64,000 bases of DNA, from the NCBI GenBank assembly GCA_000004985.1, contig GG738893.1, one strand, 5' to 3'. Below, one piece after another: positions 1 through 64,000 of this stretch. The position numbers were made by a program, and so were the translations under genes. Numbering within the stretch: position 1 is the first letter of the stretch; the number at the start of each line of letters is the position of its first letter. The notes beneath the pieces are model-generated. The model had not been told where the DNA came from. It made no database searches and saw only the letters and a list, made by a program, of their open reading frames with translations. The DNA is from Naegleria gruberi (taxonomy: Eukaryota).

Positions 1-502
1 CGTACTCCAAATATGATTTAGCAATTGCCATACTGTATAAATATATGAATGATAATGAATCTGTTTTGATAAATTGATTAAGAGTTATTCCGCCATGTGT
101 TGAGAGAATATCATCTGATGTCTGGAGGTGAATTCCATGGAATGTTTGAATAGCAGGGGTGTTTGTGAAACCATTTTGACAAAACTTCAATACTTATGCT
201 ATCACTTTCTTTAATCAATCTTACAGCAGATCCAGAATAGCCATACAAGGTAGAGCAAGAATGGCCTTGGATTCCTGGAAGGTCTTCCCAAGTCCAGTCT
301 TTCTTTGTAAAACCATAGGATGCAATCATATTCTTGTGGTGGCCATAAAATTCTTTACAAGAAAGCTCACATCATCTGATAGTGCCTCAATAACCTCATT
401 GTTGTGCTCCTTTTTAAATCTTGAGTCATCAAAACAGATTGGTGGAGGATAATACTATATTTATTTGAATATTAGCATTTTGTTATTTTACATTTGTTTA
501 AT

Positions 503-1876
503 TTACAGAGTTTTGAGAACTTGTTGCTTGATGTTGTTAAAATCAAGAAGACATTCTTCAAAAGCACAAATAAATTCCATTGATTCTTCTTCATCAATTC
601 TATCTACAAGTCTATCAACTTTTCTTACGACGTACTTTACCTTAGAAATGTCTTCATCACATAACAATTCATTGGCAATTATTCTCAGATCTTGAGCTTC
701 TTGATGAAGGTTAGAAATGAGACCGATTAATCCCAATTCTTCACAATATACCTTTCTGAAATCTTCCAAGGAAACAAGTGGATCTTCAATGGTATAGAAT
801 GGATAGGATCCAACTCTGTGCTTCTTGAATAGTAATTTGAATAAGTTTGATTGGCCAGTTGGAATCAAAACTCCCAAAGTCTTGTTATTAATTTTGTTGT
901 GATACTCCAACCAGAATCTTAAATTAACATTCAGTTTAAGAATTTTAGGGAAGGAAGTGAGGAGATTTTGAACCACTGAAGTATGTACTTGGTCTCTAAT
1001 TGTAATTTCAATGATTTGTTTCAAATTCTCCAATTTTCCAATAACCAGGTTGTAACATTCGCATTCAATTTCTTCAAGATTTGGCCAGTTTTGGATAATA
1101 TAAGAAAAGGCCTCTGTAACATTATAACATGGATACACGATGCACATTTTGGTGACTGAATTGTAATTATTTGAAACATATGTGTTGTGTTTCAAATCTA
1201 AAACTAATCTCATACTATCGAATGAATGAAACAAATGAGAATAGTTCTTCATCCATTTGAGATTCATTATTGAAGAGATTGCAAGCCCTGTTACTTTCTG
1301 AACTGCATCAATGTCATTTTCTCTTCCGGTCAACTGCAGTAATTCTTTAGCAGAAACACTCATTGGAAATTTCTTGATCAAAGAGAATGAATGATGAGGA
1401 ATTACACATTCATGTAAAAATTGAATCAATTCTTTCAATGAAAAGCTTTCCTTCAACCCTTGGAAGAAAACTCCATTCTCTCCTCCTTCAAAAAGTTTAC
1501 AATACTCTTCATCTGGCAATGCAGTTCTTCCACCAAGATGGGAGATCAAATGATCAAGGAGAGTTTTATACTGGCTATCGGTGGAATTGATTATTTGACT
1601 TGAAACTTCTTGCTTTTCATTTGTGACCGATTCTATGATTTGTTCTTCTTCACGTTTCAATTCAGCTTCTTCATTTGTACTGTTCTCTTCCAGTTGTTGT
1701 TGCTTTCCATCTTCCTCGATTAACAATTCAGTAGTTTCTTGTTTGATTTCTTCCCGCTTTGGGGACACTAAACCAGATTGATACAACTTGAATAATAACA
1801 GGAAAAGACGAGGATCTTGAGCAATCTTGTAGAGATGGTCTGTAGCCATTTTTTTATGTTTTGATTGGATTTGCAT
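503..1876 (-). CDS. hypothetical protein with an acidic, coiled-coil-like N-terminal region (alternative ATG at 1849)
   Basis: Uninterrupted 457-aa minus-strand ORF. True ATGs sit at 1874..1876 and 1847..1849. No family recognised from sequence. Confidence 0.5.
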   Translation of the reverse strand: MQIQSKHKKMATDHLYKIAQDPRLFLLLFKLYQSGLVSPKREEIKQETTELLIEEDGKQQQLEENSTNEEAELKREEEQIIESVTNEKQEVSSQIINSTDSQYKTLLDHLISHLGGRTALPDEEYCKLFEGGENGVFFQGLKESFSLKELIQFLHECVIPHHSFSLIKKFPMSVSAKELLQLTGRENDIDAVQKVTGLAISSIMNLKWMKNYSHLFHSFDSMRLVLDLKHNTYVSNNYNSVTKMCIVYPCYNVTEAFSYIIQNWPNLEEIECECYNLVIGKLENLKQIIEITIRDQVHTSVVQNLLTSFPKILKLNVNLRFWLEYHNKINNKTLGVLIPTGQSNLFKLLFKKHRVGSYPFYTIEDPLVSLEDFRKVYCEELGLIGLISNLHQEAQDLRIIANELLCDEDISKVKYVVRKVDRLVDRIDEEESMEFICAFEECLLDFNNIKQQVLKTL

Positions 1877-2369
1877 TGTTTGCTTGTGCAGTTATGAATT
1901 GCTTTTGGTGAACAATGTGATATTCACAAAAGTTTGCTTCACGTTTCAAACTTGTTTTCGTTTTTGCTTTGTACGTGAATTCTGCAGTTATTTATAGAAA
2001 ATCGTATGATTCGTTTACTATAATTCAAGGACAAATTTTGCTCATCCATACTGCATGACAAAACCACAGTAATTTTGAGTGGCATTTTTGCAAGCGACTG
2101 TTGTGTTTATCTTCACTGTTGAATATTCATTCAAGGATTCTAAGGCGAAATCTGCCAACACTAATCTACAGTTCTATCTTTTGAAGAAGTTATTGTCCAA
2201 AAATACCAAAAAGAAACAATTCTTAATATTCAAAGGTCGTCATCAGTTGAAGAACTTTCGTCTAGTTTGTTGGATAGGGAACGAATTCTGTACAAGGTTT
2301 CCAAATAGGTAATCTTGGCATTTTTCTGCGACTCTTCATTAAAAAAATTGTTAACAACTGCCACCTGTC

Positions 2370-3711
2370 ATGTCTGCAATACAAGAGTCAATAGCTACCG
2401 CAAGAAAGGAAGCACAAGACCTTCACGAACAAATTAAAAACACTAGGAAGAAAACCAATGACTGTAGTAGTATGTATTCTAAAGTTTACTTTGGATTTTA
2501 ACAATTCACTAGTTCGGGATATGGATGTGAAAGAAGTTGCTCCATTAAAAATCAGAGAACGTAGAGTACTCAAAGGACACACAGCAAAGATATATAGTTT
2601 GGCATGGGCCAAGGATTCTACGCACTTGTTGAGTGCCAGTCAAGATGGTAAATTACTGGTAAGTAGAGGTTTTATTGATTTTCAGTTTATTGTTGTTGTT
2701 ATTGTTATTATTGTTGCAATATAATTAGATTTGGGATGCAGTGAAGAATTTAAAGGTTCACGCCATTCCATTGCGATCTCATTGGGTTATGTGTTGTGAT
2801 TATAGTCCGTCAGGTAATGCTGTTGCAGCTGGTGGTTTGGATAATATTTGCTCAATTTGTTAGTATTTTTGAATATTTGAACGTTGATCTAATTATTATT
2901 CTATTGCTATTTAATGACTGTTTTATTATTGCTGATAATGAATATTGATGATTGGATATTATGGATAATTTTGGATAATAATTATTATAATACTACTATA
3001 ATTATTGGATTTGTTAAACAAATAGATACAATTTCATCATTAACTCAAGCTCAAAGTATAAATGATATTAAACCACATAGAGAATTATCTGGACATTCTG
3101 GATATTTGAGTAGTTGTAAATTCTTGAATGATAGACACATTTTATCTAGCTCAGGAGATTCTACTTGTATATTGTGGGATACTGAGATGGGACATCCAAT
3201 CAGTCGTTTTGAGGAACATACTGGTGATTGTATGTCCATTTCAATTTCACCAACAGGAGAGAATAATTTATTTATCAGTGGAGCTTGTGACGGAAACTCA
3301 AAGTTGTGGGATATTCGTATGAATAAGTGTGTTGCCACATTCACTGGACATGAAGGTGATATCAATTCAGTTCAATTTTTCCCTAATGGAAATGCCTTTG
3401 CCACTGGTTCTGATGATTGTACTTGTAGATTGTTCGACCTTCGTGCTTCACGTGAGGTTATGACCTATTCAGATGATAATGTCAGAGAAGGTGTCACTAG
3501 TATTAGTTTCAGCAAATCTGGACGTGTTTTATTTGCTGCCTATGAGTACAAGAAAGTTATTGCTTGGGATACTTTGAAAGGTAAGCCACTCCAAGTACTT
3601 GAAGGTCTTCCAAATGGTCACGATAATCGTGTCAGTTGTTTGGCTGTTTCTCCTGATGGCCACTCACTTGCCACAGGTTCATGGGACATGACTCTCAAGA
3701 TTTTTGCTTAA
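2370..3711 (+). CDS. heterotrimeric G-protein beta subunit (WD40), paralog 1; four exons: join(2370..~2466, 2513..2658, 2729..2858, 3026..3711)
   Basis: The translation aligns along its whole length with metazoan and Dictyostelium G-beta. Landmarks are [99 protein letters not shown] and a C-terminal WDMTLKIFA. Introns are GT..AG (the first donor is ambiguous between 2464, 2467 and 2470). The codon TAT (Y) is split by intron 3 exactly as in paralog 2. The start has the A-run context aaaaaaattgttaacaactgccacctgtcATG. Confidence 0.85.
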
Positions 3712-4079
3712 ATTATTTACACACCCCAACAATATTTAATCTTCATTCACACCAACATTAATTTTGTAAATTTCTAGCCCTAAAATATCTAGATATTTTC
3801 ATAACACACGCTCAATAATTGTCAATATAAATTCACTAATTTTCAAAAATGTTCACTAATTTTACTGTAAAGTTTTACAATTATTTCTCCCCTCATCATC
3901 ACCATGTTCATATTATCAATGGCTGTCATGGTTCAATAACAATTCAATTATTTGAAGTGCATCAATAGGTGCGGTTGATGCTGAAAGAAGAATCAGTTAA
4001 ACTGTTTTATTTGGCGCCACATTTGTAATTATCTTCTCTTGCCGCCAAAATAATAATCTGTAAAATAAAATTAAAAAAA

Positions 4080-6335
4080 ATGTCTTTTAATCCAAGAGGA
4101 AGCAACAAGGAGTACTCTTTCATGTCTACTACTGCTCCATCTGTAGATAGAAAGCTTCCATTCCTTCCAGGCTATACATTCGACGACAAATTCATTAAGG
4201 ATAGACATCATAAGGGACAATTATTAGCATACAAAAATAATATTCCTGTTGTACATGATTACGATGTCCCTGTTGAAGTGGATGAACTTCAAACAGAAAC
4301 CGAAAAGCTGGCTGAAATGCTCAAATCCACCACTCAACTTTATAAAACCTCTGTAACCAATAATGATACAACTAAAAAAGAAAATTGGTTGTCTTTGGAA
4401 AAGAAGGTCCTCAGATTCAATGCTTTTTTCAAGGAAGGTGTTCATGAAAGTGCTGTTGAACAAAGTAGGGTTAGAAAATGTGTAATTTTCTACTACCTCG
4501 AAGATGATACAATGCACATCAGTGAACCAAAGCAAGATAACTCTGGTATTCCTCAAGGTACTTTGGTCAAGAGACATCGTATTCCAAGAGATAGAGCTTC
4601 GGGAAGTTCAAATGTTTACTATACAATGGACGATCTTAACATTGGAAGAGAAGTTACAATTTACGGAAAGACATTCAGAATTGTTGATTGCGACTCTTTC
4701 ACAAGAGAATTCTATAATGGTATTGGTGTTGAAGTTCCAGAACCAGAGCTTTACCCTGGCGATCAATATACTGATTTGAGAGATACTATTAAAAAGTCAA
4801 TGAATCCTTACAAGTCCTTAAATCCAATGGACCAAGATCTTAAGAAGTATATGGAATATTCATTCAAGGGTATGCGTACCACACCATCAAAGCAAGAAAA
4901 AGTTGCTGTACAAAAATTCCTTGCATTTGATAGACAAGTATTGCGTTTCTTCTGTTACTGGGATGACTCTGAAAAGTTGTATGGTGATAAGAGATTCTTC
5001 ATTTTGGAATACTACCTTTCAGATGACACCATGATGATTACTGAAGTTTACCCAGCCAACTCTGGTTATGATCCATTCCCAGTCTTTTTGAAGAGACAAA
5101 AGGTTCCAAGAGTTAAAAGCTCTGCTGTTGAACCAACTACATGTTATGATGAAACAGATCTTGCTATTGGAAAGCGTGTTGTTGTTTTCTCAAAGAACTT
5201 TTTGCTCTATGATTGTGATGAATTCACCAGAGACTTCTTTGCCAGAAAGTATGGCATTACCAGCATGACTCCAATTGAGGTGAAGGATGCTCCAAAGCCT
5301 GAAATTCAATATCAAGAACCACCATATAATGGATTTGGTGATGAAGAAGATTCTTTGGGTTCTTGGAAATACTTGGTTATTAAACCACCAAAGAAGGATG
5401 TAAAGAAGTATATTGAAAATGATCACAAGCTCTTTAGATACTCTGCAGTTTTACTTACTGACTGTCCAGAAGACAAGGGAAGAAAATTCATTCTCTCCTA
5501 TTACCTTTCTGATGACACTATTTCAGTATTCGAACCTGTACAAAGAAACAGCGGTATTCTTGGAGGAAAATTCCTTCAAAGATCCAAGATTAAGAATGAC
5601 AATGGTGATTTTATTAAGGCCCATGACACCTTTATTGGATCTGTTTTGAACATCAACAGCTACTTATTCTACTTGCAAGAAACTGATGAATATACTGTAA
5701 ACTATATGGAACAAAATGCTTCACAATTCCCTAAGGCAAACATTGAAACTATTTTGAATAAGATTAGAAAGGAAGTGATAAACCTTCCAGACTATAAGCT
5801 TAGAGATGCATTAGCTGAAACTGAAGGTCCAGGAAAGGTCGGAATGATGTCTTTAAGATCATTCTTTGATAGTTTAGGTATTAACATTGTCGAGCATGAA
5901 ATTATTACAATTTTGAGACATTTCAATGCAAAGGAAGATGGTGCAATTTCATATTCTGAATTCTTGAGTGCAATTACATCAGCTCCAACCATTGAAAAGA
6001 AGCAACAATCAATTCAAAAAACCCAAAAGAAAGTTATTGATGAAGATGTTTTTAAGGTTGCTCTTAAAGTTTTCAAGGAAAAGATTGGCACTAGAAGACT
6101 TCTTGTCCATGACTCTTTCAAGATTATTGCTGACAAGAGTGTTGATGGCTTGATTGGAGAGGTTGAATTCAAGCGAGCAGTTCAAGATGGTCTCAAACTT
6201 TCCTTATCAGATGAACATATCGAATCTTTAATTGATCACTTCTTCCCAGAAACTAAGCGTAGATTAACTTTAATAGAATTTATGAAGATTATTGAAGGTA
6301 CATCTACATACCTTTATGCTAAGCAAAATAAATAA
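4080..6335 (+). CDS. EFHC1/Rib72-like ciliary microtubule-inner protein with three DM10 domains and a C-terminal EF-hand-like region
   Basis: Continuous 751-aa ORF. N-terminal LPFLPGYTFDDK, and three repeats of the DM10 signature: YYLEDDTMHISEPKQDNSGIPQG ... TIYGKTFRIVDCDSFT; LEYYLSDDTMMITEVYPANSGYDPF ... FLLYDCDEFTRDFF; LSYYLSDDTISVFEPVQRNSGILGGKFLQR. All match human EFHC1 closely. An EF-hand-like GAISYSEFLSAI lies near the C-terminus. Confidence 0.8.
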   Translation: MSFNPRGSNKEYSFMSTTAPSVDRKLPFLPGYTFDDKFIKDRHHKGQLLAYKNNIPVVHDYDVPVEVDELQTETEKLAEMLKSTTQLYKTSVTNNDTTKKENWLSLEKKVLRFNAFFKEGVHESAVEQSRVRKCVIFYYLEDDTMHISEPKQDNSGIPQGTLVKRHRIPRDRASGSSNVYYTMDDLNIGREVTIYGKTFRIVDCDSFTREFYNGIGVEVPEPELYPGDQYTDLRDTIKKSMNPYKSLNPMDQDLKKYMEYSFKGMRTTPSKQEKVAVQKFLAFDRQVLRFFCYWDDSEKLYGDKRFFILEYYLSDDTMMITEVYPANSGYDPFPVFLKRQKVPRVKSSAVEPTTCYDETDLAIGKRVVVFSKNFLLYDCDEFTRDFFARKYGITSMTPIEVKDAPKPEIQYQEPPYNGFGDEEDSLGSWKYLVIKPPKKDVKKYIENDHKLFRYSAVLLTDCPEDKGRKFILSYYLSDDTISVFEPVQRNSGILGGKFLQRSKIKNDNGDFIKAHDTFIGSVLNINSYLFYLQETDEYTVNYMEQNASQFPKANIETILNKIRKEVINLPDYKLRDALAETEGPGKVGMMSLRSFFDSLGINIVEHEIITILRHFNAKEDGAISYSEFLSAITSAPTIEKKQQSIQKTQKKVIDEDVFKVALKVFKEKIGTRRLLVHDSFKIIADKSVDGLIGEVEFKRAVQDGLKLSLSDEHIESLIDHFFPETKRRLTLIEFMKIIEGTSTYLYAKQNK

Positions 6336-6450
6336 AATACCTAAATTTCCAAACTAGTGAGTGCACTTTACTGAAATGTCGACCAGTTTGTTTTCTCTTA
6401 ACACAACAAAAAGGCCAGTAATTTGGTTGATCAAACTTTTTGTTATTCTG

Positions 6451-6500
6451 NNNNNNNNNNNNNNNNNNNNNNNNNNNNNNNNNNNNNNNNNNNNNNNNNN
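6451..6500. other. assembly gap (50 N)
   Basis: A run of N characters. Confidence 0.95.
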
Positions 6501-6614
6501 GTTCGACGTTGGTTTTAATACTTTTTTCCTCTATGCTTGTTGATGTGAGTTGGCTTCTTGTAAGTCCATAATCTAGAATGTAAGAGTATAAATCATATTT
6601 TGTAAAGGTATAGT

Positions 6615-7574
6615 TCATATCTTCTTTTTTGATTTCTCAAATAGTAGAGGCGAAATATAAAGTGAGTAGTCTTGAAGTAAAAATCCAATAAAATTAATTC
6701 CATTTCCAACAATCTCAATGCATTGAGGTAATTGATTATCGTTAAATAGTGACTTTTTCTTCTGAGTTTTAGGTTTTAATCCTAACAATAAATGAATATC
6801 CAATTTTGAGAAGTCCTGTTTTGACTTGAGAAATGAGAATGGTGTTTCTGGAACTTTGTTTTGAAATATCCAATCTCCTGCAAGTGTCTGAATAAATATA
6901 ATACCCGAGTCCAATGCTAATAACTTTGAAACTTTCTCCTTAACAGGTGATTTGTTTATAACAATTTCATGCTGTATTCTTTCAATACTATACAAATAAT
7001 TATTAGAAATACAATAGAATAATTTAAATCCAGCAAATACCTGTACAAATTGCTGTACCCTGAATTTTTCACTCTTTTCCTCATCCAAATAATCGACAAA
7101 ATAAATATTATGATTACTATCCATTTCAAAAGCAAACCTTCCATACGATGTAAAGAGAGTCGAAAATCCATTAAATGTGTGGACCTGAACCACATATTCA
7201 TCATCAATAAATCGATCCTCCTGTAGGAAATACGTAATAGGAGGTCGAATTGATGCTGATTCCCACTTTGATCGTTTCGGAGCCATCACTACCTTTGAAA
7301 AAACATCCACCTCTTCATAGATTGAATAGTAACAAGCTGATGGAATTAACTTTTCACTCATTGGGAGTGGTACTTTAATTTCAATACAATTCTCTACTAG
7401 TGGATGAACAAATTTCCTTGTATGTGGTCCAAACTCATCAAAAGGATCGGATCGAAAAGTTTCATCATGACATTGTATACTGGTAATTTTGTAAAATTTA
7501 TTACTTTCATGATTGGCATTGCCACCATCTTGATAAGGATAGGGAAATCTCTTCCCTTGATCATATTCATTCAT
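6615..7574 (-). CDS. hypothetical protein
   Basis: 319-aa ORF with a true ATG at 7572..7574 behind an A-run. No family recognised. Confidence 0.45.
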   Translation of the reverse strand: MNEYDQGKRFPYPYQDGGNANHESNKFYKITSIQCHDETFRSDPFDEFGPHTRKFVHPLVENCIEIKVPLPMSEKLIPSACYYSIYEEVDVFSKVVMAPKRSKWESASIRPPITYFLQEDRFIDDEYVVQVHTFNGFSTLFTSYGRFAFEMDSNHNIYFVDYLDEEKSEKFRVQQFVQVFAGFKLFYCISNNYLYSIERIQHEIVINKSPVKEKVSKLLALDSGIIFIQTLAGDWIFQNKVPETPFSFLKSKQDFSKLDIHLLLGLKPKTQKKKSLFNDNQLPQCIEIVGNGINFIGFLLQDYSLYISPLLFEKSKKKI

Positions 7575-7696
7575 TTTTTTGTATTATTGTAACAATTTAA
7601 TTATATTTAATTAAAATATATAATTAAATAATTAAAAATTACATTTTAGGCTTTTCAATTTCCAAGTTCTATTTTTACAAAAGTAATCAAAAAAAA

Positions 7697-9124
7697 ATGT
7701 CTTTGCATGATGATCATTGGGAGGAAATAATTCCTAACAATAATAACAATACTCATGATGATAAGAATGAAGGTTGGAATTCAATTCCTGACGAATTGTG
7801 GATTGAAATATTTTCGTTTCATTGTGATTCGTTCCGATCAGTGTTGATCGATATTCCATCTATATCTCGGAGGTTTTGCGATTTGATTTCTCCACCCAAG
7901 TTGGATCATTTGATGATGGCTTTTCAAAAGTGTCATGAACAACATCAGGATTTGAAGAATTCTTCTTCCTCTTCGGATGAAAGTAGTAATGGTAATGCTC
8001 CAACAGAGAAAGTTAGTGGTTGGAGAAAGTTTTTCAGTTTTGTAAAGAAGAAATCAAGTAATAATACTGTAAATGATGAGAAGAATGTTGATTTGGTTTC
8101 TCCTCCAATGGAAAATGTAAATTCTAACGAGGATGAAGTTCAGGAAATGATTAAGCAATTAGAAAAAGATTTTAAAGAAATGAGTTTGGAATGTGTAAAT
8201 ACGGGTGGTGATTTATTGTACAAAAGATTATTGGAATTACAAGAACTGATCGATTTTAAAGAGCTTGTTTTGAAACATGGCTCGTTCAGGTCGGCTTTTG
8301 TACAATCTGTCATTGACGGTATAAAATTGAATCCAGAGAAGTGTTTCAGAAGAGAAATGATCTATCACGCTTCACATATTTTTAAAACTGAAGAAGATTA
8401 TCATTCATTTATTAGTAGCCACGAAGGAGAAATAGAGATGCAGAAGCACCAATCAGAAAGTTGTGGAACAACCATATTGATGACCGATGATTACTCTAGC
8501 TCAAGTGCTGGTATCAATTTAATTTCAAATCCAATATTTTATGATACTGGCGTTAAATTTTACGAGTTTAGAGTGCACAAAAGTGGAAGATATGATAATT
8601 ATCTTATTGGTCTGTGCCTCACTGAGGTATTGGAATTGGATAGCATGTTAAAGAAGACATATGAGCAAACTGACAATTTATCTTCTAGATTTTTACTGGA
8701 AGAAGGGAAAACTTACGACCTCAAATATTATGATTATTTTGGTTCCTCTAATTCAATCGGTTGGGCCTATTATAATGAAGGATTGTCTGTTTACTTTAAT
8801 GGGGGATCTAATTATTCGGCACCCTCCTTCAGTTCCAAACTCTCATATCCATGCGACTATAAAGGTTGTGAGTATGTTTTGGGAATTTATTTAGATACTA
8901 AGAATATGAGATTAGTATTTGCAAAGAATGGAGCATTAAGTACTCATGGATATGATTTAAATGCATACTTTACAAAGCATCCAAAATTTATGCAAAAAAA
9001 GCTTGCTCTTTATCCATGTCTTTCTATGGGACACAAATTTGATGCTGTAACATTTGAGACACGAATTCCTCTGGCAACTATGGTCACCATTAGGAATTTG
9101 GTTAAATCAGTGAAATTCAATTAA
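7697..9124 (+). CDS. F-box / SPRY (B30.2) domain protein
   Basis: The N-terminus has an F-box-like IPDELWIEIFSFHCDSFRSVLIDIPSISRRFCDL. The C-terminus has a SPRY-like core (IGWAYYNEGLSVYFNGG ... VLGIYLDTKNMRLVFAKNG). ATG follows an A-run. Confidence 0.6.
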   Translation: MSLHDDHWEEIIPNNNNNTHDDKNEGWNSIPDELWIEIFSFHCDSFRSVLIDIPSISRRFCDLISPPKLDHLMMAFQKCHEQHQDLKNSSSSSDESSNGNAPTEKVSGWRKFFSFVKKKSSNNTVNDEKNVDLVSPPMENVNSNEDEVQEMIKQLEKDFKEMSLECVNTGGDLLYKRLLELQELIDFKELVLKHGSFRSAFVQSVIDGIKLNPEKCFRREMIYHASHIFKTEEDYHSFISSHEGEIEMQKHQSESCGTTILMTDDYSSSSAGINLISNPIFYDTGVKFYEFRVHKSGRYDNYLIGLCLTEVLELDSMLKKTYEQTDNLSSRFLLEEGKTYDLKYYDYFGSSNSIGWAYYNEGLSVYFNGGSNYSAPSFSSKLSYPCDYKGCEYVLGIYLDTKNMRLVFAKNGALSTHGYDLNAYFTKHPKFMQKKLALYPCLSMGHKFDAVTFETRIPLATMVTIRNLVKSVKFN

Positions 9125-9225
9125 GAGTCTTTCCAACCATTTGTAAATTATTTCATTCTAAAGTTAAATAGACATTGAGCCTTTTTGAAACTGTTTTTCT
9201 TCTTAAACGATGCTATCTTCAGTGA

Positions 9226-9457
9226 TGTCAAATACAAGATGTAGTCAAGGATCAAAGTTTGCAACAAACTCTTGATGGATTGGTTGCTGACTTTTCTTAT
9301 CTCCTCAGTGAGGAAGATATCTTTATTGATAATACTATTCACAAAGCTGCTATCAAGGTTGATGAAAGCAGGTGCCGAAGCTAGTGCTGCCACTGCAATT
9401 GAATTTTTAACTTTGAATCAAATTTCATTCCAAATCTATTCAGTTCTCTGTTGGTAA
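9226..9457 (+). pseudogene. serpin C-terminal fragment (s5A-breach and RCL hinge region), frameshifted and truncated
   Basis: Frame 1 (9226..9381) reads QTLDGLVADFSYLLSEEDIFIDNTIHKAAIKVDE then a stop. After a +1 shift, frame 2 (9371..9454) continues GAEASAATAIEF. Joined, these give the canonical serpin motif HKA-x-I-x-V-DE-A-G-A-E-A-S-A-A-T-A (hinge consensus EEGTEAAAATA). The fragment is wedged in the 427-bp spacer between two convergent genes, far too short for a ~380-aa serpin. Confidence 0.45.
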
Positions 9458-9550
9458 GGTGAACAAGTTGTAATTTAAATAAACCACTTTTTGTAAAAAA
9501 TATTATAAAGCCGTTTCTACCAAAATGAATTCTGAATGTTAATAATTTAT

Positions 9551-11168
9551 TTAGAGTTTTGAAGGTCTATTACTACCCAAGGCATCTGTCACTTCACGAA
9601 CGACTCTTTCAGCACTGACAATAGCACCTTCCATATAACCAATCCATGCTGTAGCTGTTTCAGTACCAGCAATAAACAATTTACGATTATACAATGGTTC
9701 TCTGTAGGCCATCTTGGTCATAGTCAAAGTACCTGGAGCAGTGATAGCACCATAACTTCCTCTAGTGTAAGGATCCATACCCCAATCCTTTTCAATATAA
9801 TCTACAAATTGTGATTTCCACTCTTCGACTGTACCACCAAGAGTTTCACTGTATTGTTTCATTAACAAGGCAACCTTCTTTTCCTTTGAGAATGTACTCC
9901 ATTCACAAGCTCTAGTGGCATAAACGAAACCACAAATACCAAAAATGAGATCATTCTTGTAACCAATATCATAAGTAAGAGTATGCCAATCTTCATCTTG
10001 GAGTGACAAAATGAAACCATTACTATTGTACTTGGTTCTCCAGAATGGTTGTTTAAATATTGTAAAGCACTTTACAGCATAACCCATAGGTGTTCTTTGA
10101 CAGAATTGATGTCTTTGAGATGGAACTGGTGGTTCGTATTGAATACCAAGGTGAGTCCATGGCAAATTAGTGGCAATAACCTTTTTGGCTTGGAAAACCT
10201 TTCCATTTTCACAAGTAACAGACATGGTTTCACCTTCATCCTTAATTTTAGTCACTGGATGCTTCAATAATACATTGAGCTTGTACTTGTCAACGAGTCC
10301 AGTAACAATACCATTAGTACCAAGGTAAACTTTGGCATCTTGGGCAGCATCTCTGACATTCATCAAATTATCAAAACTTCCAGCAGCAGCAATATACCAC
10401 AACATGAATAAAGTTGAAACTTCAGATGGATCAACAGCAAGAACAGTAATAACAAAGGTTCTGAAAAAGTCCTTAGCAACTTCAGTCTTGAACATTGAAT
10501 CCATAAAGGTTTGAACAGATTGTGAGTCATATTCCAAAGCCTTAGCACATTCACATGGTGCATCAACTGGAACAGTGTTAGCCATTTCTTCAATCTTCAT
10601 GATAGAACGTTGGAAATCCAACAAGACTTCTTCAGTAACATTCTTTGGATCAGATGGAATGCTTCCTGTATATTTGAGAATATTCTTCTTACCACCAATA
10701 CTTGGCATGACAAGGGATGAATTTCTATTTTCTTGTTCAAAGTATTGAGGAACCAATGACAAGTTAAGTTCCTTAATAAGAGACAAAACCTATTAAAATA
10801 GTTGCAATGAAATTGATAGATTAATTGATCATGATCAAAAATTCCTTACCTTTGGTTGAGGTGGTCCAACCCATTGTCCTATATTTTAATTCATCACATT
10901 GTGATCATCAAATATACATTTTAAATAATATATTATTTAAAAAACACAAACCTCCGATATCAATAACAACCTTTCCATTCAACAGGCTTTGAGAACGCAA
11001 TCTTCCTCCAATATAATCATTAGCCTCCAAAATTAAAACATTGGTAATATTATTTTGTTTCAACAACTTGGCAGCATTAACTCCGGCCATACCAGCACCA
11101 ATAACAATAACATCATACATTTTGCCTCCACAACATGGTGAAGATTCAACACAACTATTTTGAAGCAT
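9551..11168 (-). CDS. flavin-containing amine oxidase (monoamine-oxidase family); three exons: complement(join(9551..10789, 10850..10878, 10952..11168)); C-terminal SKL
   Basis: Exon 1 carries the FAD-binding N-terminus MYDVIVIGAGMAGVNAAKLL ... ILEANDYIGGRL. A 29-nt micro-exon encodes (G)QWVGPPQPK. Exon 3 runs VLSLIKELNL ... GTETATAWIGYMEGAIVSAERVVREV and ends in SKL (a PTS1-like tripeptide). The stretch GG-QWVGP-PQPK-VLSLIKELNL mirrors human MAO [21 protein letters not shown], which validates the micro-exon. Donors are GTTTGT and GTAAGG; acceptors are TAG. Confidence 0.8.
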
Positions 11169-11401
11169 TTTTTTTTAGTTGTGTTTTTCAAGATTTTTGT
11201 TTTGCACTTTTTTAGAACTCGCTCAAGAGTTGCTTCAGAGGTAAAATTTGGAAGTAAATAAAATTTTGAACTCAACTTTACAATGATGAATAAGGTTATA
11301 TTTGAGAAGGTCAACGAATATTTTAAAGGTCGCGCATTTAATGCACTTTAAGGCGAATTTTTATTTTATAGAGATATCCTTACAGGGATGATGCGGAATG
11401 C

Positions 11402-13632
11402 TCAATAATTAAATATCAATGAAATGCAAATAGTGAGAAGGAGTGTTACAATTAATGAACAGTCCAATTTAAAAGATGATGAAACTCTTGTGGAATTTCT
11501 AGCAGAAACAGTTGGCTGAATGGCAGAGTTGGAGGCAGTTGGTACAACTACATTGGATGGAGTATATTTCAATAAACCAATGTCATTGAATGGAATTTTG
11601 GTAAAGTATTCATTCTCGTATGGGTTTCCTTCAATGAGTGTGAAATTTAAGGCACTTGGGTTGGCAAACCATTTCATTGGAACATTCATGGTATTGTTGG
11701 AGACAGTTGACTTGGCATAAACCATTGATGCAATATTCAATGAAGTTGTTCCACTCATTAAATTGAAAACTACCTTATTTCCTTTTGGAGCATGAGGGTC
11801 ATCATTGAGAATATTAACAAGAGATGGATAGGCAGAAGCCCAAGGCTCGGTTTGATAAGGCATATTTTGGAGATTCTTCATGAGTTGTACTGAATTATTT
11901 GGTGCATTATATCCTCTGTTATCAACATGAATACTAATGGTATTGTTAATGAAAATATTGTTTCTTACACCATTATCTCTACCACCACCAACAAGAATAG
12001 CTCTGTAACATTCCAAAAGTACGTTTCCGTAAACATCAGCAGATGAATATTGATCATCAAGGTAAATACATGAAGTACCAAGTTGACCAGGTCCACGAAT
12101 GTGGTGAATGAAATTGTACTTGATGACATTTCCTCTCATAGTCCAATCTCTATTCGAAACATTAGAAATGAATATGAACAACTTTAAACATACCTTCCAC
12201 TATAAATGGCTCCAGCATCTCCTGTTTGAGTGCAAACATTGTAAATTTCATTGTAAGATAATTCATGGTTATTACCACTGTGCAAGATGGCTACATGCGA
12301 AGCTGTATGCAATACATTGTGCATTACCTTAACACCACATCCACTCAATGAAACTGCGCCTCTATAGGTCTTACCAATTCTTGAAAAATTGAAAATAGTA
12401 TTGTTCATTACAATGAGATCAGTATTGGTGAGTGTAATTCTTGAACCACCAGAAACTGAAACACCTCCTTGACCCAATTCATACATGGTATTGCTTGTAA
12501 CCTTACAACCAGTCAAACAATTACCAATAGCAAGGCCAACATTACCAGTATTGGAGATAGTACAACTATTCACAATCAAATAATTATAATTTGATGCCTT
12601 GATTGCGGTTCCTCTACACATTCCCAAATTGAGATTATGGAATTGATGAGCATGGGCATTGACTGTGAAAATCTGATCAGTTACTGAAAGAACCAAATCA
12701 TCATCATTTTCCAGAGGTCCAGGTGGATACAAATAAACCATGTCATCTAAAATAATGTATTCTCCAGCTTGATCGAGCTCACTCAAGAAATTCAATAAGA
12801 AAAATCTTTGACCACCCACAATACCATAAGTAATTGAGGATTGTTTTAAAGTGACAACACCTTCTGGAGTGACACTTTGTAAATCTTCAGTGCCATCTGC
12901 CCAATCGTATGCCCAATATCCAAAACCGAAAGGATACTTTTCATTTGGCCATCTATTTCTATTGGTTGCATTAGTAGCATCGAATGTGAAATTATTGACA
13001 CCTGGCTTGGCTCCAATCTTTAAGAAATTATCATCGAGTGTATCAGGAGAAATATTTGGATAACGAGCCAACGTCAAAACCTTTCCTCTATAGAAAAGTT
13101 CATTTTGTGAATCAGTTGAACCAATATATTGACCATTTCTTTTGAGTTTTGAAATTTGAGTTTGTGAAAAACCGACAGCTGTCAAATTCAATTGCAAAAC
13201 CTTTCCTTGTGAGCTTGTTGGAATCATATTAAAGGCCCAATTATTATTCTGAGATGTTACAACTGACCACAAGCTAGCTGGGAGTGGAACACCACCAACC
13301 ACTTTGACACTCTTGCCAGAATTTAAAGGTTTCCAAATGACAGGTGAAGTATTATCATTATACTTGCTAGGACTAGCTAAGGTAATTGATGAATTAATGA
13401 AATAGGACCCTTCTTCAATTAAAATGTTATAGGTTTGATTGGTGAGAGCTGAATTCTTCATGGACACAACTGTGGCTGCTGCTTTAGACAAAGTTTTGAA
13501 TGGAGAGTTGGTTGAGTTACCAAAGTTTGTATCGAGACCTTGACTGTCCGAAACGTAGATGTTAACTTGGCCTTTTAACACAGATAGAATGGTTAGCAAC
13601 AAAACGAAACAAACTAGTGTTGAATATTTCAT
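11402..13632 (-). CDS. secreted right-handed parallel beta-helix (pectin-lyase-fold-like) protein; two exons: complement(join(11402..12149, 12194..13632))
   Basis: Signal peptide MKYSTLVCFVLLLTILSVLKG. Many NxS/T sequons. The repeated G/N/S/T-rich rungs (NTGNVGLAIGNCLTGCKVTSNTMYELGQGGVSVSGGSRITLTNTDLIVMNNTIFN ...) are typical of beta-helix repeats. The C-terminus is hydrophobic (LIVTLLLTICISLIFNY). A 44-nt GTATGT..TAG intron rejoins the two ORFs in frame (…AIYSGR|DWTMRGNV…). Confidence 0.6.
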
Positions 13633-13991
13633 TTTTTTGTGTGATGATTTTTGATTGACACGATTTGTAACATTGATTAGAAATGATTCGGCCGTTTGTG
13701 AACTGTCATTTGCCTCATTATTTGCCCTTGTATTGTTTAAAAGAATATGCATCAATTATTATATGGACTAATCTTACATTTCATATTTGGTTTAGTTTCA
13801 TTATTGAACTTTAGTTTTCAGAGAAATCTTTGTATCTATAGATAGAATATCATATAAAAACCAAGTATTTTCAACAATTCCTTTTTCCTTACTTGAAATC
13901 GAACGTAATTTCAACAATTTTGTAATATTTTCCAATTTTGGCGCTGAAATTTCAATTCAAAAAATTAAAAAAAAATTAAAAAACTCTTTTC

Positions 13992-15701
13992 ATGCTCAAT
14001 TTTATCAGTTACGAAGATGAGAATGATCAACATGATCGATATTTTCGTTCCGTAGCCAAATTTCTCTTCACTCCAATTATTCTATGGTCCACTTTGAGTG
14101 CTCTGTTCGGATTGATGGGTCTGATCATTTATGCAATTTTTGTATCCTATGATGGAGGGCCTGAATACATTACGAATGAATATATTGGGATTTGGATGAG
14201 TGGAGTATTGCTGAGTGTGAGTGGGCAATTAATTTATTTAATTAGTAAGCCACCTGATCGTGATCAGAAGAAGAAATGGTCGGATAGGATATTGTTTGCA
14301 ATGAATGGATTGTATTTTGGTTTAATGTTGGTGATGAGTTTAGTGATCATGATTGGATATTCAATGTATGGATTGAGAGTGGATTTGATTGTGTGTTCAG
14401 TGTTGATTTTCTCTATTGGATTGTTGAGCTTTGTAGTTGTGATATTGAGATGGTTTGCCAGAGGAATGGTTCCATGTGATTGTTGTTATGAAATGGAAGA
14501 CGATGATGATAACGTTAGTGCATCACATCCTCTAATGTTTTCTTTCAAAATGTCAGTGAATAGAGAAAAACCGAAAAAGAGAAATAATTCATGCTTGTTG
14601 AATTGTGTGAAATATACATGTTTATTTGGAGTGAATTCTGTGTTGAGGACTGTATCAATTGTGATTTTATTACTTCTCGCTTTTGGAGCTGTCAATTTGG
14701 CAAATATTGTGAATATTTCAAAGAGAGGAAGAATGGTAAAGGTAAAATTGAATGATGGGTCTGAAAGAGTCCAGAAAATTCATTTGATTTGTGACGGACC
14801 TAAAGAATCAAATCAAAGTTCCACTTTTATATTCGAGAGTGATTTTTCACACAATTATGCAGATTTTTCAGATATCCAAACTTACATGACTCAACTTGGA
14901 AGAAGATCATGTATTTTTGATAAACCTGGGCTTGGATTCTCAGATTACCTATTCAAAGATCAAAAGAATGTCTCTACCTTTTATCATAACTTTATGCAGT
15001 CAATAGGAGAACAGCCACCATACATTTTTGTTGGATGGGGAGGAGGTGGTTCAATAATTTATCAATATGCCAGAGATCACCCTGAGATGGTAAAGTCTTT
15101 GACCTTCTTGGATGTTTTTCCAGATGGAATAGAATTTACTTCAGCCAAAATATTGAAGAAACTAACAGAATCAGAATATGAAGCATTTAAAAAGAGTGAA
15201 TTGAATTCTAGAAGGAGTATTATGAATATTGTGAATGCTATTGGAGTACCATTAGGAATTATGCCTTTCATTATCGGTCCAAATTCAAATACAAGCAATT
15301 CAAATGAAATTGCATTCTGGATGAGAACCGAAAAAACATGGATCACTCAATCAGTGTTTCTTGATGAAATGATTAATAATCAAAATTATACAGATTCTGT
15401 TTTTAACCTCAATCTCCCTCAAAATATTCCCATCAACCTGGTCATTTCAAAACACAATGATAGCTGGGTTGAGCAAAACAATTACCAGTGCAAATCTTTT
15501 GGAATAGATTCAAAAGAATGCAAATATCAGGTGGAATTGAACAAATTTTATGTGGAATCACAGTTGAACATTGTTCCCTCACTTAATGGAGGATCTGTGA
15601 CATTTTGCACAGACAATGACTGTTCTCAATCATATTATACTTTCATCAATCCAAAGTACACGGCAGAGACATTGAATAGAATTTATAAGAAGGATATTTA
15701 G
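13992..15701 (+). CDS. polytopic membrane protein with a C-terminal alpha/beta-hydrolase-like domain (nucleophile elbow reads GWGGGGS)
   Basis: 569-aa ORF. Four N-terminal hydrophobic helices, then a region resembling the alpha/beta-hydrolase core (PGLGFSDY ... IFVGWGGGGSIIYQYARDHPEMVKSLTFLDVF). Confidence 0.5.
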   Translation: MLNFISYEDENDQHDRYFRSVAKFLFTPIILWSTLSALFGLMGLIIYAIFVSYDGGPEYITNEYIGIWMSGVLLSVSGQLIYLISKPPDRDQKKKWSDRILFAMNGLYFGLMLVMSLVIMIGYSMYGLRVDLIVCSVLIFSIGLLSFVVVILRWFARGMVPCDCCYEMEDDDDNVSASHPLMFSFKMSVNREKPKKRNNSCLLNCVKYTCLFGVNSVLRTVSIVILLLLAFGAVNLANIVNISKRGRMVKVKLNDGSERVQKIHLICDGPKESNQSSTFIFESDFSHNYADFSDIQTYMTQLGRRSCIFDKPGLGFSDYLFKDQKNVSTFYHNFMQSIGEQPPYIFVGWGGGGSIIYQYARDHPEMVKSLTFLDVFPDGIEFTSAKILKKLTESEYEAFKKSELNSRRSIMNIVNAIGVPLGIMPFIIGPNSNTSNSNEIAFWMRTEKTWITQSVFLDEMINNQNYTDSVFNLNLPQNIPINLVISKHNDSWVEQNNYQCKSFGIDSKECKYQVELNKFYVESQLNIVPSLNGGSVTFCTDNDCSQSYYTFINPKYTAETLNRIYKKDI

Positions 15702-17812
15702 TAATAGCGAACTGGTTGGTTTTTGATATTTTCAAGGTAAGGAGAAATCTCAGGTACATCATTTACCAACCTGACACAATTTTCTTTTGAGAAGAACCTT
15801 GAAGCTCCATACAAACGCTCAATAAGTTTTGGACGTTTAGCCAGTAAAAGCTTTCCAAAGTAATAGTCATGTTTAGCCAAAAAACCAACAAAATAATAAA
15901 TTGGTGAGCTGACCAATAGTTTTGGATTTTTCAGCATGACTTCGTAACACAATTCATCATCAATTTCTTCAGTATCAAAACAGAAGTGAGATACTTTGAG
16001 AAGTAACGCTTTTCTCACATCAGGATCACTAACATAAGGTAGATTAGTTCGAGCCATTCTTTCTAAGGTGGTTGGGTCTCCTAATTTTACAATATCAAGT
16101 ATTTGATCTCTTGTAATGAAGTGTTCAATTGGGTAGTGATTGTTGAAATATTTCGTAATTGGAACGATGATTTTTGGGAATTCGTACATAACACTATCCT
16201 TTAAATTAATTAGAGTTCCATCCTCATTGACATTGAAATATAATCTATTCAAAAAGTTTTTCAAATTTTCCGATCCAACTTGTTTAGCAATATATATCTT
16301 CGCTTCTGTGAAACACTTGTCCAAAATTTTAAGATAGTTTTCATCAGTTTTGCCCAGCACTTCTAAATTATTGGGATACCTCAATGCAATATCTATTAAA
16401 TCCTTTTCCTTTTTCATATCATCTGATAGGAAAGGAAAATAAGAAGGCTGAATAGCCAAAAGTTTCTTTACAATCTTCTTATTTGATAGAACTTCTGATA
16501 GAAATGCATCTGCTTGAGAAGGATCAATGGCTTTTTCTCTAATGGAACCATCCATTATTTTCTTGGCAAGTCCAGGATATACACCTCTCTTCTTCAGATG
16601 GTTCCTGAAAAAATTGAAGTGTTTTGGTGTATATGGTTGGTCTAATATAGTGTCCATATAGAAACTATCTGACGACAAGCAAACAGGTACCAAATCATTT
16701 AGAGTAAAAGTACCCTTTCCAATAAAAGGAAATTTTTCAATCTGCTTTGTAAATAGCTCAGGATAATCATCTCTTTCAAATATAGAAAGCAAGTCATAAT
16801 CAATATTTTCAGAAATAACCAAACCACTCATTAAAGAAAACGCTCCATAATAATCTTTTCTTTTGAAAAACATCAGCTGAATACATTCCATCTCAAGATG
16901 ATGGCCAGTTACAAGAGTGTGATATCCCATTAAATTTGGCTTTTTTCTTACAAAGTAATCCAAAAGCTCAGCTCTTTCATAGCAGCTGTGTGCTGTTGGT
17001 ATCCAAGCCAAGGGATTTCTCGGATAGTGACGGTAATAATTATCAAAGAGAGCTGATTTGGGAGGTTTCAGAACTATCGAACAAACTTTCTTCTTTGTTT
17101 CTAAATCCAATCTTTCGAATGGAATTTTCAAAGCAACCTGAGGACATTTCCTAACAGCAGTCAATACAATGTCTGGATCCACTTTGAGTCTCTCTGAAAT
17201 ATGTGTATAGCAATAAGGACTACGTTTGGACATTCTCATGGCATTCATTATGAACTCTTTGTCATTCAATAATCGCTTAGGTATATTATTTAAATCTTGT
17301 AACCCCTTTTCCACAAAATCATTCACCAACATTCTCAAAAACAATTCTCCACTCAAATAATCACAATCTTCAATATAAATAAACATTCCACAGATATATA
17401 ATCCCTTCTTGAAAATGAGTAGCATGTATTCATTAATCATCATGTCTACACATAGAGAACTTCCTATTAATCTGTCAGATATCAACCCAGCTACTGAATG
17501 ACATTCCTTTGCAGCCACTCTCTTGTCAAATAAATTCGGATAATCAATTGCTAATTTCTTGAAAAACAAATATCTCTTATCAAAGGACAATATCTCAACA
17601 AATGCAAAACACACCCTCGAAAATCTATTAAATTCCAACAAGGAAAGATAATTTAATATGATTAGCCATGAATCTTCGGAAAGGTGCCAATCTTTGTAGT
17701 ACTTGATCGATCGGGTGTATTCTCTTTGTTCATCCTCGAGCCTTCTCATCTCTTCCATATTTTCAGAATAGTCGAAATTGAACCCGAAATCTTCATATTC
17801 TTCTTCTGCCAT
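15698..17812 (-). CDS. F-box domain protein (true ATG at 17810..17812; the track's start at 17863 is GTG)
   Basis: MAEEEYEDF ... WLIILNYLSLLEFNRFSRVC (F-box-like), followed by a long uncharacterised region. Its stop codon overlaps the stop of the convergent upstream gene (TTAG at 15698..15701). Confidence 0.5.
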   Translation of the reverse strand: MAEEEYEDFGFNFDYSENMEEMRRLEDEQREYTRSIKYYKDWHLSEDSWLIILNYLSLLEFNRFSRVCFAFVEILSFDKRYLFFKKLAIDYPNLFDKRVAAKECHSVAGLISDRLIGSSLCVDMMINEYMLLIFKKGLYICGMFIYIEDCDYLSGELFLRMLVNDFVEKGLQDLNNIPKRLLNDKEFIMNAMRMSKRSPYCYTHISERLKVDPDIVLTAVRKCPQVALKIPFERLDLETKKKVCSIVLKPPKSALFDNYYRHYPRNPLAWIPTAHSCYERAELLDYFVRKKPNLMGYHTLVTGHHLEMECIQLMFFKRKDYYGAFSLMSGLVISENIDYDLLSIFERDDYPELFTKQIEKFPFIGKGTFTLNDLVPVCLSSDSFYMDTILDQPYTPKHFNFFRNHLKKRGVYPGLAKKIMDGSIREKAIDPSQADAFLSEVLSNKKIVKKLLAIQPSYFPFLSDDMKKEKDLIDIALRYPNNLEVLGKTDENYLKILDKCFTEAKIYIAKQVGSENLKNFLNRLYFNVNEDGTLINLKDSVMYEFPKIIVPITKYFNNHYPIEHFITRDQILDIVKLGDPTTLERMARTNLPYVSDPDVRKALLLKVSHFCFDTEEIDDELCYEVMLKNPKLLVSSPIYYFVGFLAKHDYYFGKLLLAKRPKLIERLYGASRFFSKENCVRLVNDVPEISPYLENIKNQPVRYY

Positions 17813-17886
17813 TTTTTTTGGTTTACTTTGTAGACAACAATTCACATTTACAATTGAGTTCACAGAATGTTCAACAAATCAGAACA

Positions 17887-18863
17887 TTAATGTGTTACAG
17901 TGAATTGGTGCAATCCATGACCTTCATCCAGTTTAGTTACATTGAATTGATGATAACAAGTGTCACCCCCTTCTCGAACAAACCTTTTGTAATTTGAAAG
18001 GGTTAGTACTTCATTGGTTATATATGGTGCATTCAAGGTAACTCCACAAATACTACAAATCATTTCTACAAGCAATGCTTCTATTGTAAACTGAATTTCT
18101 GGATCTTCCAGTCCCAAAACAAATTCAACATCCAAGAAAATATATGGTATAATGGAAAGGAAATCAGCAAATCTGTAACTAACACTGGCCTTTTCACTAT
18201 GGTGTTCAATTAAAACTCTGAAAAATTGATTTCCATTGACTGAAATTGAAAAATAGGAATCTGTAAAGCCATAATATGTATCTTGATCAATTTCATCTTT
18301 GAATTCAATTCTCAAAGGATATCCATAATCTGTAAAAATTGTAAAGTTTTTCTTAGATTTACCATTTTCTGATTCAACAGAATGAACAAACACATCGTGA
18401 TTCAATGTATAAGCATCTGCATAAAGACTCCATTTAGAATAATTTTCTAGAGTCTTTTCTCGTACTTTTTCCAATGCCAATCCAATATTACACAAATGAG
18501 AGACTTTTCTCAATCCCAGTTCTTTAATTATTAGTGGTGATGCTATTAATTTATAGAAATTATCTCTCTCGTACAATGACAAATACACAAATACTTGAAA
18601 ACATCCCAATGAGATTTAAACTGATTATTACTTTGATCATTCTTGGCATGTTCAATGCACAAATCATGACACTTTCCAATGATTTTGGTAAAACGGAAAT
18701 ATGTTTGCAAATAATGGTGAGCAAATTGATCATCATTTTGAATGGCATTGTACATTTTCTTAGATGAGAGACGCAAAGACAACACTTCCGATGGGCATGA
18801 GTAGAAGAGAATTAAATTAATTTCATCGAGGCAAAGATTGGCCAGGATTGAAACTTTGGACAT
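17887..18863 (-). CDS. F-box domain protein, probably two exons: complement(join(17887..18542, 18587..18863))
   Basis: The N-terminus carries an F-box (LDEINLILFYSCPSEVLSLRLSSKKMYNAIQND). The two overlapping ORFs in different frames are reconciled by a 44-nt GTATTT..TAG intron (18543..18586), the same size as other introns here. Confidence 0.45.
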
Positions 18864-19016
18864 TTTTTTAAAAGATTGGAAACACTTGCATTGTAAAGAA
18901 TGAAAGCTAAATATTATTGAAAAACAACTAAAAGGAAATCGCCCACCGTGGGGGTCGAACCCACGACCACAAGGTTAAGAGCCTTGCGCTCTACCGACTG
19001 AGCTAGACGGGCTATT
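18775..19016. repeat. tandem duplication unit A (5' end of F-box gene + spacer + tRNA-Lys), abutting an N-gap
   Basis: Nearly identical to 19067..19277 apart from two small indels (10 nt and about 21 nt) and a few substitutions. Confidence 0.7.
18940..19012 (-). tRNA. tRNA-Lys (anticodon CTT)
   Basis: The reverse complement GCCCGTCTAGCTCAGTCGGTAGAGCGCAAGGCTCTTAACCTTGTGGTCGTGGGTTCGACCCCCACGGTGGGCG folds into a canonical cloverleaf. The anticodon loop is CTCTTAA, the T-loop is GGTTCGA, and there is no encoded CCA. It closely resembles eukaryotic tRNA-Lys-CTT. Confidence 0.85.
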
Positions 19017-19066
19017 NNNNNNNNNNNNNNNNNNNNNNNNNNNNNNNNNNNNNNNNNNNNNNNNNN
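19017..19066. other. assembly gap (50 N)
   Basis: A run of N characters between the two duplication units. Confidence 0.95.
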
Positions 19067-19277
19067 CAAGACAACACTTCCGATGGGCATGAGTAGAAGA
19101 GAATTAAATTAATTTCATCGAGGCAAAGATTGGCCAGGGTTGAAACTTTGGACATTTTTTTAAAAGATTGCATTGTAAAGAATGAACGCTAAAAGGAAAT
19201 CGCCCACCGTCGTGGTCGAACCCACGACCACAAGGTTAAGAGCCTTGCTCTCTACCGACTGAGCTAGACGGGCTATG
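19067..19277. repeat. tandem duplication unit B (includes a 93-nt copy of the F-box gene 5' CDS and a second tRNA-Lys-like copy)
   Basis: 19067..19160 repeats 18770..18863, the first 31 codons of the F-box gene. The rest repeats the spacer and the tRNA. Confidence 0.7.
19201..19273 (-). pseudogene. tRNA-Lys(CTT)-like second copy with stem-disrupting substitutions (probable pseudogene or mis-assembled copy)
   Basis: The anticodon arm is the same, but D-stem position 25 is C->A, and the 3' T-stem reads ACGAC instead of CCCAC, breaking two pairs. Confidence 0.5.
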
Positions 19278-19409
19278 TTGATGATGAATATATTCATAAT
19301 AAAAGCAAAATGAACACTATTTTAGCATTAAATATTTTATCTGCTAAAGTTATAGAATTAGTGAGAAAGTAAACTTCTTATTCAAAATTATTCCCAAAAT
19401 TACTGTCCA

Positions 19410-20402
19410 TTAATACCTGAATATTCTTAAAACGTTGTTACAATAATCAGCAAAATAAAGCTCTCCATTATATGAATTCAATGTACATCCTCCTACGTAG
19501 CTCTCCTGTATCAGTTCACTATTCTTTGAATTATTGGAAATATCAGAAACAGATTCTAACCTCCCTTCCATATCCATAACTTTAATGCAATCGGTATTGA
19601 CAGTTATTATTTTGTAAGAAATCGTGTCAAATAGCGCATAGAAAAAATCATTGAAATGAATCTCCTTGACACTCTTCCATTCAGTTTCGTTAATTTTCTT
19701 CAATATTGAGAGATATTTCTCATCTTGATTGGTCAATAAAAGTGTAAATTCATTAATCACTTGAACATTCCACACACAAAATCCAAAATCCATTTGTTCT
19801 AAAACTTTTCCATCAGACAAGCTTAATATCGAAAATTTCAAGTAAGGATCACAAAAATAGATAGCATTTCCATAATGTTGTAATCCAGCTGGTCCATCAA
19901 ATAATTGACTCTTCCAAACATGTTTCAATTCATTGGGTTGTTGATGATTCAACATTTCGAATAGGGAATACTTGTAGACATGACCATCACAACATGAAAT
20001 AATTAGAGAATTACCACCCACTACACCTGTATCATTCTCTACCACATCTATATATACTGGAGTGGCAGGCATGATGATGGACTTCATCAGATTCCTACTC
20101 ATTAAACAGAAAAATTGAATTCTATCATTGCCATGATCACTCACAATAATACAACCAAGTGAGTGGCAAATCTTTACATCAAACGGATTTTTAAACCCCG
20201 AAATATTATCAACATTATCAATTTCATTAGAAAAGGCTTTCTTTCGTTTAGATTTGAATTTTTCCAACATGTGGGATGGAAAATTCACATTAAAATCTAT
20301 CAATTCGATATTTACTAAATTTTCATCAGTCAAAGATGAGGAATATTTTCTCTTCTTGGAGGAACTTTCAAGGGAATTTTCTTGGTGGTGTTTAATAGAC
20401 AT
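19410..20402 (-). CDS. NHL-repeat-like beta-propeller protein
   Basis: 330-aa ORF with a true ATG. It has recurrent NHL-like blades (VSDHGNDRIQFF, FADYCNNVLRIF). Confidence 0.5.
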   Translation of the reverse strand: MSIKHHQENSLESSSKKRKYSSSLTDENLVNIELIDFNVNFPSHMLEKFKSKRKKAFSNEIDNVDNISGFKNPFDVKICHSLGCIIVSDHGNDRIQFFCLMSRNLMKSIIMPATPVYIDVVENDTGVVGGNSLIISCCDGHVYKYSLFEMLNHQQPNELKHVWKSQLFDGPAGLQHYGNAIYFCDPYLKFSILSLSDGKVLEQMDFGFCVWNVQVINEFTLLLTNQDEKYLSILKKINETEWKSVKEIHFNDFFYALFDTISYKIITVNTDCIKVMDMEGRLESVSDISNNSKNSELIQESYVGGCTLNSYNGELYFADYCNNVLRIFRY

Positions 20403-20720
20403 TTTTTTTTTATTTTTTGGAATAATTTTTCAATTTTATAAGTGAAAGTTACTTATGCTTCACCCATTTTTTGAAACATTAGTTTGGATTGAATTGTGTC
20501 TTCTTTTGTTAATGTGATCTGATGGTCACTCCATGGATGAAGAGAAACATCCAAGTTGAAAGTAATTCATTGGAGGTTGTTCATTTGCCATTCTAAGATT
20601 CACTTTCAGGAAACTAATCCTCCAACTAATTTTTCTTTAAAGCCTGAATCAATAGAGCAGTAATTTCAAAAACAACAAAACAAAAATACTCAAAAAACAC
20701 TTCAAACTAATTACAACAAA

Positions 20721-21845
20721 ATGGAAGAACATCAATCTCTTGTAATTGACAATGGTTCTGGAATGTGTAAAGCTGGTTTCGCTGGCGAAGATGCTCCACG
20801 TGCTGTTTTTCCTTCATTGATTGGTAGACCAAAACAAAGGTCAATTATGGTTGGAATGGGAAATAAGGATGCCTATGTTGGAGATGAAGCCATGTCAAAG
20901 AAGGGAATCCTCGCTCTCAAATATCCAATTGAGCACGGAATTATCACTAACTGGGATGATATGGAAAAGATTTGGCATCATACTTTCTATAATGAATTGA
21001 GAGTTGGTCCTGAAGAGCATGGTGTCTTATTAACTGAAGCTCCATTGAATCCAAAGGCAAATCGTGAAAAGATGACACAAATCATGTTCGAAACCTTTAG
21101 AGTTCCAGCCATGTATGTGGCCATTCAAGCTGTCTTGTCCTTGTATGCTTCTGGTAGAACTACAGGTATTGTTTTGGATTCAGGTGATGGTGTTTCACAT
21201 ACTGTTCCTATCTATGAGGGTTATGCTTTACCACATGCCATTTTAAGATTGGATTTGGCTGGTCGTGATTTAACTGACTACTTGATGAAGATCTTGATGG
21301 AACGTGGATACAGTTTCAACACCAGTGCTGAACGTGAAATTGTCAGAGATATTAAGGAAAAGCTTTGTTATGTTGCCTTTGACTTTGAAACTGAAATTAA
21401 GAAAGCATCTTAAAGTTCATCCATTGATACTTCATATGAATTACCAGATGGTAATATTATCACAGTTGGAAATGAACGATTCAGATGTCCAGAAGTGTTA
21501 TTCCAACCTAATTTCATTGGAATGGAAGCTGCTGGTGTACACGAAACAACTTTCAATTCTATTGGAAAGTGTGATATTGACATTAGAAAGGATTTATATG
21601 CCAATGTTGTACTTTCAGGTGGTACAACCATGTTTGAAGGAATTGCTGAGAGAATGAACAAGGAATTGACAGCTATGGCTCCAGCCTCAATGAAGATTCG
21701 TGTTGTTGCTCCACCAGAAAGAAAGTATTCAGTTTGGATTGGTGGTAGTATTCTCTCTTCATTATCAACCTTTCAATCTATGTGGATCACAGCAGAGGAG
21801 TATGAAGATGCTGGATGTGCCATCGTTCATAGAAAGTGTTTCTAA
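20721..21845 (+). CDS. actin (conventional, about 88% identical to animal actin), with one in-frame TAA at 21411..21413
   Basis: [37 protein letters not shown] ... IVHRKCF is collinear with actin over 375 codons in a single frame. Codon 231 is TAA, where yeast actin has Gln (EMQTAAQSSS) and this gene reads EIKKAS*SSS. It ends with a normal TAA. Confidence 0.8.
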
Positions 21846-21967
21846 ACCAAGTTGACCCAAATCTATCATATATATTGTAAATAATCAAATTAAATTATCC
21901 TTATTATCCTTAACAATAGCCAGTCCAAATGAACATTTAACAATAAATTAGAGCATTAAGGTAAAAA

Positions 21968-22085
21968 GACTACAGCACCACAGGTTCCCAAGTTGTCTCC
22001 AACCTCAGTACTGATGTGGCTCGACGATGCTTAACTTCTCAAATCGGACGGGATGAGGTGCATTCATCGTGATATGGCCGTAGCC
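21968..22085 (-). rRNA. 5S ribosomal RNA, solitary copy
   Basis: The reverse complement GGCTACGGCCATATCACGATGAATGCACCTCATCCCGTCCGATTTGAGAAGTTAAGCATCGTCGAGCCACATCAGTACTGAGGTTGGAGACAACTTGGGAACCTGTGGTGCTGTAGTC matches eukaryotic 5S landmarks (GGCCATA, internal box A GTTAAGC, AGTACT, GGGAAC, GTGCTGTAG). It is followed on the minus strand by TTTTT (21961..21967), a pol III terminator. Confidence 0.8.
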
Positions 22086-23118
22086 ATTCAATTAACAAAA
22101 ATCTTAATCATAAATAATACAACCTACAAAAACAAGCTCTTAATCATAAAAAATAAGTTTTTGTTTATGGTTAACACTTTTCACTTTTCCATTTGGAAAC
22201 ACATTGACGATATTGTTCAGTAGTTGCCAATTCTTCAATTGATTTCTTATTGACACAATAAGTAATGATTAACTACATTCTTGTAAATGTTTCATCAATC
22301 CATTGTTTCATGAATGCTGGCATTGAGTACATTGGAAATTGGAAGAAATAAATAAAGATGAATCCTGACCATCTATTTGTTTCAAGTTTGTAATGGAAAC
22401 CAATTTCTCAAACCATTGAGAAAACAATCATATTCTAACCCACCTTCATCACAAATTATTACAATTGTTATGGTATTCAGTTGTTATTTCAGAAAACTTT
22501 CAATCATGCAGATTAATCTTTATAATGTTCCATATCAAGCATGTGGTATCTTGTTTTCTATTTATTGGGTTTAGCATTAGAGATGTCATTACATTTGAGA
22601 GTTATTTACAATAATTATTGATATGGACTGGTAATCTACCGAATTTGGATGAAAGAGACAAAGTACTGTTCATGCCCTTTCAGTTAATATCATTCACTGA
22701 ATGTAAGTTATGAATTAACATGCTGTTTCAAGGTATACAATGCAATCTAATTGTTATCAGAAAGTTGAAGAAACGAACCTAAAATCAGCCAAGTTGTTTT
22801 GTTTGTGAAAAGATATTGTGATATCAACGAAATAATCATTTTCACAGAAAGTGAATCTGATTTTTCAGGATCCCTTAGTCCAGCCAACTGTCAACTAATC
22901 AACATCTATTCGAATGTTAAAAATGTCAGATTTTTCAACATCAACTTTAGTGTCCAAGTCATATTGTTTGACCTACATCAACATTTTAAAACAAAACAAT
23001 CTTTCCATACATATGAAAGTGTCACCAATCATTGTCAATTTTCATTCACAAACTTGGAATAAGTTTTTTTTGAAACAAGCTGTCTTCCATCCTATCCACT
23101 TTCAACTAACAAGACTGT

Positions 23119-24498
23119 ATGCAAAAGAAGAGACACACCAAAACAAACACACAAAAAAAGTGTATCCACTCAATGACTGCGATCACGATGATGGAAAATA
23201 ATAATACATTATCTTCTTCTTACAAGACCAATAAGAACAACGAAAGCGATAACAAGAATACTAACAACAACAATAATAACATTAATAATATAACAATACA
23301 TACGAGTCCATCGCTGCCATTAATGGAAGAATCTAAAGAACAAATATCTTCAACAACAACAACAATAACGGAGGAAAATATGAGTCAGATTGTACAACTG
23401 GGAGGAGATTTGACCATTATCGATAATAACAACAATAGAAATTCATCATCATCCTCATCAACTTCATCACCACTCAAATTATTTCTCAGCAAACTCTTTT
23501 CAAAGAGACGAAAATCACAAGCTGATAATGGTGCTAAGAATAATAACAACAACACCACTACTAATGGTTCTTCACCAAATAACTCTCAAAACTCTAAAAA
23601 TCAAGCCTTTAAAAACCTTCTCACGCCCCACAGTGATTCCTCCTCATCACTGAATAATCCTAACAATAACATTTCGAATATCACAAGTCACTCCACCAAC
23701 AATATTATCAACTCGAGTACGAGTGGAAGAAAATCGAAAAGACTTTCGGCGACCTTCTTTAAGAGAAGACACACCACTCAACTCTCGCAATCACCAATTC
23801 ATAGCTCAACACAGGAAATTGAGAATTTCAGAGAGGAAGCTATTAAGAGACAAATTCAACAATCCAATCATGATGAGTTTATGTTTAACACTTCAATTGT
23901 ACCTCCTACGACAACTAGTCCATCTTCTTCAGTGACAACAATTAATAGTGCAATCTCAATCTCACTCACTCCAAACAATAATAATAGTGGAAATACTCCA
24001 CATCCTAACAGAACTAGAAGGAGTAGCTCATCAAAATCCATACCTGACAATGCAGATACATTCTTTGATGAAAACTCTGCTTTTGATATGGACGATTTAA
24101 TGTGGATTACCATGGAACCAACCACAACAAGGACAAGTTTCCGACCAAAGACAGTCTCATCAAATTCTCTGATTAGTGTCACATCGAATAATGGTAATTC
24201 ATCAACGGGTAGAAGAGACAGTGCTGCTCACAGTAGTGTTAATGATGAAGAGATTGTTGATGATTTGGAGGTAATCATTCCATGCATAACAATAGATGAT
24301 GGTTCAGTGATGAGAACCCTCTCTCCTACAACTTCATCCACCACCACCACTAACAATAATTCGAGTATCATACAACCACCACCATCATCCACAAGACATG
24401 TTAATAGCTGGGATCTAGATGATGATATTGAAGCTGCCCACAATTCCTTTTCCTTCTCTCCAGGAAGTATGAATGCCTCCAACATTATCAATTTGTAA
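23119..24498 (+). CDS. low-complexity Asn/Ser/Thr-rich protein (hypothetical)
   Basis: 459-aa ORF with poly-N, poly-S and poly-T tracts. The start is uncertain (alternative M at MTAITMMENNN). Confidence 0.45.
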   Translation: MQKKRHTKTNTQKKCIHSMTAITMMENNNTLSSSYKTNKNNESDNKNTNNNNNNINNITIHTSPSLPLMEESKEQISSTTTTITEENMSQIVQLGGDLTIIDNNNNRNSSSSSSTSSPLKLFLSKLFSKRRKSQADNGAKNNNNNTTTNGSSPNNSQNSKNQAFKNLLTPHSDSSSSLNNPNNNISNITSHSTNNIINSSTSGRKSKRLSATFFKRRHTTQLSQSPIHSSTQEIENFREEAIKRQIQQSNHDEFMFNTSIVPPTTTSPSSSVTTINSAISISLTPNNNNSGNTPHPNRTRRSSSSKSIPDNADTFFDENSAFDMDDLMWITMEPTTTRTSFRPKTVSSNSLISVTSNNGNSSTGRRDSAAHSSVNDEEIVDDLEVIIPCITIDDGSVMRTLSPTTSSTTTTNNNSSIIQPPPSSTRHVNSWDLDDDIEAAHNSFSFSPGSMNASNIINL

Positions 24499-24745
24499 AT
24501 TCACATACTACCATTTCTCGAGAGTCCCAATCTAGCAATAGTAATAAATTAATAATACGATTTGGAAATTTACTTTAATTTTTAATTAAATATTTTTTAT
24601 TTTCAAATTTTAGCGCAAAAATCGTAACGGACAGCAAGTTTCATCAGCTGGAAAATATCATCTCAACCCACACTTAACGTTACTTCTCAACACTCTCTTC
24701 CGCTTTCTCTGACAATAATAATCAAAGGAAAACATAAGAGAAAAA

Positions 24746-27147
24746 ATGACCAGCAAACAAAAACATTACGGATTGGATGATGGCATTGTTCCTGAAGCTT
24801 TTGAACTTCCATCGAAACAAGAGGTTATTGTGATGGAAAAGAATGGTAATATTCATGAAGTATTGCCTCCAAATATGCTCGATGGTGATGAAGTTAAAAG
24901 TGTAACGAGTACAACTTCGGATCAGGTTAACAAGGAAGAGGAAGAAGAATTTGAATATAAACCAGTAACAAATCTTGTAGAATATTTCAGTGATGAAAAC
25001 AATCGTAAACAAATTGATGTTGTTCTTCACTGTTTATCAAAATTGGAAGAAGAGTCATCGGATAAAACAAAGGCTATGGAACACAACGGAAGATTTCAGT
25101 TTTTGTGTAATATTCTCTATGATTTGGATAAATATGAGCTTGAATTCTACATGTTACAATTACTGTAGGTTTATAATATTAATTATTTTGGTGATGATTT
25201 AAATTTCTTATTAGAAATACTTACATGATGAAAGCAGGAGATGGTGATTCACATTTGGAACGTTATATTCTTGAAATTTGCGCCAAGTCAATGCACTTTG
25301 GTGTTAAATTGAGTTGGTTATTGGATGCTGAATTATATACATTGGAAAATCATTTGGCACAAACACCAAATAATATCAAATTAAAGAAGAGAGCACAAAG
25401 AGGAATGATTTTTAGAAATTTAATTGAAAAAGTTACGATTAATCAAGTTGTTCCTATTAATTATATGAATGACAGTTTCCTGAATACATCAATTCTTCAA
25501 GTAGATGCTGAATTCACAGAAGACCAAACTGAAGAAGAGAAGAATAAGCTCTCTACATATGTTTTGCAAAATGTTTTTGCCAAACAAAGAAGATCCAATT
25601 ATTTTAATGATGAACATTATTTCGTTCATTCCCTTACTGATTTATCCTATAGATTGAAGGCATATCCTCCAGGTGATATCAGAAAGCATCGTATGAAGGC
25701 AGAACTTGAACGTTTAAATCAATCAATTCCTTATGGTGTATATTATCCTTTGTGTGAATCACGTGATCCTCACTGTAGAATTTTGAGAATTTGTACAGAT
25801 GCTTGTCGTGTTTTTAGTACAAAGGAAAGAGTTCCAATTCTTTGTGTTTTTGAAGTCCTTACAGGTGATGCACCATGTACTCAACCTGAAGATGTTATTC
25901 AATTTGATGAAACCACTGAAGAATTCAATATTTATGATGGAATTATTGTGAAAAAGAATGGAGATTGTACAGATTCACCAGCAACAGAAGAAAGCAGAAT
26001 GATTGAAAGACGTATCAGCTCAACTTATCAATTTGATGTTACCATGGATGATGAAAAACACAAAAATGATATATTGGACGAAATAGATGCCACTTCAACA
26101 ATTTCAGACTCTTCAGACTCTGGTCCTAGAAAATCTGATGCTAGCTCTATCCCTCAAACACCATCTACCTTCAAGTCAGAGCTCCCAATTTTACACATTC
26201 CAAATATCAATCAAGATGATTTTGTTCTTATTGAAAAGAAGGATCCAACCAGAGATGAAGAAGTTTTACATGATTTGGAATCTGTATTTGGTGAAAGCTT
26301 TGAAAAGATTAAGGCCAAGTATAGAGCTGTTTCACCTTATGGGTGTGCTCCTGGTTGGGACTTGAGATCTGTAATTGTAAAAGCTAATGACGATATTAGA
26401 CAAGAAATATTTGCCATGCAATTAATCAAATTATTTGCCAGGATTTTTGAAGAAGAAAAATTGCCAATCTATATTAGGCCATATGAAATTATTGTGACAA
26501 GTGGAAATTGTGGTATGCTTGAAACAGTTCGTGATACTTGCTCAATTGATGGTTTGAAGAAGAAATTCCCTAACTTTACAAATCTCAAAGACTATTTTAT
26601 TCGCGTTTATGGATCTCCAACATCTAATACTTTTATCAGAGCACAAACAAACTTTGTGGAAAGTGTTGTAGGATATTCACTTATTTCATATATTCTCCAA
26701 ATCAAGGACAGACACAATGGCAATATTCTTTTAGATAGAGAAGGACATATGGTACACATCGATTTTGGATTTTTCCTTGGTATTTCTCCTGGTGGTGTTA
26801 AATTTGAAAATTCACCATTCAAACTTCCACAAGATTGGGTTGATTTGATGGGAGAATTATTTGATTTGCACTTTAGACCAGTATTTTATGTTGCTTTTGC
26901 TGCCTTGAGAAAACCTCGTAACATGAATAGATTATTGAACTTGGTGGAAATGATGATTGGCGCAAATTATAAATGCTTTGATGGTAATCATGCAAATATC
27001 ATGAGAGATTTGAGAAATAGATTCTATCCAAATCAATCTGAAGAAGAATTTGCCAAGACAGCCAGAAAACTTGTAGATGATTCCATAGATAACTGGTTTA
27101 CTAAGAGATATGATCAATATCAATACCTTACCAATGGTATTTTGTAA
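24746..27147 (+). CDS. phosphatidylinositol 4-kinase beta (PI4KIIIbeta/Pik1-like); two exons: join(24746..25164, 25215..27147)
   Basis: Exon 1 ends ...ELEFYMLQLL, matching PI4KB DFYLPQLL. A 50-nt GTAGGT..TAG intron removes an in-frame TAG. The catalytic domain has GWDLRSVIVKANDDIRQE, IKDRHNGNILLD and HIDFGFFLG. Confidence 0.85.
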
Positions 27148-27503
27148 ATTTAATAATTTGATTTGTAAAGTTTATGTTTAATTTAATTTCGCTTAGTTTC
27201 ATGATTCGAACAATACTTTATCTTGTTAATTAATTTACTTTATTTTGTTATTAAGCCTCATTCGTTTGTGGATTTAGTACATAGTTATTAGTAAGGTGCA
27301 TGTGAAATATTATTTTAGAACTGATAATGTCTCACACTTTTGATGGATAATATTGAGGAATTTTTTGCTCCATTCATGTGAAATAGGACATCATACATAA
27401 TCAAGCTTTAATAAATATCTTACATTGTTTCCTTGAGTTCTAAGAGGATCGCTATCCCTAATACGTAAGTTCCACAGCTAAATAAGAAAGAGAAATTGAT
27501 GTT

Positions 27504-28694
27504 TTAAAGTAAATATCCAGACCACATGTCATCCAAAATCTTAGTAACCTGCCATCCTGTTACTCCACCAAATAAGATGAATTGATTTGGAGCTGAGAGA
27601 GATCTTTGAATGACCATTGAACCCAATCTTCCTGTTGGGACAACATTTAAACTCTTGACAACATGCCATTGTTCCAAAATCATGTCAAAGTACCAAACAT
27701 CATTCATACCTTGAGAAGAAAGAGCTTCACCACCAAAGATAAAGAATGCAGATGAGCTTGTGCTTGTTTGAAATATAGATTGACCACTTCTTGCTGGTGG
27801 CCAAACTTGTTGCTTATTGATTTGTGTCCATTCTTTGGTTATCAAACTAAACTTCCACATGTCATCAGTGTTGACGGATCCATTGCCACTCTTAACATAC
27901 CCACCAAATACATAAATTGAGGAATGGCTCATTGCACTATAAAGAATTGGAGCATACATTCTAGGTGAAATAACTGGACTGTTGCCAACTGGTTTGATTT
28001 CAGTAAATTGATAATTAATCAACGAGAATACATAAACTTGATTATAAAAGTTATCATTCACATCCGAACCTCCAAACATGAGAATATAAGAATTATCGAC
28101 ACAAGTTGTAAAATGGCCAAACTTGGAAGCAATTTTAACTTGTTCCTCATTCGAATCATTGTTCACAACAATCCACTCTCTCAAGCTCAGATCAAACTTC
28201 CAAATCTGTCCATTCACAGAAGTCTTTCCACTCTTTCCTCCAATCACGTAAAAGTGCTTTCCACACATCACTGCAGAGGCATCTTTCAAAGCAGGTGGCC
28301 ACGCCTTCCCTTCTTTTCTTTCAATTTGTGTCCAAGTAGACTCTTGATGATCAAACATCCACAAATCACTCAATGTAACAAACTTATTTCCAGTCCCTCC
28401 GTACAACATGGTCAGAGATCGATCAGGAGTAGAAGCAAAAGCAAAGTCAAATCGTGCTGAAGGTCCCGAAGCAAGGCTGGTCGAATTAAATTCAAGTTTC
28501 CATCCCATATAGTCCTGTTGTTGTTGTTGAGAGGAGGAAGTGTAGGAGGTTAGTACAGGCTCGACCATTATAGTTTTAATAATAATTATAATGAAAATAA
28601 TGATGATGAATAAATAACGATGCTGATGATGGTGTTTGAAAGATGACGATGATGATGATGGTAAGAATGAAAGGCTCAGTGCCGATATAGCCAT
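27504..28694 (-). CDS. kelch-repeat beta-propeller protein with an N-terminal signal/anchor segment
   Basis: MAISALSLSFLPSSSSSS ... IIIIFIIIIIKTIM (hydrophobic). Repeated kelch-like blades (YVIGGKSGKTSVNGQIWKFDLSLREW; LMFGGSD...; YVFGGYVKSG...; FIFGGEA...) each carry a GG doublet and a W. Confidence 0.55.
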   Translation of the reverse strand: MAISALSLSFLPSSSSSSFKHHHQHRYLFIIIIFIIIIIKTIMVEPVLTSYTSSSQQQQQDYMGWKLEFNSTSLASGPSARFDFAFASTPDRSLTMLYGGTGNKFVTLSDLWMFDHQESTWTQIERKEGKAWPPALKDASAVMCGKHFYVIGGKSGKTSVNGQIWKFDLSLREWIVVNNDSNEEQVKIASKFGHFTTCVDNSYILMFGGSDVNDNFYNQVYVFSLINYQFTEIKPVGNSPVISPRMYAPILYSAMSHSSIYVFGGYVKSGNGSVNTDDMWKFSLITKEWTQINKQQVWPPARSGQSIFQTSTSSSAFFIFGGEALSSQGMNDVWYFDMILEQWHVVKSLNVVPTGRLGSMVIQRSLSAPNQFILFGGVTGWQVTKILDDMWSGYLL

Positions 28695-29097
28695 TTTTTT
28701 AATTAAGATTTTTATTATTTGCAAATTTGGGAAATTGATTTATTTGGGCTTTACTAAACCAACACCATCAAAATTGTGTTGAATATTAATTGAGTGTTAA
28801 TGTTTGTTAAATATTAATTTATTAACATTAATGCAATACTTTTTTGAATATTTTCCTCATTTAAAATTGAACTGTTTTGTACTCAATTCTTCAACTAAGC
28901 CATTCAAGTACAGATCTTATCCAATGATTTGTGTTCTTCAATTTAATGTTTTTGTAAAGTCAAGGATTGAAACACTCCTTCAAAATGTGCGCCTTTTTTT
29001 CGGAGGTATAGGACACATTCAAGAACTCAAGTTAAACAAGTTAGTTTGAAAACACTTTCAAGAATAAGAAAAAACAAGATTATCAATCAGCAACAAC

Positions 29098-29988
29098 ATG
29101 GACCAGAAGGAAATTGCTCTTCTCGGAGGAACACAAGGAATTGGTAGACAATGCCTTTTGTTGATGCTAATTAAAGGATTGAAAGTGAGAGTATTGGCCA
29201 GAAATCCATCAATGTTGTCTTCACTCAATGAAAAGTACTCACACCTTCTAACAATTGTTAAGGGAGATGCCACCAGAGAGGAAGATGTTGCAAAATTGAT
29301 TGCACCTTCAGTGGATCATGTATTGTGTGCTCTCGGGGCTCGTCTCAATGAACCTACCACTATTATTGAATCGGGAGTAAATAATGCACTGAAAGCAATG
29401 AAGAAATTGGATAAGGAGATGAGATTTGTGATGGTTACATCGAATGGAGTATTAGAAGCAGGAGTGAATTGGTTCTATGACAATATCATGAAGAAGCACT
29501 TGTTGAATCATTTCTATGATGATATGACAAGAGCTGAGAAGGCCCTTAAACAATTGACTGAAAATTCAAAGATTTCCTATGCAATTGTTAGACCACCTCA
29601 ATTGATTGATGCCCCAGCCACATTAGAACTCATACATGGTGAAGGAGAATACTATCCACATGGAACACATCTCGTCACCAGAGAGGATGTTGGTGCATTC
29701 ATGATTGAATGCTTATTTAACGAAAACCTCACCAAAGGAAATAGAGAATTCAATTTGAATACAACAAAAGTATTGGAAACCAAGATTGATAACATGCAAA
29801 CATTGAAGAGTATTATGCCATATCCAAAGTATTTAATGATTCGATTGTTCATATTCTCAGTGATGACTGGAATTGGTTCATTGAGTGCTTTTGCATTGTA
29901 CAAAATCAAATCATTGCTATTCCCTTCTATTGATATATCGAAAATAATTTCCTCTTGGTTAATTAAATCATTGGAATCAAATAAATAA
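29098..29988 (+). CDS. NAD(P)-binding Rossmann-fold protein (NmrA/BLVRB-like atypical SDR) with a C-terminal hydrophobic segment
   Basis: N-terminal LLGGTQGIGRQ dinucleotide-binding motif. The overall pattern resembles NAD(P)H-binding atypical short-chain dehydrogenase/reductases. C-terminal helix FIFSVMTGIGSLSAFALY. Confidence 0.55.
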   Translation: MDQKEIALLGGTQGIGRQCLLLMLIKGLKVRVLARNPSMLSSLNEKYSHLLTIVKGDATREEDVAKLIAPSVDHVLCALGARLNEPTTIIESGVNNALKAMKKLDKEMRFVMVTSNGVLEAGVNWFYDNIMKKHLLNHFYDDMTRAEKALKQLTENSKISYAIVRPPQLIDAPATLELIHGEGEYYPHGTHLVTREDVGAFMIECLFNENLTKGNREFNLNTTKVLETKIDNMQTLKSIMPYPKYLMIRLFIFSVMTGIGSLSAFALYKIKSLLFPSIDISKIISSWLIKSLESNK

Positions 29989-30255
29989 TTTAATGTTGAT
30001 AATAATTTGTTTTCTTATTCTTTAAGTATTTATTATTGATATGATGAACATTGGTTTCCACTGAACTCTTGACTCGAATGTTTTGTAATTTTCAAAATCT
30101 AATAATAGCCCCAATTTTGCTCAAGTTCCATCAACACAGAAAAAAAATACACCTTGTTGTTGTAGCGTGCGATTTTTGATCAAAGACAAATTCATCATAT
30201 CGTCATCACAGAGTGTGTTGTGTAATTTATATTAAAAAAATTTAAAATCATCATC

Positions 30256-31556
30256 ATGAGTACCTTTGATTTGGATCAATATATTGCATCATACAGTGGT
30301 CTTACCAAGGTCAAGAGACTTGTATTTATTAGTGAAAATTCTAAAGATCTTCGCGGTAAAGCTCTTTCTAAACTTTTTGAATTATTAAAGAGTGGAAAGA
30401 ACACAGCTCTCTACAAGGAACTTGTTGAAAAGTACGGAAAGGAGTAAGTATTGATCATTAGTATAGTTTTTATTGATGATCCTATTTTATTAGTGCTGGA
30501 CAAACATTAGACAGCGAATGGATTACCCAAGTTGATCGATCAGCCACAAAACAACAAGAAAAGCTTGAAGTTGAACTTAATGCCCATAAAACAAACTTGA
30601 TCAAGGAATCTATTCGTACTGGACATAATGAATTGGGAGATTTCCATTTGGAAAGAGGAAACTTGCAAGAATCATTGAAGAGTTATCTTAGAACAAGAGA
30701 CTATTGTACATCATCTAAACATGTTAACGAAATGTGTTTGAATGTTATTCGTGTCAGTGTTGAAATGGGTAACTATGCTCTTGTCAACCAATATGTTACA
30801 AAGGCTGAAAATACTCCTGATGTTTCTGAAGGAACTGACATTATTACCACATCAAAGATTTTGGCATCTTCTGCTTTGGCTAATCTTGAAGGAAAGAAGT
30901 ATAAGATTGTTGCTAGAAAATTATTAGATTGTGAAATTGTTTTAGAAAATTCTTTCAATGATGTAATTACTTGTAGTGATATTGCTCTTTATGCTGGTTT
31001 GACAGCTCTTGCCACCTTTGATAGACGTGAATTGAAGGAAAAGGTTTTGTCTAATAATAAGTTTAGAGCTTTCCTTGAATTGGAACCTGATGTTTCAAAT
31101 ATTATTAATTGTTTCTATGAATCCAAGTATACTGCTTGTTTGGAATCACTTGATAGATTACTACCAAGATTATTGTTAGATATTTATTTGAAGGAACATG
31201 TTACTACTTTGTATGAAAAGATCAGAAGCAAGGCTTTGGTACAATATGTCAGTACTTTCACTTCTGTTGACATGAATAAGATGGCTGTTGTTTTTAACAC
31301 TACTGTAGAAAACTTGGAAAAGGAAATTGCTGCTTTAATTATGGAAAAGCAAATCAAGGCCCGTATTGACTCACACAAGAAGATCCTTTATGCTCGTGTT
31401 ACTGATATTCGTAATGCCACCTATCAAAAGGCTTTGGAAATGGGTGATTCATTTATCAGAGAATCTGAAGCTTGTATTTTGAGAATGAACATTAACAAAC
31501 AAAAGGACTTTGCTGTTAAACCAAATAGAAAACTTGCCAAGCAAATGATGTTCTAA
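30256..31556 (+). CDS. COP9 signalosome subunit 1 (CSN1/GPS1); two exons: join(30256..30443, 30494..31556)
   Basis: FDLDQYIASYSGLTKVKRLVFIS matches human [44 protein letters not shown] matches [21 protein letters not shown]. The PCI region is conserved (RDYCTSSKHVNEMCLNVIRVSVEMGN ... FYESKYTACLESLD). A 50-nt GTAAGT..TAG intron sits in phase 2. Confidence 0.85.
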
Positions 31557-31622
31557 ATAAATAAAAAACTACTGTATAATTAATTGTATTTACAAATTGT
31601 AAAGTTTGATTAATTTTAAAAA

Positions 31623-32291
31623 TTAATCTGTCAATTCTTCAATTCTCTTGACTTCTGTTGATCCATCACTGTTAAAAGCTCCAATACCTAGACCATCCTC
31701 TTGTAAGATATCATCTACTAATGTACAAATTTTACCATAATTACGAATGACAGTATCTGCATCTTCTGGTGTTTTTCTACAAACTGCTTTACACCCCTCC
31801 ATAACACCTTTACATGCTTCTCTAAGAGCTAATTCTCCATGATCTTCATCTCCTACAACGAAGAATAAAACTGATTGAATTCTTGTGAATACAATCATTC
31901 TCTCATTCATGAATGAAAATACTTTGAAAAATCCATCAGGTTGGGGCACTGAACCCTTGTTGACTCTTCTTACATAATCTACAATTGTATCGGCCCAAGC
32001 AATATTTTGATTTTTAAAATCATTATTCACAATTGAAGAGGTAAGTGCTGCTTCACTTCCAACAAAACTACCTCCCGATTTTTGTGCCATCATCATTGTT
32101 GTACTCATTGATGATCTCTTCTTTGGTGAATAGGAAGTAGGTTTTGAAAATGATCCTAATAGTCCAACATCATCCGATTCCGATAATTGTTTTTGTTGAA
32201 ATGATGTAGAAAGTGCTGAGAGTATTGTTGGTGATTTTCTTGCGAACAATACTTTGAAAAAGTCGTCCGTTATTATTACTCCATCAAGCAT
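31623..32291 (-). CDS. hypothetical protein (possible longin/roadblock-like fold)
   Basis: 222-aa ORF with a true ATG. A central alpha/beta-like segment (RMIVFTRIQSVLFFVVGDEDHGELALREA) is present. No confident family. Confidence 0.4.
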   Translation of the reverse strand: MLDGVIITDDFFKVLFARKSPTILSALSTSFQQKQLSESDDVGLLGSFSKPTSYSPKKRSSMSTTMMMAQKSGGSFVGSEAALTSSIVNNDFKNQNIAWADTIVDYVRRVNKGSVPQPDGFFKVFSFMNERMIVFTRIQSVLFFVVGDEDHGELALREACKGVMEGCKAVCRKTPEDADTVIRNYGKICTLVDDILQEDGLGIGAFNSDGSTEVKRIEELTD

Positions 32292-32436
32292 TTTTTTTTA
32301 AATTTAAAAATTTATTAAATTTAATTTAAATATTACAATTAACTATTTACTGTAATTACCTTTACTTCTTTAAATTTTGTAACATTAATAATTGTTTAAT
32401 AACATGCAAATTCAAAATTTAATTTAAAAAAAATAC

Positions 32437-33000
32437 ATGAAAGAAAAAACAAAGAAACCCAACATGGCCAAAGTTTCCACTGGTTTTTTAATTGAAGATG
32501 GTTCGGGATCATCACCTCTCTATCTAATGTGCCACACTACATGTCATAAAAAACCTCCAAAACAACCAATTTTACCATCAGAAACTGATGAAAAGTGGAC
32601 AGTTCCGAAGGGAATTATTGATGAGAGTAATTCAAGTCAGGTTGGTGATGATATTGAAATTGAAACAGCAATTAGAGAATTGAAGGAAGAAACTGGTATT
32701 GATTTGATTGGAAATGAAGTTTTGAGAAAGGAGTTTTATGATCCATTTCTCAGCAAGACTTTGAAATTTAATCTTCATAAGGAGTACAAGATTAAGGCAA
32801 AAGTTATCAGAATTTACTTATTGAAGGATAGTAAAGGATTAATTAAGAGTCAATATGATACTTCTGCTATGAAATGTACATCTCTGATTGATATCGATCA
32901 TCCTTTGAAGGGGTTTCCAGAGGTTGATGCCTTTTTGTGGGTCACAAAAGCACAAGCTTCTAGAATTGCATTGAAATCTCAAAAGGTTCTTTTCAAATAA
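32437..33000 (+). CDS. Nudix hydrolase
   Basis: Nudix box GIIDESNSSQVGDDIEIETAIRELKEETGI fits GX5EX7REUXEEXGU. ATG follows an A-run. Confidence 0.75.
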   Translation: MKEKTKKPNMAKVSTGFLIEDGSGSSPLYLMCHTTCHKKPPKQPILPSETDEKWTVPKGIIDESNSSQVGDDIEIETAIRELKEETGIDLIGNEVLRKEFYDPFLSKTLKFNLHKEYKIKAKVIRIYLLKDSKGLIKSQYDTSAMKCTSLIDIDHPLKGFPEVDAFLWVTKAQASRIALKSQKVLFK

Positions 33001-34065
33001 TTAATGTTTCCAACCATTTGAATGACCTTGTTCTCTGTAAGGTTCTAAAAATCCTCTAAATATCACTTGATTTGAATTGGTGGTATCTTGATCAGATTTG
33101 ATAGAATTATTTCCCCTTTTATACACCCATCTAGATCCATATCCTTCAAAATTTCTCACTTCAACACAAGGAACATTATGAGGAAGAATGTGTGCATTAA
33201 TAAATGTTGCCTCATTTACAATCTTTTCTAAAATTGCAAGAGATTTTCTATTCTTTTCCTTGGCATTTCCAGTTAAGACAGTAGAACCTCCCCAAAATTG
33301 ATCAGTTTCACTTCTGTGACAATGCTTAGCAAGAGCTCTGGCTCCAACTGTGAGACCACTTGTCTTTTCCAAAACTTCATTAAATGAATCAATTAATTCC
33401 TTATAGGTTGGTATCATGTATGAAATACTGCCTGTTGTTTTCCTCATCCTTAGACAGGTTTGAAATCCTCTTAATTTCATTTCCAGAATAATTTGTTGAA
33501 CATGTTCATCCAAGACTGTTTCCTCAGTACTGAAATCCGTAGAGTTCAATTTCAGAATTCTATCTGTAAATTTTGAACTGAGCTCTGTGTAATATTCAAA
33601 ATCATCTTCAATGCTTGGAAATTGTTGGAATTGAATTGGGAATTTTCCTTCTCTACCCCATAATATCCAAATGAAAGCAATCTATCTCAATAATCGAATT
33701 AGAAATAAAATCAAAATATTTACCTCTTGGAAAATATTTGAAACATTCAATGTTGGATAACCAATTAATATTTTCTCTCCATTCTCCAAATTATGATATT
33801 TTACAAGATTTAATAAATTAGCATCATCATTAATATTTTCCTCCTGATCGGAATTTACAAAATTCAATCCAAGGGCTTCCTTCAAGTACTCAGCAGAGAC
33901 TGCAATCGGAGTGGGATCTTTAAATTCCTGTTGCTCATCTGATCCTAAATCATTATTCAACTGAGGGGAATGACAAATCCATTCACTAAATAAATTGCTA
34001 TCATTTAATATGAAGGAAATTGATTTCCGAATACAATTTGATAAATTACAAATATTTGGCAACAT
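33001..34065 (-). CDS. hypothetical protein; two exons: complement(join(33001..33681, 33724..34065))
   Basis: A 42-nt GTAAAT..TAG intron joins the two minus-strand ORFs in frame (…NIFQE|IAFIWILWGREGKFP…). Its stop codon directly abuts the Nudix stop codon (TAATTA at 32998..33003). Confidence 0.45.
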
Positions 34066-34857
34066 GTTTTAATGTTATTGTATTTTTTTTTAATTTAAAA
34101 ATTTCAATTTTAAAAAACGGATCGCCTTTATGGACGACTATTTCAAAAAGTTTCAGAAATTGTAAGTGTTCATAATTGTTTTTATTATTTCCAATAACTT
34201 CAACTTGTTCGAAACATCCCAAACCTTCATGTATTTTCATTACCCAAAAGACAATCTTCAAAAGGAAAGTTGACCCACTAATCAAACCCACAAAAATATC
34301 AATTGAATACCATTCTAAGTGTTCCACATCTTCAAATTTCAATCCTCTCTAGAAGAAACTAAACTATTCAATAATGATTGGTGTGTGAATGGCTCAAATA
34401 ATACAACCAATACCAAGTATCTCATCTGTGATATCAGAAAAAGCCTTCAGTATCACCAACTCACTCCCAACTCTCTGTGAACGAATGTTTGAAAATCAAA
34501 AACTTCCTCTGTCAATTTTATTGTTGTTTGCCACTTTCCAAATCTTCCAACCTCAACAACACACAAAAAAAAGCCTTCAACCGCGCTCGCTGCGACACCC
34601 AACAAATCTCGTCAATCTTTTTTTTGCCGCCACTTTCCAGCAGCGTTTTCAACGTCGATATTCTCTCTTCTTTGAAAAAACAACTTTGCGTCGTCATTGT
34701 CGAGGACTTGATATAAACTCATCAAAGTCATCATACATTAGAATACACTAATAATATACACATCATCTCGTTTTTGTTATCTTCTTCTTCATTAACGAAA
34801 AATATAAAGGGTGAGTGATTTGAAAGATTGTGTTTTATTTAAAATATCAAAAAGAAA

Positions 34858-36169
34858 ATGGCCGAAATTAATTTACAAGAAGCTATTTCAAATGCCAGAT
34901 TAGAGGCACAACAATTGAAGGAAAAAATCAACGCACAGAGAAAAGTTATTAATGATGTGAACAGTAAGTGTTTTTATTGTGTGAGGTTTTTATAATTTAC
35001 TCTTGACATTTGACAAACATCATCAACATGTTGGAAATTTATGATGATATTTTATTATTAAAACTAAATAGTGAAGGATTTGGATGTTGCTGAAATTTCA
35101 CCTCTCAAATTAAAGGAACGAAGAGTGTTTAAAGGACACTCATCTAAAGTTGCTAGTTTAGCTTGGTCAAAGGACTCGAAGACAATTTTGACTGCCGGCC
35201 AAGATAGAATGTTAATTGTAAGTTTAGGAAGTGGTAATAATGATTTGATGACACTTTTTAGTTATGGGATGCTGTGACAACATATAAATTGAGTGCTATT
35301 CCTCTACAAGCTCGTGGTATTATGTGTTGCGATTATAGTACGAGTGGAAATTATGTTTGTGTTGGTGGTTTGGATAACATTTGTTCAGTTTGTAAGTAAT
35401 TATTATCAATAATTATGATGTTAATAAGTTTCGAATAGTTTCCCTTTCTGCTGTTACTCAACAATTACAAAACTCATCCAATGAATACAAGCCATTCAGG
35501 CAACTAGTAGGACATACAGGCTATTTGAGCTCTTGCAAATTTATTAGTGATCGTCACATATTAACTAGTTCTGGAGATCAAAGTTGTATTTTCTGGGATG
35601 TTGAAATGACTCACGCGGTGTCACATTTCCAAGTAAGTATTATTCAATATTAGAAATGTTAACTATTTAATTAGGAACATACTGGTGATTGTATGGCTGT
35701 TTCTGTTTCTCCTATTGAACAAAATGTATTTGTTAGTGGAAGTTGTGATGGTAGTTCAAAGTTGTGGGATGTACGTATGAATAAGTGTGTTGCCACATTC
35801 ACTGGTCATGAAGGTGATATCAATTCAGTTCAATTTTTCCCTAATGGAAATGCCTTTGCCACTGGTTCTGATGATTGTACTTGTAGATTGTTCGACCTTC
35901 GTGCTTCACGTGAGGTTATGACCTATTCAGATGATAATGTCAGAGAAGGTGTCACTAGTATTAGTTTCAGCAAATCTGGACGTGTTTTATTTGCTGCCTA
36001 TGAAGATAAGAAAGTTATTGCTTGGGATTCATTGAAAGGAACCATTTTACAAACTTTGGATGGCCTTCCAAATGGTCACGATAATCGTGTCAGTTGTTTG
36101 GCAGTTTCTCCTGATGGACACGCTCTTGCCACAGGTTCATGGGACATGACCATGAAGATATTTGCTTAA
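34858..36169 (+). CDS. heterotrimeric G-protein beta subunit, paralog 2; five exons: join(34858..34963, 35072..35217, 35262..35391, 35439..35632, 35675..36169)
   Basis: [35 protein letters not shown] | [23 protein letters not shown] ... [17 protein letters not shown] ... GGLDNICSV | F SLSAV ... [41 protein letters not shown] | [13 protein letters not shown] ... WDMTMKIFA. All introns are GTAAGT..AG (108, 44, 47 and 42 nt). The last 400 nt are near-identical to paralog 1. Confidence 0.85.
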
Positions 36170-36289
36170 ATTATTTAAAGCCAACACATATCTTTCAGAA
36201 GTCAGTCATTTTCTCGATCATCATTTTCAATTCCCATCCTTATATTCTCCTCAGTTTTCCCCTTTTCAACTCCATTAATAAAAACCATC

Positions 36290-37576
36290 TTAATTTATTC
36301 TTAAAACTTTTCCAGCTCCAATTATTTGTTTTCCATTCATTAAGATGACTCTTCCTAGAATATCATTCTGTTCGAATGTGTGCAGATAACATGCCTTGTT
36401 TTCTTTTGTTATTAGTGGCTTTAGCCTTACTTCTGCAAAATCACCCTTTTTCAGTTTGTTTGGATAGGTTTCTAATTTCTGGTTCGTTTTTGGATTTACA
36501 GTTGCTAATATATCTTCTATTTTACAAAGGCATTGATTAGTGACACAATTATAAAGTTTGAAAGTGTATCCAACTTTGATTCCATTCTTTGGTTGATTCA
36601 TAATCTTTATCAAAGCTGTGAAAGATTCCACAGCTTTTTTTTCTGACTCCAGGTAAGCTTGGTCATGTATTATAAAATGTGTTTCAACATCTCGTACAGA
36701 AGCTTGTTTGATATTGATTCCACAAAACTCTCCACAAACAACTAGATCACGATGCTCATATCCTATTTCAATAGATTTCACCAGATGTGAACTGTCATCT
36801 CTGAAATAAACTTGTTGGTCCGTTTTAATCTTACCAGTTATTATTTTCCCAGCTACTACTGTGCCAATTCCACCGATTCTGTAAATTTGAAATATAACCA
36901 TCATTAGAGGTTTTTCAATCCATTCCTTTCTTGGTTCAACTTGAATTGCTTTTAATACAGATTCTAATGATTTACCCTTTGAAAATTCACCAGTAGTTGG
37001 TTTGAAAATGTTTTCATCCCTGTCATAACAAATAGGAATGAAAGGAACGTTTTTCCACAATAAAATAGTTTTCAATTTTGATCTAATTTCCTCCAATCTT
37101 GAATTCAATTCAATTACTGGTATTGTATCACATTTTGTTAAACAAACAACCAAATGGGTCAATCCAACAGCTGCAGCTATTTGTAAATGAGTTCTCATAT
37201 TTCCAATAGAATTATTAATATCCTTTTCAAATACTCCTTTTGTGACATCCACAACCAATACACAAATATTTGATAACCAAATAGCCTTCACCATACAATC
37301 GATTTTCTTCTTCTGTGTTGTAGATACATCCAACAAGGTCATTACTTCATTATCCTCCCTATATTGTTTATGAGAGAGTGCAATTTTTATCATCCCTTCC
37401 CGATCAGGATAGTATACATGAGATGCACACATTCTATATGCACCCAATCGATCGGTCTGATAATTATTCATATTTCTTAAAATTGTTCTCTCATCTGGAT
37501 TTATGATCTTTCCGACAAGTGTTGTTTTTCCAGACTTTTCAGCTCCAATGAATGAAATATTTTTTTGTTGCACCAT
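36290..37576 (-). CDS. EF-Tu/eEF1A-family translational-GTPase-like protein with degenerate G3 and G4 motifs (pseudo-GTPase candidate)
   Basis: G1 is intact (GAEKSGKTTL). Where DxxG should be the sequence reads LLDVSTTQ (no Gly). NKxD is replaced by TKCD. Domains II and III of the EF-Tu beta-barrel are recognisable (VVAGKIITGKIKTDQQVYF). Confidence 0.55.
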   Translation of the reverse strand: MVQQKNISFIGAEKSGKTTLVGKIINPDERTILRNMNNYQTDRLGAYRMCASHVYYPDREGMIKIALSHKQYREDNEVMTLLDVSTTQKKKIDCMVKAIWLSNICVLVVDVTKGVFEKDINNSIGNMRTHLQIAAAVGLTHLVVCLTKCDTIPVIELNSRLEEIRSKLKTILLWKNVPFIPICYDRDENIFKPTTGEFSKGKSLESVLKAIQVEPRKEWIEKPLMMVIFQIYRIGGIGTVVAGKIITGKIKTDQQVYFRDDSSHLVKSIEIGYEHRDLVVCGEFCGINIKQASVRDVETHFIIHDQAYLESEKKAVESFTALIKIMNQPKNGIKVGYTFKLYNCVTNQCLCKIEDILATVNPKTNQKLETYPNKLKKGDFAEVRLKPLITKENKACYLHTFEQNDILGRVILMNGKQIIGAGKVLRIN

Positions 37577-37898
37577 TTTCTTTTTTTTGAATTTAATTTT
37601 TTATTTCAAAATTATTAAATTTTACATCTTCTGATCAGCGAGTTCAAACTTGAAAGTTGTAATTAACATATTTTTCTGTAATAGTGTGAAGTTGTAATCA
37701 CCTCTCCCTTATAACTTTCTTATTTTACTCATCCAAGATCAATTCTCCATTAACATTAGAAGTACAGTAGTATCTGACAACAAACGATTTATAAATTTAA
37801 CAACTTAATTTATGAGGAAGTTTAAGCTGCGGGGTGCAACATCACTAAGTAATTCCATTTCATGTAGGAGTTTCTTCAAATTGTATAGAACTAAATAA

Positions 37899-38790
37899 TT
37901 AAGGTTTAAAATCTATATAAATATCTCCACTGAAAACCTGTTTACCAAATACATTTCTTTCAACAGTTTTAAATAACGTAGTAGTTTTACGTAACAGAAT
38001 TGATTCAATATCTATATCCTTTAAAAGTGCTGCTTCTTTACATTTTTCATCCACAATAGCACCTTTATGAAGTAAACATTCTATTATCTCAATATAATAG
38101 CCATTGATTGCAGCATAGAGAGGAGAAACATCACCTTGGTTGACCTTAATTTCTTTTGCTTCCAATAATAATTTGACAATATCTAAATATCCTCTTTTGC
38201 ATGCTGCATAAAGTGGCGTTGTAGAAATACGATAATCACTACTATCGTGTGGTAATTCACTATAGACATATTCATCTTTCATTGGTTCCTAAAAAAAGAA
38301 TAAACTATTAAGGATATTTAATTGGGAAAGTACTTACATCATAATTGTAAATAGTTCTGTTGACTTCAATATGCCTACATTTTAATAGCAATTTAACCAT
38401 TTCATAATCACCTGTTTTACAAGCATAATACAATGGAATGTCATGTTTATCAAAATGTTGAAATATAGTACACATTCTATAACAACCAAAATTTACATTA
38501 ATCCCATCAACTGTTAATAATAACTTTACAATATCTCTAAATCCTCTGGTGTAGGCAGCAAATAGAGGTGAACAACTATCTGTATAACAGTGCACTCCAT
38601 AGTTTACATCAATTCCTTCCACAGCTAACAATAATTCCACAATTTCAATATTTCCTTGTACACAAGCAGCAAATAATGGAGAATAATAAGCATCTCGACC
38701 ATTAATATCAACATCATCACTACCACCACTTGATAATATTAATTTAACACTCTCGACATCACCCGTTGTACAGGCTTCAAACAGAGACAT
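37899..38790 (-). CDS. ankyrin-repeat protein; two exons: complement(join(37899..38288, 38338..38790))
   Basis: At least six ANK-like repeats (SPLFAACVQGNIEIVELLL; PLFAAYTRGFRDIVKLLL; PLYYACKTGDYEMVKLLL; PLYAACKRGYLDIVKLLL; PLYAAINGYYIEIIECLL). A 49-nt GTAAGT..TAG intron in phase 0 rejoins NYD|EPMKDEYVY. Confidence 0.65.
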
Positions 38791-39192
38791 TTTTTTTGAA
38801 AATTGTTATTCTCACACGTTTGCAAAGGTGAAAACCGATGATGCAAAGTTCAAAAAAGTTCTCAACTTAATGCTTGGACCAATCACAACACATTCTCATA
38901 GCTCCATACAAATGTATAATTGAAATATTTCCCACCAAGTTTGTCAAAAAAGAGCAGGTCCCGAGATTGTCGTTTCAGTTTGCTTGTTGCTACATCAACA
39001 TCATGATTCCAAAGTCTTCTGTTGAAAATGGCAATGTTCAAATTATGTTTTTATCAATTAATTATAGCTTGCAAATAATTACTGTAGTTGTTAATTAACT
39101 TGATAACAGTATCTTGGTTGTTGAACTGGAAAAACGAATTCTTTTGTTCCCATTCTCAAAGTCACATGTCACAAGAATTGCACTCAAAAAAA

Positions 39193-39627
39193 ATGTTCAA
39201 ACACCTCGCTGGCTCAATTGTGGTCTTGCTCCTTCTCTGCATAGTTGTATGCAACTCTCTACAACTTCCATTACCAACAGCAACTGAGAGTCTTGGTTTT
39301 CCTGCTCCAATTTCTCAACTCGATGCCAAGAATAGAGTTTTGAAAGCAATTAGTGAAAAGTATTCAAATCAATTAAAAACAATGATTGGTACATTGAATA
39401 AGATGATTGAAGATCAAAGTGCTTTGGGAGATGGTTTTATCGTGGCTAGTTTTAAAGGAAATGTTATGCACCAAGTTGACTGTCAAAAGTATGGAAGTGC
39501 TGTATACCAAGTATTGAAAGCACATTACAACAGACATGGCTATCAAACCATGTATAGTTGTAAAGTATCAGGTGATGTTGAAGGTTATTGCATGATAAAC
39601 ATTCGTATTAATTTTGTGGAACAATAA
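39193..39627 (+). CDS. small secreted protein (about 144 aa, cleavable signal peptide), hypothetical
   Basis: MFKHLAGSIVVLLLLCIVVCNS signal peptide, followed by a Cys-containing domain. Confidence 0.45.
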   Translation: MFKHLAGSIVVLLLLCIVVCNSLQLPLPTATESLGFPAPISQLDAKNRVLKAISEKYSNQLKTMIGTLNKMIEDQSALGDGFIVASFKGNVMHQVDCQKYGSAVYQVLKAHYNRHGYQTMYSCKVSGDVEGYCMINIRINFVEQ

Positions 39628-39810
39628 AGTTCCAAATCTTTTGACTCATCTCACACTTGCATTTAATATCAAGTTATCAACACTGCCATCAACTTTTACC
39701 TTACATTATTAACTGTTTCAAATAAAACCTTGTTTTTATTGTAATACTTGTTATTTGCTATTTGATCTCTATTTTGGAGAAAAATAGATTTTTTCATACT
39801 TATTTAAAAA

Positions 39811-42800
39811 ATGGCAGACAATACACAGGAAGGAGATTTGGGTTTTGAAGTAGTGGATGCTAGTAGTGCTGCTGCTATTGATGATGATCCACAGCAACAA
39901 CAAGAACCGGAGACTATCGAAGAGGGATCCTTGATGGTGGAAGACTCTTCATTGGTGGAAAGTGTTGGTGTATCAGAGGAATTAGTGAGTGGTGAGGCTA
40001 TTGTGGTCGATTCCAACAATAATAATACACAAATATCTTCTTCATCATTATTATTAAATACAGAATCATCAAAATTAGATAATAGTAGCTTAAAATTACA
40101 AAAACCATCAATTCAACCAAGAGTAATTCCTGGACCTCCAATTTATGATCCGAACAAATTTCCCATCATGGATGGTGGTCATGGAGGTGTTTTAGTTACC
40201 GGAATGGCAGCAAGTGTTTCATCTTCTTTGAGTTCTGGTAATGTGATTTCTTCAATTTTAGGTGCATCAAAAGAATTTTCATCAGTGTTACCATTCCAAT
40301 TTCCTTTCGATTCGTCTTCAAATGAAAAATTCACTCTCAGCAATGTTTATCAAGATAATGCTGAAAAGTTCAAGAAATTCAAATATAGATCAGTTTGGGG
40401 TGCTAATAATTTATTGGCCTATTGTTGTCAAACTCATGTAATGATCTTTGATCCAGTTTCTATGCAACAAGTAACTTCATTGTTTGGACATAGACACGTA
40501 ACAACTTGTGTTGAATGGTGTGAAATGTCAAAATCAAGAGGAATTGAAAGAGGTAATACTAATATTGTTGCTAGTGGTGATGAAGGAGGATGTATTATTG
40601 TGTGGGATTATAAAAAAGGAAGAAAACTTTGCAGTTTTGCTGAGGACTATGGTAATACCAAGAAGAGTATTGTACAAATCAAGTGGTTGAATGGTGATAA
40701 TGTTTACTTACTTTCTTTAGCTGCCAATAATGTCTTGTCCTTGTGGAATGTTCAAAGTAATACTAGAATTTGGGATCTTGAATTCCCTGACACAATTACA
40801 GGATTTTCTTTGGATCCATTTACTTTAAAGTCATGTTGCTTACCAAGTGAAAGTGGATGGTCCTATTTTATCAATGATATTAATATTAAGAAGAAACCAA
40901 TCGATATTCAAAGAAGACTTCATGGAAGTATTGACAAAAAGACAGGAGCCACTCAAACCTCATTGAAAGATTTTATTTGTTCTCCACACACTCGTGATCA
41001 ATTTTATGTTGTGACCAAGAAGGAGGTTACAACATTTGATTTAGCCATCAAACAAACAATTCATGGAAAGCAACTCAAGGGAGGAAGAGCAGACTTCCAA
41101 ACATTATATCCTATTGAATCTGAACCATCTGTTTTTTACTCTCTTCATGATGATGGAACTGTTTGTGTTTGGGAATATAATGGTGAAAAGTTTGAACCAA
41201 ATGTTTGTGATGTTGTTAGAGGATCTAAACATGGTGCAGATAGACCTGGATTACTTTACGGACTTTCAATTTCTCCAATCGATCACTCAAAAGTAGCTGC
41301 TGTGAGTGCAGATGGTAAGATTTGGATTTGGAGAGTCAACCTTTCACACAAAATCAAGACACCACCACAAGAAGCTAAGCCAGTTGAAGAACAAGTACCA
41401 AGCTCAAAAATCAAAGTTAACACCAAGTGGATGCTTGAAGGATTGGCTGAATATACAGGATCTGTAATTAGTAGTATCAAAGTTTCTCCATTTGATGATA
41501 AAGTAGCAGTCGGAACAATTAGTGGGTTACTATTGGTATACGATTTACTTACTGGTAACGTGGTAGTTAAACATGATGTATTTAATAATTCTCCTGTATT
41601 GGGTATTAGATGGTTTGGAGCAAGTTCTGTTCTCTGCTTCTCATCTTCAGTCTATGAAAAGAAGAAGGATAGAAAAAGTAATGAATTGAGAATTGTCAAT
41701 CTCGTTTCTGGTAAACATACCACAATTAATGTTAATCGTGAGGATCAACATAAGAAGGAAGAATCCAAAGCTGGAGGAATTAAGGGTATCAGAATTAGTA
41801 ACAGTTACAAATATCTTGTAATCATTTTACAGGACAGACCAATAGAAGTATGGAGATTGGACACTCTCAAGCTCATTAGAATGATTCCATTCTCAAATGT
41901 GACATCTCTTGAATGGGTTCCACTTTCTAAACATCACCCAGAACGTGAATTATTGTACTTTACAACTACTGATGGATCTTTGCATTTCTATAAGGTCGAA
42001 AATTATAAGGTCGAACCAGATGTTAAAAAACCAAAGGTATTTGTAAATACCATTACTGCCCTAGCTTGGAAGAATGATAGACTTGTTTCTGGTGATGTTA
42101 CAGGTACCATTACTGTTTGGGATTTGCAACACAAAAAAACCAAAACAATTCAAACACACAGAGGTTTAGTTAAGAAGATCAGTGTAAGCAAGGAACATAA
42201 TCACATTTTGGTATTGTTCAATGAGGGAGACTTTGGTATTTGGGACTTGGATCAATATGCCAAGGTTGCCAATTCTCCTCCACATATCAAGGCCGTTGCC
42301 TCAGACTGGTCTAGAGGAAATTATCCTGTTGTTGCCACAAATAGTGGTTCCATCCTTGTATTTGATATTCAACTTAGTACTTGTAACACTAATGTATTGT
42401 TCCATACTCGTCTGGATCACCTTAAGAATCCTTGCTCACTTAAATCAGATGAAGCTCAATATTTTAGAGCTCTCATCGAAAATAACAAGCTTCCATTTGA
42501 TGATATGGTTGATGAAAACACAATAATAGATGAACCAAATACATACAGAAATTGTTGTGGAGATGTCATTGATAATAAGAAAGTCAAGGAGCTTTATGAA
42601 AAGGCTCTCGACCACAGATATTTACTTCCTCAAAACATGGTGGTTAAATTGAAGAATCCAAGTACAAATACTGCTGAAAGATGCTTGATTGCTGCTGAAT
42701 ACTTTGGTGATAAGATTGCCTATCAATTCTGGAAACTTGCTATTGAATTTTTGGGCAAATTCAGCAAGCAAAATATCAATCCTGCTGATATTCAAAAAGA

Positions 42801-43944
42801 GGCTCCACCTGCAGAAGAGGACCACTTCTTCACAGAACAAACAGAACTCGAAAGATTTGATTCAAACGTATGCTATAGATCATCTCTTCCTTCCACTTTT
42901 GATTTATTAAGAGATAATGACTCTGTTAGAAATGAAGAAATGAAGATTTTACAACAACATGATCAAACTTTACAACACAAGATTAAATCTGGAGCTCCAA
43001 CAGAACAAATTCAAGATTTATTCTCGCTAGTTGCCAGAAGTGAAAGTGAATTATTGCAAAAGGATCAAGCAGTTAAAACCTTACTTCAAACACCACTCGA
43101 CAGCAAAAACTTGTATGCCAACTTTTTACATGCTACTGTATTAGCAGCATCTAACTCACCATCTCACTTTAAGGAAACTGTACAATTCGTTGCTAGTTCT
43201 TTAATATCTTTAAAGAAGGACAATGATATTGAATTTGGTGTACAATTACTTTGCTCGATAGGTGAGGGATTGAAGGCATGTAGAATTTTACAAGATTTTG
43301 ATATGTGGGAAAAGGCAGCAAGAATTGCAAAGAGTATTCTCCCAGAACATGAGTCCATAATTGTACTCACCAAGTGGGCAGATTATTTACAGAGCAATAA
43401 CCAATTGTTGAAATCTATTGGTGTATGGATGAGTTTGGGACTATTCAAGGAAGTATTGGATCTTCTCCATAAATCAGAACTCGATGATATTGCCTCACTC
43501 TTCACAAAGGCCTATGACGAGTATTTACCTCATCTTCCACTCAATGAACTCCACAGATATTTTGTTTTGAGAGTTTCTTCACCATCCAAACTAAGTGAAC
43601 CATTGTACAGCAGTAGTAAGAGTCATGATGATTTTGAAATGACATGTAGAAAGCTCAAATACTTTGTCTACCAGCAATATGCAGTTTTCCTTGATAAGAT
43701 TGGATGTAATGAATTGGCGGATAATTACAAAGTTTTAATTGATGGAAAAGATATTGGACTAACTCTTCCACCTAATAATTTATCATCTCAATTACCACCA
43801 GAAGAAAGTAACAACTCTTTGGATTTGAACCGTCAAGAAAGTTGGGTAGTTGTTGATTCTGATAACAATCAACCACCACCAGAAGCCTCTCAAATCTCAA
43901 CTGATATACCATCTGAAGACATACCAACCTCTGCAGAAGAATAA
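39811..43944 (+). CDS. WDR11-like large WD40-repeat protein
   Basis: Continuous 1377-aa ORF. The N-terminal twin-propeller region parallels human WDR11 (ANNLLAYCCQTHVMIFD ... NIVASGDEGGCIIVWDYKKG ... LSLWNVQSNTRIWDL ... FSLDPFT). The C-terminal helical part matches too (VQLLCSIGEGLKACRILQDFDMWEKAARIAK against WDR11 VQLLCLIDKAADACRYLQTYGEWNRAAWLAK). Confidence 0.7.
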   Translation: MADNTQEGDLGFEVVDASSAAAIDDDPQQQQEPETIEEGSLMVEDSSLVESVGVSEELVSGEAIVVDSNNNNTQISSSSLLLNTESSKLDNSSLKLQKPSIQPRVIPGPPIYDPNKFPIMDGGHGGVLVTGMAASVSSSLSSGNVISSILGASKEFSSVLPFQFPFDSSSNEKFTLSNVYQDNAEKFKKFKYRSVWGANNLLAYCCQTHVMIFDPVSMQQVTSLFGHRHVTTCVEWCEMSKSRGIERGNTNIVASGDEGGCIIVWDYKKGRKLCSFAEDYGNTKKSIVQIKWLNGDNVYLLSLAANNVLSLWNVQSNTRIWDLEFPDTITGFSLDPFTLKSCCLPSESGWSYFINDINIKKKPIDIQRRLHGSIDKKTGATQTSLKDFICSPHTRDQFYVVTKKEVTTFDLAIKQTIHGKQLKGGRADFQTLYPIESEPSVFYSLHDDGTVCVWEYNGEKFEPNVCDVVRGSKHGADRPGLLYGLSISPIDHSKVAAVSADGKIWIWRVNLSHKIKTPPQEAKPVEEQVPSSKIKVNTKWMLEGLAEYTGSVISSIKVSPFDDKVAVGTISGLLLVYDLLTGNVVVKHDVFNNSPVLGIRWFGASSVLCFSSSVYEKKKDRKSNELRIVNLVSGKHTTINVNREDQHKKEESKAGGIKGIRISNSYKYLVIILQDRPIEVWRLDTLKLIRMIPFSNVTSLEWVPLSKHHPERELLYFTTTDGSLHFYKVENYKVEPDVKKPKVFVNTITALAWKNDRLVSGDVTGTITVWDLQHKKTKTIQTHRGLVKKISVSKEHNHILVLFNEGDFGIWDLDQYAKVANSPPHIKAVASDWSRGNYPVVATNSGSILVFDIQLSTCNTNVLFHTRLDHLKNPCSLKSDEAQYFRALIENNKLPFDDMVDENTIIDEPNTYRNCCGDVIDNKKVKELYEKALDHRYLLPQNMVVKLKNPSTNTAERCLIAAEYFGDKIAYQFWKLAIEFLGKFSKQNINPADIQKEAPPAEEDHFFTEQTELERFDSNVCYRSSLPSTFDLLRDNDSVRNEEMKILQQHDQTLQHKIKSGAPTEQIQDLFSLVARSESELLQKDQAVKTLLQTPLDSKNLYANFLHATVLAASNSPSHFKETVQFVASSLISLKKDNDIEFGVQLLCSIGEGLKACRILQDFDMWEKAARIAKSILPEHESIIVLTKWADYLQSNNQLLKSIGVWMSLGLFKEVLDLLHKSELDDIASLFTKAYDEYLPHLPLNELHRYFVLRVSSPSKLSEPLYSSSKSHDDFEMTCRKLKYFVYQQYAVFLDKIGCNELADNYKVLIDGKDIGLTLPPNNLSSQLPPEESNNSLDLNRQESWVVVDSDNNQPPPEASQISTDIPSEDIPTSAEE

Positions 43945-43997
43945 ATATTAAATTTTATTATTATCACTAATTGAGTAACGTAGCTACGAGGTGTCTA

Positions 43998-44092
43998 TAA
44001 GCTTACTCAACTTTAACAGTATTCCTTTCTGAAGAAAAATCTTCTCTAAAATTACTTTGTGCCAAACCAAGTTTTGTAACGGCAATAACAAA
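43998..44092. repeat. decayed copy of the 3' end (last ~90 coding nt plus start of 3' UTR) of the membrane-protein gene at 45474..46152
   Basis: ctataagcttactcaactttaacagtattcctttctgaagaaaaatcttctctaaaattactttgtgccaaaccaagttt aligns with 45464..45570 (ctataaatttattcaaccttaacagtcttgtcttcactttggaagaaaaatcttctccaaaattgctttgtgccaaaccaagttt). In the parental frame the copy carries TAA and TAG and a 5-nt length difference. Confidence 0.6.
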
Positions 44093-44247
44093 ACAATCAG
44101 TTGTAATAAATGCTATGGTCAGTCGTGCTGGTAACCACTTTTTTTGTTTTCCACACTAAAGTCACCAATAAAATATCACCTATCACATAGAGAACCAATA
44201 CCAATTTTTAAAAAAAAACTACAACAAACACAACAAACACGATCACG

Positions 44248-45357
44248 ATGGGCATCAAGAAAAAATCCACTACCAAGAAGAAATCCAATCAAACCAATAA
44301 GAGAAAGCGTGATGAAATTTCCAAGAGAGAGGCCAATCCAGCTGATGAAAACAAGATCCATGACATTCCAACTGTAAGATACATCTTTGGGAACAGAATT
44401 TGCAACAATGTAGCATTTGTGGAAGATGTTTATTGCAATTTTAAGCCATATGATGTTGCTTTGATCAGGGCTCTCTTCAAAGCTCAAGAACAAAAACACC
44501 AAACGCAAGATTTTAATGAAAGTTTGATCAATAATGTAGGGAAGGATGATGATCATGATTGTGATATTGCTTTGTTTGAGTATTATGACACCACAGACAA
44601 CAAAACTAAACTTTATCAAAATAGAAGAAAGGCAGTTAGTATTACACTTTCTCAAAAACAAAGCAATGTTTATTTTTTTTCTAAATGTGCTAATTACAGT
44701 GCTTTTACAACAAAGCCAATCAAAGCTTGCTTTGAATTTGATGATTACAGAGTTTACAAATGTAAGGAAAGCAATTCCAAGCAGGCTGGTAAATTCTCCT
44801 ACCGAACTATTTCATCTACCTTGCTTAAACCAACATGTGAATCAACTTGTGGTTGGATTTTAATGAATCCAATCAATAGATTTGAAATTATTGATGTTAT
44901 ATTTGATATTGAAATGTATAATGAATTGAAAGATATTCCAAATATTGATTTACAACAGAGAAAGATTGATGATGGAGAGAATACTGATAAACCAATCACC
45001 CTAACTGAAATTCCTATTATCAATGACAATCGATACGATAAAGACGATCACATTACCGCATGTATTGGTGATTTAACCAATGATCAATCTGTATTTGAAT
45101 CACAAGTCAACCATAACAATCAGGTTATAATGTCTATCCCTGATTCGCCTCCACAAACTACTCAACCATCTGCAAATCCTAGTCCTGCTCAGCCTTGTGA
45201 AGAACACAATAATGAGCAGTACAATTTGCTTCCTGCTTTGAGTTCCAAAAAGCCACTACTTGATGAAGTCTTACTTGATATGAAATGGTGTAGCTATGAA
45301 GAAGAGTTCCGACAAGAAGCCACTAGTTTTAATAATTACTATGATGATAGATTATGA
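44248..45357 (+). CDS. hypothetical protein with a basic (NLS-like) N-terminus
   Basis: 369-aa ORF with a true ATG. It starts KKKSTTKKKSNQTNKRKRDE. Confidence 0.45.
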   Translation: MGIKKKSTTKKKSNQTNKRKRDEISKREANPADENKIHDIPTVRYIFGNRICNNVAFVEDVYCNFKPYDVALIRALFKAQEQKHQTQDFNESLINNVGKDDDHDCDIALFEYYDTTDNKTKLYQNRRKAVSITLSQKQSNVYFFSKCANYSAFTTKPIKACFEFDDYRVYKCKESNSKQAGKFSYRTISSTLLKPTCESTCGWILMNPINRFEIIDVIFDIEMYNELKDIPNIDLQQRKIDDGENTDKPITLTEIPIINDNRYDKDDHITACIGDLTNDQSVFESQVNHNNQVIMSIPDSPPQTTQPSANPSPAQPCEEHNNEQYNLLPALSSKKPLLDEVLLDMKWCSYEEEFRQEATSFNNYYDDRL

Positions 45358-45463
45358 ATCATCTACTAAACCAATTTATTGTCCACCATTATGAAATTGA
45401 GAGTTAAGCATCTAGAGGTTGAATAAGGGGGAAGCACCAAATCAAGCACAATTTACCAACTAG

Positions 45464-45570
45464 TTCTATAAATTTATTCAACCTTAACAGTCTTGTCTTC
45501 ACTTTGGAAGAAAAATCTTCTCCAAAATTGCTTTGTGCCAAACCAAGTTTCAATAAAACCAGCAGTATTA
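45464..45570. repeat. parental copy of the ~100-bp repeat (3' terminal CDS + 3' UTR of the membrane-protein gene)
   Basis: See the partner at 43998..44092. Confidence 0.6.
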
Positions 45571-46152
45571 TTTTCATTGCTCAAGAACCATTCAAACCAA
45601 ACATGACACAAAACAACTCTCAAGAAGAGATAGAGAACCAAGCCCAATGGACACAACATTAAAGTCAAAAACACAAGAGCTGCAGTGATAATATGTGGAA
45701 TTCCTCTGGCGAGGGAATCATAATAAATCAATGTGCAAACTATTACAATTATTGAAATTCCAATATAATTAATCTCAATAAGAAAAAGCAAATTACTTAC
45801 CAATTGGATCAGTGACCAAGTAATGCACCCAACCTCCCAAAACCATCACCTTGTTTGTAAATGCCTCAGCAACAGAATCAAATGAAAAGAAATCAATTGG
45901 CTTTGGTGAAGTCATCATTGCAGTAATAATTATAGCAGAATAAACCAACGACAAGACAGCCATTACAACCTTTGATCGGAGCAAGAAATTAGTCAATCGT
46001 GTATTTGGAAGCAAAATCATTGGCAAAACAATAAGTAATGGAAATCGATTAGCAAACTTGAAAATCATACTCAAATTTTCATTACTACTCAAGTAGAGTG
46101 ATGATTGCTCAAGGAGAGCTTTATGATCAACATATTGCAATATTTGTTCCAT
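45474..46152 (-). CDS. polytopic membrane protein (hypothetical); two exons: complement(join(45474..45739, 45801..46152))
   Basis: True ATG at 46150..46152. A 61-nt GTAAGT..TAG intron in phase 1 joins …HYLVTDPI|V|CTLIYYDSLARG…. Several hydrophobic helices. Confidence 0.5.
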
Positions 46153-46503
46153 CTTTGTGGCTTTATCGGATTTTTTTTAAATTGCTAAAATTTCTTTGCT
46201 TAACTTGGCGGGAATTTAATTCTTTCTGCTCAACAACAATAATTGAATGAGATAAATTGATAGGGTGGACAAAAGTTCCATGGACATGAAATGGTTTATG
46301 TTCGGGTACGACAATGTGCACAGATAATGGCCGTTAAAATATGCGAAAAATTAAAATGTTCACCAAATTCAATATTATTGTAAAAATATTAATAATTTAA
46401 TACTATTTCATACAATATAACACAATTATTAAATTCCCACATCACCAAATTAATTCATTTCCAACCAATATCATCAATAATTATTTCAAAAAACATAAAA
46501 AAA

Positions 46504-47925
46504 ATGCAACCCATTCGCAAATCAAAAGTAGGCTCAGCCTATTCTATTGGAGACATGTCTAATTGGAAAGTTGTAACTGCTAATTCGCCTTCAATTATCA
46601 AGGAATCACCCCCAATGGAAGTTGATAAATCAATACTAGTACCTACAACAACAACAATATCGGAACAACATGATCAAAAACAACAACAGGATATTGTCTA
46701 TGACTCGAGTGATAGCTCGGATGAAGGAGTGATGGATAGTGCCGATAGTAGTACAGAGGAAAGATTTCCAAGGCCTACACGATCTCAAACAAAATCAAGA
46801 AAAAGAACAACCATGGATAAGAATACAAAACAAAATGTAAATTATAAACCACCTGCAACTGTAGTGGATGATCCAACTGCAGAGGTTAGAAAAAACAAAT
46901 TGGCCTTAATGAGATTTTCTGATATTTTCCAAAGAGAAGAGGAAGACACAAAGGATGATAAAGCCATTACAGTAGATAATGGAGATATTATTTTGGGATC
47001 TGAGGATAGTAGTGATGATGAACGTTTTACAGCTGCTCTTCAGGCTGGAATTAATCGTTCCAATCCCAATAAGAAGCAAAAACTTACAGTTGAAAAAAGT
47101 CAACAACCTTCATCATCTTCTGAAGTGAGCACTCCTAAAAATTCAGCTTCCTCTTCAACTAATTCAAGCACTTTGAAAAAGAAGGCAGCAAAACAGGACT
47201 GTGTACTGGTACCTAATTCTGCTCTCTTCAGATTTGTTTGTTCTTGCTCAACTGTAAAGGAGATTAGATACGAATTACAAGAGGATTTTGAGGATGAAAA
47301 ACATGTATCCTCCAGAAAAAAGCACAATATGAAATCATCATCAAGGAAAGGAAGATTGAGCACAGAGGAGGTTAATTTTATAAGGAAATATTACAACATG
47401 TCAAAGGATATTCGTATTGCAAAATATCATATCCCTTTAAACAAGTTCAAAAATGTGGAATCATTGGATGATGGAATTATTAGAACGTGGGAGGATTCTA
47501 ACGAAGATGAAGTCAATTTATCAAATATCAAACACTTTGTCTCTATAATTTTAGGAAGGAGTTTTGATCTCATTTCTTCACAATGGAAAAAATTTGAAAA
47601 GAAGGATGATATTTGGCACAGAAATTTTGTGATCTATCTTGAACAAATGAGATATCACTTTGAAGAAGCTCCACAAACTCCAACCCGCCATGCTGATCAT
47701 GACGAAGAAATTATTGAGATTTTCCAAAGTATTCTTTTACAAATGAAGAAATATATTGATCAAGTGAACGCTAAGAGAAGTGGAAAAGACTTTGATAAGG
47801 ATGAAATGAAAAAGATGGAAGACTTGCTGAGTGAGCATTATTACAGATTGGACGAGTACCTCCAATTTTACAATGAAGAGCTTCACGATGCATTATGGCG
47901 ATGCTCTTTAAATTTAATGAAATAG
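46504..47925 (+). CDS. hypothetical acidic, Ser-rich protein
   Basis: 473-aa ORF. The ATG follows an A-run of eight. An acidic, Ser-rich N-terminal half is followed by a globular C-terminal half. Confidence 0.45.
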   Translation: MQPIRKSKVGSAYSIGDMSNWKVVTANSPSIIKESPPMEVDKSILVPTTTTISEQHDQKQQQDIVYDSSDSSDEGVMDSADSSTEERFPRPTRSQTKSRKRTTMDKNTKQNVNYKPPATVVDDPTAEVRKNKLALMRFSDIFQREEEDTKDDKAITVDNGDIILGSEDSSDDERFTAALQAGINRSNPNKKQKLTVEKSQQPSSSSEVSTPKNSASSSTNSSTLKKKAAKQDCVLVPNSALFRFVCSCSTVKEIRYELQEDFEDEKHVSSRKKHNMKSSSRKGRLSTEEVNFIRKYYNMSKDIRIAKYHIPLNKFKNVESLDDGIIRTWEDSNEDEVNLSNIKHFVSIILGRSFDLISSQWKKFEKKDDIWHRNFVIYLEQMRYHFEEAPQTPTRHADHDEEIIEIFQSILLQMKKYIDQVNAKRSGKDFDKDEMKKMEDLLSEHYYRLDEYLQFYNEELHDALWRCSLNLMK

Positions 47926-47933
47926 AAGAGAAT

Positions 47934-49076
47934 TTATTCTTGTTGCTTTTTCTTCTTCTTTCTATAATGTTTAACAAATGATTTCTTATCCAGCACCTTA
48001 ATTTCATTCCCCTCATGTTTAAACAGGTCATTATCGAGCATATATGATGGTTTTTCTTGCTTAAATTGAGCAAGATATGTAGAAAGGTAATTGGCACGTG
48101 ACTCATAAACAGGATAATCATCAGATTCCACCAAGTGTCTTCTCTTTGAGATGACAGTAACTCTTGCTCCATCATAATCCGTACTAAATGATTTCAAAGA
48201 ATAAAATTGACAAATGGCATGTGTAAGAAAACGTCTATGACCATCAGTTAATACCAAAACCATAAAATTACCCTTCAATCTATCTACTAATTCCGATTGT
48301 TGCTCAGCTGTATTTTCTTCCTTATTTTCATTTTCTTCATCTATAACTTTTCTTTGATTAATGAATGGAATGAGAATATCTTCCATTAAGGTCACAAAAT
48401 CTACATCATACTGTCTATTGAGGGCTTCCTTTGCTTGTTGTTCAACCAATTTATGATATCTTTGATGAGCAGTGAGCGACTTGAGGGAAGGTGCCTTCTT
48501 TTCTTTCATTTGATAACCTTGTTCTTCAAATTCTCTCAAAGCTGGTTCAATTACATTTCTAAATTCACTAGTTGTCCAAATTTCTTCGTGAGGAATAACA
48601 AATAAACTCTTGTAATCCTCCTCAGTGGCATCACCATGAAATATATTTGCATCTTTCAAATCTTTTAAATGTTTTTTAACAACTTGATCTTGTTGTACTT
48701 GAAGATTCTTTTTTCTCAACTTTTTCTTCTTATCAACTGTACTGGAAAATGTCATCAAATTTGAAGAAGGTGGGAATGAATGGGCTTGTTCAATATTTTC
48801 AATTTCAATATGATGAGATGCAACCTCTGATGAAGTAACAACATTTGATGGTTGTTGTGCTGATGAATTACCTCTATTCATCCTTCTTCCACCTCTCAAT
48901 ACAGTTGAGTTACGATCAATAGTAGCATCACCACTCAAATAACTTTCGGAATCAAAGAAAATATCATCCTCCGATGTACCACTCAAGCCTGAACTAGAAT
49001 AGTCAACATTTTGGCTTGGAAGTGTAGTACCCAAGCTATTGTGTTGAATAATAATACGTTTTGGTCTTTGACTCAT
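47934..49076 (-). CDS. R3H-domain protein (likely start MSQRPKR at 49074..49076)
   Basis: The C-terminal region carries an R3H-like core (GHRRFLTHAICQFYSLKSF ... ARVTVI, with Arg and His three residues apart). The upstream 44 codons of the track ORF look non-coding and overlap the plus-strand ORF. Confidence 0.45.
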   Translation of the reverse strand: MSQRPKRIIIQHNSLGTTLPSQNVDYSSSGLSGTSEDDIFFDSESYLSGDATIDRNSTVLRGGRRMNRGNSSAQQPSNVVTSSEVASHHIEIENIEQAHSFPPSSNLMTFSSTVDKKKKLRKKNLQVQQDQVVKKHLKDLKDANIFHGDATEEDYKSLFVIPHEEIWTTSEFRNVIEPALREFEEQGYQMKEKKAPSLKSLTAHQRYHKLVEQQAKEALNRQYDVDFVTLMEDILIPFINQRKVIDEENENKEENTAEQQSELVDRLKGNFMVLVLTDGHRRFLTHAICQFYSLKSFSTDYDGARVTVISKRRHLVESDDYPVYESRANYLSTYLAQFKQEKPSYMLDNDLFKHEGNEIKVLDKKSFVKHYRKKKKKQQE

Positions 49077-49238
49077 TTTTTTTACTTCTTTTTTTAGCTT
49101 CAAATTGTAAAAGAAAATTAATCTTGAAATTGAAGTGGTGGAATACAAGACAATGTCAATGAGAAACAAGTCAAAATGAGGGTTTACACTTGTGGTGCAA
49201 CACTTCATGTGACAGGTTCTGGTTCATTTTACAAAAAA

Positions 49239-49640
49239 ATGTCTACAAGTCATTCAGTAGATCACTTTTCAATGTTGCCCTATGAAATTTTACAAATGAT
49301 TTTGGCATTTGCTGTTGATCGGAAATTGTCGGATTGCAGTGCCATACAGTCACATGTGGAGTTTGTGGCAAATTTTCAATCCTTGAGTAAGAAGATTAAT
49401 GATTTGAAGGAGATGGCGGAATGTTTCAATGAATTTTGGTGGAATTTATTTAAGAGTTTTAGTTTTGCAACTGAAAATTATTCAAACGGGAAGGAATTGG
49501 AGCAATTGAAAAGTAAATTGATAAAAAATCGAGAGCTCAGAAGGAAGATTTTACTTTTCCGATATGTTAAATACAAAACTCTATCGAATAATAATTCTCA
49601 ACAACAAATGTTAATATTACTGGTAAGGGATTTTATATAG
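49239..49640 (+). CDS. F-box-like ORF immediately upstream of, and in frame with, the Ras-like GTPase exon (relationship unresolved)
   Basis: MSTSHSVDHFSMLPYEILQMILAFAVDRKL (F-box-like). It ends at TAG 49638..49640. The next codon, 49641, opens the GTPase reading frame in the same phase. Confidence 0.35.
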   Translation: MSTSHSVDHFSMLPYEILQMILAFAVDRKLSDCSAIQSHVEFVANFQSLSKKINDLKEMAECFNEFWWNLFKSFSFATENYSNGKELEQLKSKLIKNRELRRKILLFRYVKYKTLSNNNSQQQMLILLVRDFI

Positions 49641-50318
49641 TTCAACATTTTCTTAAATGATAAAGTTCTTGGAAGTGAAAGAGTAGGAAAATCATCCATT
49701 ACAATATTCTTTGTAACAAATTTTGTAATTGATGATCATGAGTCATCGTTTGAGGATACCTATGTTAAACAATTGAAAATAGACAGACTATCGGTCAAAC
49801 TTGCAATTTTAGACACAAGTAAGTTGTTGAATATGTGAAATTTACACAATGAAATAGTTGAATCGGATTATCATTATTTGAGAGAAACACATATTCTATA
49901 TGCAGATGGTTTTGTCTTGATTTGCTCTGTGGATAACATAAAATCACTTGTGGGAATTCGAGAACAAGTTGCAAAAATTGTAAGAGTGAAAGATCTCGAA
50001 GTCAATAGCACTCCAATTGTGTTTGTAATTAACAAGATTGATTTATTACAAAATGACAATAGGAAACAAACAATCGATGAATTCAAAAAGGAAATTAATA
50101 ATATAATCAAAGAGTATGACTTGGTGAATACAAGTACAATGCTGAGCAGTGTTAAAAGTGAACCAGAGAAAATTACTTTAATATTTGAGGAATTGGTAAA
50201 AAGACAAATTCTGCAAGGTGACAATATAGAAATTCTTAAAAATGTTGTAGAGAAAGATTGGTCATACATTCAGGAATGCAACAATACATTGAATAAGAAG
50301 AAGTGCTCATTAATGTAA
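49641..50318 (+). CDS. Ras-superfamily small GTPase with a CAAX box (CSLM) and a divergent switch II; join(49641..49818, 49858..50318); initiator codon not identified
   Basis: G1 is KVLGSERVGKSS. Switch I is SFEDTYVKQ. Then LAILDT | IESDYHYLRETHILYADGFVLICSVDNIKS (a 39-nt GTAAGT..TAG intron), NKID (G4) and a C-terminal CSLM. DTIESD replaces the canonical DTAGQE. Confidence 0.6.
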
Positions 50319-50385
50319 TTGACTTGTGAATTTGTCATTTGGAAATTTAAGGATGATGTGAACAGGAAAATTATTTAAAGTTAAT

Positions 50386-52929
50386 TTAATCATCATTGCC
50401 AGCATACTTATTGTACACAGAACCCAGGAAGCTCTTTGGAATTTCCATTTTGTCCAGCCTTACAGGTTGTGGTTTGTTGTGAGGTCTGGAAAATGAAGAG
50501 CAACAAGCCCAAATAATATAACTAACTTGCACACTAAGCCATCTAGCATGTCCTCTGGAATCAACACATTCTGCCATTAATTCTTTTCTATTTCTATCAG
50601 AGCTGAACATTTTCATGAGAGAAGCTGAATCATTATTATTGGTGGATTTTAGATTTGAAGGAGGAAGATCAATACCTGGAATCTTTAAAGAATAGACATT
50701 GACTTCTGGGAGGTTAGGTAAGTGCTTATTAATTTGAGTTACAGCAAATCTGATAATGAAGAGAAGACCCAGTCTCGGGTATGTTGGGAATTCCACGTCT
50801 GGAATACCTTCCAACTTTTCTAATTCTTGTAAAATCTTTGGGATGTTAAATACTACATTATGTTGACTGCTAATTGTAACATTTTCAACATCTTTCTTTT
50901 TGAAAGAAATAATGCATTGTTTCAAAGAATGAATAAGCTCCTTGAAGGTTAATGGTGGGATAAATCCAACATCCATTGACATTCTCTCGTTTCTATTTGG
51001 CAGCTCAATAAGAGTCTTTTCAATAAGCATTAACAATGAAGGAATTGATATATCTAACGGAATGACCATGTCTAGTTCATCAACATGACTTGAAATATAC
51101 TCAAAGATCTTTAAAATAATGTTAGTCAGTGTCATACTACTAAAGTTAGGACACTCAATGTTTGGTTCATCCAATGTTTCAAACATCTCTGCAATAATTT
51201 CAAAAGCAGATGCAAAATTAGTTTCACCAAATCCTAAATCAATCTTCTTTTCGGTGAAATTCTTCATAAAGAAGCATCTTGATGCAATTCTACACACTGA
51301 GGATGGTTTCTCAAATGCTTTCACACCAGGAAGCCACACTTTTGGATCTTGAACTCTATCAATCTTCTTGATTAAATGTTCAAATACCATAAACTTGGAA
51401 AGTTTGAATAAATTCTTCTTTAAAATCTTTGAGATTGCAATCTCAGTTTCCTTTTCCTTTTTTTGTGTCTTGATATTTGATTTTAAGAAGATACCATGTC
51501 GACCTTCTTCTGTATTGAATTGACCATAATAAATGGTTGAAAACATTGTATAGGGGAATCTTCTTGCTCTCTTGTATGAACTCTCTTTCTTTTTTGAATT
51601 GTATGCGAAAGTGTAGATTGCTTGATCTGTTAAACATAATAATCTTTCTTGGAATTGACCTCTGTGATTAATCTTATTTACTGTCCATCCATACTTGAAT
51701 TCCTCAGCCTTCTTTGCTTGTATTCCTTCACTTTTTTCGTAATCTGCCCAATACTGATTGATACTCTCAATGCAGTTTTGTTTTTCTTCTTCTTTTAATT
51801 GGTAAAAGCTCTCAGAGTTTGAAATGATTTCTAATAAAGGATCCACGGTTTTAAAATTCAATGCAGCATAGTTTGTGAGATCCTTCATCAATTCAATAAG
51901 ATCGTCTTGTTCCTGATTTGTTATCTGTTCTAATTTTACAAATTTCTTTCTCATCATTTCAAATTTACAAGCAATTCCAATAGCTTTTGAAATTTCTTTT
52001 GGAGAAACATGACCAATGTGATATCTATAAACACCATAAATATACAAGGTCTTTTTACAAATATAACAAAAACCAGAATCTGGAGGTTTTGGTTTTCTAT
52101 CATCTTCACTGTTTCTAAACACTATTGTATCAACGGCATCTGCAATTTCATTTGCTTCCAAGCCATGTTCATGAGTTACAAGTCTGAAAGCACTGATTAG
52201 TGAAAGAATGGAATAACTACATTCCAGACTGCAAAAGTTACTTAGACAAAGGTCAACATTTCCTGCCTTTTCAAATGATTCCCAATCCACTTCAATCTTG
52301 AGGTCATAACTTGGAAGCAACATTTCACCCTTAATAGAATTTTGAGAAATTGAAATTGATCTTGTGATAAACTCTTGATAGTATTCTCTATTAACTCCTA
52401 GAAGAGAACCCAACTTTAACATGAAAGAATTACTGCCAACATCTCCCATAAGGGAAGGTCCTTCATCAAATACAACAGCAATTTGTAAATTTCCATCAAT
52501 AAGAGTTAATGTTGTAGAGTTAATATCAGATATTACCGAGTACTCTTCATCACATCGTTGATAATCTAATCCATCAGCAACAAATAATGTCTCGTTCACC
52601 AGCTCTTCTTTCAAGAATGGTTTTGCTGCTACCGTTATCTTTTTAACCTTTTGAGCAAAGGATGTTCTTATATTCTCGTAATCTTCTCTCTGTAATAAAA
52701 ACTCTATAACATCTAACAAGTGTCCGAGAATGAAAAAGCCATCCCAAACTTGAAGATGTTCCAGAGAATTTTCAAAGTTATTACTAAATTGTTTAATACT
52801 TGAAAAATTAACCTCTACATCTATCAGTTCTCCAATAAGGGACATAAGCTTGTCTTTAACAGCTGGTATAATCTCTCCCTTAATTTTATCCTCCATAATT
52901 TGAGCCTGAAGGTTAACTTTTACACTCAT
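50386..52929 (-). CDS. large hypothetical protein (~848 aa)
   Basis: Uninterrupted ORF with a true ATG at 52927..52929. No confident family assignment from sequence. Confidence 0.45.
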   Translation of the reverse strand: MSVKVNLQAQIMEDKIKGEIIPAVKDKLMSLIGELIDVEVNFSSIKQFSNNFENSLEHLQVWDGFFILGHLLDVIEFLLQREDYENIRTSFAQKVKKITVAAKPFLKEELVNETLFVADGLDYQRCDEEYSVISDINSTTLTLIDGNLQIAVVFDEGPSLMGDVGSNSFMLKLGSLLGVNREYYQEFITRSISISQNSIKGEMLLPSYDLKIEVDWESFEKAGNVDLCLSNFCSLECSYSILSLISAFRLVTHEHGLEANEIADAVDTIVFRNSEDDRKPKPPDSGFCYICKKTLYIYGVYRYHIGHVSPKEISKAIGIACKFEMMRKKFVKLEQITNQEQDDLIELMKDLTNYAALNFKTVDPLLEIISNSESFYQLKEEEKQNCIESINQYWADYEKSEGIQAKKAEEFKYGWTVNKINHRGQFQERLLCLTDQAIYTFAYNSKKKESSYKRARRFPYTMFSTIYYGQFNTEEGRHGIFLKSNIKTQKKEKETEIAISKILKKNLFKLSKFMVFEHLIKKIDRVQDPKVWLPGVKAFEKPSSVCRIASRCFFMKNFTEKKIDLGFGETNFASAFEIIAEMFETLDEPNIECPNFSSMTLTNIILKIFEYISSHVDELDMVIPLDISIPSLLMLIEKTLIELPNRNERMSMDVGFIPPLTFKELIHSLKQCIISFKKKDVENVTISSQHNVVFNIPKILQELEKLEGIPDVEFPTYPRLGLLFIIRFAVTQINKHLPNLPEVNVYSLKIPGIDLPPSNLKSTNNNDSASLMKMFSSDRNRKELMAECVDSRGHARWLSVQVSYIIWACCSSFSRPHNKPQPVRLDKMEIPKSFLGSVYNKYAGNDD

Positions 52930-53418
52930 CTCCAATTCTTTTTAATTTTTTTGATGATGAAGAGAATGGCCAATGATCACTCAAACTTGTTTTACTGTTC
53001 TTAAAAAGTCGACATGGTATTTGCTGCTCTCTCAAGAAATAGTAATCAACATGCCAAAACTCTAAAACTCTGCTATCATTTTTTCAATTCAAAGACCATT
53101 ATTATTAAATAATAGTGCTTTATCAATAAGCTTTAGAATGGTTTTAAAGCATGTTAGTGAATTTGTCTTGCCTTAAAAAATAATATAAAATAATTCAAAC
53201 CAGAATAAATTCTTCTGCTCTTAAAAAATATCATCGGAAGAGTGGTACCATTAATGATATATAACAACTGATGAAGCAAATTGTGCCGCCTCAGGCGGAA
53301 AGTTAATATGTCGATAAACACTCTCATGACCTTTATTCTGATCTGTTTCTTTGATAATAAGATTATCAAATAGAGTTTCAATATTGATTTGAATTTTGAT
53401 TTTTACATCCATCAAAAA

Positions 53419-54894
53419 ATGAGAAGAAGCTTGTTATTGAGGAGAAAGAATGTTTGCTCTTCCGAATTTAATTTAATGAAGAGTGCTATTACTTGCACTG
53501 CTACTTCTTCTAAAATGTCTTTCGGAACAAGCCAATACAATTTTGCAACAAGGAGAGTTATTGCTAATGGTGATAATACAGAGGATGAGTTGTCGAGAGA
53601 ATTATCACCTCTCTATCCAAAAATTAAAACAACAAGATTATTTACACTTTTATATAGTGGACAAATGTTTTCGGATTTGGCACTATCAGATGCAACCTTG
53701 CAACGAGTTAAAACAATTTTGAATGATTCTCTCTTCCTAGGAGTGGATAAACCAAGTCATAGATTTATTGATGAGGAAATTAAAACCAGAAGACAAAAAG
53801 TTCCAATAGTAACAATTATGGACTTGTTATCGTATGATGAAAAGGAAATTGCAGCTTTGGATAATCAAATGCAAATATATCAACAAACAACTAAAGAGCT
53901 TGCACCTCAGGACAAATGGAATTATTGTGACGTTCTCATTAAGAAAATTAATCACTCACTGGAAAGCAATGAAATAAGACGTGTGGATCCACTTATGAAA
54001 TTATTGACAAACATTTTGAAATCATTAGGAGTTGAATCACCAGAAGAACACCCAACAATTTGCTATTTAATGAACAAAAGACTGCTTCACGATGCAGATA
54101 GAGAATTTTATAAGGCAAACGAAGAACTGTTGCAAACAATGAGGAGTATGCCAAAAGATGTTTTTGATAATGACAAAGATGTAAATAGAAAGAAGGTAGT
54201 CGACTCTGCAAAGGCAGAACAATTAGCAAAATTATTAATTGGAGATTTCAAATTTAAGAGGGCAATTTACATGATGCAATTATCTGCAGAGGTTTACGAT
54301 ATTATATTGGAGAAGCACAGAGAGCACTTTACTCAAAAAGAAATTGAAATTATCAAATCAGATCGCGAAAGAAGATACTACTGTCTCATTCAGCTACATG
54401 CTTTTGTATCTTCTTTGGCAAGTGAATATGCTCATGTCTGTAGAAAAGACTCTAGGGAATATTATGTAGATAATGGAAATGCTTTATATTTGCTAATGAC
54501 TAGAGATTATTCAATTGATGCCAGGAAAGAAGGAAAGCTCAAGTCAGCTTTCAGAAAAGAAGCCAGTATTAATGCATTTGCTGTAACCAAGTATATTCGT
54601 CATTTGAAAAAGAAGTCACCAGAAATTGAGAAACGTTATCCAATGGTTAAAATTGTTGGACTCAATGCTACCAGATCTCTATTACCACACAGATTTAGAA
54701 ATCTTGCACTCGTACTTGTAGCATTGGGATTGATCTATTTATGCTATCTGATAGTTCTCTACATTTTGGATATTAGAAAAGCAGATAGAGAAATTGCAGA
54801 AGCAAAAGCTCAACGAAGACGAGAAATGATTGAAATTCTGAAACCTCAGACTGAAACTGAAAAACAACTTTCAAATGATGACGATGAGTTTTAA
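53419..54894 (+). CDS. coiled-coil protein with a C-terminal transmembrane anchor (tail-anchored), hypothetical
   Basis: The ATG follows an A-run. A single hydrophobic helix (NLALVLVALGLIYLCYLIVLYIL) lies near the C-terminus. Confidence 0.45.
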   Translation: MRRSLLLRRKNVCSSEFNLMKSAITCTATSSKMSFGTSQYNFATRRVIANGDNTEDELSRELSPLYPKIKTTRLFTLLYSGQMFSDLALSDATLQRVKTILNDSLFLGVDKPSHRFIDEEIKTRRQKVPIVTIMDLLSYDEKEIAALDNQMQIYQQTTKELAPQDKWNYCDVLIKKINHSLESNEIRRVDPLMKLLTNILKSLGVESPEEHPTICYLMNKRLLHDADREFYKANEELLQTMRSMPKDVFDNDKDVNRKKVVDSAKAEQLAKLLIGDFKFKRAIYMMQLSAEVYDIILEKHREHFTQKEIEIIKSDRERRYYCLIQLHAFVSSLASEYAHVCRKDSREYYVDNGNALYLLMTRDYSIDARKEGKLKSAFRKEASINAFAVTKYIRHLKKKSPEIEKRYPMVKIVGLNATRSLLPHRFRNLALVLVALGLIYLCYLIVLYILDIRKADREIAEAKAQRRREMIEILKPQTETEKQLSNDDDEF

Positions 54895-55008
54895 ATAAAT
54901 TTCAATTTCAAATTGTTTTTTATCACTAAACATGTTGCAACATCAATTTCCAACATGAAATAAATATTTGAAGTTGATTAATATAATAAATTCAGAAAAC
55001 ATAAAAAA

Positions 55009-58000
55009 ATGGTCAACATTAGCTCGGAGAAACTTCATCAAACACAACAAGATACTGAACATGTGAGAAATATTTGTATTATTGCTCACGTTGATCACGG
55101 AAAAACAACATTATCAGATTTTTTAATATCCAGTAATGGAATCATCAGTAGTAACTTGGCAGGAAAGATGAGATACATGGATAGTACAGCCTACGAACAA
55201 GAAAAGAGAATTACAATGAAAAGTAGTGCTATTAGTTTATTATATAAAGATAAAAACGATGAAAATTCGGATGAATATATAATTAATTTAATCGATTCAC
55301 CAGGGCACGTGGATTTTAGTAGTGAAGTGAGTACAGCAGCAAGACTTTCCGATGGATGTTTAGTGTTAGTGGATGTTGTTGAAGGTGTTTGTACACAAAC
55401 AAAGACAGTTCTTGAACAAGCCTTCAGAGAAAATATTAAACCATGTCTAGTTTTAAATAAGATTGATCGTTTGATACTTGAAAAACAAATGACACCAATG
55501 GAAGCTTACAAACAAATGTTACACATTTTACAACAAGTCAACGTATTATTGACAACTTTTGTTACAGTTCAATTATTCAAGAAAATTAATGAACAAGATG
55601 AAAAGAAGGAAGATACAAAGGAAGAGGAAACAAAGGATCAATCAAAGCAACAATATGACAATGTTTTTGATGATAATGAAGTTGACAGTAATGACTTTTT
55701 CTCACCATCAAAGGGTAACGTTTTGTTTGCTAGTGCCTATGATGGTTGGGGATTTAGAATTAATGATTTTAGTGAAATTTTCTCAAAGAAGATGGGTATG
55801 AATAAGAATACACTTCAACAAACACTTTGGGGTGATTTTTATTTGAATCCAAAGAAGAAAGCAATCTCAAAAAAGCCAATCAAAGATGATCAACCAAATA
55901 TGTTTGTTCAATTCATTTTGCAAAACATTTATAGTGCATACGATTGTTTACTGATTAATCGTGATGAAGAAAAGATTAAGAAAATGATCCAAGCTTTAGA
56001 TTTGAATTTATCTAAAGCATTCTTGTCAAAGAATGATCACAAGAGTCAGCTTAAAACATTGATGAATCAATGGTTACCAATGTCTGATTCCATCTTATCT
56101 ATGGTTGTTAGCAGGTTACCAAATCCAAAAGAAGCTCAAAAGGAAAGAGTCTTAGACCTTATTCCAGAATTAAAGACAATCAAGGATAAAACCAATGAAA
56201 CTAAGAAATCAAACCAAGTCAATGCTGAAATTAGAACTCAAAGAAGAAAGCTGAAGAAGAATTTAATGCAATGCGACAAGAGTGATAATGCTGAAGTGTT
56301 GATTTTCGTTTCAAAGATGTTCGAAGCTGATGAAATACCAACCCAAGGTGGTTCAGCAACTAAGATAGATCAAATCCAACTTCAAAGAGAAAGATTGAGA
56401 AAACTCAGAGAAGAAAGATTAAAGCAAAAGGAGCTCGGAGAAACTTCCACAACAGAAACTGACTCTGCTCAACCTACTGAAGGTTCTGAATCAACAGAAA
56501 CAAATGAAGAAAATAACCAAGAGAATGATACTGAAGCAAGCAAGCTTGTTGCTTTTTGTAGAATTTTCAGTGGTACAATCAGAGTTGGACAAACTTTGCA
56601 TATTCTTGGCCCAAGATACAATGCTTCCAATCCTAATGAAGATCGTATCGAATTCAAGGTTGATAAGCTCTTCCTTTTGATGGGTAGAGGTCTGGAATGT
56701 GTTGATAGTGTGCCAGCTGGTAATATTTTCGGTTTGGGTGGTGTTGGTAAGCATATTTTGAAAACTGCCACTATTTCATCAAGCACTCATTCACCAATCT
56801 TCTCGGCAATGTATGTCCAATCTATTCCTATTGTTAGATTTGCTATAGAACCACAAAATTTGATGGATATGCCAAAATTGGTTAAGGGTCTCAAACTCTT
56901 GAACCAAGCCGATCCATCTGTTGAAGTACTTGTACAAGAAACAGGTGAACATGTTATTGTCACTGCTGGAGAAGTCCATGCCGAAAGATGTATAAGAGAT
57001 TTGAATGAAAGATTCGCCAAGGTTCCAATAACTGTTTCTCCACCACTTGTCAGTTTCAGAGAAACTATTATTGAACAACAAAAGGAACCAGTAATAGCCT
57101 CTAAGAAAACTGGTAACAAGAGATGGACCATCAAGATTAAGGCTATTCCACTCCCTGAAAATATTGCCCACTACATCGATAAACATAAGGAAGATTTCAG
57201 AGCTTATTTCTCTAACGACTCTAGAAGAACATCCAAGTCTGTCTTTGTTACCTCTGAGGTTATTGATGGATTGAAACAACAATTTATTGATGCAGGAAAG
57301 CAATGGGAAACTGAGTGGGATAATGTGTGGTGTTTAGGTCCAAGAAGAATTGGTCCAAATGTACTCTTGAATCACATTCCAGATTACAAAACACCAAACT
57401 TTGAACCTTTGCACAAACAAGTTGCTGACATGTTGGCAGAAAATGAAGACGAAGAAACAACAGCAACAGAGGAACCAGTTGAAACATCTGAAAGAATAGA
57501 ATCCCTTAAACAATTTGATCACAGTTTTATTTCAGGCTTCCAACTTGCTACAAACTCTGGTCCATTGTGTGACGAACCAATGTATGGCGTTTGTTTCTGT
57601 ATTGAAGATGTAGTTTTCGAAACTGAGGGAATTCATGACGAAGACTTTGGTGGTCCATTTACTGGACAAATCATGAGTTCAATGAAGACTGCTTGTAGAA
57701 AATCCTTTGATAACAGTCAAAGAAGATTGGTAGAAGCCATGTACGATTGTGAAATTCAAGCTACCAATGAAAGTGTTGGTAGTGTTTGTGATGTTTTGAG
57801 AAGAAGAAGAGCCAAGATTTATTCAGATGATATGGAGGAAGGAAGTGGTCTCTTCATTATCAAATGTCACTTGCCAGTTGCTGAAAGTTTTGGATTTTCA
57901 GAAGAATTAAGAACAAGAACAAGTGGTGCTGCTCAACCTCAAATTGCATTCTCACATTGGCAAATTCTCGATGTGGATCCATTCTTTGTTCCAACCACTG

Positions 58001-58158
58001 AAGATGAGCTTGAAGAATGGGGAGAAAAGGGTCTTATCAATATTCCAAATATTGCCAAGCAATATATTGATGCTGTAAGAAAGAGAAAGGGTTTGATGCT
58101 TGACAAGAAGACTGTTGAATCTGCTGAAAAGCAAAGAAACTTATCAAAGAAGAAGTAA
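55009..58158 (+). CDS. EFL1: elongation factor-like GTPase 1 (EFL1/Ria1; 60S ribosome maturation GTPase)
   Basis: RNICIIAHVDHGKTTLSDFLISSNGIISSNLAGKMRYMDS ... LIDSPGHVDFSSEVSTAARLSDGCLVLVDVVEGVCTQTKTVLEQAF ... LNKIDRL is almost residue-for-residue with human EFL1. The G-domain starts at residue ~20, so this is EFL1, not Snu114. A large insertion lies between G-domain elements. The EF-2-like C-terminus reads GFQLATNSGPLCDEPMYGV. Confidence 0.85.
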   Translation: MVNISSEKLHQTQQDTEHVRNICIIAHVDHGKTTLSDFLISSNGIISSNLAGKMRYMDSTAYEQEKRITMKSSAISLLYKDKNDENSDEYIINLIDSPGHVDFSSEVSTAARLSDGCLVLVDVVEGVCTQTKTVLEQAFRENIKPCLVLNKIDRLILEKQMTPMEAYKQMLHILQQVNVLLTTFVTVQLFKKINEQDEKKEDTKEEETKDQSKQQYDNVFDDNEVDSNDFFSPSKGNVLFASAYDGWGFRINDFSEIFSKKMGMNKNTLQQTLWGDFYLNPKKKAISKKPIKDDQPNMFVQFILQNIYSAYDCLLINRDEEKIKKMIQALDLNLSKAFLSKNDHKSQLKTLMNQWLPMSDSILSMVVSRLPNPKEAQKERVLDLIPELKTIKDKTNETKKSNQVNAEIRTQRRKLKKNLMQCDKSDNAEVLIFVSKMFEADEIPTQGGSATKIDQIQLQRERLRKLREERLKQKELGETSTTETDSAQPTEGSESTETNEENNQENDTEASKLVAFCRIFSGTIRVGQTLHILGPRYNASNPNEDRIEFKVDKLFLLMGRGLECVDSVPAGNIFGLGGVGKHILKTATISSSTHSPIFSAMYVQSIPIVRFAIEPQNLMDMPKLVKGLKLLNQADPSVEVLVQETGEHVIVTAGEVHAERCIRDLNERFAKVPITVSPPLVSFRETIIEQQKEPVIASKKTGNKRWTIKIKAIPLPENIAHYIDKHKEDFRAYFSNDSRRTSKSVFVTSEVIDGLKQQFIDAGKQWETEWDNVWCLGPRRIGPNVLLNHIPDYKTPNFEPLHKQVADMLAENEDEETTATEEPVETSERIESLKQFDHSFISGFQLATNSGPLCDEPMYGVCFCIEDVVFETEGIHDEDFGGPFTGQIMSSMKTACRKSFDNSQRRLVEAMYDCEIQATNESVGSVCDVLRRRRAKIYSDDMEEGSGLFIIKCHLPVAESFGFSEELRTRTSGAAQPQIAFSHWQILDVDPFFVPTTEDELEEWGEKGLINIPNIAKQYIDAVRKRKGLMLDKKTVESAEKQRNLSKKK

Positions 58159-58317
58159 AATATCTTGCTGATCACCCTTATTTAAACTTTGAGTCAACAG
58201 TCACAAATCACTTGATTAATCCCAAGTTTTACGACGTTCAATTCAAGTTTCCCATTTATTGAACTTGTGAATTACTAAATGAGAGAAACCAAATTAGTAT
58301 ATTGTTTACAATCTTTA

Positions 58318-61144
58318 TTAATTAGTATATTCAAGTAAAGTATTAAAAACCCATCTAATAATTGTGTTTTTAATTATTACACTTTCGACTCCCAATGGTT
58401 GCGAGAGAGCATGTTTAATCTTTGCTTCTTTATCACCATTAAAACTAATTAGTGCGTCAATAATATTTTCAAAATCACTTCCATAAATTTCAACAATCAC
58501 AAGCCTGTTTTCGGATATTCCAATACACTCTTTCAATAAAACATGTATTTCGTCTTCTTTCCAACATTTTGGAGTTAATTTATCGAGAACAACATTACCA
58601 ATTATTATCCTTCCTGAAGCTCTCTGTAATGCTGGAATATTTAAAACACTAGTAGAATATTGTGAAACAGTGTGCATTTGAGAGGATCCAATATTTGCAA
58701 TATTTGATGATATATCTGAAAAAGGAGTATGTGAATATTCTAAAGTTTGTGGGGATGAATTATTTTGAAAGAATCCAGACTGAAAACAAATCATTTCTCT
58801 ATACAAATCTTTCTTTTTCGTACAGTAATTATGAAATAGAGAATACAATTCATTGCTTAATAAATTCTGCAAGCCCTTCTTAGACAGTAATAATACTTGA
58901 AAACCTCCTTTCTTCAATTGTAACCAAGACTCTGTTCCAACCCTTGACTTTGTGTAGCTTAATTTTCCATCGTCCTGTAAATAGCATGTTTCTGTTATTA
59001 GAAGTGATCCAGAATTATCAGCATTATTTTCAATGACTCTCTGCAATTCGTCTGAAAATCCCAGAACTACCATTATTAATAAAAAGTGTAAATTATCTCC
59101 CTGTAATGATGGTTTTTCATCACAGCTATAGGTATTGGGTAGGAAATTTACCGCTTGATCGATTTCCTTTTGTAAAAGATCCTTAGTAAAATTCTTTTCA
59201 AACAATTCCACATCAAACAATAATAATTTTCTTAATAATTGAGATGAAGTTTTGTTCAAAGTTATTAATATATCAAATCCAGTATTTGTTTCTCCACCAG
59301 GAATAGCAGCACAAAATTGATTTCCACTCATAGCGTCATCTAACACTGAAATAAATGATGTATAACTAGTTTTTAGGTACTTTCCAAATCCCATCGTTTG
59401 GTAGTCGAACTTCTCAGTCGTACTTGTTGGTGAAAATCCAGGAATTAACTTATTATGTGTTTCAAAATTGGAAGGTAATTCTAAATTACTAAAAAAGGTA
59501 TCTTTGAATATGCCACCACATAAATCCCCAAATAGAATAACTTCTCTTGTTTTTGTAAATGAGATAACTAACATTTCAGCCAATAGATCAATGACCGATA
59601 ATTCCAATGCCTTGGGAGCTTTGAGAACATTGTTATTGTTTTGCAATAATTGGTAACGAATTCCACTGATAGGTGCTTTAAATTGTGCCAAGTTCTTTAA
59701 AATACTATCTTTCATTAGCTTGGGAATGATAATCTTGATGACATTATCTTCCAAAACTTGAAAATGGAGTTTCAAATAAGGAATTATTTCAATCAAGTTT
59801 CTCCAACTCCTGTTAAAGTATATTTTCTAAAACTATTATTAAATCCATAACTAATATACTCACTGTTTGTAAGGGTATTGCAACATCAAAGGAATGGATA
59901 AAATATAATTGAGCCACTAAATTGGCTTCTTCTCTAGTCTTGATATTGATGGTTATATCACTTTGTTTTTGATCAGAATTTACAACAGCTTTACAAATTT
60001 TCTCTCTTGATGATAAATCATTCAAGTTGTACAATATGCTTTTGAATGCATTTTCCATTATTCTAGGAACAGTACCTGTATAATCCACAAGAATATCTAT
60101 AAATTCCTCAATATCATTTAATCCTAACAACTTGAAAGCATCTAATAGTGAAATTTTGCATTCCCCTTTTTGCACAACACTTTGTTCAAGCAATATTTGA
60201 ATAACTTCTTTTGTCATTGAGGACAAAAAGACAAGACAGTAATCAGAAGGTAAACTTCCTTTGAATATTTGATTATTTTCTTGCAAAGCCAAATGTACTG
60301 GAATATGTCCACTAAATATAACAGTACTCCTAATGGGAGTAATAAGGTGAGTAACATCTGACCATAATTCTTGAAACCGACTCAAATACAGATCATCACA
60401 ACCTATCTTACATGTGTTCCATTTAGAATCTTTCAATTGTCCTTCAAAATCATTCAACAAAATTGCATCTACTTCATCAATAAATACTAAATATCCTTCA
60501 GGTAAGGATTCATCACTATTTAAAGCTTGAAATATTTGGCTTGCTGAATAATGCTCTTGATTTGTAATATTCTTCAATTTTTGGTGAAATCTTCGTCGTT
60601 GTTTTAAAAGTTCTGGTGGTGTGTTTTCTATTGCTTTTTGAATTAATTGGCATTCATAGGACCAAACCACAAAATCAGCAATTTTTTGGCTCATACTTTC
60701 AATAGTTTGCCCTGAATAAAGAACTATGGGAAAATATCTAAAATCCAATTCAAATAACTGTAAGTCTCTAATCCATTTGTACTCCTCTTTCCATACGCCA
60801 TATTTGAATTCATATACCTCTCTGAACCTTCTTACCAAACTCGTTTTACCAATTCCAAAAGTTTGAAATAGGGACACTAATTTACTATTGCTCAGAGACG
60901 AATGCTTATTGGAAGCTAAGGTATTAACGATTCGTTCAGCTTCTTTTTCACGATTTACAAATTTTAAACGTAACGTTGCGGTTGTGAGGTCTTTTGTTGC
61001 TATGCTCGTACCAATTTTGTTTGCACTATTCGTTGGCGAAGTAGGTTTGGAATTGGAAGAATTGTTGGATGTGGTGGCTTCTTGCTTGTTCTTTTTGTTG
61101 AGCATTTCGTGCTCTGCAAGTTTATCCAGTTTTCGTTTATGCAT
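58318..61144 (-). CDS. large P-loop NTPase-domain protein (about 930 aa in total), reading frame interrupted near 59797..59815
   Basis: The N-terminal half has Walker A (FGIGKTSL) and Walker B (LVFIDEVDAIL). The two long minus-strand ORFs (59813..61144 and 58318..59796) are separated only by a TAA in one frame. The second frame is already open from 59817, so the two overlap within an A/T-rich run. No GT..AG intron of suitable length or phase is available. Confidence 0.45.
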
Positions 61145-61277
61145 TTTTTTTCGCTTAGTTTGCGTGTAATCCTCACAGTAATGGAATGGTAGCTTTCAAT
61201 ATTACTATTAGAATTAAGGTATTGCCTTAAAGTTTAGAAATTCTAGAAGTGTAAATTCATTCTTATCAGGTAGTCCT

Positions 61278-62873
61278 TCAAATCTGTGAAATAGTACTTT
61301 GAGCCACATAAGTCTCTTTAAGAAAATTCTGGATTTTCTTCGATTTTTGTTTCAATCTTGTGAACACCTCTGTCAGAGTCAACAGTGTCTCACAAATCAC
61401 CTGATCAAACAAGTTTTTTGGTGGACAATGATCAATACTACTCTTTTCACTGGCATACAATTTTGCCAAAATATCATTTCTCTTTGTAGGAAGTGAAGGA
61501 ACATTCAACTCATTGAGAGCACCCTCACTGAGATAGTTTCCAACAATTTTCTTTGCTGAATTGGTAATCCTTTCTCTGTGTCTGGTCACAATATTAGTTT
61601 TGAGCAATTCATTCTCCTCTTTGTAATTGTAATAGCTCTGAACTTGTCTTTTGAAAGATTGAACATCCTTGTAGAATAGAACACCTTCTGGACAATAGGA
61701 TCTCCTTGAAAATTCCAATAAGAGTTTACACATCTCATCATTATTCAGGACAAGTTCAATTTCACTCTCGAAAAGATTTTCTCCCTCAACAGAATCGTCT
61801 AAAATTGCCCTAATTACAGGAATTAGAACTGAAACAATTATTTCCACAAATCCTCCAATCATGACTGAATAACTATAAGGAATGATATGAGTCAAGACTT
61901 GAGTTTCAAATACCTGAGAGCAAACAAAATAAACTATTGTGAGTAAACTCCTCAAAATTGCCAACAGAATAGTTTCAACCTTAATAGAAAAAGTATCTCG
62001 ATCAGATCTTAACGAAATCAACACAATCAGCACATCAATAGCAGAATAGAAAAACATTAAACTCGTCAATATGATACTCGGTAAATTAGTGATATAACAT
62101 CCACTCACACTGAAAATACTTCCAGTTTTCATAAAGAAACGATTCGAAGCATAAAAATTGTCCTCCACAATTCCAACCAGAAACCAAACTACAATGTGAA
62201 TCAATAAAACAAGTCCATAAATTCCAATAGAAAACCATAAACTTTCCATTTTCTGATTCCACCAAATTAATCGTTGCAGAATTCGTTCATTCCAACCACT
62301 ACACAGCACTGATTCATCACTTTCAGTTTTTCTCGAATCGATTGACATTCTGCTAACATCACTTCGAATTACAAACTTTTTTCGAAAATTAATTAGATAG
62401 TTCATGTAATGTTTCCATCCTCTCACAATTGAGGGCAAATTAATACAAGGACCCAACATGAAAAACAACAAGGAATATAAGAAACAAGGAAATAAACTCC
62501 TTCCCACAACAAATCTCAAAGCACTCACGACATTGAAATAGAAATTTGTGCCCAACAATAATAAACACAATGTAAATGACCTAGCTCTGATATGAGAGGA
62601 TTTTCTCTTCCATATTAATCCAATGAGAGTAATGCAGAATATGGAAATATAACAGAATAGATAAACTCCAGAAAATATTGGCATGACAATGGTATCAGGG
62701 CATTCCATGTTTAAAGTATTATTCGAATCTGATTGATACCTCAAATTAATGGGAAACCATGAAGGACACTCTGAGTACGATAAGGATGTCCCATTGAGGT
62801 TGCTTTCCGTAATATTTTCATTTATGTTGTCAATAATTGAAAGCACAAGAAACTCTTCAATTGTTTGTTGCAT
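61278..62873 (-). CDS. seven-transmembrane RGS protein (GPCR-like N-terminus + C-terminal RGS domain)
   Basis: Seven hydrophobic helices in the first ~360 aa. The RGS-domain signature follows: FESEIELVLNNDEMCKLLLEFSRRSYCPEGVLFYKDVQSFK ... AKKIVGNYLSEGALNELNVPS. True ATG at 62871..62873. Confidence 0.7.
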   Translation of the reverse strand: MQQTIEEFLVLSIIDNINENITESNLNGTSLSYSECPSWFPINLRYQSDSNNTLNMECPDTIVMPIFSGVYLFCYISIFCITLIGLIWKRKSSHIRARSFTLCLLLLGTNFYFNVVSALRFVVGRSLFPCFLYSLLFFMLGPCINLPSIVRGWKHYMNYLINFRKKFVIRSDVSRMSIDSRKTESDESVLCSGWNERILQRLIWWNQKMESLWFSIGIYGLVLLIHIVVWFLVGIVEDNFYASNRFFMKTGSIFSVSGCYITNLPSIILTSLMFFYSAIDVLIVLISLRSDRDTFSIKVETILLAILRSLLTIVYFVCSQVFETQVLTHIIPYSYSVMIGGFVEIIVSVLIPVIRAILDDSVEGENLFESEIELVLNNDEMCKLLLEFSRRSYCPEGVLFYKDVQSFKRQVQSYYNYKEENELLKTNIVTRHRERITNSAKKIVGNYLSEGALNELNVPSLPTKRNDILAKLYASEKSSIDHCPPKNLFDQVICETLLTLTEVFTRLKQKSKKIQNFLKETYVAQSTISQI

Positions 62874-63535
62874 TCTTTTTGTTTTGAAGAGATAATAATC
62901 AAAGAAAATGATTGAGCATGATTGTTGTTTATTGATCCGAAAGTGACCAAAGAATAAAGTGGATTGGTTCTGATGGATTACGGCAATAATATTCTTATTC
63001 GAGAAAATTACGAACCGCTCAAACAGTTCTCAAAAATCTGTGTTAGATTGCAGTAATGGAAGAATAAGAAAGACCTTTGGTTTGGTGCATGTTCTCTAGG
63101 CAGTGACTCTCTCAATTTATTGAGAGCATTTGAATCAGAACACTTATTAAATTTCTTGTGTTCATCTTCGATATGAACGAAGAACTGGCTTCCTTCTTTT
63201 CTTTTGTCATCTCATCTCGTAACAGACACAGACCACCTTAGAGTGTTTGGAATAGGGAAGTGTTTCAGATTAGTTTGTTAGAAATTTCAAATGCAACATG
63301 GTAAGATAACCTACCCCCTAATTACTACGCTAAAGATGACAGAGGAACTCATTACAAAGTGTTGTTAACCAACACCTATTTATTATCTAGTTTCAAATAT
63401 TTGGTAGTTGGAACACGTAAACAATTTACATCATTATTTGTTAAACCAGAGAGAACAAGCCTTTGCACACGGAAAATGAAAAATAAAATTAGATTTTGAT
63501 CAAGTTCAACCTACAAGCAAAAATCATTGATGGCC

Positions 63536-63543
63536 TATAAATA
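63536..63543 (+). promoter_or_regulatory. TATA box (TATAAATA) about 70 bp upstream of the CDC48 ATG
   Basis: ggccTATAAATAcactacg. It is the only canonical TATAAATA near this start. Confidence 0.4.
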
Positions 63544-63611
63544 CACTACGCAGAGACACATCATCTTAAAAAAAATAAATCAAATAACACCATCACAACT
63601 ACTTGTATAAA

Positions 63612-64000
63612 ATGTCTGACGAACAAGAACCAACAACTCCATCAACTAAGAGAGCCTTGGAAAGAAAGAAGCAACACGAAGAATTGTTAGCTAAGGTCAA
63701 GTCTCAAAAGGAAAAGAATAGATTGATCGTTGATGAAGCCACCCAAGATGATAACAGTATTGTAGGTGTTCACCCTGACACAATGGAAGCTCTCGAATTA
63801 TTTAGAGGTGATACTGTTAGAATTGTTGGTAAGAAACACAAGGATACTATTGCTATTGTTTTATCTGATGAAGAATGTGAAAGAGGTAAAATCAAGATGA
63901 ACAAGGTCATGAGAAAGAACTTGCGTATTAGACTTGGTGATGTTATCATCCTCAAGCAATGTGCAGATGTAAAATATGGTAAAAGAGTTCACGTCCTTCC
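63612..64000 (+). CDS. CDC48: CDC48/p97 (VCP) AAA-ATPase, N-terminal part; gene continues beyond the window end
   Basis: [95 protein letters not shown] is collinear with the human VCP N-domain. Confidence 0.85.

What the first reader, a model, noticed from the sequence alone, without database searches (positions are those of the whole stretch)
3301..3711. Gene-conversion tract between two G-beta paralogs 32 kb apart
G-beta paralog 1 (3301..3545) and paralog 2 (35759..36003) share 245 bp with only 3 mismatches. This includes a 197-bp run of perfect identity covering all synonymous sites. Similarity stays about 88% to the stop codon and into the first ~10 nt of the 3' UTR (taaattattta in both). 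In contrast the 5' halves have diverged to roughly 55-60% protein identity ([21 protein letters not shown] against [23 protein letters not shown]). That sharp boundary is the signature of recent non-allelic gene conversion homogenising the C-terminal blades (WD5-7) while the N-terminal helix and blades 1-4 evolve independently. The N-terminal helix is the G-gamma/effector-contacting part, so the two genes may pair with different gamma subunits while sharing an identical C-terminal surface.
Basis: seen in the sequence. Interest (0 to 1): 0.6.

Follow-up and report, generated by a model that had tools for sequence, protein, structure and literature searches.

The report
Gene conversion between Naegleria G-beta paralogs
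Two neighbouring G-protein beta-subunit genes of the amoeba Naegleria gruberi have recently copied about 240 bases of their last exon from one to the other, and related species show the same process, so this is a clean but ordinary case of gene conversion between duplicated genes.

Summary
Window 3301-3545 and 35759-36003 differ at 3 of 245 bases, with a 197-base perfect run (3349-3545).

- **Genes:** Both are intact G-beta genes of Naegleria gruberi: g1 at 2370-3711 and g2 at 34858-36169. g2 equals XP_002673054.
- **Age of the duplication:** It is old. N. lovaniensis and N. fowleri carry both orthologues in the same order.
- **Silent-site divergence between g1 and g2:**
  - 0.59-0.76 in codons 1-217
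  - 0.02 in codons 234-299
  - 0.66 in a 20-codon island (codons 300-319)
  - 0.23 in codons 320-353
- **Not nucleotide conservation:** In the tract, orthologues from the closest relative differ at 30 of 246 bases. The two N. gruberi copies differ at 4.
- **Trees:** They switch from grouping by orthologue (100%) to grouping by genome (99%).
- **Permutation test:** P<2e-4.
- **Recurrence:** Site patterns show later conversion in N. lovaniensis and/or N. fowleri. A close relative of N. gruberi shows its own shared tract.

Interlocus gene conversion is therefore well supported. It is recurrent across the genus and mosaic.

Donor direction is unresolved. No independent sequence of g1 was found. 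This is a new example of a well-known process and is of modest interest.

The parts
2370..3711 (+). G-beta paralogue g1: 353 aa, 3 introns, exons 2370-2469, 2513-2658, 2729-2858 and 3026-3711. It is the orthologue of N. lovaniensis C9374_011183 and N. fowleri FDP41_000768.
   Evidence: Gene model from GT..AG introns and an intact reading frame. Pfam WD40_Gbeta scores 436.8 bits against a cut-off of 150, over profile positions 6-339 of 340. It aligns end to end with GNB1. Against the Ny_g1 orthologue in codons 1-173, pN is 0.17 and pS 0.69, so the gene is under purifying selection. No matching protein exists in the public collections.
34858..36169 (+). G-beta paralogue g2: 356 aa, 4 introns, exons 34858-34963, 35072-35217, 35262-35391, 35439-35632 and 35675-36169. 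It is N. gruberi XP_002673054 / EFC40310.
   Evidence: The translation is identical to P0002. Pfam WD40_Gbeta scores 391.1 bits. An independent metagenome contig, L008, reproduces the gene with 1 SNP and a 3-bp intron indel.
3298..3545 (+). Recent conversion tract, copy in g1 (codons 218-299). The maximum-likelihood core is 3316-3545 and the perfect run is 3349-3545.
   Evidence: Mismatches only at 3313, 3315 and 3348. The flanking mismatches are 3297 and 3546. pS is 0.21 in codons 218-233 and 0.02 in codons 234-299.
35756..36003 (+). Recent conversion tract, copy in g2. The perfect run is 35807-36003.
   Evidence: Same alignment at offset 32458. L008 carries the same tract with one C>T change at 35893.
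3546..3606 (+). Divergence island in g1 (codons 299-319, ...[21 protein letters not shown]). It still shows full paralogue divergence. The partner in g2 is 36004-36064.
   Evidence: 20 mismatches in 61 nt. pS is 0.66 and pN 0.22. Paralogue-specific states are shared across species: 12 orthologous against 0 concerted sites in the N. lovaniensis/N. fowleri quartet.
3607..3719 (+). Older homogenised block in g1 (codons 320-353 plus 8 nt of 3' UTR). The partner in g2 is 36065-36177.
   Evidence: 92% identity over 3601-3719. pS is 0.23, against 0.42-0.52 for other-species sequences. Site patterns are 5:1 and 8:1 concerted to orthologous against N. lovaniensis and N. fowleri. The shared ATTATTTA after the stop is not shared with other species.
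35633..35674 (+). Intron 4 of g2 (42 nt, phase 0, between ...SHFQ and EHTG...). It is absent from g1 and lies 82 nt upstream of the tract.
   Evidence: It is absent from both paralogues of N. lovaniensis and N. fowleri and from Ny_g1. It shows that the conversion did not extend this far upstream.

Best explanation
**What it is.** The window comes from Naegleria gruberi. It carries two old, same-strand paralogues of the heterotrimeric G-protein beta subunit, 32.5 kb apart. A stretch of about 230-250 bp in the last exon of one gene was recently overwritten with the sequence of the other. The process is interlocus (non-allelic) gene conversion.

**Inferred mechanism.**
- A break or gap in one copy was repaired by homologous recombination, using the paralogue on the same chromosome, the sister chromatid or the homologue as template.
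- There was no crossover, because both genes keep their own 5' parts, their own island and their own flanks.

**Why the tract stops where it does.** It ends where homology runs out.
- Upstream there is a 1-codon indel and 30-40% divergence.
- Further upstream the coding sequence is split into exons of 100-146 bp by unrelated introns.
- The longest shared run in codons 1-217 is only 21 nt.
- Downstream there is a 61-nt island with 20 mismatches.

**History.** The same exon has been converted before.
- Codons 320-353, plus 8 nt beyond the stop, form an older converted block in N. gruberi.
- A close relative of N. gruberi shows its own shared tract.
- At least one of N. lovaniensis and N. fowleri was converted after those two species split.
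- The 3' 40% of the two genes therefore evolves in concert across the genus. The N-terminal helix, blades 1-4 and a short island in blade 6/7 stay paralogue-specific.

**Shown:** the tract, its age relative to the duplication, the conflict between trees, and the recurrence.
**Inferred:** the repair pathway, and whether the boundaries are set by loss of homology or by selection.
For: **Tract**
- 3 mismatches in 245 nt and a 197-nt perfect run.
- Best segment 3316-3545 is 99.6% identical, against 67.7% elsewhere.

**Silent sites**
- pS is 0.76, 0.59 and 0.70 in codons 1-100, 101-173 and 174-217.
- It is 0.21 in codons 218-233 and 0.02 in codons 234-299.
- It is 0.66 in codons 300-319 and 0.23 in codons 320-353.

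**The duplication is old**
- N. lovaniensis and N. fowleri each have both orthologues on one contig and one strand, 11.4 kb and 6.7 kb apart.
- The same neighbouring genes are present.
- In codons 1-217 the g2 orthologues form a clade with 100% bootstrap support.

**The tract is not conserved at the nucleotide level**
- N. gruberi and the closest relative differ at 30 of 246 nt in the tract, for both paralogues.
- The two N. gruberi copies differ at 4 of 246.

**Topology switch**
- In codons 166-217, Ng_g1 groups with Nx_g1 (98%) and Ng_g2 with Nx_g2 (100%).
- In the tract, Ng_g1 groups with Ng_g2 (99%) and the Nx pair groups together (100%).

**Site patterns, concerted to orthologous**
- 2:20 upstream, then 28:1 in the tract (N. 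gruberi/Nx quartet).
- 8:59 in codons 1-173, then 20:0 in the tract (N. gruberi/N. lovaniensis quartet).

**Permutation test**
- N. gruberi pair: run of 87 polymorphic sites, P<2e-4.
- N. lovaniensis pair: run of 35, P<2e-4.
- N. fowleri pair: run of 17, P=0.005.

**Other checks**
- g2, including the tract, is reproduced by an independent metagenome contig.
- No Rfam family matches the tract.
- The only long repeats in the 64-kb window that link the two loci are these gene segments, so this is not a segmental duplication.
Against: - No independent sequence of N. gruberi g1 could be found. The g1 side of the tract therefore rests on one assembly.
- Donor and acceptor are unresolved. Five of 6 diagnostic sites look g1-like, but the g2 reference set is only the sister pair N. 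lovaniensis/N. fowleri.
- The evidence from the close relative is imperfect. Its g1 is a 731-bp metagenome contig assembled at k=141 (L007), and its 3' UTR equals that of the g2 transcript L006. It could be an assembly chimera. Such a chimera would itself need about 140 nt of identity between that organism's two genes.
- L006 and L007 come from different samples.
- GC3 is not raised in the tract, so there is no sign of GC-biased conversion.
- Sequence alone cannot separate non-reciprocal conversion from a reciprocal double exchange.
Confidence: 0.93

Rival explanations
1. Assembly artefact. The consensus of g1 (or g2) is a chimera in which reads from one paralogue were merged into the other, creating a false shared tract.
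For: g1 has no independent sequence in any collection searched. Short-read metagenome assemblers can make such chimeras, and L007 may be one.
Against: - g2 with the tract is reproduced by an independent contig, L008.
- The tract is short and bounded on both sides by paralogue-specific coding sequence inside the same exon. Three scattered mismatches sit at its 5' edge, and similarity decays gradually. A collapse would not look like this.
- N. lovaniensis and N. fowleri, assembled independently, show statistically significant shared runs in the same region.
Confidence: 0.02
2. Nucleotide-level purifying selection. The two copies are identical at silent sites because the DNA or RNA of this stretch has a function of its own (an embedded RNA, a splicing or translation signal) or because of extreme codon bias.
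For: The protein is highly conserved here (pN 0.00-0.06 across species). Silent divergence in the 3' part is somewhat lower than in the 5' part in all comparisons.
Against: - Orthologues differ at 44-50% of silent sites inside the tract, or 30 of 246 nt, while the two copies in one genome differ at 4 of 246.
- 28 sites are species-specific yet shared by both paralogues.
- No Rfam match.
- GC3 is unremarkable.
Confidence: 0.01
3. Recent whole-gene or partial duplication. g1 and g2 are young copies and the 5' parts diverged very fast.
For: None beyond the tract itself.
Against: - Both paralogues have separate orthologues in N. lovaniensis and N. fowleri, with conserved neighbours.
- The g2 clade has 100% support in codons 1-217.
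- Silent sites are saturated in the 5' part.
- Intron number and lengths differ.
- The flanks are unrelated.
Confidence: 0.005
4. Reciprocal exchange instead of copy-and-paste. Two nearby crossovers between misaligned chromatids swapped the segment, followed by loss or fixation, rather than a non-reciprocal conversion.
For: Sequence from a single haploid consensus cannot distinguish the two. Both leave an identical segment only if one product is then lost, or if the exchange was between already similar segments.
Against: - A single reciprocal swap exchanges the segments and does not make them identical.
- Identity of both resident copies is the expected outcome of non-reciprocal conversion.
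- The tract length of about 240 bp is within the usual range reported for conversion tracts (established knowledge, not tested here).
Confidence: 0.03

Closest known systems
Interlocus (non-allelic) gene conversion between linked paralogues that gives mosaic divergence, for example GOT1p1/GOT1p2 in Tigriopus californicus (PMC3728101) and Caenorhabditis paralogues (PMC3966223). Theory is reviewed in PMC3924837.
   Same: Old duplicates on one chromosome. Short tracts are identical at silent sites. Tree topology depends on the region. Islands of high divergence persist between converted blocks. Events repeat in separate lineages.
   Different: The organism is a heterolobosean amoeba, for which I found no report of conversion between paralogues of a protein-coding gene. 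The genes encode G-beta. The copies are 32 kb apart in N. gruberi, with many genes in between.
Concerted evolution of duplicated ribosomal protein genes in fungi (PMC6993855).
   Same: Repeated, lineage-parallel homogenisation of the coding sequence of retained duplicates.
   Different: In that case, as I understand it, whole coding regions are homogenised. Here only the 3' 40% is, and the 5' 60% is clearly paralogue-specific.
Heterotrimeric G-protein beta subunit (GNB1-type, Pfam PF25391).
   Same: Both genes match the family model over its full length and align with GNB1 from the N-terminal helix to blade 7.
   Different: The Naegleria proteins carry small insertions, for example 4 residues next to the island. 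Their partners and functions are unknown.

Membership tests
Heterotrimeric G-protein beta subunit (Pfam PF25391 WD40_Gbeta) | Full-length match to the family profile above the curated cut-off | tested here: met
   g1 scores 436.8 bits and g2 391.1 bits against a cut-off of 150. The matches cover profile positions 6-339 and 5-339 of 340.
Heterotrimeric G-protein beta subunit (Pfam PF25391 WD40_Gbeta) | N-terminal helix followed by a seven-bladed WD40 propeller, collinear with a solved G-beta | tested here: met
   g1 residues 10-352 align with GNB1 residues 6-339 in one stretch, E about 1e-124. This is by sequence only; no structure was predicted.
Heterotrimeric G-protein beta subunit (Pfam PF25391 WD40_Gbeta) | Forms a dimer with a G-gamma subunit and binds G-alpha | not testable with these tools
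   No partner genes were examined and no biochemical data exist.
Interlocus gene conversion | A bounded segment of near-identity between paralogues that includes silent sites, flanked by diverged sequence | tested here: met
   pS is 0.02 in codons 234-299, against 0.59-0.76 upstream and 0.66 immediately downstream. The best segment is 3316-3545.
Interlocus gene conversion | The duplication is older than the shared segment | tested here: met
   Separate orthologues of g1 and g2 exist in N. lovaniensis and N. fowleri. The g2 clade has 100% support.
Interlocus gene conversion | Phylogenetic conflict between the segment and its flanks | tested here: met
   Grouping is by orthologue in codons 166-217 (98-100%) and by genome in codons 218-299 (99-100%). 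Site patterns are 2:20 against 28:1.
Interlocus gene conversion | The run of agreement is longer than expected by chance (GENECONV-type test) | tested here: met
   A run of 87 concordant polymorphic sites; 0 of 5000 column permutations reach it.
Interlocus gene conversion | The segment is not simply conserved at the nucleotide level among orthologues | tested here: met
   30 of 246 nt differ between N. gruberi and its closest relative in both paralogues, against 4 of 246 within the N. gruberi genome.
Interlocus gene conversion | Identifiable donor and acceptor (non-reciprocal transfer) | tested here: inconclusive
   5 of 6 diagnostic sites are g1-like, but the reference set is weak. L008 shows that g2 already had this sequence in a second strain. 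That fits either direction.
Interlocus gene conversion | Both copies verified as real, independent of one assembly | tested here: inconclusive
   g2 is verified by L008. No second source for g1 was found.

The most novel reading that the evidence does not exclude
The mosaic may be maintained by selection rather than by loss of homology alone. On this reading the last exon of the two G-beta genes is a long-lived conversion hotspot across the genus Naegleria. The short island that resists homogenisation (codons about 300-319, GK[VP]LQ.LEG in most g1 sequences against GTILQ.LDG in g2) and the N-terminal 60% would then be the determinants that make the two G-beta subunits functionally distinct, for example through different G-gamma or effector partners or different life stages. 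The island would be a ready-made pointer to a specificity site. The recurrent tracts would be direct evidence of active homologous recombination in an organism whose sexual cycle has never been observed.
Probability: 0.2. Interest if true: 0.5.

Novelty: new member of a known kind. Interest (0 to 1): 0.3.

Why it matters
**Trees can mislead.** A tree built from the C-terminal half of these G-beta genes would wrongly suggest independent, species-specific duplications in each Naegleria species. The N-terminal half shows a single old duplication.

**A pointer to functional residues.** The two subunits are kept distinct in the N-terminal helix, blades 1-4 and a short island in blade 6/7. The regions that resist homogenisation are candidates for partner specificity.

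**Evidence of recombination.** The tracts show that ectopic homologous recombination has acted repeatedly in Naegleria. Meiosis genes are present in the genus (PMC9928731), but sex has not been observed.

**Annotation.** g1 appears to be missing from the public N. gruberi protein set, so the species' G-beta count may be understated.

None of this changes what is known about gene conversion itself.

Tried and rejected
**Looking for an independent copy of N. gruberi g1.** None of these gave a hit:
- An exact 22-mer scan of JGI metagenomes.
- A protein-guided scan of the same collection.
- Exact look-ups of the spliced protein and of six possible last-exon ORFs.
- A protein search with the N-terminal 149 aa, where the best hit was 53% identical.
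- Two searches with a 217-aa query timed out.
- A 91-aa query returned 'no candidate'. I regard that result as unreliable, because known relatives share many 5-residue words with the query.

**GC-biased conversion.** GC3 in the tract is 0.27-0.28, against 0.24-0.26 upstream. There is no signal.

**Embedded RNA.** No Rfam match at E<=1 in 3000-3900.

**Segmental duplication.** Rejected. The only similarity between the two loci lies in the gene segments.

**Direction of transfer.** Six diagnostic sites are too few and are confounded by conversions in the reference species.

**Literature**
- No paper on gene conversion between Naegleria nuclear paralogues or on Naegleria G-beta genes.
- A search for G-beta/G-gamma contact residues returned nothing relevant.
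- A term search in PMC3924837 found none of my terms.

Full report
**1.
- At a constant offset of 32458, window 3301-3545 and 35759-36003 differ at three positions (3313, 3315, 3348). The perfect run 3349-3545 is 197 nt long.
- A two-breakpoint likelihood scan of the codon alignment picks 3316-3545. Identity is 99.6% inside and 67.7% outside, with 2*deltaLnL = 143.9.
- The repeat finder reports the same pair as 3265-3564 / 35723-36022 (95%) and 3601-3719 / 36059-36177 (92%).
- It finds no other similarity between the two loci apart from weaker matches of upstream exons.

**2. What the two genes are.**
- GT..AG introns give two intact genes.
  - g1: exons 2370-2469, 2513-2658, 2729-2858 and 3026-3711; 353 aa.
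  - g2: exons 34858-34963, 35072-35217, 35262-35391, 35439-35632 and 35675-36169; 356 aa.
- Both match Pfam WD40_Gbeta over the full profile, at 436.8 and 391.1 bits against a cut-off of 150.
- g1 aligns with GNB1 from the N-terminal helix to the last blade.
- The g2 translation is identical to N. gruberi XP_002673054, so the window is N. gruberi.
- The g1 protein is absent from the collections searched. It is nevertheless under purifying selection: pN is 0.17 and pS 0.69 against an orthologue in codons 1-173.

**3. Related sequences.**
- N. lovaniensis has both orthologues on one contig and one strand, 11.4 kb apart.
- N. fowleri has both, 6.7 kb apart.
- Exon structures were recovered exactly from the annotated proteins.
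- Willaertia magna supplies a single g1-like outgroup gene.
- An ENA contig (L004) is a g1 orthologue from another Naegleria, with the same downstream gene.
- A Logan transcript (L006) and a 731-bp ENA contig (L007) represent g2 and part of g1 from a close relative, called Nx here.
- ENA contig L008 is 97% identical to window 33282-38153. It carries g2 with one SNP (35893 C>T) and a 3-bp intron indel.

**4. Silent-site profile.** Nei-Gojobori pS between g1 and g2 by codon range:

| Codons | pS |
|---|---|
| 1-100 | 0.76 |
| 101-173 | 0.59 |
| 174-217 | 0.70 |
| 218-233 | 0.21 |
| 234-299 | 0.02 |
| 300-319 | 0.66 |
| 320-353 | 0.23 |

**5. The tract is not conserved between species.**
- Inside the tract, N. 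gruberi and Nx orthologues differ at 30 of 246 nt (pS 0.44-0.50) for both paralogues. The two N. gruberi copies differ at 4 of 246.
- Neighbour-joining trees group by orthologue in codons 1-217 (g2 clade 100%) and in codons 166-217 (Ng_g1 with Nx_g1 98%, Ng_g2 with Nx_g2 100%).
- In codons 218-299 they group by genome (Ng_g1 with Ng_g2 99%, the Nx pair 100%).
- Informative site patterns, concerted to orthologous, flip from 2:20 to 28:1 in the N. gruberi/Nx quartet. In the N. gruberi/N. lovaniensis quartet they flip from 8:59 (codons 1-173) to 20:0.
- In a GENECONV-style permutation, the N. gruberi pair has a run of 87 concordant polymorphic sites, and no permutation out of 5000 reaches it.

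**6. The 3' end is a mosaic.**
- Right after the tract lies an island, 3546-3606, with 20 mismatches in 61 nt.
- It encodes ...[21 protein letters not shown] in g1 and ...[21 protein letters not shown] in g2.
- Most g1 orthologues keep the form GK[VP]LQ.LEG (Ny_g1 has D for the E). All g2 orthologues keep GTILQ.LDG.
- In the N. lovaniensis/N. fowleri quartet the island has 12 orthologous and 0 concerted sites.
- Beyond it, 3607-3719 is 91-92% identical, with pS 0.23 and concerted-to-orthologous counts of 5:1 and 8:1 against the other species.
- The identity runs 8 nt past the stop codon, and those bases are not shared with other species.
- I read this as an older conversion block.

**7. Recurrence.**
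- The N. lovaniensis pair has a 77-nt identical run (L001 11176-11252 / L002 11341-11417), permutation P<2e-4.
- The N. fowleri pair has runs of 41-49 nt, P=0.005.
- In codons 218-233 the paralogues are identical within each of those two species. The orthologues differ at 4 of 10 silent sites between the species.
- At least one of the two lineages therefore converted after they split.
- Nx shows a 369-nt identical run, with a caveat: L007's 3' UTR equals L006's, so L007 may be a k=141 assembly chimera. Such a chimera would itself need about 140 nt of identity between the Nx paralogues.

**8. Rivals.**
- *Assembly artefact* is unlikely.
  - g2 is independently confirmed.
  - The tract sits between paralogue-specific coding sequence within one exon.
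  - Other genomes show the same phenomenon.
  - The g1 side, however, rests on one assembly.
- *Nucleotide-level selection* is contradicted by the orthologue comparison and by the absence of any Rfam match.
- *Recent duplication* is refuted by orthology, synteny and intron differences.

**9. Mechanism (inferred).**
- This is homologous repair of a lesion in one copy, using the other as template, without crossover.
- The 5' part offers no long homology. The longest shared run in codons 1-217 is 21 nt, and the short exons are separated by unrelated introns.
- The uninterrupted last exon is the only substrate. Each conversion restores homology there and so favours the next one.
- Whether the island and the 5' boundary are kept by selection or only by mismatch-limited heteroduplex extension cannot be decided here.
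- GC3 gives no sign of biased conversion.
- The donor is unresolved.

**10.
- The tract maps to GNB1 residues 209-290: the end of blade 4, blade 5 and most of blade 6.
- The two proteins are not identical in their C-terminal parts. They differ at 9 of the last 54 residues.
- Different G-gamma pairing is possible but untested.
- As I recall the published G-beta-gamma structures and chimera studies, C-terminal blades also contact G-gamma. The N-terminal helix is therefore not the only candidate determinant. This was not checked here.

**11. Comparison with what is known.**
- Mosaic divergence with persistent islands under interlocus gene conversion is well described (PMC3728101, PMC3966223, PMC3924837, PMC6993855).
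- I found no report for Naegleria nuclear paralogues or for its G-beta genes.
- This is a new and well-documented member of a known kind.

Noticed in passing
window 2370-3711: The g1 G-beta gene has an intact reading frame and is under purifying selection. No identical or near-identical protein appears in the public collections, while g2 is there as XP_002673054. g1 may be unannotated in the N. gruberi reference protein set.
   Followed up: partly
window 35633-35674; L007 82-207: g2 has a fourth intron (42 nt, phase 0, before EHTGDCM). It is absent from g1 and from both paralogues of N. lovaniensis and N. fowleri. The g1-like contig of the close relative (L007) has a 126-nt intron at exactly the same position, with no obvious sequence similarity by eye. 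This implies intron gain with later loss, or transfer between the paralogues.
   Followed up: partly
window 3547-3549: Immediately after the last identical base of the tract, g1 has TAC (Tyr) where g2 and all nine other sequences compared have Asp (YEDKK motif). It is a g1-specific change at a conserved residue, right at the tract edge.
   Followed up: no
window 24776-32298: Three genes lie upstream of g1 in N. fowleri and N. lovaniensis: a PI4-kinase, an RPN7/PCI protein and a 225-aa protein. In N. gruberi they lie between the two G-beta genes in inverted orientation. This rearrangement accounts for part of the larger spacing (32 kb against 7-11 kb).
   Followed up: partly
window 18776-19276: Two tRNA-Lys(CTT) genes on the minus strand (18940-19012 and 19201-19273) sit inside a tandem direct repeat with a period of about 260-290 bp and 97-99% identity.
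   Followed up: partly
L008 (= window 33282-38153): An environmental metagenome contig (ERZ929261) is 97% identical to this part of the N. gruberi genome. Over 34282-36281 there are only 4 differences, while the flanks carry more, plus one large indel near 37532-37781.
   Followed up: partly
window 44019-44074 and 45495-45550: A 56-nt direct repeat, 88% identical, 1476 bp apart. It was not examined.
   Followed up: no

What the first reader, a model, noticed from the sequence alone, without database searches (positions are those of the whole stretch)
9150..9460. Relic serpin pseudogene wedged between two convergent genes
The 427-bp spacer between the F-box/SPRY gene and the amine-oxidase gene encodes, over two frames joined by a 1-nt insertion, …LVADFSYLLSEEDIFIDNTIHKAAIKVDE-A-GAEASAATAIEF…. 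This is the serpin s5A/hinge/reactive-centre-loop consensus (HKA…EV.E.GTEAAAATA). Only about 75 codons survive, the ORF has stops on both sides, and a full serpin would need ~1.1 kb. So this is the stranded C-terminal remnant of a serpin gene, presumably left by a deletion or rearrangement that brought the two flanking genes together. Serpin pseudogene relics in a genome this compact suggest recent gene loss. A functional serpin paralog may exist elsewhere.
Basis: partly seen in the sequence, partly recalled or inferred. Interest (0 to 1): 0.5.

Follow-up and report, generated by a model that had tools for sequence, protein, structure and literature searches.

The report
Dead serpin gene fragment in Naegleria
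A roughly 230-base stretch between two genes of the amoeba Naegleria gruberi is a real but broken leftover of a serpin (protease-inhibitor) gene: an ordinary gene relic, mainly useful for annotation and as a hint of serpin gene loss.

Summary
The window is Naegleria gruberi. In the 426-bp spacer between a + strand SPRY-like gene (7697-9124) and a − strand amine-oxidase gene (9551-11168), the + strand reads CQIQ…HKAAIKVDE (9226-9366). One extra A follows (9367), then AGAEASAATAIEF… (9368-9457). Joined, the 76 residues hit Pfam Serpin PF00079 at 35.3 bits (cut-off 27, E 9.8e-9, profile 277-331 of 370). They also match 152 solved serpin chains; the three shown residue by residue align at the homologous segment. 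Shuffled and reversed controls give nothing.

The fragment cannot make a serpin. About 15% of the domain remains, there is no in-frame ATG, and there is a frameshift in the hinge. The upstream flank shows no serpin signal and the downstream flank none on its own.

No intact serpin lies in the window. No close relative was found in any database reachable here. In N. fowleri the DM10 and amine-oxidase genes are directly convergent, 121 bp apart. The relic therefore sits in a ~3.2-kb block seen only in N. gruberi.

The pseudogene reading is supported. Whether the fragment decayed in place or arrived already broken is unresolved. This is an ordinary kind of feature and of low interest.

The parts
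9223..9225 (+). TGA stop that closes the relic's reading frame on the 5' side. This is the practical 5' edge of recognisable serpin similarity.
   Evidence: Adding the upstream sequence in frame 1 or frame 2 extends the Pfam alignment by at most 3 profile positions. The other + frames of 7900-9228 give no serpin hit.
9226..9366 (+). Relic piece 1 (frame 1, 47 codons): CQIQDVVKDQSLQQTLDGLVADFSYLLSEEDIFIDNTIHKAAIKVDE. It corresponds to the serpin segment that ends in strand s5A and the P17 Glu.
   Evidence: Alone it scores PF00079 18.4 bits, E 0.0013, profile 276-320. It aligns to residues ~288-330 of solved serpins, with the ADFS…HKA.I.V.E motif. It contains no Met codon (read directly from the sequence).
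9367..9367 (+). One extra A in the run GAAA (9364-9367). This is a +1 frameshift between P17 Glu and P16.
   Evidence: Removing it restores the spacing E-x-G-x-E-A-x-A-A-T and raises the Pfam score from 18.4 to 35.3 bits. Whether it is a true mutation or a homopolymer miscall in the assembly was not testable here.
9368..9457 (+). Relic piece 2 (frame 2, 29 codons plus TAA): AGAEASAATAIEFLTLNQISFQIYSVLCW*. It holds the hinge (P16-P8), the reactive-centre loop and possibly strand s1C (ISFQI, 9422-9436).
   Evidence: It adds about 17 bits when joined to piece 1. It aligns to E-G-[ST]-EA[AS]AATA of solved serpins. The Pfam alignment ends at profile 331-335.
9435..9473 (+). Possible third piece (frame 0): SIQFSVGKVNKL plus TAA at 9471-9473. 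It may be the last strand (s5B) and the native stop codon of the serpin, reached after an internal deletion of about 65 nt. Suggestive only.
   Evidence: On an artificial bridge (the alpha-1-antitrypsin s4B segment typed in from memory) this tail adds 7.2 bits and carries the alignment to profile 368 of 370. Three shuffled tails add 0.5-0.7 bits, the frame-2 tail 1.1 and the alpha-1-antitrypsin tail 22.9. Alone, or joined directly, it adds nothing significant.
9125..9222 (.). 5' part of the spacer with no detectable serpin similarity. It is presumably the 3' untranslated region of the upstream gene plus the breakpoint.
   Evidence: GC is 0.30 over 9125-9225.
9474..9550 (.). 3' part of the spacer with no serpin similarity. 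It is presumably the 3' untranslated region of the convergent amine-oxidase gene.
   Evidence: GC is 0.23 over 9458-9550.
7697..9124 (+). Upstream neighbour on the same strand: a 475-aa N. gruberi 'predicted protein', weakly SPRY-like. No homologue was found outside N. gruberi.
   Evidence: One search found only itself at E <= 0.001 among 5.8 billion proteins. One search gives SPRY at 16.8 bits, below the cut-off.
9551..11168 (-). Convergent neighbour: a flavin amine oxidase in two exons (9551-10786 and about 10908-11168) with one intron.
   Evidence: One search gives PF01593 at 113.7 bits, with NAD_binding_8 in the upstream exon. Orthologues are 74% identical in N. fowleri and 57% in Willaertia magna.
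6336..9550 (.). The ~3.2-kb interval between the DM10 gene and the amine-oxidase gene. It holds a 50-N assembly gap (6451-6500), a 319-aa ORF with no family match on the − strand, the SPRY-like gene and the relic. N. fowleri has no counterpart.
   Evidence: In N. fowleri (L001) the DM10 orthologue (78% identity) and the amine-oxidase orthologue are convergent and 121 bp apart. The gap is shown.

Best explanation
The segment 9226-9457 (possibly to 9473) is a non-functional remnant of a serpin gene in the Naegleria gruberi genome.

Shown: it is homologous to the serpin segment from just before strand s5A through the hinge and reactive-centre loop. It covers only about 55 of the 370 profile positions. 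It has no start codon and carries a +1 frameshift inside the hinge. It is bounded by sequence with no independently detectable serpin similarity. It cannot encode an inhibitor and does nothing as a serpin. Today it is spacer or 3'-UTR DNA between two convergent genes.

Inferred, about even odds: a complete serpin gene once lay here on the + strand, convergent with the amine-oxidase gene. It was destroyed in place. A deletion or rearrangement removed about 830 bp of 5' coding sequence, perhaps the same event that placed the N. gruberi-specific SPRY-like gene next to it. A smaller internal deletion and the frameshift followed.

The stop-free frames and the sharp edges suggest that the breaks are deletion or junction points rather than slow point-mutation decay. 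They also suggest that the disabling was recent compared with neutral saturation.
For: - Serpin homology: PF00079 at 35.3 bits, above the cut-off of 27, E 9.8e-9. 152 solved-chain matches, the 60 listed all serpins; the three alignments shown are collinear with residues ~280-345. Shuffled and reversed controls are negative.
- Hinge, read directly: E-A-G-A-E-A-S-A-A-T.
- Disablement: only profile 277-331 is covered. There is no Met codon in the 76 codons. There is a frameshift at 9367. TGA lies at 9223-9225 and TAA at 9455-9457.
- Flanks: no serpin signal in any + frame of 7900-9228 or, on its own, in 9403-9550.
- Not randomised: the probability of 76 stop-free codons at this composition is 0.003. 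The relic keeps 33-35 bits against 50-65 bits for the same segment of three intact serpins.
- Native-like composition: third-position GC is 0.23-0.26, against 0.25-0.31 for neighbouring genes.
- Not a recent copy of a gene on record: no shared-word candidate scored among 5.8 billion proteins, which include N. gruberi. There is no true hit at E <= 0.001 among 1.84 billion representatives.
- For decay in place: a frame-0 tail, SIQFSVGKVNKL*, behaves like the serpin C-terminus and would put a native stop 77 bp from the convergent gene's stop. It adds 7.2 bits against 0.6 for shuffles.
Against: - No parent gene, paralogue or orthologue was found, so nothing shows directly that a whole serpin ever stood at this locus.
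- N. fowleri, a metagenomic Naegleria-like contig (L003) and Willaertia have no serpin next to their amine-oxidase orthologues.
- Decay in place needs at least three events: a 5' truncation, an internal deletion and a frameshift. A captured fragment needs one or two.
- The C-terminal tail match is weak. It was picked by eye among about 100 possible frame and position choices and gives no hit on its own.
- The 47-aa and 76-aa queries have little power to find paralogues below about 50% identity.
- A 50-N scaffold gap at 6451-6500 leaves part of the interval unseen.
Confidence: 0.6

Rival explanations
1. Dead-on-arrival fragment. A ~200-250-bp piece of a serpin gene or cDNA was copied into this spacer. 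This could have happened by partial duplication, by capture as filler DNA during double-strand-break repair, or as a passenger of the rearrangement that delivered the N. gruberi-specific block (319-aa ORF plus SPRY-like gene). On this reading no complete serpin ever stood here.
For: - Both edges are sharp and the interior is little decayed. A single capture event explains that.
- The whole 6336-9550 interval is absent from the N. fowleri orthologous site, where DM10 and amine oxidase are 121 bp apart. This shows that DNA has been gained or lost here as a block.
Against: - No donor was found. There is no other copy in the window and no protein above about 50% identity in collections that include N. 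gruberi proteins.
- A recently captured, little-decayed fragment should still have a near-identical donor, unless that donor was lost or is missing from the assembly.
- No flanking direct repeats beyond chance level and no poly(A) tract.
- The possible native C-terminus and stop in frame 0 fit a resident gene slightly better.
Confidence: 0.25
2. Foreign fragment. The piece comes from a bacterial, viral or prey serpin gene taken up by this bacterivorous amoeba and integrated as a fragment.
For: - Several bacterial serpins are among the better PDB matches, namely miropin and thermopin (named from my own knowledge of these entries).
- No eukaryotic relative was identified.
- The surrounding block is lineage-specific and its genes have no homologues elsewhere.
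Against: - Scans of 185,579 prokaryotic species genomes, of IMG/VR viral contigs and of JGI metagenomes found no relative.
- Third-position GC of 0.23-0.26 matches the host's genes.
- With 76 residues, the ranking of PDB hits carries no phylogenetic weight.
Confidence: 0.06
3. Still-coding sequence. The frameshift is an assembly error in an A-run, and the segment is an exon. It could be spliced onto the upstream SPRY-like gene, or belong to a serpin gene whose other exons lie elsewhere or in the scaffold gap.
For: - The frames are stop-free over 47 plus 29 codons.
- The extra base sits in a homopolymer.
- AG dinucleotides after a pyrimidine run exist at 9220-9222 and 9241-9243.
- A 50-N gap lies at 6451-6500.
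Against: - Even when corrected, the reading lacks about 85% of the serpin fold, including all of sheet A strands 1-3 and the helices.
- The s4B motif is missing.
- A 47-76-residue serpin tail on a SPRY protein has no known function.
- The other + frames upstream and the sequence on both sides of the gap show no serpin signal.
- A 2.5-kb intron holding two genes would be out of keeping with Naegleria introns, which are short (my own knowledge).
- There is no convincing donor site before the stop at 9122-9124.
Confidence: 0.04
4. Chance resemblance of AT-rich intergenic DNA to the serpin hinge.
For: - The uncorrected pieces are individually below Pfam's cut-off.
- A frameshift had to be assumed.
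- The Ala/Ser-rich hinge is of low complexity.
Against: - The joined score is above the curated cut-off.
- The three PDB alignments shown are collinear at the homologous position, and all 60 listed matches are serpins.
- Seven composition-matched controls were negative.
- After a generous multiple-testing correction the expectation is about 2.5e-3.
- Stop-free frames have probability 0.003.
Confidence: 0.03

Closest known systems
Serpin superfamily (Pfam PF00079, MEROPS inhibitor family I4)
   Same: The segment carries the ADFS…HKA.I.V.E strand s5A region. It also carries the hinge E-x-G-x-E-A-x-A-A-T that inserts into sheet A in inhibitory serpins. The order and spacing are correct once one base is removed.
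   Different: - Only about 55 of 370 profile positions are present.
- There is no start codon.
- There is a frameshift in the hinge.
- The s4B motif is absent.
- No sheet A/B core or helices are present.

It is derived from the family but is not a member in the sense of a folded, functional protein.
Gene relics and truncated unitary pseudogenes in compact eukaryotic genomes, for example the 'gene relics' described in Saccharomyces cerevisiae intergenic regions (Lafontaine et al. 2004, cited from my own knowledge and not checked here)
   Same: It is a short, disabled stretch of recognisable coding similarity lying in an intergenic spacer. It is detectable only by frame-tolerant translation. No intact copy is nearby.
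   Different: No parent or orthologue has been identified here. It therefore cannot yet be classed as unitary (a lost gene) or as a duplicated fragment.
Solved serpins with the best sequence match: 9j91_A ('Serine protease inhibitor 1 serpin'), 5hgc_A, mouse SERPINA3N (1yxa_A), conserpin (5cdx_A)
   Same: About 40-50% identity over the 43-62 aligned residues around s5A and the hinge.
   Different: These are complete proteins of 340-400 residues. The similarity is confined to the most conserved serpin segment and says nothing about which clade the relic came from.

Membership tests
Serpin (PF00079 / MEROPS I4) | Sequence match to the family profile above the curated gathering score | tested here: met
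   The frameshift-corrected peptide scores 35.3 bits against a cut-off of 27, E 9.8e-9. Uncorrected, the best single frame scores 18.4 bits, below the cut-off. Shuffled and reversed controls give no hit.
Serpin (PF00079 / MEROPS I4) | Hinge and reactive-centre-loop motif: P17 Glu, P15 Gly, small residues at P12-P9, Thr at P8 | tested here: met
   Read directly after removing base 9367: E-A-G-A-E-A-S-A-A-T-A. It aligns to E-G-[ST]-EA[AS]AATA of solved serpins.
Serpin (PF00079 / MEROPS I4) | Complete serpin domain of ~350-400 residues (sheets A, B and C, helices A-I) | tested here: not met
   Only profile positions 277-331 of 370 are matched. No serpin similarity appears in the upstream spacer or in the other + frames of 7900-9228. 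The space available is 426 bp, against about 1.1 kb needed.
Serpin (PF00079 / MEROPS I4) | C-terminal strands s4B and s5B (PF.F.I … F.G+V..P) | tested here: inconclusive
   No s4B motif appears in any frame. A frame-0 tail, SIQFSVGKVNKL*, adds 7.2 bits on an artificial bridge, against 0.5-0.7 for shuffles and 22.9 for the alpha-1-antitrypsin tail. It gives no hit alone.
Serpin (PF00079 / MEROPS I4) | Translatable open reading frame with a start codon | tested here: not met
   There is no ATG in the relic's frames between TGA at 9223-9225 and TAA at 9455-9457. There is a +1 frameshift at 9367.
Serpin (PF00079 / MEROPS I4) | Protease inhibition by loop insertion | not testable with these tools
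   This needs biochemistry. It is also structurally impossible for a fragment of about 56-76 residues that lacks sheet A.
Pseudogene / gene relic | Recognisable homology to a protein-coding family, plus disabling lesions | tested here: met
   Homology. Lesions (truncation at both ends, frameshift, no start codon).
Pseudogene / gene relic | An identified functional parent (paralogue) or orthologue | tested here: inconclusive
   None was found in the window or in the protein collections. Metagenome, viral and prokaryotic scans found none. There is also none next to the amine-oxidase orthologues of N. fowleri, Willaertia and L003. A whole-genome profile search of N. gruberi could not be run.
Pseudogene / gene relic | No expression or selective constraint as coding sequence | not testable with these tools
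   No transcript data and no second allele or orthologue were available. Exact-sequence look-ups of the spacer ORFs found no other contig.
Processed (retrotransposed) pseudogene | 3' poly(A) tract and flanking target-site duplications | tested here: not met
   The longest A-run after the relic is 6 nt. Only chance-level short repeats flank it.
Horizontally acquired fragment | A close relative in prokaryotes or viruses, and foreign composition | tested here: not met
   No relative in the genome contigs, viral contigs or metagenome-contig scans. Third-position GC is 0.23-0.26, like the neighbouring host genes at 0.25-0.31. The scans only reach close relatives.

The most novel reading that the evidence does not exclude
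The relic is the last trace of a serpin gene that N. gruberi, or the Naegleria lineage, has otherwise lost. It would then document the presence and lineage-specific loss of serpins in Heterolobosea. The open-access literature I could search says nothing about serpins in Naegleria. A variant of this reading is that the fragment is retained because it now serves as 3'-UTR or terminator sequence for the two convergent genes.
Probability: 0.15. Interest if true: 0.35.

Novelty: new member of a known kind. Interest (0 to 1): 0.18.

Why it matters
The practical value is small but real.

- **Annotation.** The spacer should be marked as a serpin pseudogene fragment. It should not be called as a small ORF or merged into the neighbouring gene.
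- **Genome dynamics.** The DM10/amine-oxidase interval has gained or lost about 3 kb since the split between N. gruberi and N. fowleri.
- **A follow-up question.** It raises the checkable question of whether Naegleria still has any intact serpin. If it has none, the relic would be evidence that this inhibitor family was lost in the lineage.

No new mechanism or new kind of element is involved.

Tried and rejected
1. **Close relatives of the relic.**
   - The word-indexed search of 5.8 billion proteins found one candidate and none scored.
   - The full HMMER scan of 1.84 billion representatives used the in-frame 47 aa. Its only hit, P0031, is a 653-aa tandem-repeat artefact with no BLASTP alignment to the relic.
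   - Scans of metagenome, viral and prokaryotic contigs matched patterns, but none was confirmed.
2. **Other copies in the window.** blastn and tblastn found only the relic itself.
3. **Extending the similarity.**
   - Upstream frames extend the alignment by at most 3 profile positions.
   - The other + frames of 7900-9228, which overlap the SPRY-like gene, give nothing.
   - The sequence beside the scaffold gap and the 3' spacer give nothing.
4. **Exact-sequence look-ups.** I tried neighbouring proteins and spacer ORFs, hoping to find other strains or transcripts. None is on record.
5. **Mobile-element or viral origin of the block.** No terminal repeats exceed chance. The 319-aa ORF has no viral relative. 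A 19-nt imperfect direct repeat (6588-6606 and 9479-9497, 84%) brackets the block, but it is no better than a dozen other chance pairs in the same 3.5 kb.
6. **Literature on Naegleria or heterolobosean serpins.** The hits mention serpins only for other organisms.
7. **Synteny outgroups.** Willaertia (L002) and a metagenomic Naegleria-like contig (L003) carry unrelated genes downstream of amine oxidase. They cannot say whether the block was gained or lost.

Full report
**1. What is in the sequence**

The window has 33% G+C. It is densely packed with long ORFs on both strands, and a few of them are split by short introns. The 475-aa ORF at 7697-9124 is 100% identical to an NCBI 'predicted protein [Naegleria gruberi]', so the window comes from that heterolobosean amoeba.

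That gene ends on the + strand with TAA at 9122-9124. The flavin amine-oxidase gene lies on the − strand with its stop at 9551-9553 (PF01593, 113.7 bits). The spacer between them is 426 bp.

| Coordinates | Feature |
|---|---|
| 9223-9225 | TGA stop |
| 9226-9366 | 47 codons in frame 1: CQIQDVVKDQSLQQTLDGLVADFSYLLSEEDIFIDNTIHKAAIKVDE |
| 9367 | one extra A, in the run GAAA at 9364-9367 |
| 9368-9454 | 29 codons in frame 2: AGAEASAATAIEFLTLNQISFQIYSVLCW |
| 9455-9457 | TAA stop |

**2. Is it more than chance?**

- The joined 76-aa peptide hits Pfam Serpin (PF00079) at 35.3 bits, above the curated cut-off of 27. The E-value is 9.8e-9 and the match covers profile positions 277-331 of 370.
- The frame-1 piece alone reaches 18.4 bits and the frame-2 piece alone reaches nothing. 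Correcting one base therefore adds about 17 bits. That gain is the hinge, E-A-G-A-E-A-S-A-A-T.
- phmmer against PDB sequences returns 152 matches at E <= 1. The 60 listed are all serpins. The three shown residue by residue align at their residues ~280-345 (best E 1.4e-6).
- Six shuffles and the reversed peptide give no Pfam hit even at E <= 10.
- I allowed for about 1,700 peptide windows in the six frames and about 150 ways of placing a frameshift. The expectation then stays near 2.5e-3.
- At the window's composition, 76 random codons would be stop-free with probability 0.003.

**3. How much of a serpin is left?**

Very little remains, about 55 of 370 profile positions.

- Adding the upstream spacer in frame 1 or 2 extends the alignment by at most three positions.
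- The other two + frames of 7900-9228, which overlap the neighbouring gene, give no serpin signal.
- The three frames of 9403-9550, and the sequence on both sides of the scaffold gap at 6451-6500, also give none.
- There is no ATG anywhere in the relic's frames.
- The same segment cut out of three intact serpins scores 50-65 bits, against 33-35 for the relic. The core is recognisable but somewhat eroded, or was divergent to begin with.

In frame 0, overlapping the end of piece 2, the sequence reads SIQFSVGKVNKL followed by TAA (9435-9473). This resembles the last serpin strand and C-terminus (…F.GKV..P).

| Tail added to the bridge | Bits added |
|---|---|
| Frame-0 tail SIQFSVGKVNKL | +7.2, alignment reaches profile 368 of 370 |
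| Three shuffled tails | +0.5 to +0.7 |
| Frame-2 tail | +1.1 |
| Alpha-1-antitrypsin tail | +22.9 |

Alone, or joined directly, the tail adds nothing. It was also picked by eye among about a hundred alternatives. I treat it as suggestive only.

If the tail is real, the relic keeps the native stop codon 77 bp from the amine-oxidase stop. It would then have suffered an internal deletion of about 65 nt in addition to the frameshift and the 5' truncation.

**4. Surroundings and comparison with relatives**

The amine-oxidase protein has orthologues in N. fowleri (74% identity) and Willaertia magna (57%). It also has a relative on a metagenomic Naegleria-like contig (71%).

In N. fowleri (L001) the gene order is G-beta-like WD40, DM10/EF-hand protein, amine oxidase. 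The last two are convergent and only 121 bp apart.

The window holds the same three genes in the same relative orientation. These are WD40 at 2914-3711, DM10 at 4080-6335 (78% identical to the N. fowleri gene) and amine oxidase at 9551-11168. In N. gruberi, however, about 3.2 kb lie between DM10 and amine oxidase. That interval contains:

- a 50-N assembly gap at 6451-6500;
- a 319-aa ORF with no family match, on the − strand;
- the SPRY-like gene, which has no homologue outside N. gruberi and only a sub-threshold SPRY hit with no F-box hit;
- the serpin relic.

The relic therefore belongs to an interval that was either gained in the N. gruberi lineage or lost in the N. fowleri lineage. Willaertia and the metagenomic contig carry unrelated genes downstream of amine oxidase and cannot decide between the two. 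None of these loci has a serpin gene within 10 kb.

**5. Search for a parent or an intact paralogue**

- There is no other copy in the window at DNA or protein level.
- None of the 30 ORFs of 200 aa or more in the window is a serpin.
- The word-indexed search of 5.8 billion proteins found nothing.
- The exhaustive HMMER search of 1.84 billion representatives with the 47-aa in-frame piece gave one hit. It is a tandem-repeat artefact.
- Scans of metagenome, viral and prokaryotic contigs found no relative.

N. gruberi proteins are in these collections. A paralogue more than roughly 50% identical over this most conserved serpin segment is therefore unlikely among annotated genes. More distant serpins in the genome cannot be excluded, because I could not run a profile search on the whole genome. 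The open-access literature I could search does not discuss serpins in Naegleria.

**6. Explanation**

*Shown.* The segment is derived from a serpin gene and cannot encode a functional serpin. It does nothing as an inhibitor and is now spacer or 3'-UTR DNA between two convergent genes.

*Inferred.* The interior is far from randomised, with stop-free frames and one indel in about 230 bp. The flanks have no independently detectable similarity. The edges are therefore most likely breakpoints, not the result of slow point-mutation decay.

Two origins fit that picture.

- **Truncation in place (preferred, about even odds).** A resident serpin gene, convergent with amine oxidase, was truncated where it stood. 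No donor is needed. The composition is native-like, with third-position GC of 0.23-0.26 against 0.25-0.31 for the neighbours. The possible native C-terminus and stop also fit.
- **Captured or partially duplicated fragment (about one in four).** This needs fewer events, but it requires a donor that I could not find.

A foreign origin, a still-coding exon and chance are each unlikely, for the reasons given under the rival explanations.

**7. Comparison with what is known, and novelty**

The fragment matches the serpin family on the profile and on the hinge motif. It fails the tests for a complete domain, an open reading frame and the s4B motif. It is serpin-derived, not a serpin.

As a kind of feature it is a truncated pseudogene or gene relic. 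That kind is well known from other compact eukaryotic genomes.

It is a new instance of a known kind and is not surprising to a specialist. Its modest value lies in annotation, in showing turnover of the DM10/amine-oxidase interval, and in prompting a check of whether Naegleria retains any serpin. Interest is low, at 0.18.

Noticed in passing
window 20721-21860 (+): An actin gene carries an in-frame TAA at 21411-21413, reading …[37 protein letters not shown]… The same frame then continues as good actin sequence to …HRKCF*. The ORF before the stop hits Pfam Actin positions 2-250 of 410. It is either a second pseudogene in this window (a nonsense mutation) or a base error in the assembly.
   Followed up: partly
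window 6451-6500 and 19017-19066: There are two runs of 50 N, which are scaffold gaps. The first lies inside the DM10/amine-oxidase interval that holds the relic. The true size and content of that interval are therefore not fully known.
   Followed up: partly
window 2914-43944 versus L001 (N. fowleri VFQX01000002.1): Six genes are shared between the window and a 22-kb stretch of N. fowleri, but they are reordered. These are G-beta-like WD40, DM10, amine oxidase, PI4-kinase, CSN1/RPN7-like and WDR11. The WD40-DM10-amine-oxidase block is inverted relative to PI4K. In N. gruberi the genes are interspersed with many ORFs that have no Pfam match.
   Followed up: partly
window 6588-6606 and 9479-9497: An imperfect 19-nt direct repeat (ATAAATCATATTTTGTAAA and ATAAACCACTTTTTGTAAA, 84%) brackets the N. 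gruberi-specific block almost exactly. Both copies lie in 3' intergenic DNA. It could be a shared 3'-end signal or a target duplication. It is no stronger than about a dozen other chance pairs in the same 3.5 kb.
   Followed up: no
L005 (ENA ERZ929261, contig k127_493287, 1350 bp): An environmental metagenome contig encodes an amine-oxidase exon identical to the window's. N. gruberi, or a near-identical strain, is therefore present in that sample. The contig ends 31 bp past the stop, so it does not reach the relic.
   Followed up: partly
window 6615-7574 (−) and 7697-9124 (+): The two genes sharing the block with the relic look lineage-specific. The 319-aa ORF has no Pfam family and no viral relative. 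The 475-aa protein has no homologue other than itself among 5.8 billion proteins, and only a sub-threshold SPRY match.
   Followed up: partly
window 11402-12181 and 12184-13755 (−): Two long ORFs (259 and 523 aa) abut within a few bases in different frames and have no Pfam match. They may be one gene split by a short intron or by a frameshift.
   Followed up: no

Follow-up and report, generated by a model that had tools for sequence, protein, structure and literature searches.

The window, a 64-kb stretch of the Naegleria gruberi NEG-M genome with a G+C content of 33.4%, contains a conventional actin gene on its plus strand whose open reading frame (ORF) is divided by one in-frame stop codon. 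The gene and its parts are as follows:

20721..21845, plus strand: conventional actin gene of N. gruberi NEG-M, intronless, public model NAEGRDRAFT_83258, with 374 sense codons and one internal TAA
20721..21410, plus strand: 5′ part of the actin ORF, 230 codons, with its ATG at 20721
21411..21413, plus strand: internal stop TAA at codon 231, which aligns with residue 232 in the 375-residue chain of mammalian beta-actin
21414..21842, plus strand: 3′ part of the ORF after the stop, 143 sense codons in unchanged frame, open and actin-like
21843..21845, plus strand: terminal TAA of the actin ORF

A tblastn search of the 64-kb window recovered this one actin, collinear across residues 1–374, and no second copy within the window. 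The encoded protein is similar to conventional actins over its full length (Pfam PF00022), with 374 residues aligning end to end and no gap against beta-actin residues 195–286. The translated ORF matches N. gruberi NAEGRDRAFT_48298 with 98% identity from end to end, and the best match of the 143 post-stop codons in a homology search was the partial actin NAEGRDRAFT_54894, at 99% identity. Among the animal, plant and protist actins for which an identity was reported, the values were 79–83%. The frame for the whole protein is interrupted by the TAA at codon 231. The first-pass annotation had described an ORF collinear with actin and broken by a single in-frame TAA at this codon, and both the sequence and its translation agree with that description, coordinates included. 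Since a random frame of this base composition stays open for only about 13.5 codons on average, the actin-identical continuation of 143 codons after the TAA is not due to chance. No frameshifts, indels or second stops were found across these 143 codons. The ORF thus combines clear family homology with a disabling lesion, the combination that defines a pseudogene or null allele, and a 230-codon product is the only one expected if the internal TAA is real and obeyed.

Several other features surround the actin gene. At 21967..22085, some 120 nt beyond the actin terminator and on the opposite strand, lies a complete 5S rRNA gene (Rfam RF00001, 105 bits). On the other side, two tRNA-Lys(CTT) genes on the minus strand, at 18940..19012 and 19201..19273, flank a gap of 50 N at 19017..19066. 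Over 73 positions the second tRNA copy has 3 differences, two of them disrupting the T-stem (CCCAC to ACGAC), and its score is 41 bits compared with 66 bits for the other; this copy may be a tRNA pseudogene in decay or reflect poor sequence near the contig end. Further upstream, a 721-aa ORF on the minus strand (15698..17863) contains DUF4116 (Pfam PF13475, E = 4.7e-16), a repeat domain with no known function.

When the actin ORF was compared with the public record, NAEGRDRAFT_83258 (XP_002673048.1, EFC40304.1, UniProt D2VS98), located on a 337,165-bp scaffold, proved to be a protein of only 347 aa. Removing 81 nt from the ORF yields this protein exactly, and a brute-force test showed that no other removal does so. 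A literature search on the gene number NAEGRDRAFT_83258 found nothing relevant. The segment is:

21367..21447, plus strand: segment spliced out by the public model, 81 nt, GTTATG...TACCAG, 27 codons including the TAA

Because the public model skips exactly the 27 codons that bear the stop, the deposited assembly must hold the same disruption. The segment begins with GT and ends with AG, yet no fewer than 34 frame-preserving GT..AG pairs surround the TAA and could delete it, and 21367..21447 is the shortest among them. This is the pair that a homology-guided gene modeller would pick in stepping over the TAA. By alignment to solved actins, the segment encodes residues 216–242 of the window actin, which correspond to 217–243 of the 375-residue beta-actin, a region known from actin structure to belong to subdomain 4.

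To judge whether the segment looks like an intron, three introns of the same window serve as references:

about 12140..12190, minus strand: short canonical intron, GTATGT...TTCTAAT...AATAG, joining adjacent ORFs in different frames (ORF pair at 12184)
33640..33684, minus strand: short intron, GTAAAT...TTCTAAT...GATAG
about 59800..59850, minus strand: short canonical intron, GTGAGT...CTTTAACAG, joining adjacent ORFs in different frames (ORF pair at 59813)

The donor of the actin segment, GTTATG, differs from all three donors (GTATGT, GTGAGT and GTAAAT): it lacks the purine at +3 and the T at +6 that are present in 3 of 3 window introns, and the G at +5 found in 2 of 3. All three introns also carry TTCTAAT or CTTTAAC before their AG. 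The segment has not evolved as non-coding DNA either. At the protein level 25 of its 27 codons are identical to those of the paralog NAEGRDRAFT_54894, the exceptions being the stop itself and a Met-to-Ile change, which indicates that 21367..21447 evolved as coding sequence. Judged from these sequence features, the segment is almost certainly an annotation artefact and no genuine intron, and D2VS98 / XP_002673048.1 very probably represents no real actin isoform.

The same introns account for other apparent interruptions in the window. A second interrupted gene was considered at 33001..34065 (minus strand), where a TAG at 33682..33684 separates ORFs of 127 and 226 aa, but this TAG sits in a typical intron. 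The apparent disruptions at 12184, 33682 and 59813 are all normal introns, and the pair of ORFs at 17887 represents two separate genes. The other apparent disruptions in the window thus do not suggest that errors or pseudogenes are frequent.

Given the intact frame downstream of the stop, one possibility is that the TAA is real but bypassed, either by programmed UAA readthrough or by true splicing of the 81-nt segment as an in-frame "exitron", so that a protein is still made. The perfect preservation of the 143 downstream codons speaks for it, as do three features of 21367..21447: GT..AG ends, a length that is a multiple of three, and CATTGAT, a generic branch-like motif some 20 nt upstream of the AG. 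Such a bypass, if true, would amount to a regulated or recoded actin isoform in a heterolobosean. Most of what is seen at the stop points the other way. UAA followed by A is the least leaky stop context. The internal stop has exactly this context (TCT TAA A), which is shared with the gene's own terminator and with most true terminators of the window: 27 window ORFs of at least 250 codons end with TAA in 21 cases, TGA in 4 and TAG in 2, and the base at +4 is A in 19 of the 27. Genuine terminators of the window thus use UAA-A more than any other context, and the internal stop is not of a leaky type. Over the 120 nt that begin with the internal TAA, the predicted fold has a minimum free energy of −24.2 kcal/mol (z = −1.06), and 31 of 200 shuffled sequences fold as well; no significant stimulatory RNA structure was found in this stretch. 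Neither is the stop conserved as readthrough would lead one to expect, since a stop or gap at column 231 was found in 0 of 37 related actins.

The splicing form of the bypass fares no better, with a donor unlike those of the window introns, 34 GT..AG pairs that would be equally usable, and a segment that evolves as coding DNA and shares 25 of 27 residues with its paralog. Loss of the 27 conserved residues 216–242 in subdomain 4 should also wreck the fold. We consider a bypass of either kind improbable. That a protein is in fact still expressed across a real TAA, by low-level readthrough or as an actin lacking 27 residues of subdomain 4, is rated marginally lower again. The first-pass annotation had listed three options (a recent pseudogene, readthrough and a base-call error); the list itself was right, and readthrough is the one disfavoured by the TAA-A context, the fold z-score of −1.06 and the sense codons of the paralogs.

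A variant genetic code in which TAA is read as sense would be another way to keep the gene intact, and it finds nothing in its favour beyond the single actin codon. TAA terminates 21 of the 27 ORFs of at least 250 codons, and ORFs of 1377 codons (WDR11-like) and 1049 codons (EFL1-like) have full-length Pfam architectures and contain no internal stops, neither TAA nor TAG. Altogether about 14,400 codons of long window ORFs are uninterrupted, so that TAA is not found frequently inside genes here, and where it occurs it terminates. The only other same-frame stop between substantial ORFs of the window, the TAG at 33682, is the AG end of an ordinary intron. No suppressor tRNA was found in the window, where the two tRNA-Lys(CTT) are the sole tRNAs. 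A variant code is excluded within the window and, as a general explanation, is hardly credible; the earlier judgement that a global reassignment is unlikely, made from uninterrupted long ORFs and from gene ends at TAA, TAG or TGA, was well founded.

To trace the origin of the stop, codon 231 was compared among 37 close actins, in which the column holds 28 Glu, 5 Asp and 4 Gln. All members of the subfamily to which the window actin belongs have Asp here, namely N. gruberi 48298, 54894 and EFC39380, N. fowleri FDP41_007473 and an N. lovaniensis fragment. For two relatives the DNA could be read: the codon is GAA in N. gruberi actin 55094 and GAT in the N. fowleri gene. The simplest and most likely origin of the stop would be a single G-to-T change at 21411 that turned GAA (Glu) into TAA, with the ancestral codon deduced from this comparison; starting from GAT (Asp, the residue of the closest paralogs), it would take two substitutions. 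Gln had been noted at this position in several actins, which holds for 4 of the 37, although the closest paralogs have Asp and the majority Glu. The suggested repair by a CAA-to-TAA transition, or by reading TAA as Gln, is accordingly possible but not favoured, the nearest Naegleria paralogs having Asp (GAT) or Glu (GAA). The N. fowleri gene FDP41_007473 was also considered as a positional orthologue and rejected, its neighbours having no match in the window.

The age of the lesion was then approached through selection on both sides of it. Upstream of the TAA, dN/dS is 0.054–0.067 in comparison with two Naegleria actins, and downstream it is 0.045–0.067 and thus no higher, with all these comparisons saturated at synonymous sites (dS about 1.1–1.7). 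With dN/dS low on both sides and no further lesions, the stop either arose very recently or is not real. A rough estimate puts the neutral divergence accumulated since it arose below about 3.5%, if about one in five neutral changes is disabling and no second lesion has arisen in 429 nt. The window actin departs just once, as a singleton, from the otherwise invariant actin columns (Met226Ile, codon ATT), and it also has Lys327Arg, where the Arg codon CGT is three base changes away from a Lys codon. These differences from the nearest relatives, Ile226 and Arg327 (CGT), mark a distinct locus and not a collapsed repeat, and suggest from sequence comparison that this copy had been a separate, selected lineage for some time. 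We also considered the window copy as an allele of 54894, which lies on a 4,096-bp scaffold; this is unlikely given the three base changes between the Arg327 codon CGT and a Lys codon.

A stop that is not real would be a base-call or consensus error in the 2010 Sanger draft. The true codon would then be GAA or another sense codon, the gene would encode an intact and functional actin of 374 aa, and both the stop and the 81-nt intron would be artefacts. Changing one base is enough to give a perfect actin again, and N. gruberi actin 55094 has GAA at this codon. The gene is otherwise pristine, with dN/dS of 0.05–0.07 on both sides and no indels, a pattern that counts against a real lesion insofar as one wrong base in the consensus would explain it equally well. 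The quality of the sequence nearby cannot be taken for granted, with the 50-N assembly gap lying 2.3 kb upstream of the internal TAA; the scaffold has gaps at 6451..6500 and 19017..19066, and the tRNA-Lys copy with stem-breaking changes, 135–207 nt from the second of these, may itself reflect poor sequence. No second assembly was found for comparison with NEG-M, and a pangenome study of 2023 (PMC9928731) lists no other N. gruberi genome.

Three points weigh against an error. The TAA lies 2.3 kb inside the contig and not at its end; substitution errors that create stops are rare in an assembled Sanger consensus (by our estimate, tens per genome); and, with Asp in the closest paralogs, two wrong bases would be required. 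Independent copies of the site were sought as well, and finding none counts against a real lesion. An exact look-up in sequence collections returned no exact record of the 230-aa product or of a product from a post-stop ATG, and none of a neighbouring gene, the public 83258 protein or the closest paralogs; a homology search of a protein collection returned no fragment 100% identical to the 143 post-stop residues, and a scan of metagenome DNA gave no match to the 32-nt site around codon 231 with that codon left free. On balance, we regard an error as a real but minority possibility, with a chance of perhaps one in four.

The explanation that we favour, with a probability of roughly 0.6, is that a real nonsense mutation has recently turned a weakly codon-biased and probably minor actin paralog into a pseudogene or null allele. 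We infer that the T at 21411 is present in the organism and that the window copy is nonfunctional. In the sequence of events that we propose, a very recent nonsense substitution would have hit one probably minor member of the actin family in NEG-M, the likely change being a transversion of G to T at 21411 that made GAA (Glu) into TAA. Translation would then end with residue 230, and the resulting fragment, without most of subdomain 4 and without the C-terminal parts of subdomains 3 and 1, would be predicted not to fold as actin. With 30 or more actin genes in the genome, such a loss would be tolerated. The copy would then be either a newborn pseudogene or a null allele at a heterozygous locus that was picked by the assembler.

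Evidence on the family is consistent with this proposal. At least eight N. gruberi actins with 88% identity or more to the window actin were found among the protein search matches, and at least 30 actins, or 78 actins plus Arps, have been reported for N. gruberi (bioRxiv 10.1101/2020.05.12.091538). The window actin has an effective number of codons (ENC) of 36.0, within the range of 35–38 of the neighbouring genes, compared with 27.4 for actin 55094, and this ordinary codon bias suggests a minor paralog. Only actin 55094 was recovered from the public run SRR3922091. The contig concerned, a Logan contig of 1207 nt from that run with a poly-A-rich 5′ end and an ENC of 27.4, encodes NAEGRDRAFT_55094 actin exactly. 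NEG-M is reported to be heterozygous and diploid (PMC9928731), which makes a null allele plausible, and the stop may sit on one haplotype only.

Signs of decay elsewhere in the same subfamily were also observed. The sister paralog EFC39380, which lies outside the window and is labelled "conventional actin", carries 14 singleton replacements at otherwise invariant columns, including Tyr to Asp, Arg to Cys and Gly to Arg. Despite its label, EFC39380 looks from these replacements like a gene that is decaying or strongly diverging, and such changes indicate that decay or drift occurs in the subfamily of the window actin.

If the favoured reading is right, the biology is that of ordinary birth-and-death turnover in a large actin family, with no evidence for recoding or a variant code. 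The main value of the locus lies in curation, in that a public protein has been built on an invented intron, and this can be checked. D2VS98 / XP_002673048.1 should be marked as low-quality sequence, a null allele or a pseudogene. Its error carries over into the figure of "30 or more actins" for Naegleria and into any analysis of isoforms or toxin resistance that uses the entry.

Among known systems, the public model NAEGRDRAFT_83258 describes the same locus and differs in calling 21367..21447 an intron, where we read coding sequence with a premature stop. Among genes, N. gruberi 48298 (XP_002678295.1) and 54894 share 98% and 99% identity with the window actin, a common subfamily signature and the same length; both have Asp231, Met226 and Lys327, whereas the window actin has TAA, Ile and Arg (CGT) at these positions. 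Genes with programmed readthrough resemble the window actin in having an in-frame stop followed by a long conserved open frame, but the window actin differs from them in its strongest terminator context, in the lack of a stimulatory structure and in a stop that is not conserved in relatives.

Our literature search found no description of actin pseudogenes in Naegleria. Large actin families are known from Dictyostelium, for which a passage of bioRxiv 10.1101/2020.05.12.091538 gives 41 actins and Arps, 17 of them encoding an identical protein, and a passage of a pseudogene review (PMC9274356) places its actin genes among the early recognised gene multiplications. The window actin resembles the young, unprocessed pseudogenes of such families, in which one near-identical member carries a disabling point lesion and the remainder stays intact; what sets it apart from them is that it bears a single lesion and shows as yet no measurable relaxation of selection.

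What the first reader, a model, noticed from the sequence alone, without database searches (positions are those of the whole stretch)
49600..49660. Ras-like GTPase exon opens directly after an in-frame TAG, with no initiator ATG; candidate catalytically impaired GTPase
The GTPase reading frame (FNIFLNDKVLGSERVGKSS…) starts at 49641, immediately after the TAG that ends an F-box-like ORF in the same frame. No ATG lies between the TAG and the G1 motif. The only GT donor nearby (GTAAGG at 49625, right after ATG-TTA-ATA-TTA-CTG = MLILL, which would make an ideal Ras N-terminus) cannot be joined in frame to any AG acceptor. So the gene either uses an undetected upstream exon, reads through TAG, or is an F-box-GTPase fusion broken by a nonsense mutation. 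Separately, switch II reads DTIESD instead of DTAGQE, so the catalytic Gln is absent. The CAAX box (CSLM) is intact, as in the Rnd/RhoH type of constitutively GTP-bound GTPases.
Basis: partly seen in the sequence, partly recalled or inferred. Interest (0 to 1): 0.5.

Follow-up and report, generated by a model that had tools for sequence, protein, structure and literature searches.

The report
Naegleria F-box-like Ras gene, shifted splice acceptor
This is an already annotated Naegleria gruberi gene for a Ras-type GTPase with an F-box-like N-terminal extension, and the puzzling TAG sits inside a short intron whose 3' end is one base out of register, so this copy is probably a recently disabled family member (or carries a base error) and is not a new kind of gene.

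Summary
The window is Naegleria gruberi NEG-M. The locus is NAEGRDRAFT_71880 (XP_002673059.1, "predicted protein").

An F-box-like ORF (ATG 49239 or 49176) ends at TAG 49638-40. The Ras frame continues in the same frame from 49641, with no in-frame ATG before the P-loop.

The gene belongs to a Naegleria-specific Ras subgroup listed in Herman et al. 2021, Table S8. Members have an N-terminal LPxEIL/FNxFWW extension, a linker helix, a Ras domain and a polybasic CaaX tail.

Twenty-one relatives show that the TAG lies in a 42-nt insert absent from all of them. The insert looks like the window's inferred short introns (GTAAGG donor, 77% AT, branch-like TTCTTAAAT). Removing 49623-49664 gives ...QQQMLILL|VLGSERVGKSS, a gapless match to the closest paralogue.

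The only AG is one base further on (49664-65). Canonical 43-nt splicing therefore frameshifts. The RefSeq model (153-nt intron) and the Herman model (18-nt intron) are in-frame workarounds that fit the family profile less well.

The most likely reading is a recently broken acceptor or a base error.

Switch II reads DTIESD (no Gly60, no Gln61). Glu12, Arg13 and Ser35 are also atypical. Impaired catalysis is plausible but untested.

This is a known family and of low novelty.

The parts
49176..49178 (+). First in-frame ATG of the upstream ORF. The curated model of Herman et al. 2021 starts here (MRVYTCG...).
49239..49622 (+). Exon 1, from the ATG that homology favours (MSTSHSVDHFSMLPYEIL...) to ...QQQMLILL. 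It encodes the N-terminal extension and the conserved linker.
   Evidence: The closest paralogue P0003 starts MAPHESLFSLLPYEIF...
49266..49403 (+). F-box-like segment: LPYEILQMILAF, a roughly 15-aa insertion, then FQSLSKKI.
   Evidence: hhalign of the family N-terminal profile against an F-box alignment gives 90% probability over 33 columns. There are weak Pfam F-box-like hits in 8 of 15 relatives but none for this protein.
49425..49451 (+). FNEFWWNLF, the signature motif of this subgroup's N-terminal extension.
49494..49574 (+). Conserved linker helix ELEQLKSKLIKNRELRRKILLFRYVKY. The RefSeq model treats most of it as intron.
   Evidence: It is conserved in all relatives. The family HMM score falls by 50 bits when it is spliced out.
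49513..49518 (+). GTAAAT, the donor used by RefSeq model XP_002673059.1 (153-nt intron 49513-49665, phase 1).
49623..49665 (+). Intron 1 candidate: GTAAGG...TTCTTAAAT...AAAG, 43 nt, 77% AT. It contains the TAG. Family-type protein needs 42 nt removed (49623-49664), so canonical excision frameshifts.
49638..49640 (+). The in-frame TAG. It is also the AG of the 18-nt excision (49623-49640) used in the Herman et al. curated model.
49664..49664 (+). The base that is critical under the proposed explanation. An ancestral G here would give a 42-nt GT...AG phase-0 intron (AAG|GTT). The assembled A moves the only AG one base into the exon.
   Evidence: Inference.
49665..49818 (+). Exon 2: VLGSERVGKSS... 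to ...LAILDT plus the first base of Ile. P-loop GSERVGKS is at 49671-49694. Switch I HESSFEDTY is at 49737-49763.
49819..49857 (+). Intron 2, 39 nt, GTAAGT...ATGAAATAG, phase 1, with an in-frame TGA inside.
   Evidence: RefSeq and Herman et al. splice it the same way.
49858..50318 (+). Exon 3. Rest of switch II (IESD), NKID at 50031-50042, SSVK at 50145-50156, C-terminal helix ILKNVVEKD, polybasic NKKK, CaaX CSLM at 50304-50315, TAA at 50316-50318.

Best explanation
The locus is NAEGRDRAFT_71880 of Naegleria gruberi. It is one member of a Naegleria-specific expansion of Ras-family GTPases. These carry an N-terminal F-box-like helical extension, a conserved linker helix and a polybasic farnesylation-type CaaX tail.

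The GTPase reading frame seems to open straight after a TAG because the TAG lies inside a short spliceosomal intron. That intron sits between the codons for ...MLILL (the first half of strand beta-1) and VLGSERVGKS (the rest of beta-1 plus the P-loop).

The family-type protein needs exactly 42 nt removed (49623-49664). The sequence as assembled offers a GT at 49623, but the only usable AG is at 49664-65. Canonical splicing therefore removes 43 nt and shifts the frame (...MLILLFLEVKE*).

The simplest history is a G-to-A change at the last intron base (AAG|GTT to AAA|GTT). A one-base loss at the exon edge would have the same effect. Either one moves the acceptor one base into the exon.

As assembled, this copy is most likely a very recently disabled paralogue or null allele of a birth-and-death family. 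Both published gene models are in-frame workarounds.

What is shown and what is inferred:
- Shown: family membership, the insert being non-coding in relatives, the off-by-one geometry, and the intron-like features.
- Inferred: the mutational history, and that the copy is non-functional.

If the protein is made, it has an intact P-loop Lys/Ser, NKxD and CaaX. It lacks Gly12, Gly13, Thr35, Gly60 and Gln61. It would be expected to bind nucleotide, to hydrolyse and switch poorly, and to sit on membranes.
For: Identity:
- The query matches XP_002673059.1 / EFC40315.1 of N. gruberi.
- The same locus is listed as a manually corrected 'Ras' model in Table S8 of Herman et al. 2021 (PMC8296547).

Family:
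- 21 relatives were aligned, from that table and from the representative search. They include P0003, the closest N. gruberi paralogue (41% identity, 333 aa), and members from N. lovaniensis and Willaertia.
- They share LPxEIL, FQS, FNxFWW, LKRKxLL, the Ras domain, LLKxVIxxD and KK-CaaX.

The insert:
- Every relative has a gap opposite FNIFLNDK.
- Every relative has residues opposite the linker that RefSeq splices out.
- Removing 49623-49664 gives QQQMLILLVLGSERVGKSSITIFF against QQQEEVKIIVLGEGGVGKSAITIFF in P0003. The resulting protein is 332 aa.

Profile scores. An HMM built without this gene scores the 42-nt removal at 292.6 bits, the 18-nt removal at 283.5, read-through at 280.9 and the RefSeq splice at 242.1.

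Intron likeness:
- Seven short introns were inferred in the window from ORF continuity. They are 37-61 nt and 74-83% AT, start GTAAGT, GTGAGT, GTATGT or GTAAAT, and carry TTCTAAT/TTTAAT-like motifs about 10-20 nt before the 3' end.
- The candidate is 43 nt and 77% AT. It starts GTAAGG and has TTCTTAAAT about 10 nt before its AG.

Frame arithmetic. From donor 49623 only the AG at 49640 is in frame. The AG at 49665 gives a frameshift with a stop after 6 codons.

Family dynamics. For the neighbouring Rab-like F-box groups, Herman et al. describe members disrupted by mutations and 'birth-and-death evolution'. Table S8 flags pseudogenes among the Ras rows too.
Against: - No transcript data could be reached, so which junction is used, if any, is unknown.
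- The curators of Table S8 did not flag this gene as a pseudogene.
- The rest of the gene is fully open (332 codons). It matches family consensus positions as well as other members do: 0.69, within a family range of 0.55-0.96. Any inactivation must therefore be very recent, or the gene still works through one of the in-frame splices.
- The candidate acceptor is AAG, whereas all seven inferred introns in the window end in TAG.
- No relative whose DNA I could read has an intron at this position. The W. magna gene has introns elsewhere and the N. lovaniensis gene has none. So an ancestral intron here is not independently confirmed.
- The genomic loci of the closest N. gruberi paralogues were not retrievable.
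Confidence: 0.55

Rival explanations
1. The assembly has a single-base error, or records a minor allele, at 49663-49665. The true sequence would be ...ATAAG|GTT or ...ATAAAG|GTT. The gene would then be intact: a canonical 42- or 43-nt phase-0 intron and a 332-aa family-type protein.
For: - One base restores a perfect family-type junction.
- The rest of the ORF shows no decay.
- The site lies next to a short A run.
Against: - No second copy of the sequence could be obtained. The protein look-ups found no N. gruberi record and the metagenome scan gave no hits.
- From general knowledge, the NEG-M assembly is Sanger-based with a low per-base error rate. An error at exactly this base therefore has a low prior compared with pseudogenisation, because Table S8 already flags pseudogenes in this family.
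Confidence: 0.15
2. The RefSeq/JGI model is the real transcript. A 153-nt intron (GTAAAT at 49513 to the AG at 49665) is removed, giving ...ELEQLK|ILGSERVGKSS. The protein keeps the F-box-like part but lacks the linker helix and the native beta-1 strand.
For: - The sites are canonical GT...AG and in frame.
- GTAAAT is also the donor of one inferred intron in the window.
- It uses the same acceptor and branch-like motif as the 43-nt candidate.
Against: - It removes 37 codons that are open, in frame and conserved in every relative.
- It costs 50 bits against the family profile.
- It replaces a fully hydrophobic beta-1 (LILLVLG) with EQLKILG.
- The model also starts at an internal Met that cuts the LPYEIL motif. 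That looks like an ab initio prediction with no transcript support.
Confidence: 0.15
3. The curated model of Herman et al. is right. An 18-nt micro-intron (49623-49640, GTAAGG...TATAG) is spliced out, and the protein carries an extra FNIFLNDK before the P-loop.
For: - It is in frame and GT...AG, and its 3' end (TATAG) matches the TAG ending of the window's inferred introns.
- It scores only 9 bits below the best model.
Against: - At 18 nt it is less than half the shortest intron inferred in the window (37 nt). It is also below the 30-nt minimum chosen for Naegleria read mapping from predicted genes.
- It leaves no room for a branch site.
- The 8 extra residues are absent from all 21 relatives. 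They would put Asn-Asp-Lys into the buried beta-1 strand.
Confidence: 0.08
4. One reading: the TAG is a nonsense mutation in once-continuous coding sequence, or it is read through by the ribosome.
For: The two ORFs are in the same frame and are separated by a single stop.
Against: - All 14 codons around the stop (VRDFI*FNIFLNDK) have no counterpart in any relative, so this was not continuous coding sequence.
- The read-through product scores below both spliced alternatives.
- Every long ORF in the window is consistent with the standard code. Nothing points to stop-codon reassignment.
Confidence: 0.03

Closest known systems
Naegleria gruberi XP_002673059.1 (NAEGRDRAFT_71880) and its manually corrected version in Table S8 of Herman et al. 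2021, BMC Biol 19:142 (PMC8296547)
   Same: It is the same locus. The 39-nt intron, the C-terminus and the classification as Ras family are identical.
   Different: - RefSeq splices out the conserved linker (153 nt) and starts at an internal Met.
- The curated version removes only 18 nt and keeps 8 residues that no relative has.
- Neither model gives the junction that the family alignment and profile favour, which is 42 nt removed.
- Neither source flags the locus as disrupted.
N. gruberi 'ras family small GTPase' P0003 (333 aa) and XP_002677816.1, the closest paralogues
   Same: The domain order and motifs are the same from LPYEIF to KKKCSIM. P0003 is 41% identical overall and almost the same length.
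   Different: The paralogues keep canonical G motifs except position 61 (GEGGVGKS, YDPTIED, DTAGPEE, SAK). This gene has GSERVGKS, HESSFED, DTIESD and SVK.
F-box plus GTPase multidomain proteins of Naegleria (Rab-like, Rho/Rac, Ran and G-alpha families), described by Herman et al. 2021, Additional file 4
   Same: - An N-terminal F-box-type extension sits upstream of a small GTPase domain.
- Some groups end in CaaX.
- The groups are lineage-specific expansions that include disrupted members.
   Different: - Those groups are Rab-like, Rho, Ran or G-alpha. The paper does not list Ras among the F-box fusions, and Table S8 gives no F-box label to this Ras subgroup.
- Here the F-box assignment rests only on weak profile evidence.
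GTPase-deficient, constitutively GTP-bound small GTPases such as Rnd1-3 and RhoH. Their properties are taken from general knowledge and were not tested here.
   Same: Substitutions at the Ras positions 12, 59/60 and 61, and a CaaX box ending in Met, which is the farnesyl-type rule.
   Different: - By sequence this is Ras proper and not Rho. The best PDB hits are KRas/HRas.
- It also lacks Gly60 of DxxG and Thr35. It may therefore be closer to a non-switching pseudo-GTPase than to a locked-on one.
- No biochemistry exists.

Membership tests
Ras family small GTPase (Pfam PF00071) | Whole-domain profile match above the curated threshold | tested here: met
   PF00071 E = 8.1e-17, 61.7 bits against a cut-off of 21.6. 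The best solved relatives are KRas/HRas at 4e-18.
Ras family small GTPase (Pfam PF00071) | G1 P-loop GxxxxGK[ST] | tested here: met
   GSERVGKS at 49671-49694. Positions 12 and 13 are Glu and Arg in place of Gly-Gly.
Ras family small GTPase (Pfam PF00071) | G2 switch I Thr35 | tested here: not met
   YDPTIED is replaced by HESSFED. A Ser occupies the Thr35 column.
Ras family small GTPase (Pfam PF00071) | G3 DxxG followed by the catalytic Gln61 | tested here: not met
   The motif reads DTIESD. There is no Gly60 and no Gln61 in either the MAFFT or the HMMER alignment. Most relatives have DTAGP, so Gln61 is lost across the family.
Ras family small GTPase (Pfam PF00071) | G4 NKxD and G5 SAK | tested here: met
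   NKID is at 50031-50042. G5 is SSVK, with Ala changed to Val.
Ras family small GTPase (Pfam PF00071) | C-terminal CaaX prenylation box | tested here: met
   CSLM preceded by NKKK. Relatives end in C-x-x-M, Q, C or V. Prenylation itself is not testable here.
Naegleria N-terminally extended Ras subgroup (Herman et al. 2021, Table S8) | Shared extension motifs LPxEIL, FQS[IL], FNxFWW and LKRKxLL, plus the C-terminal LLKxVIxxD helix | tested here: met
   All are present and aligned. The family HMM built without this gene scores 292.6 bits.
Naegleria N-terminally extended Ras subgroup (Herman et al. 2021, Table S8) | An uninterrupted reading frame obtainable through canonical splicing that gives the family-type junction | tested here: not met
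   The family-type junction needs 42 nt removed. The canonical GT...AG excision is 43 nt and frameshifts.
F-box domain (Pfam PF00646 / PF12937) | Profile match of this protein to an F-box model | tested here: not met
   No F-box family was reported for this protein, either full length at E up to 0.1 or for residues 1-116 at E up to 1.
F-box domain (Pfam PF00646 / PF12937) | Family-level similarity to F-box helices H1-H3 | tested here: inconclusive
   - 8 of 15 relatives hit F-box-like weakly (best E = 0.0038), and 2 hit F-box-like_2 (best 1.8e-4).
- The PDB profile search gives only AnkB at E 0.98 and FBXL5 at E 1.7.
- The AlphaFold model of the N-terminus was too poor to use (pLDDT 55).
F-box domain (Pfam PF00646 / PF12937) | Binding to Skp1 | not testable with these tools
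   Needs a pull-down or co-expression experiment.
Rnd/RhoH-type atypical Rho GTPases | Rho-family sequence affiliation | tested here: not met
   The 60 PDB matches listed are all Ras-subfamily chains: KRas, HRas and one M-Ras, with no Rho. Herman et al. also class the gene as Ras.
Rnd/RhoH-type atypical Rho GTPases | No GTP hydrolysis; constitutively GTP-bound | not testable with these tools
   Only the substitutions at positions 12, 13, 35, 60 and 61 are seen.

The most novel reading that the evidence does not exclude
The gene is functional because the Naegleria spliceosome removes either a non-canonical 42-nt GT...AA intron or an 18-nt micro-intron. The first would restore the perfect family junction. 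The second would be far shorter than any intron inferred in this window.

The product would be a farnesylated, hydrolysis-dead Ras domain fused to a divergent F-box. It could act as a membrane-anchored substrate receptor for an SCF ubiquitin ligase.
Probability: 0.07. Interest if true: 0.5.

Novelty: already known. Interest (0 to 1): 0.2.

Why it matters
The result matters mainly for annotation. Two public models of this gene disagree, and the family comparison suggests that neither gives the ancestral junction. The copy may be a freshly disabled member of a fast-turnover family.

That fits the birth-and-death picture already proposed for Naegleria's expanded GTPase families. It also illustrates how gene predictors rescue a broken splice site with in-frame workarounds.

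A smaller point concerns the N-terminal extension of this Ras subgroup. It is not labelled in the published table, and it appears to be a divergent F-box. [quoted passage not shown]

None of this changes what is known about GTPases or splicing.

Tried and rejected
- **Yeast origin.** I first suspected a yeast because of 33% GC and compact genes. The protein search identified Naegleria gruberi.
- **Independent DNA or transcripts.** Exact-protein look-ups for the RefSeq model, the upstream ORF and the closest paralogue found no N. gruberi record. A metagenome scan with an exon-2 27-mer found nothing.
- **Spliced models on the remote tools.** For the same reason the spliced variants could not be folded.
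- **Intron position in relatives.** The Willaertia magna homologue has two introns at other positions. The N. lovaniensis homologue is intronless. Neither helps with the beta-1 intron.
- **Insert as a repeat or mobile element.** No copy of the 42-43-nt insert occurs elsewhere in the window.
- **Profile search with the N-terminal extension alone.** It returned nothing at E up to 0.01, even though the family exists. I take this as a sensitivity limit of the word index and not as evidence.
- **AlphaFold of residues 1-128 with a 5-row alignment.** It gave pLDDT 55 and an all-helical model. No fold search was run on it.
- **Literature search by locus tag or accession.** It found nothing in main texts.
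- **Extra sequence decay.** The consensus-match fraction is within the family range, so divergence gives no independent support for long-term pseudogene status.
Full report
**Source and identity.** The window has 31-37% GC and is densely packed with long ORFs. A protein search with the spliced product matched one protein almost perfectly: Naegleria gruberi "predicted protein", 276 aa (P0001). Its accessions are EFC40315.1, XP_002673059.1 and NAEGRDRAFT_71880, on a 337-kb scaffold. The window is therefore N. gruberi NEG-M nuclear DNA and the finding concerns an annotated gene.

**The observation.**
- Translation of 49179-50321 in one frame gives an ORF (ATG at 49176 or 49239) that reads MSTSHSVDHFSMLPYEILQ...QQQMLILLVRDFI, then TAG at 49638-40.
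- The same frame continues FNIFLNDKVLGSERVGKSS...LAILDTSKLLNM, then a TGA.
- After that it reads ...ESDYHYLRE...NKKKCSLM, then TAA.
- There is no in-frame ATG between the TAG and the P-loop.
- Removing the 39-nt GTAAGT...ATAG intron (49819-49857) gives DTIESD.
- Pfam calls the second half a Ras domain (E = 8e-17). The nearest solved structures are KRas and HRas (E about 4e-18).
The donor is at 49623, not 49625. The claim that no in-frame acceptor exists is wrong.

**Three competing gene structures.**
1. RefSeq (P0001) joins GTAAAT at 49513 to the AG at 49664-65. This is a 153-nt phase-1 intron giving ...ELEQLK|ILGSERVGKSS, and the model starts at an internal Met (MILAFAV).
2. Table S8 of Herman et al. 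2021 (PMC8296547) lists this accession as a manually corrected "Ras" model that reads ...QQQMLILL|FNIFLNDKVLGSERVGKSS. Only the 18 nt GTAAGG...TATAG (49623-49640) are removed, and it is not flagged as a pseudogene.
3. The canonical GT(49623)...AG(49665) pair is 43 nt and frameshifts to ...MLILLFLEVKE*.

**What relatives say.**
- The same table, an exhaustive HMMER search and a profile search gave at least 20 relatives with the same layout. They come from N. gruberi, N. lovaniensis, Willaertia magna and environmental contigs.
- The layout is LPxEIL..IL.F, FQS[IL], FNxFWW, a linker helix with LKRKxLL, the Ras domain, a C-terminal LLKxVIxxD helix and a basic stretch plus CaaX.
- The closest is N. 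gruberi P0003 (333 aa, 41% identity).
- In the alignment, every relative has residues opposite the linker that RefSeq discards. Every relative has a gap opposite FNIFLNDK.
- Deleting exactly 49623-49664 gives QQQMLILLVLGSERVGKSSITIFF, a gapless match to QQQEEVKIIVLGEGGVGKSAITIFF of P0003. It also restores four hydrophobic residues before the P-loop Gly, as in all members. The product is 332 aa.
- A family HMM built without this gene scores the 42-nt removal at 292.6 bits, the 18-nt removal at 283.5, read-through at 280.9 and the RefSeq splice at 242.1.

**Is the 42-43-nt stretch an intron?**
- From ORF continuity I inferred seven short introns in the window: 35633-35674, 49819-49857, 59827-59863, 38289-38337, 33682-33723, 12150-12193 and 45740-45800.
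- They are 37-61 nt and 74-83% AT, with GTAAGT, GTGAGT, GTATGT or GTAAAT donors. They carry TTCTAAT/TTTAAT-like motifs 10-20 nt upstream of a TAG acceptor.
- I re-spliced three of them (59827-59863, 12150-12193, 38289-38337) and each gives an uninterrupted reading frame across the junction.
- The candidate is 43 nt and 77% AT. It starts GTAAGG and has TTCTTAAAT about 10 nt before AAAG. It has no copy elsewhere in the window.
- It looks like a normal Naegleria intron except for a weaker AAG acceptor that is one base too far downstream.
- An 18-nt intron would be less than half the shortest one inferred here. It would also be below the 30-nt minimum that Herman et al. derived from predicted Naegleria genes.

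**Explanation.**
- The TAG is intronic, and the upstream ORF is the 5' exon with its own ATG.
- The junction is broken by one base. If position 49664 was once G, the intron was a 42-nt phase-0 GT...AG intron (AAG|GTT).
- A G-to-A transition destroys that AG and creates a new one using the first exon base. Canonical splicing then deletes one coding base.
- A one-base deletion at the exon edge, or a base-call error, would look the same.
- The rest of the gene is open. It matches family-consensus positions at 0.69, inside the family range of 0.55-0.96. Any lesion is therefore recent.
- Herman et al. describe disrupted members and birth-and-death turnover in the neighbouring Naegleria GTPase expansions, and they flag pseudogenes among the Ras rows.
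- I could not obtain transcripts or a second copy of the sequence. The choice between a real lesion, an assembly error and a functional workaround splice remains open.

**The GTPase motifs.** Against HRas/KRas and the family:
- P-loop GSERVGKS: Glu12 and Arg13, with Lys16 and Ser17 kept.
- Switch I HESSFEDTY: Ser in place of Thr35.
- Switch II DTIESD: Asp57 and Thr58 kept, Gly60 and Gln61 absent.
- NKID intact. SAK reads SVK.
- Mismatches to the family consensus include most of the nucleotide-binding and switch positions, while all family-invariant positions are kept.
- Loss of Gln61 is not specific to this gene. Most relatives have Pro61 (DTAGPEE), and several lack Gly60 and Gln61 altogether.
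- Impaired hydrolysis is a reasonable inference. A constitutively GTP-bound state is not shown. The loss of Gly60 and Thr35 could equally mean a non-switching pseudo-GTPase.
- CSLM follows NKKK. By the usual CaaX rule (general knowledge), a terminal Met predicts farnesylation.

**The N-terminal extension.**
- Pfam finds no F-box in this protein.
- At family level, 8 of 15 N-termini hit F-box-like weakly (best E = 0.0038) and 2 hit F-box-like_2 (best 1.8e-4).
It pairs LPxEIL..IL.F with helix 1 and, after a 15-residue insertion, I....QSI.K with the VCK-W region.
- The PDB profile search gave only marginal F-box hits (AnkB, FBXL5).
- The AlphaFold model of residues 1-128 was all-helical but unreliable (pLDDT 55).
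- "F-box-like" is plausible but unproven.
[quoted passage not shown] They do not label this Ras subgroup.

**Verdict.** The same-frame TAG is explained by a short intron with an off-by-one acceptor. Read-through and a nonsense mutation in coding sequence do not explain it. The locus is an ordinary, possibly just-disabled, member of a published lineage-specific family. The useful outcomes are that both public gene models are probably wrong at this junction and that the Ras-subgroup extension is likely a divergent F-box.

Noticed in passing
window 35633-35674 (+), 59827-59863 (-), 38289-38337 (-), 33682-33723 (-), 12150-12193 (-), 45740-45800 (-), 49819-49857 (+): Seven short introns (37-61 nt, 74-83% AT) were inferred from ORF continuity. 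All seven end in TAG, and most carry a TTCTAAT/TTTAAT-like motif 10-20 nt upstream. This is a compact local picture of Naegleria splice signals. It suggests that the published mean intron length of 203 nt for N. gruberi gene models may be inflated by a few long predicted introns.
   Followed up: partly
window 49239-49298 and RefSeq model P0001: The RefSeq model starts at an internal Met (MILAFAV...) that cuts through the conserved LPYEIL motif. Two upstream in-frame ATGs exist, at 49239 and 49176. Homology to P0003 favours 49239, whereas the curated literature model uses 49176.
   Followed up: partly
P0004 and P0005 (relatives, sequences), compared with window 49848-49857: Two truncated relatives start 'MKIAGPEEF' and 'MKSLAGNQDF', exactly at the DT|AG position. 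Intron 2 of this gene ends ...ATGAAATAG. This suggests that the paralogues share an intron at the same site with a similar 3' end, and that their models start from an ATG inside that intron.
   Followed up: no
window 50043-50144 (between NKID and SSVK): The whole subgroup has about 9-10 more residues than HRas between the G4 and G5 motifs (...QNDNRKQTIDEFKKEINNIIKEYDLVN...). From general knowledge this is roughly where Rho GTPases carry their insert helix. Its structure and role are unknown.
   Followed up: no
window 11402-13755 (-): A two-exon gene (44-nt intron at 12150-12193) encodes a protein of about 770 aa. It has a hydrophobic N-terminal segment, repeated GN.I..N / DAGAIY-type motifs that suggest a right-handed beta-helix, and a hydrophobic C-terminus. 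It may be a surface or secreted protein.
   Followed up: no
window 39811-43944 (+), 55009-58158 (+), 50386-52935 (-), 47934-49076 (-): The neighbouring genes are a WDR11-like WD40/TPR protein, an EFL1 (Ria1)-type elongation-factor-like GTPase, a protein with an hSac2 domain and one with a weak R3H match. None is functionally linked to the Ras gene in any obvious way.
   Followed up: no
(tool behaviour): The word-indexed profile search with the N-terminal extension alignment returned no hit at E up to 0.01, although family members such as P0003 are in that database. Negative results from that tool for short divergent domains should not be read as absence.
   Followed up: no
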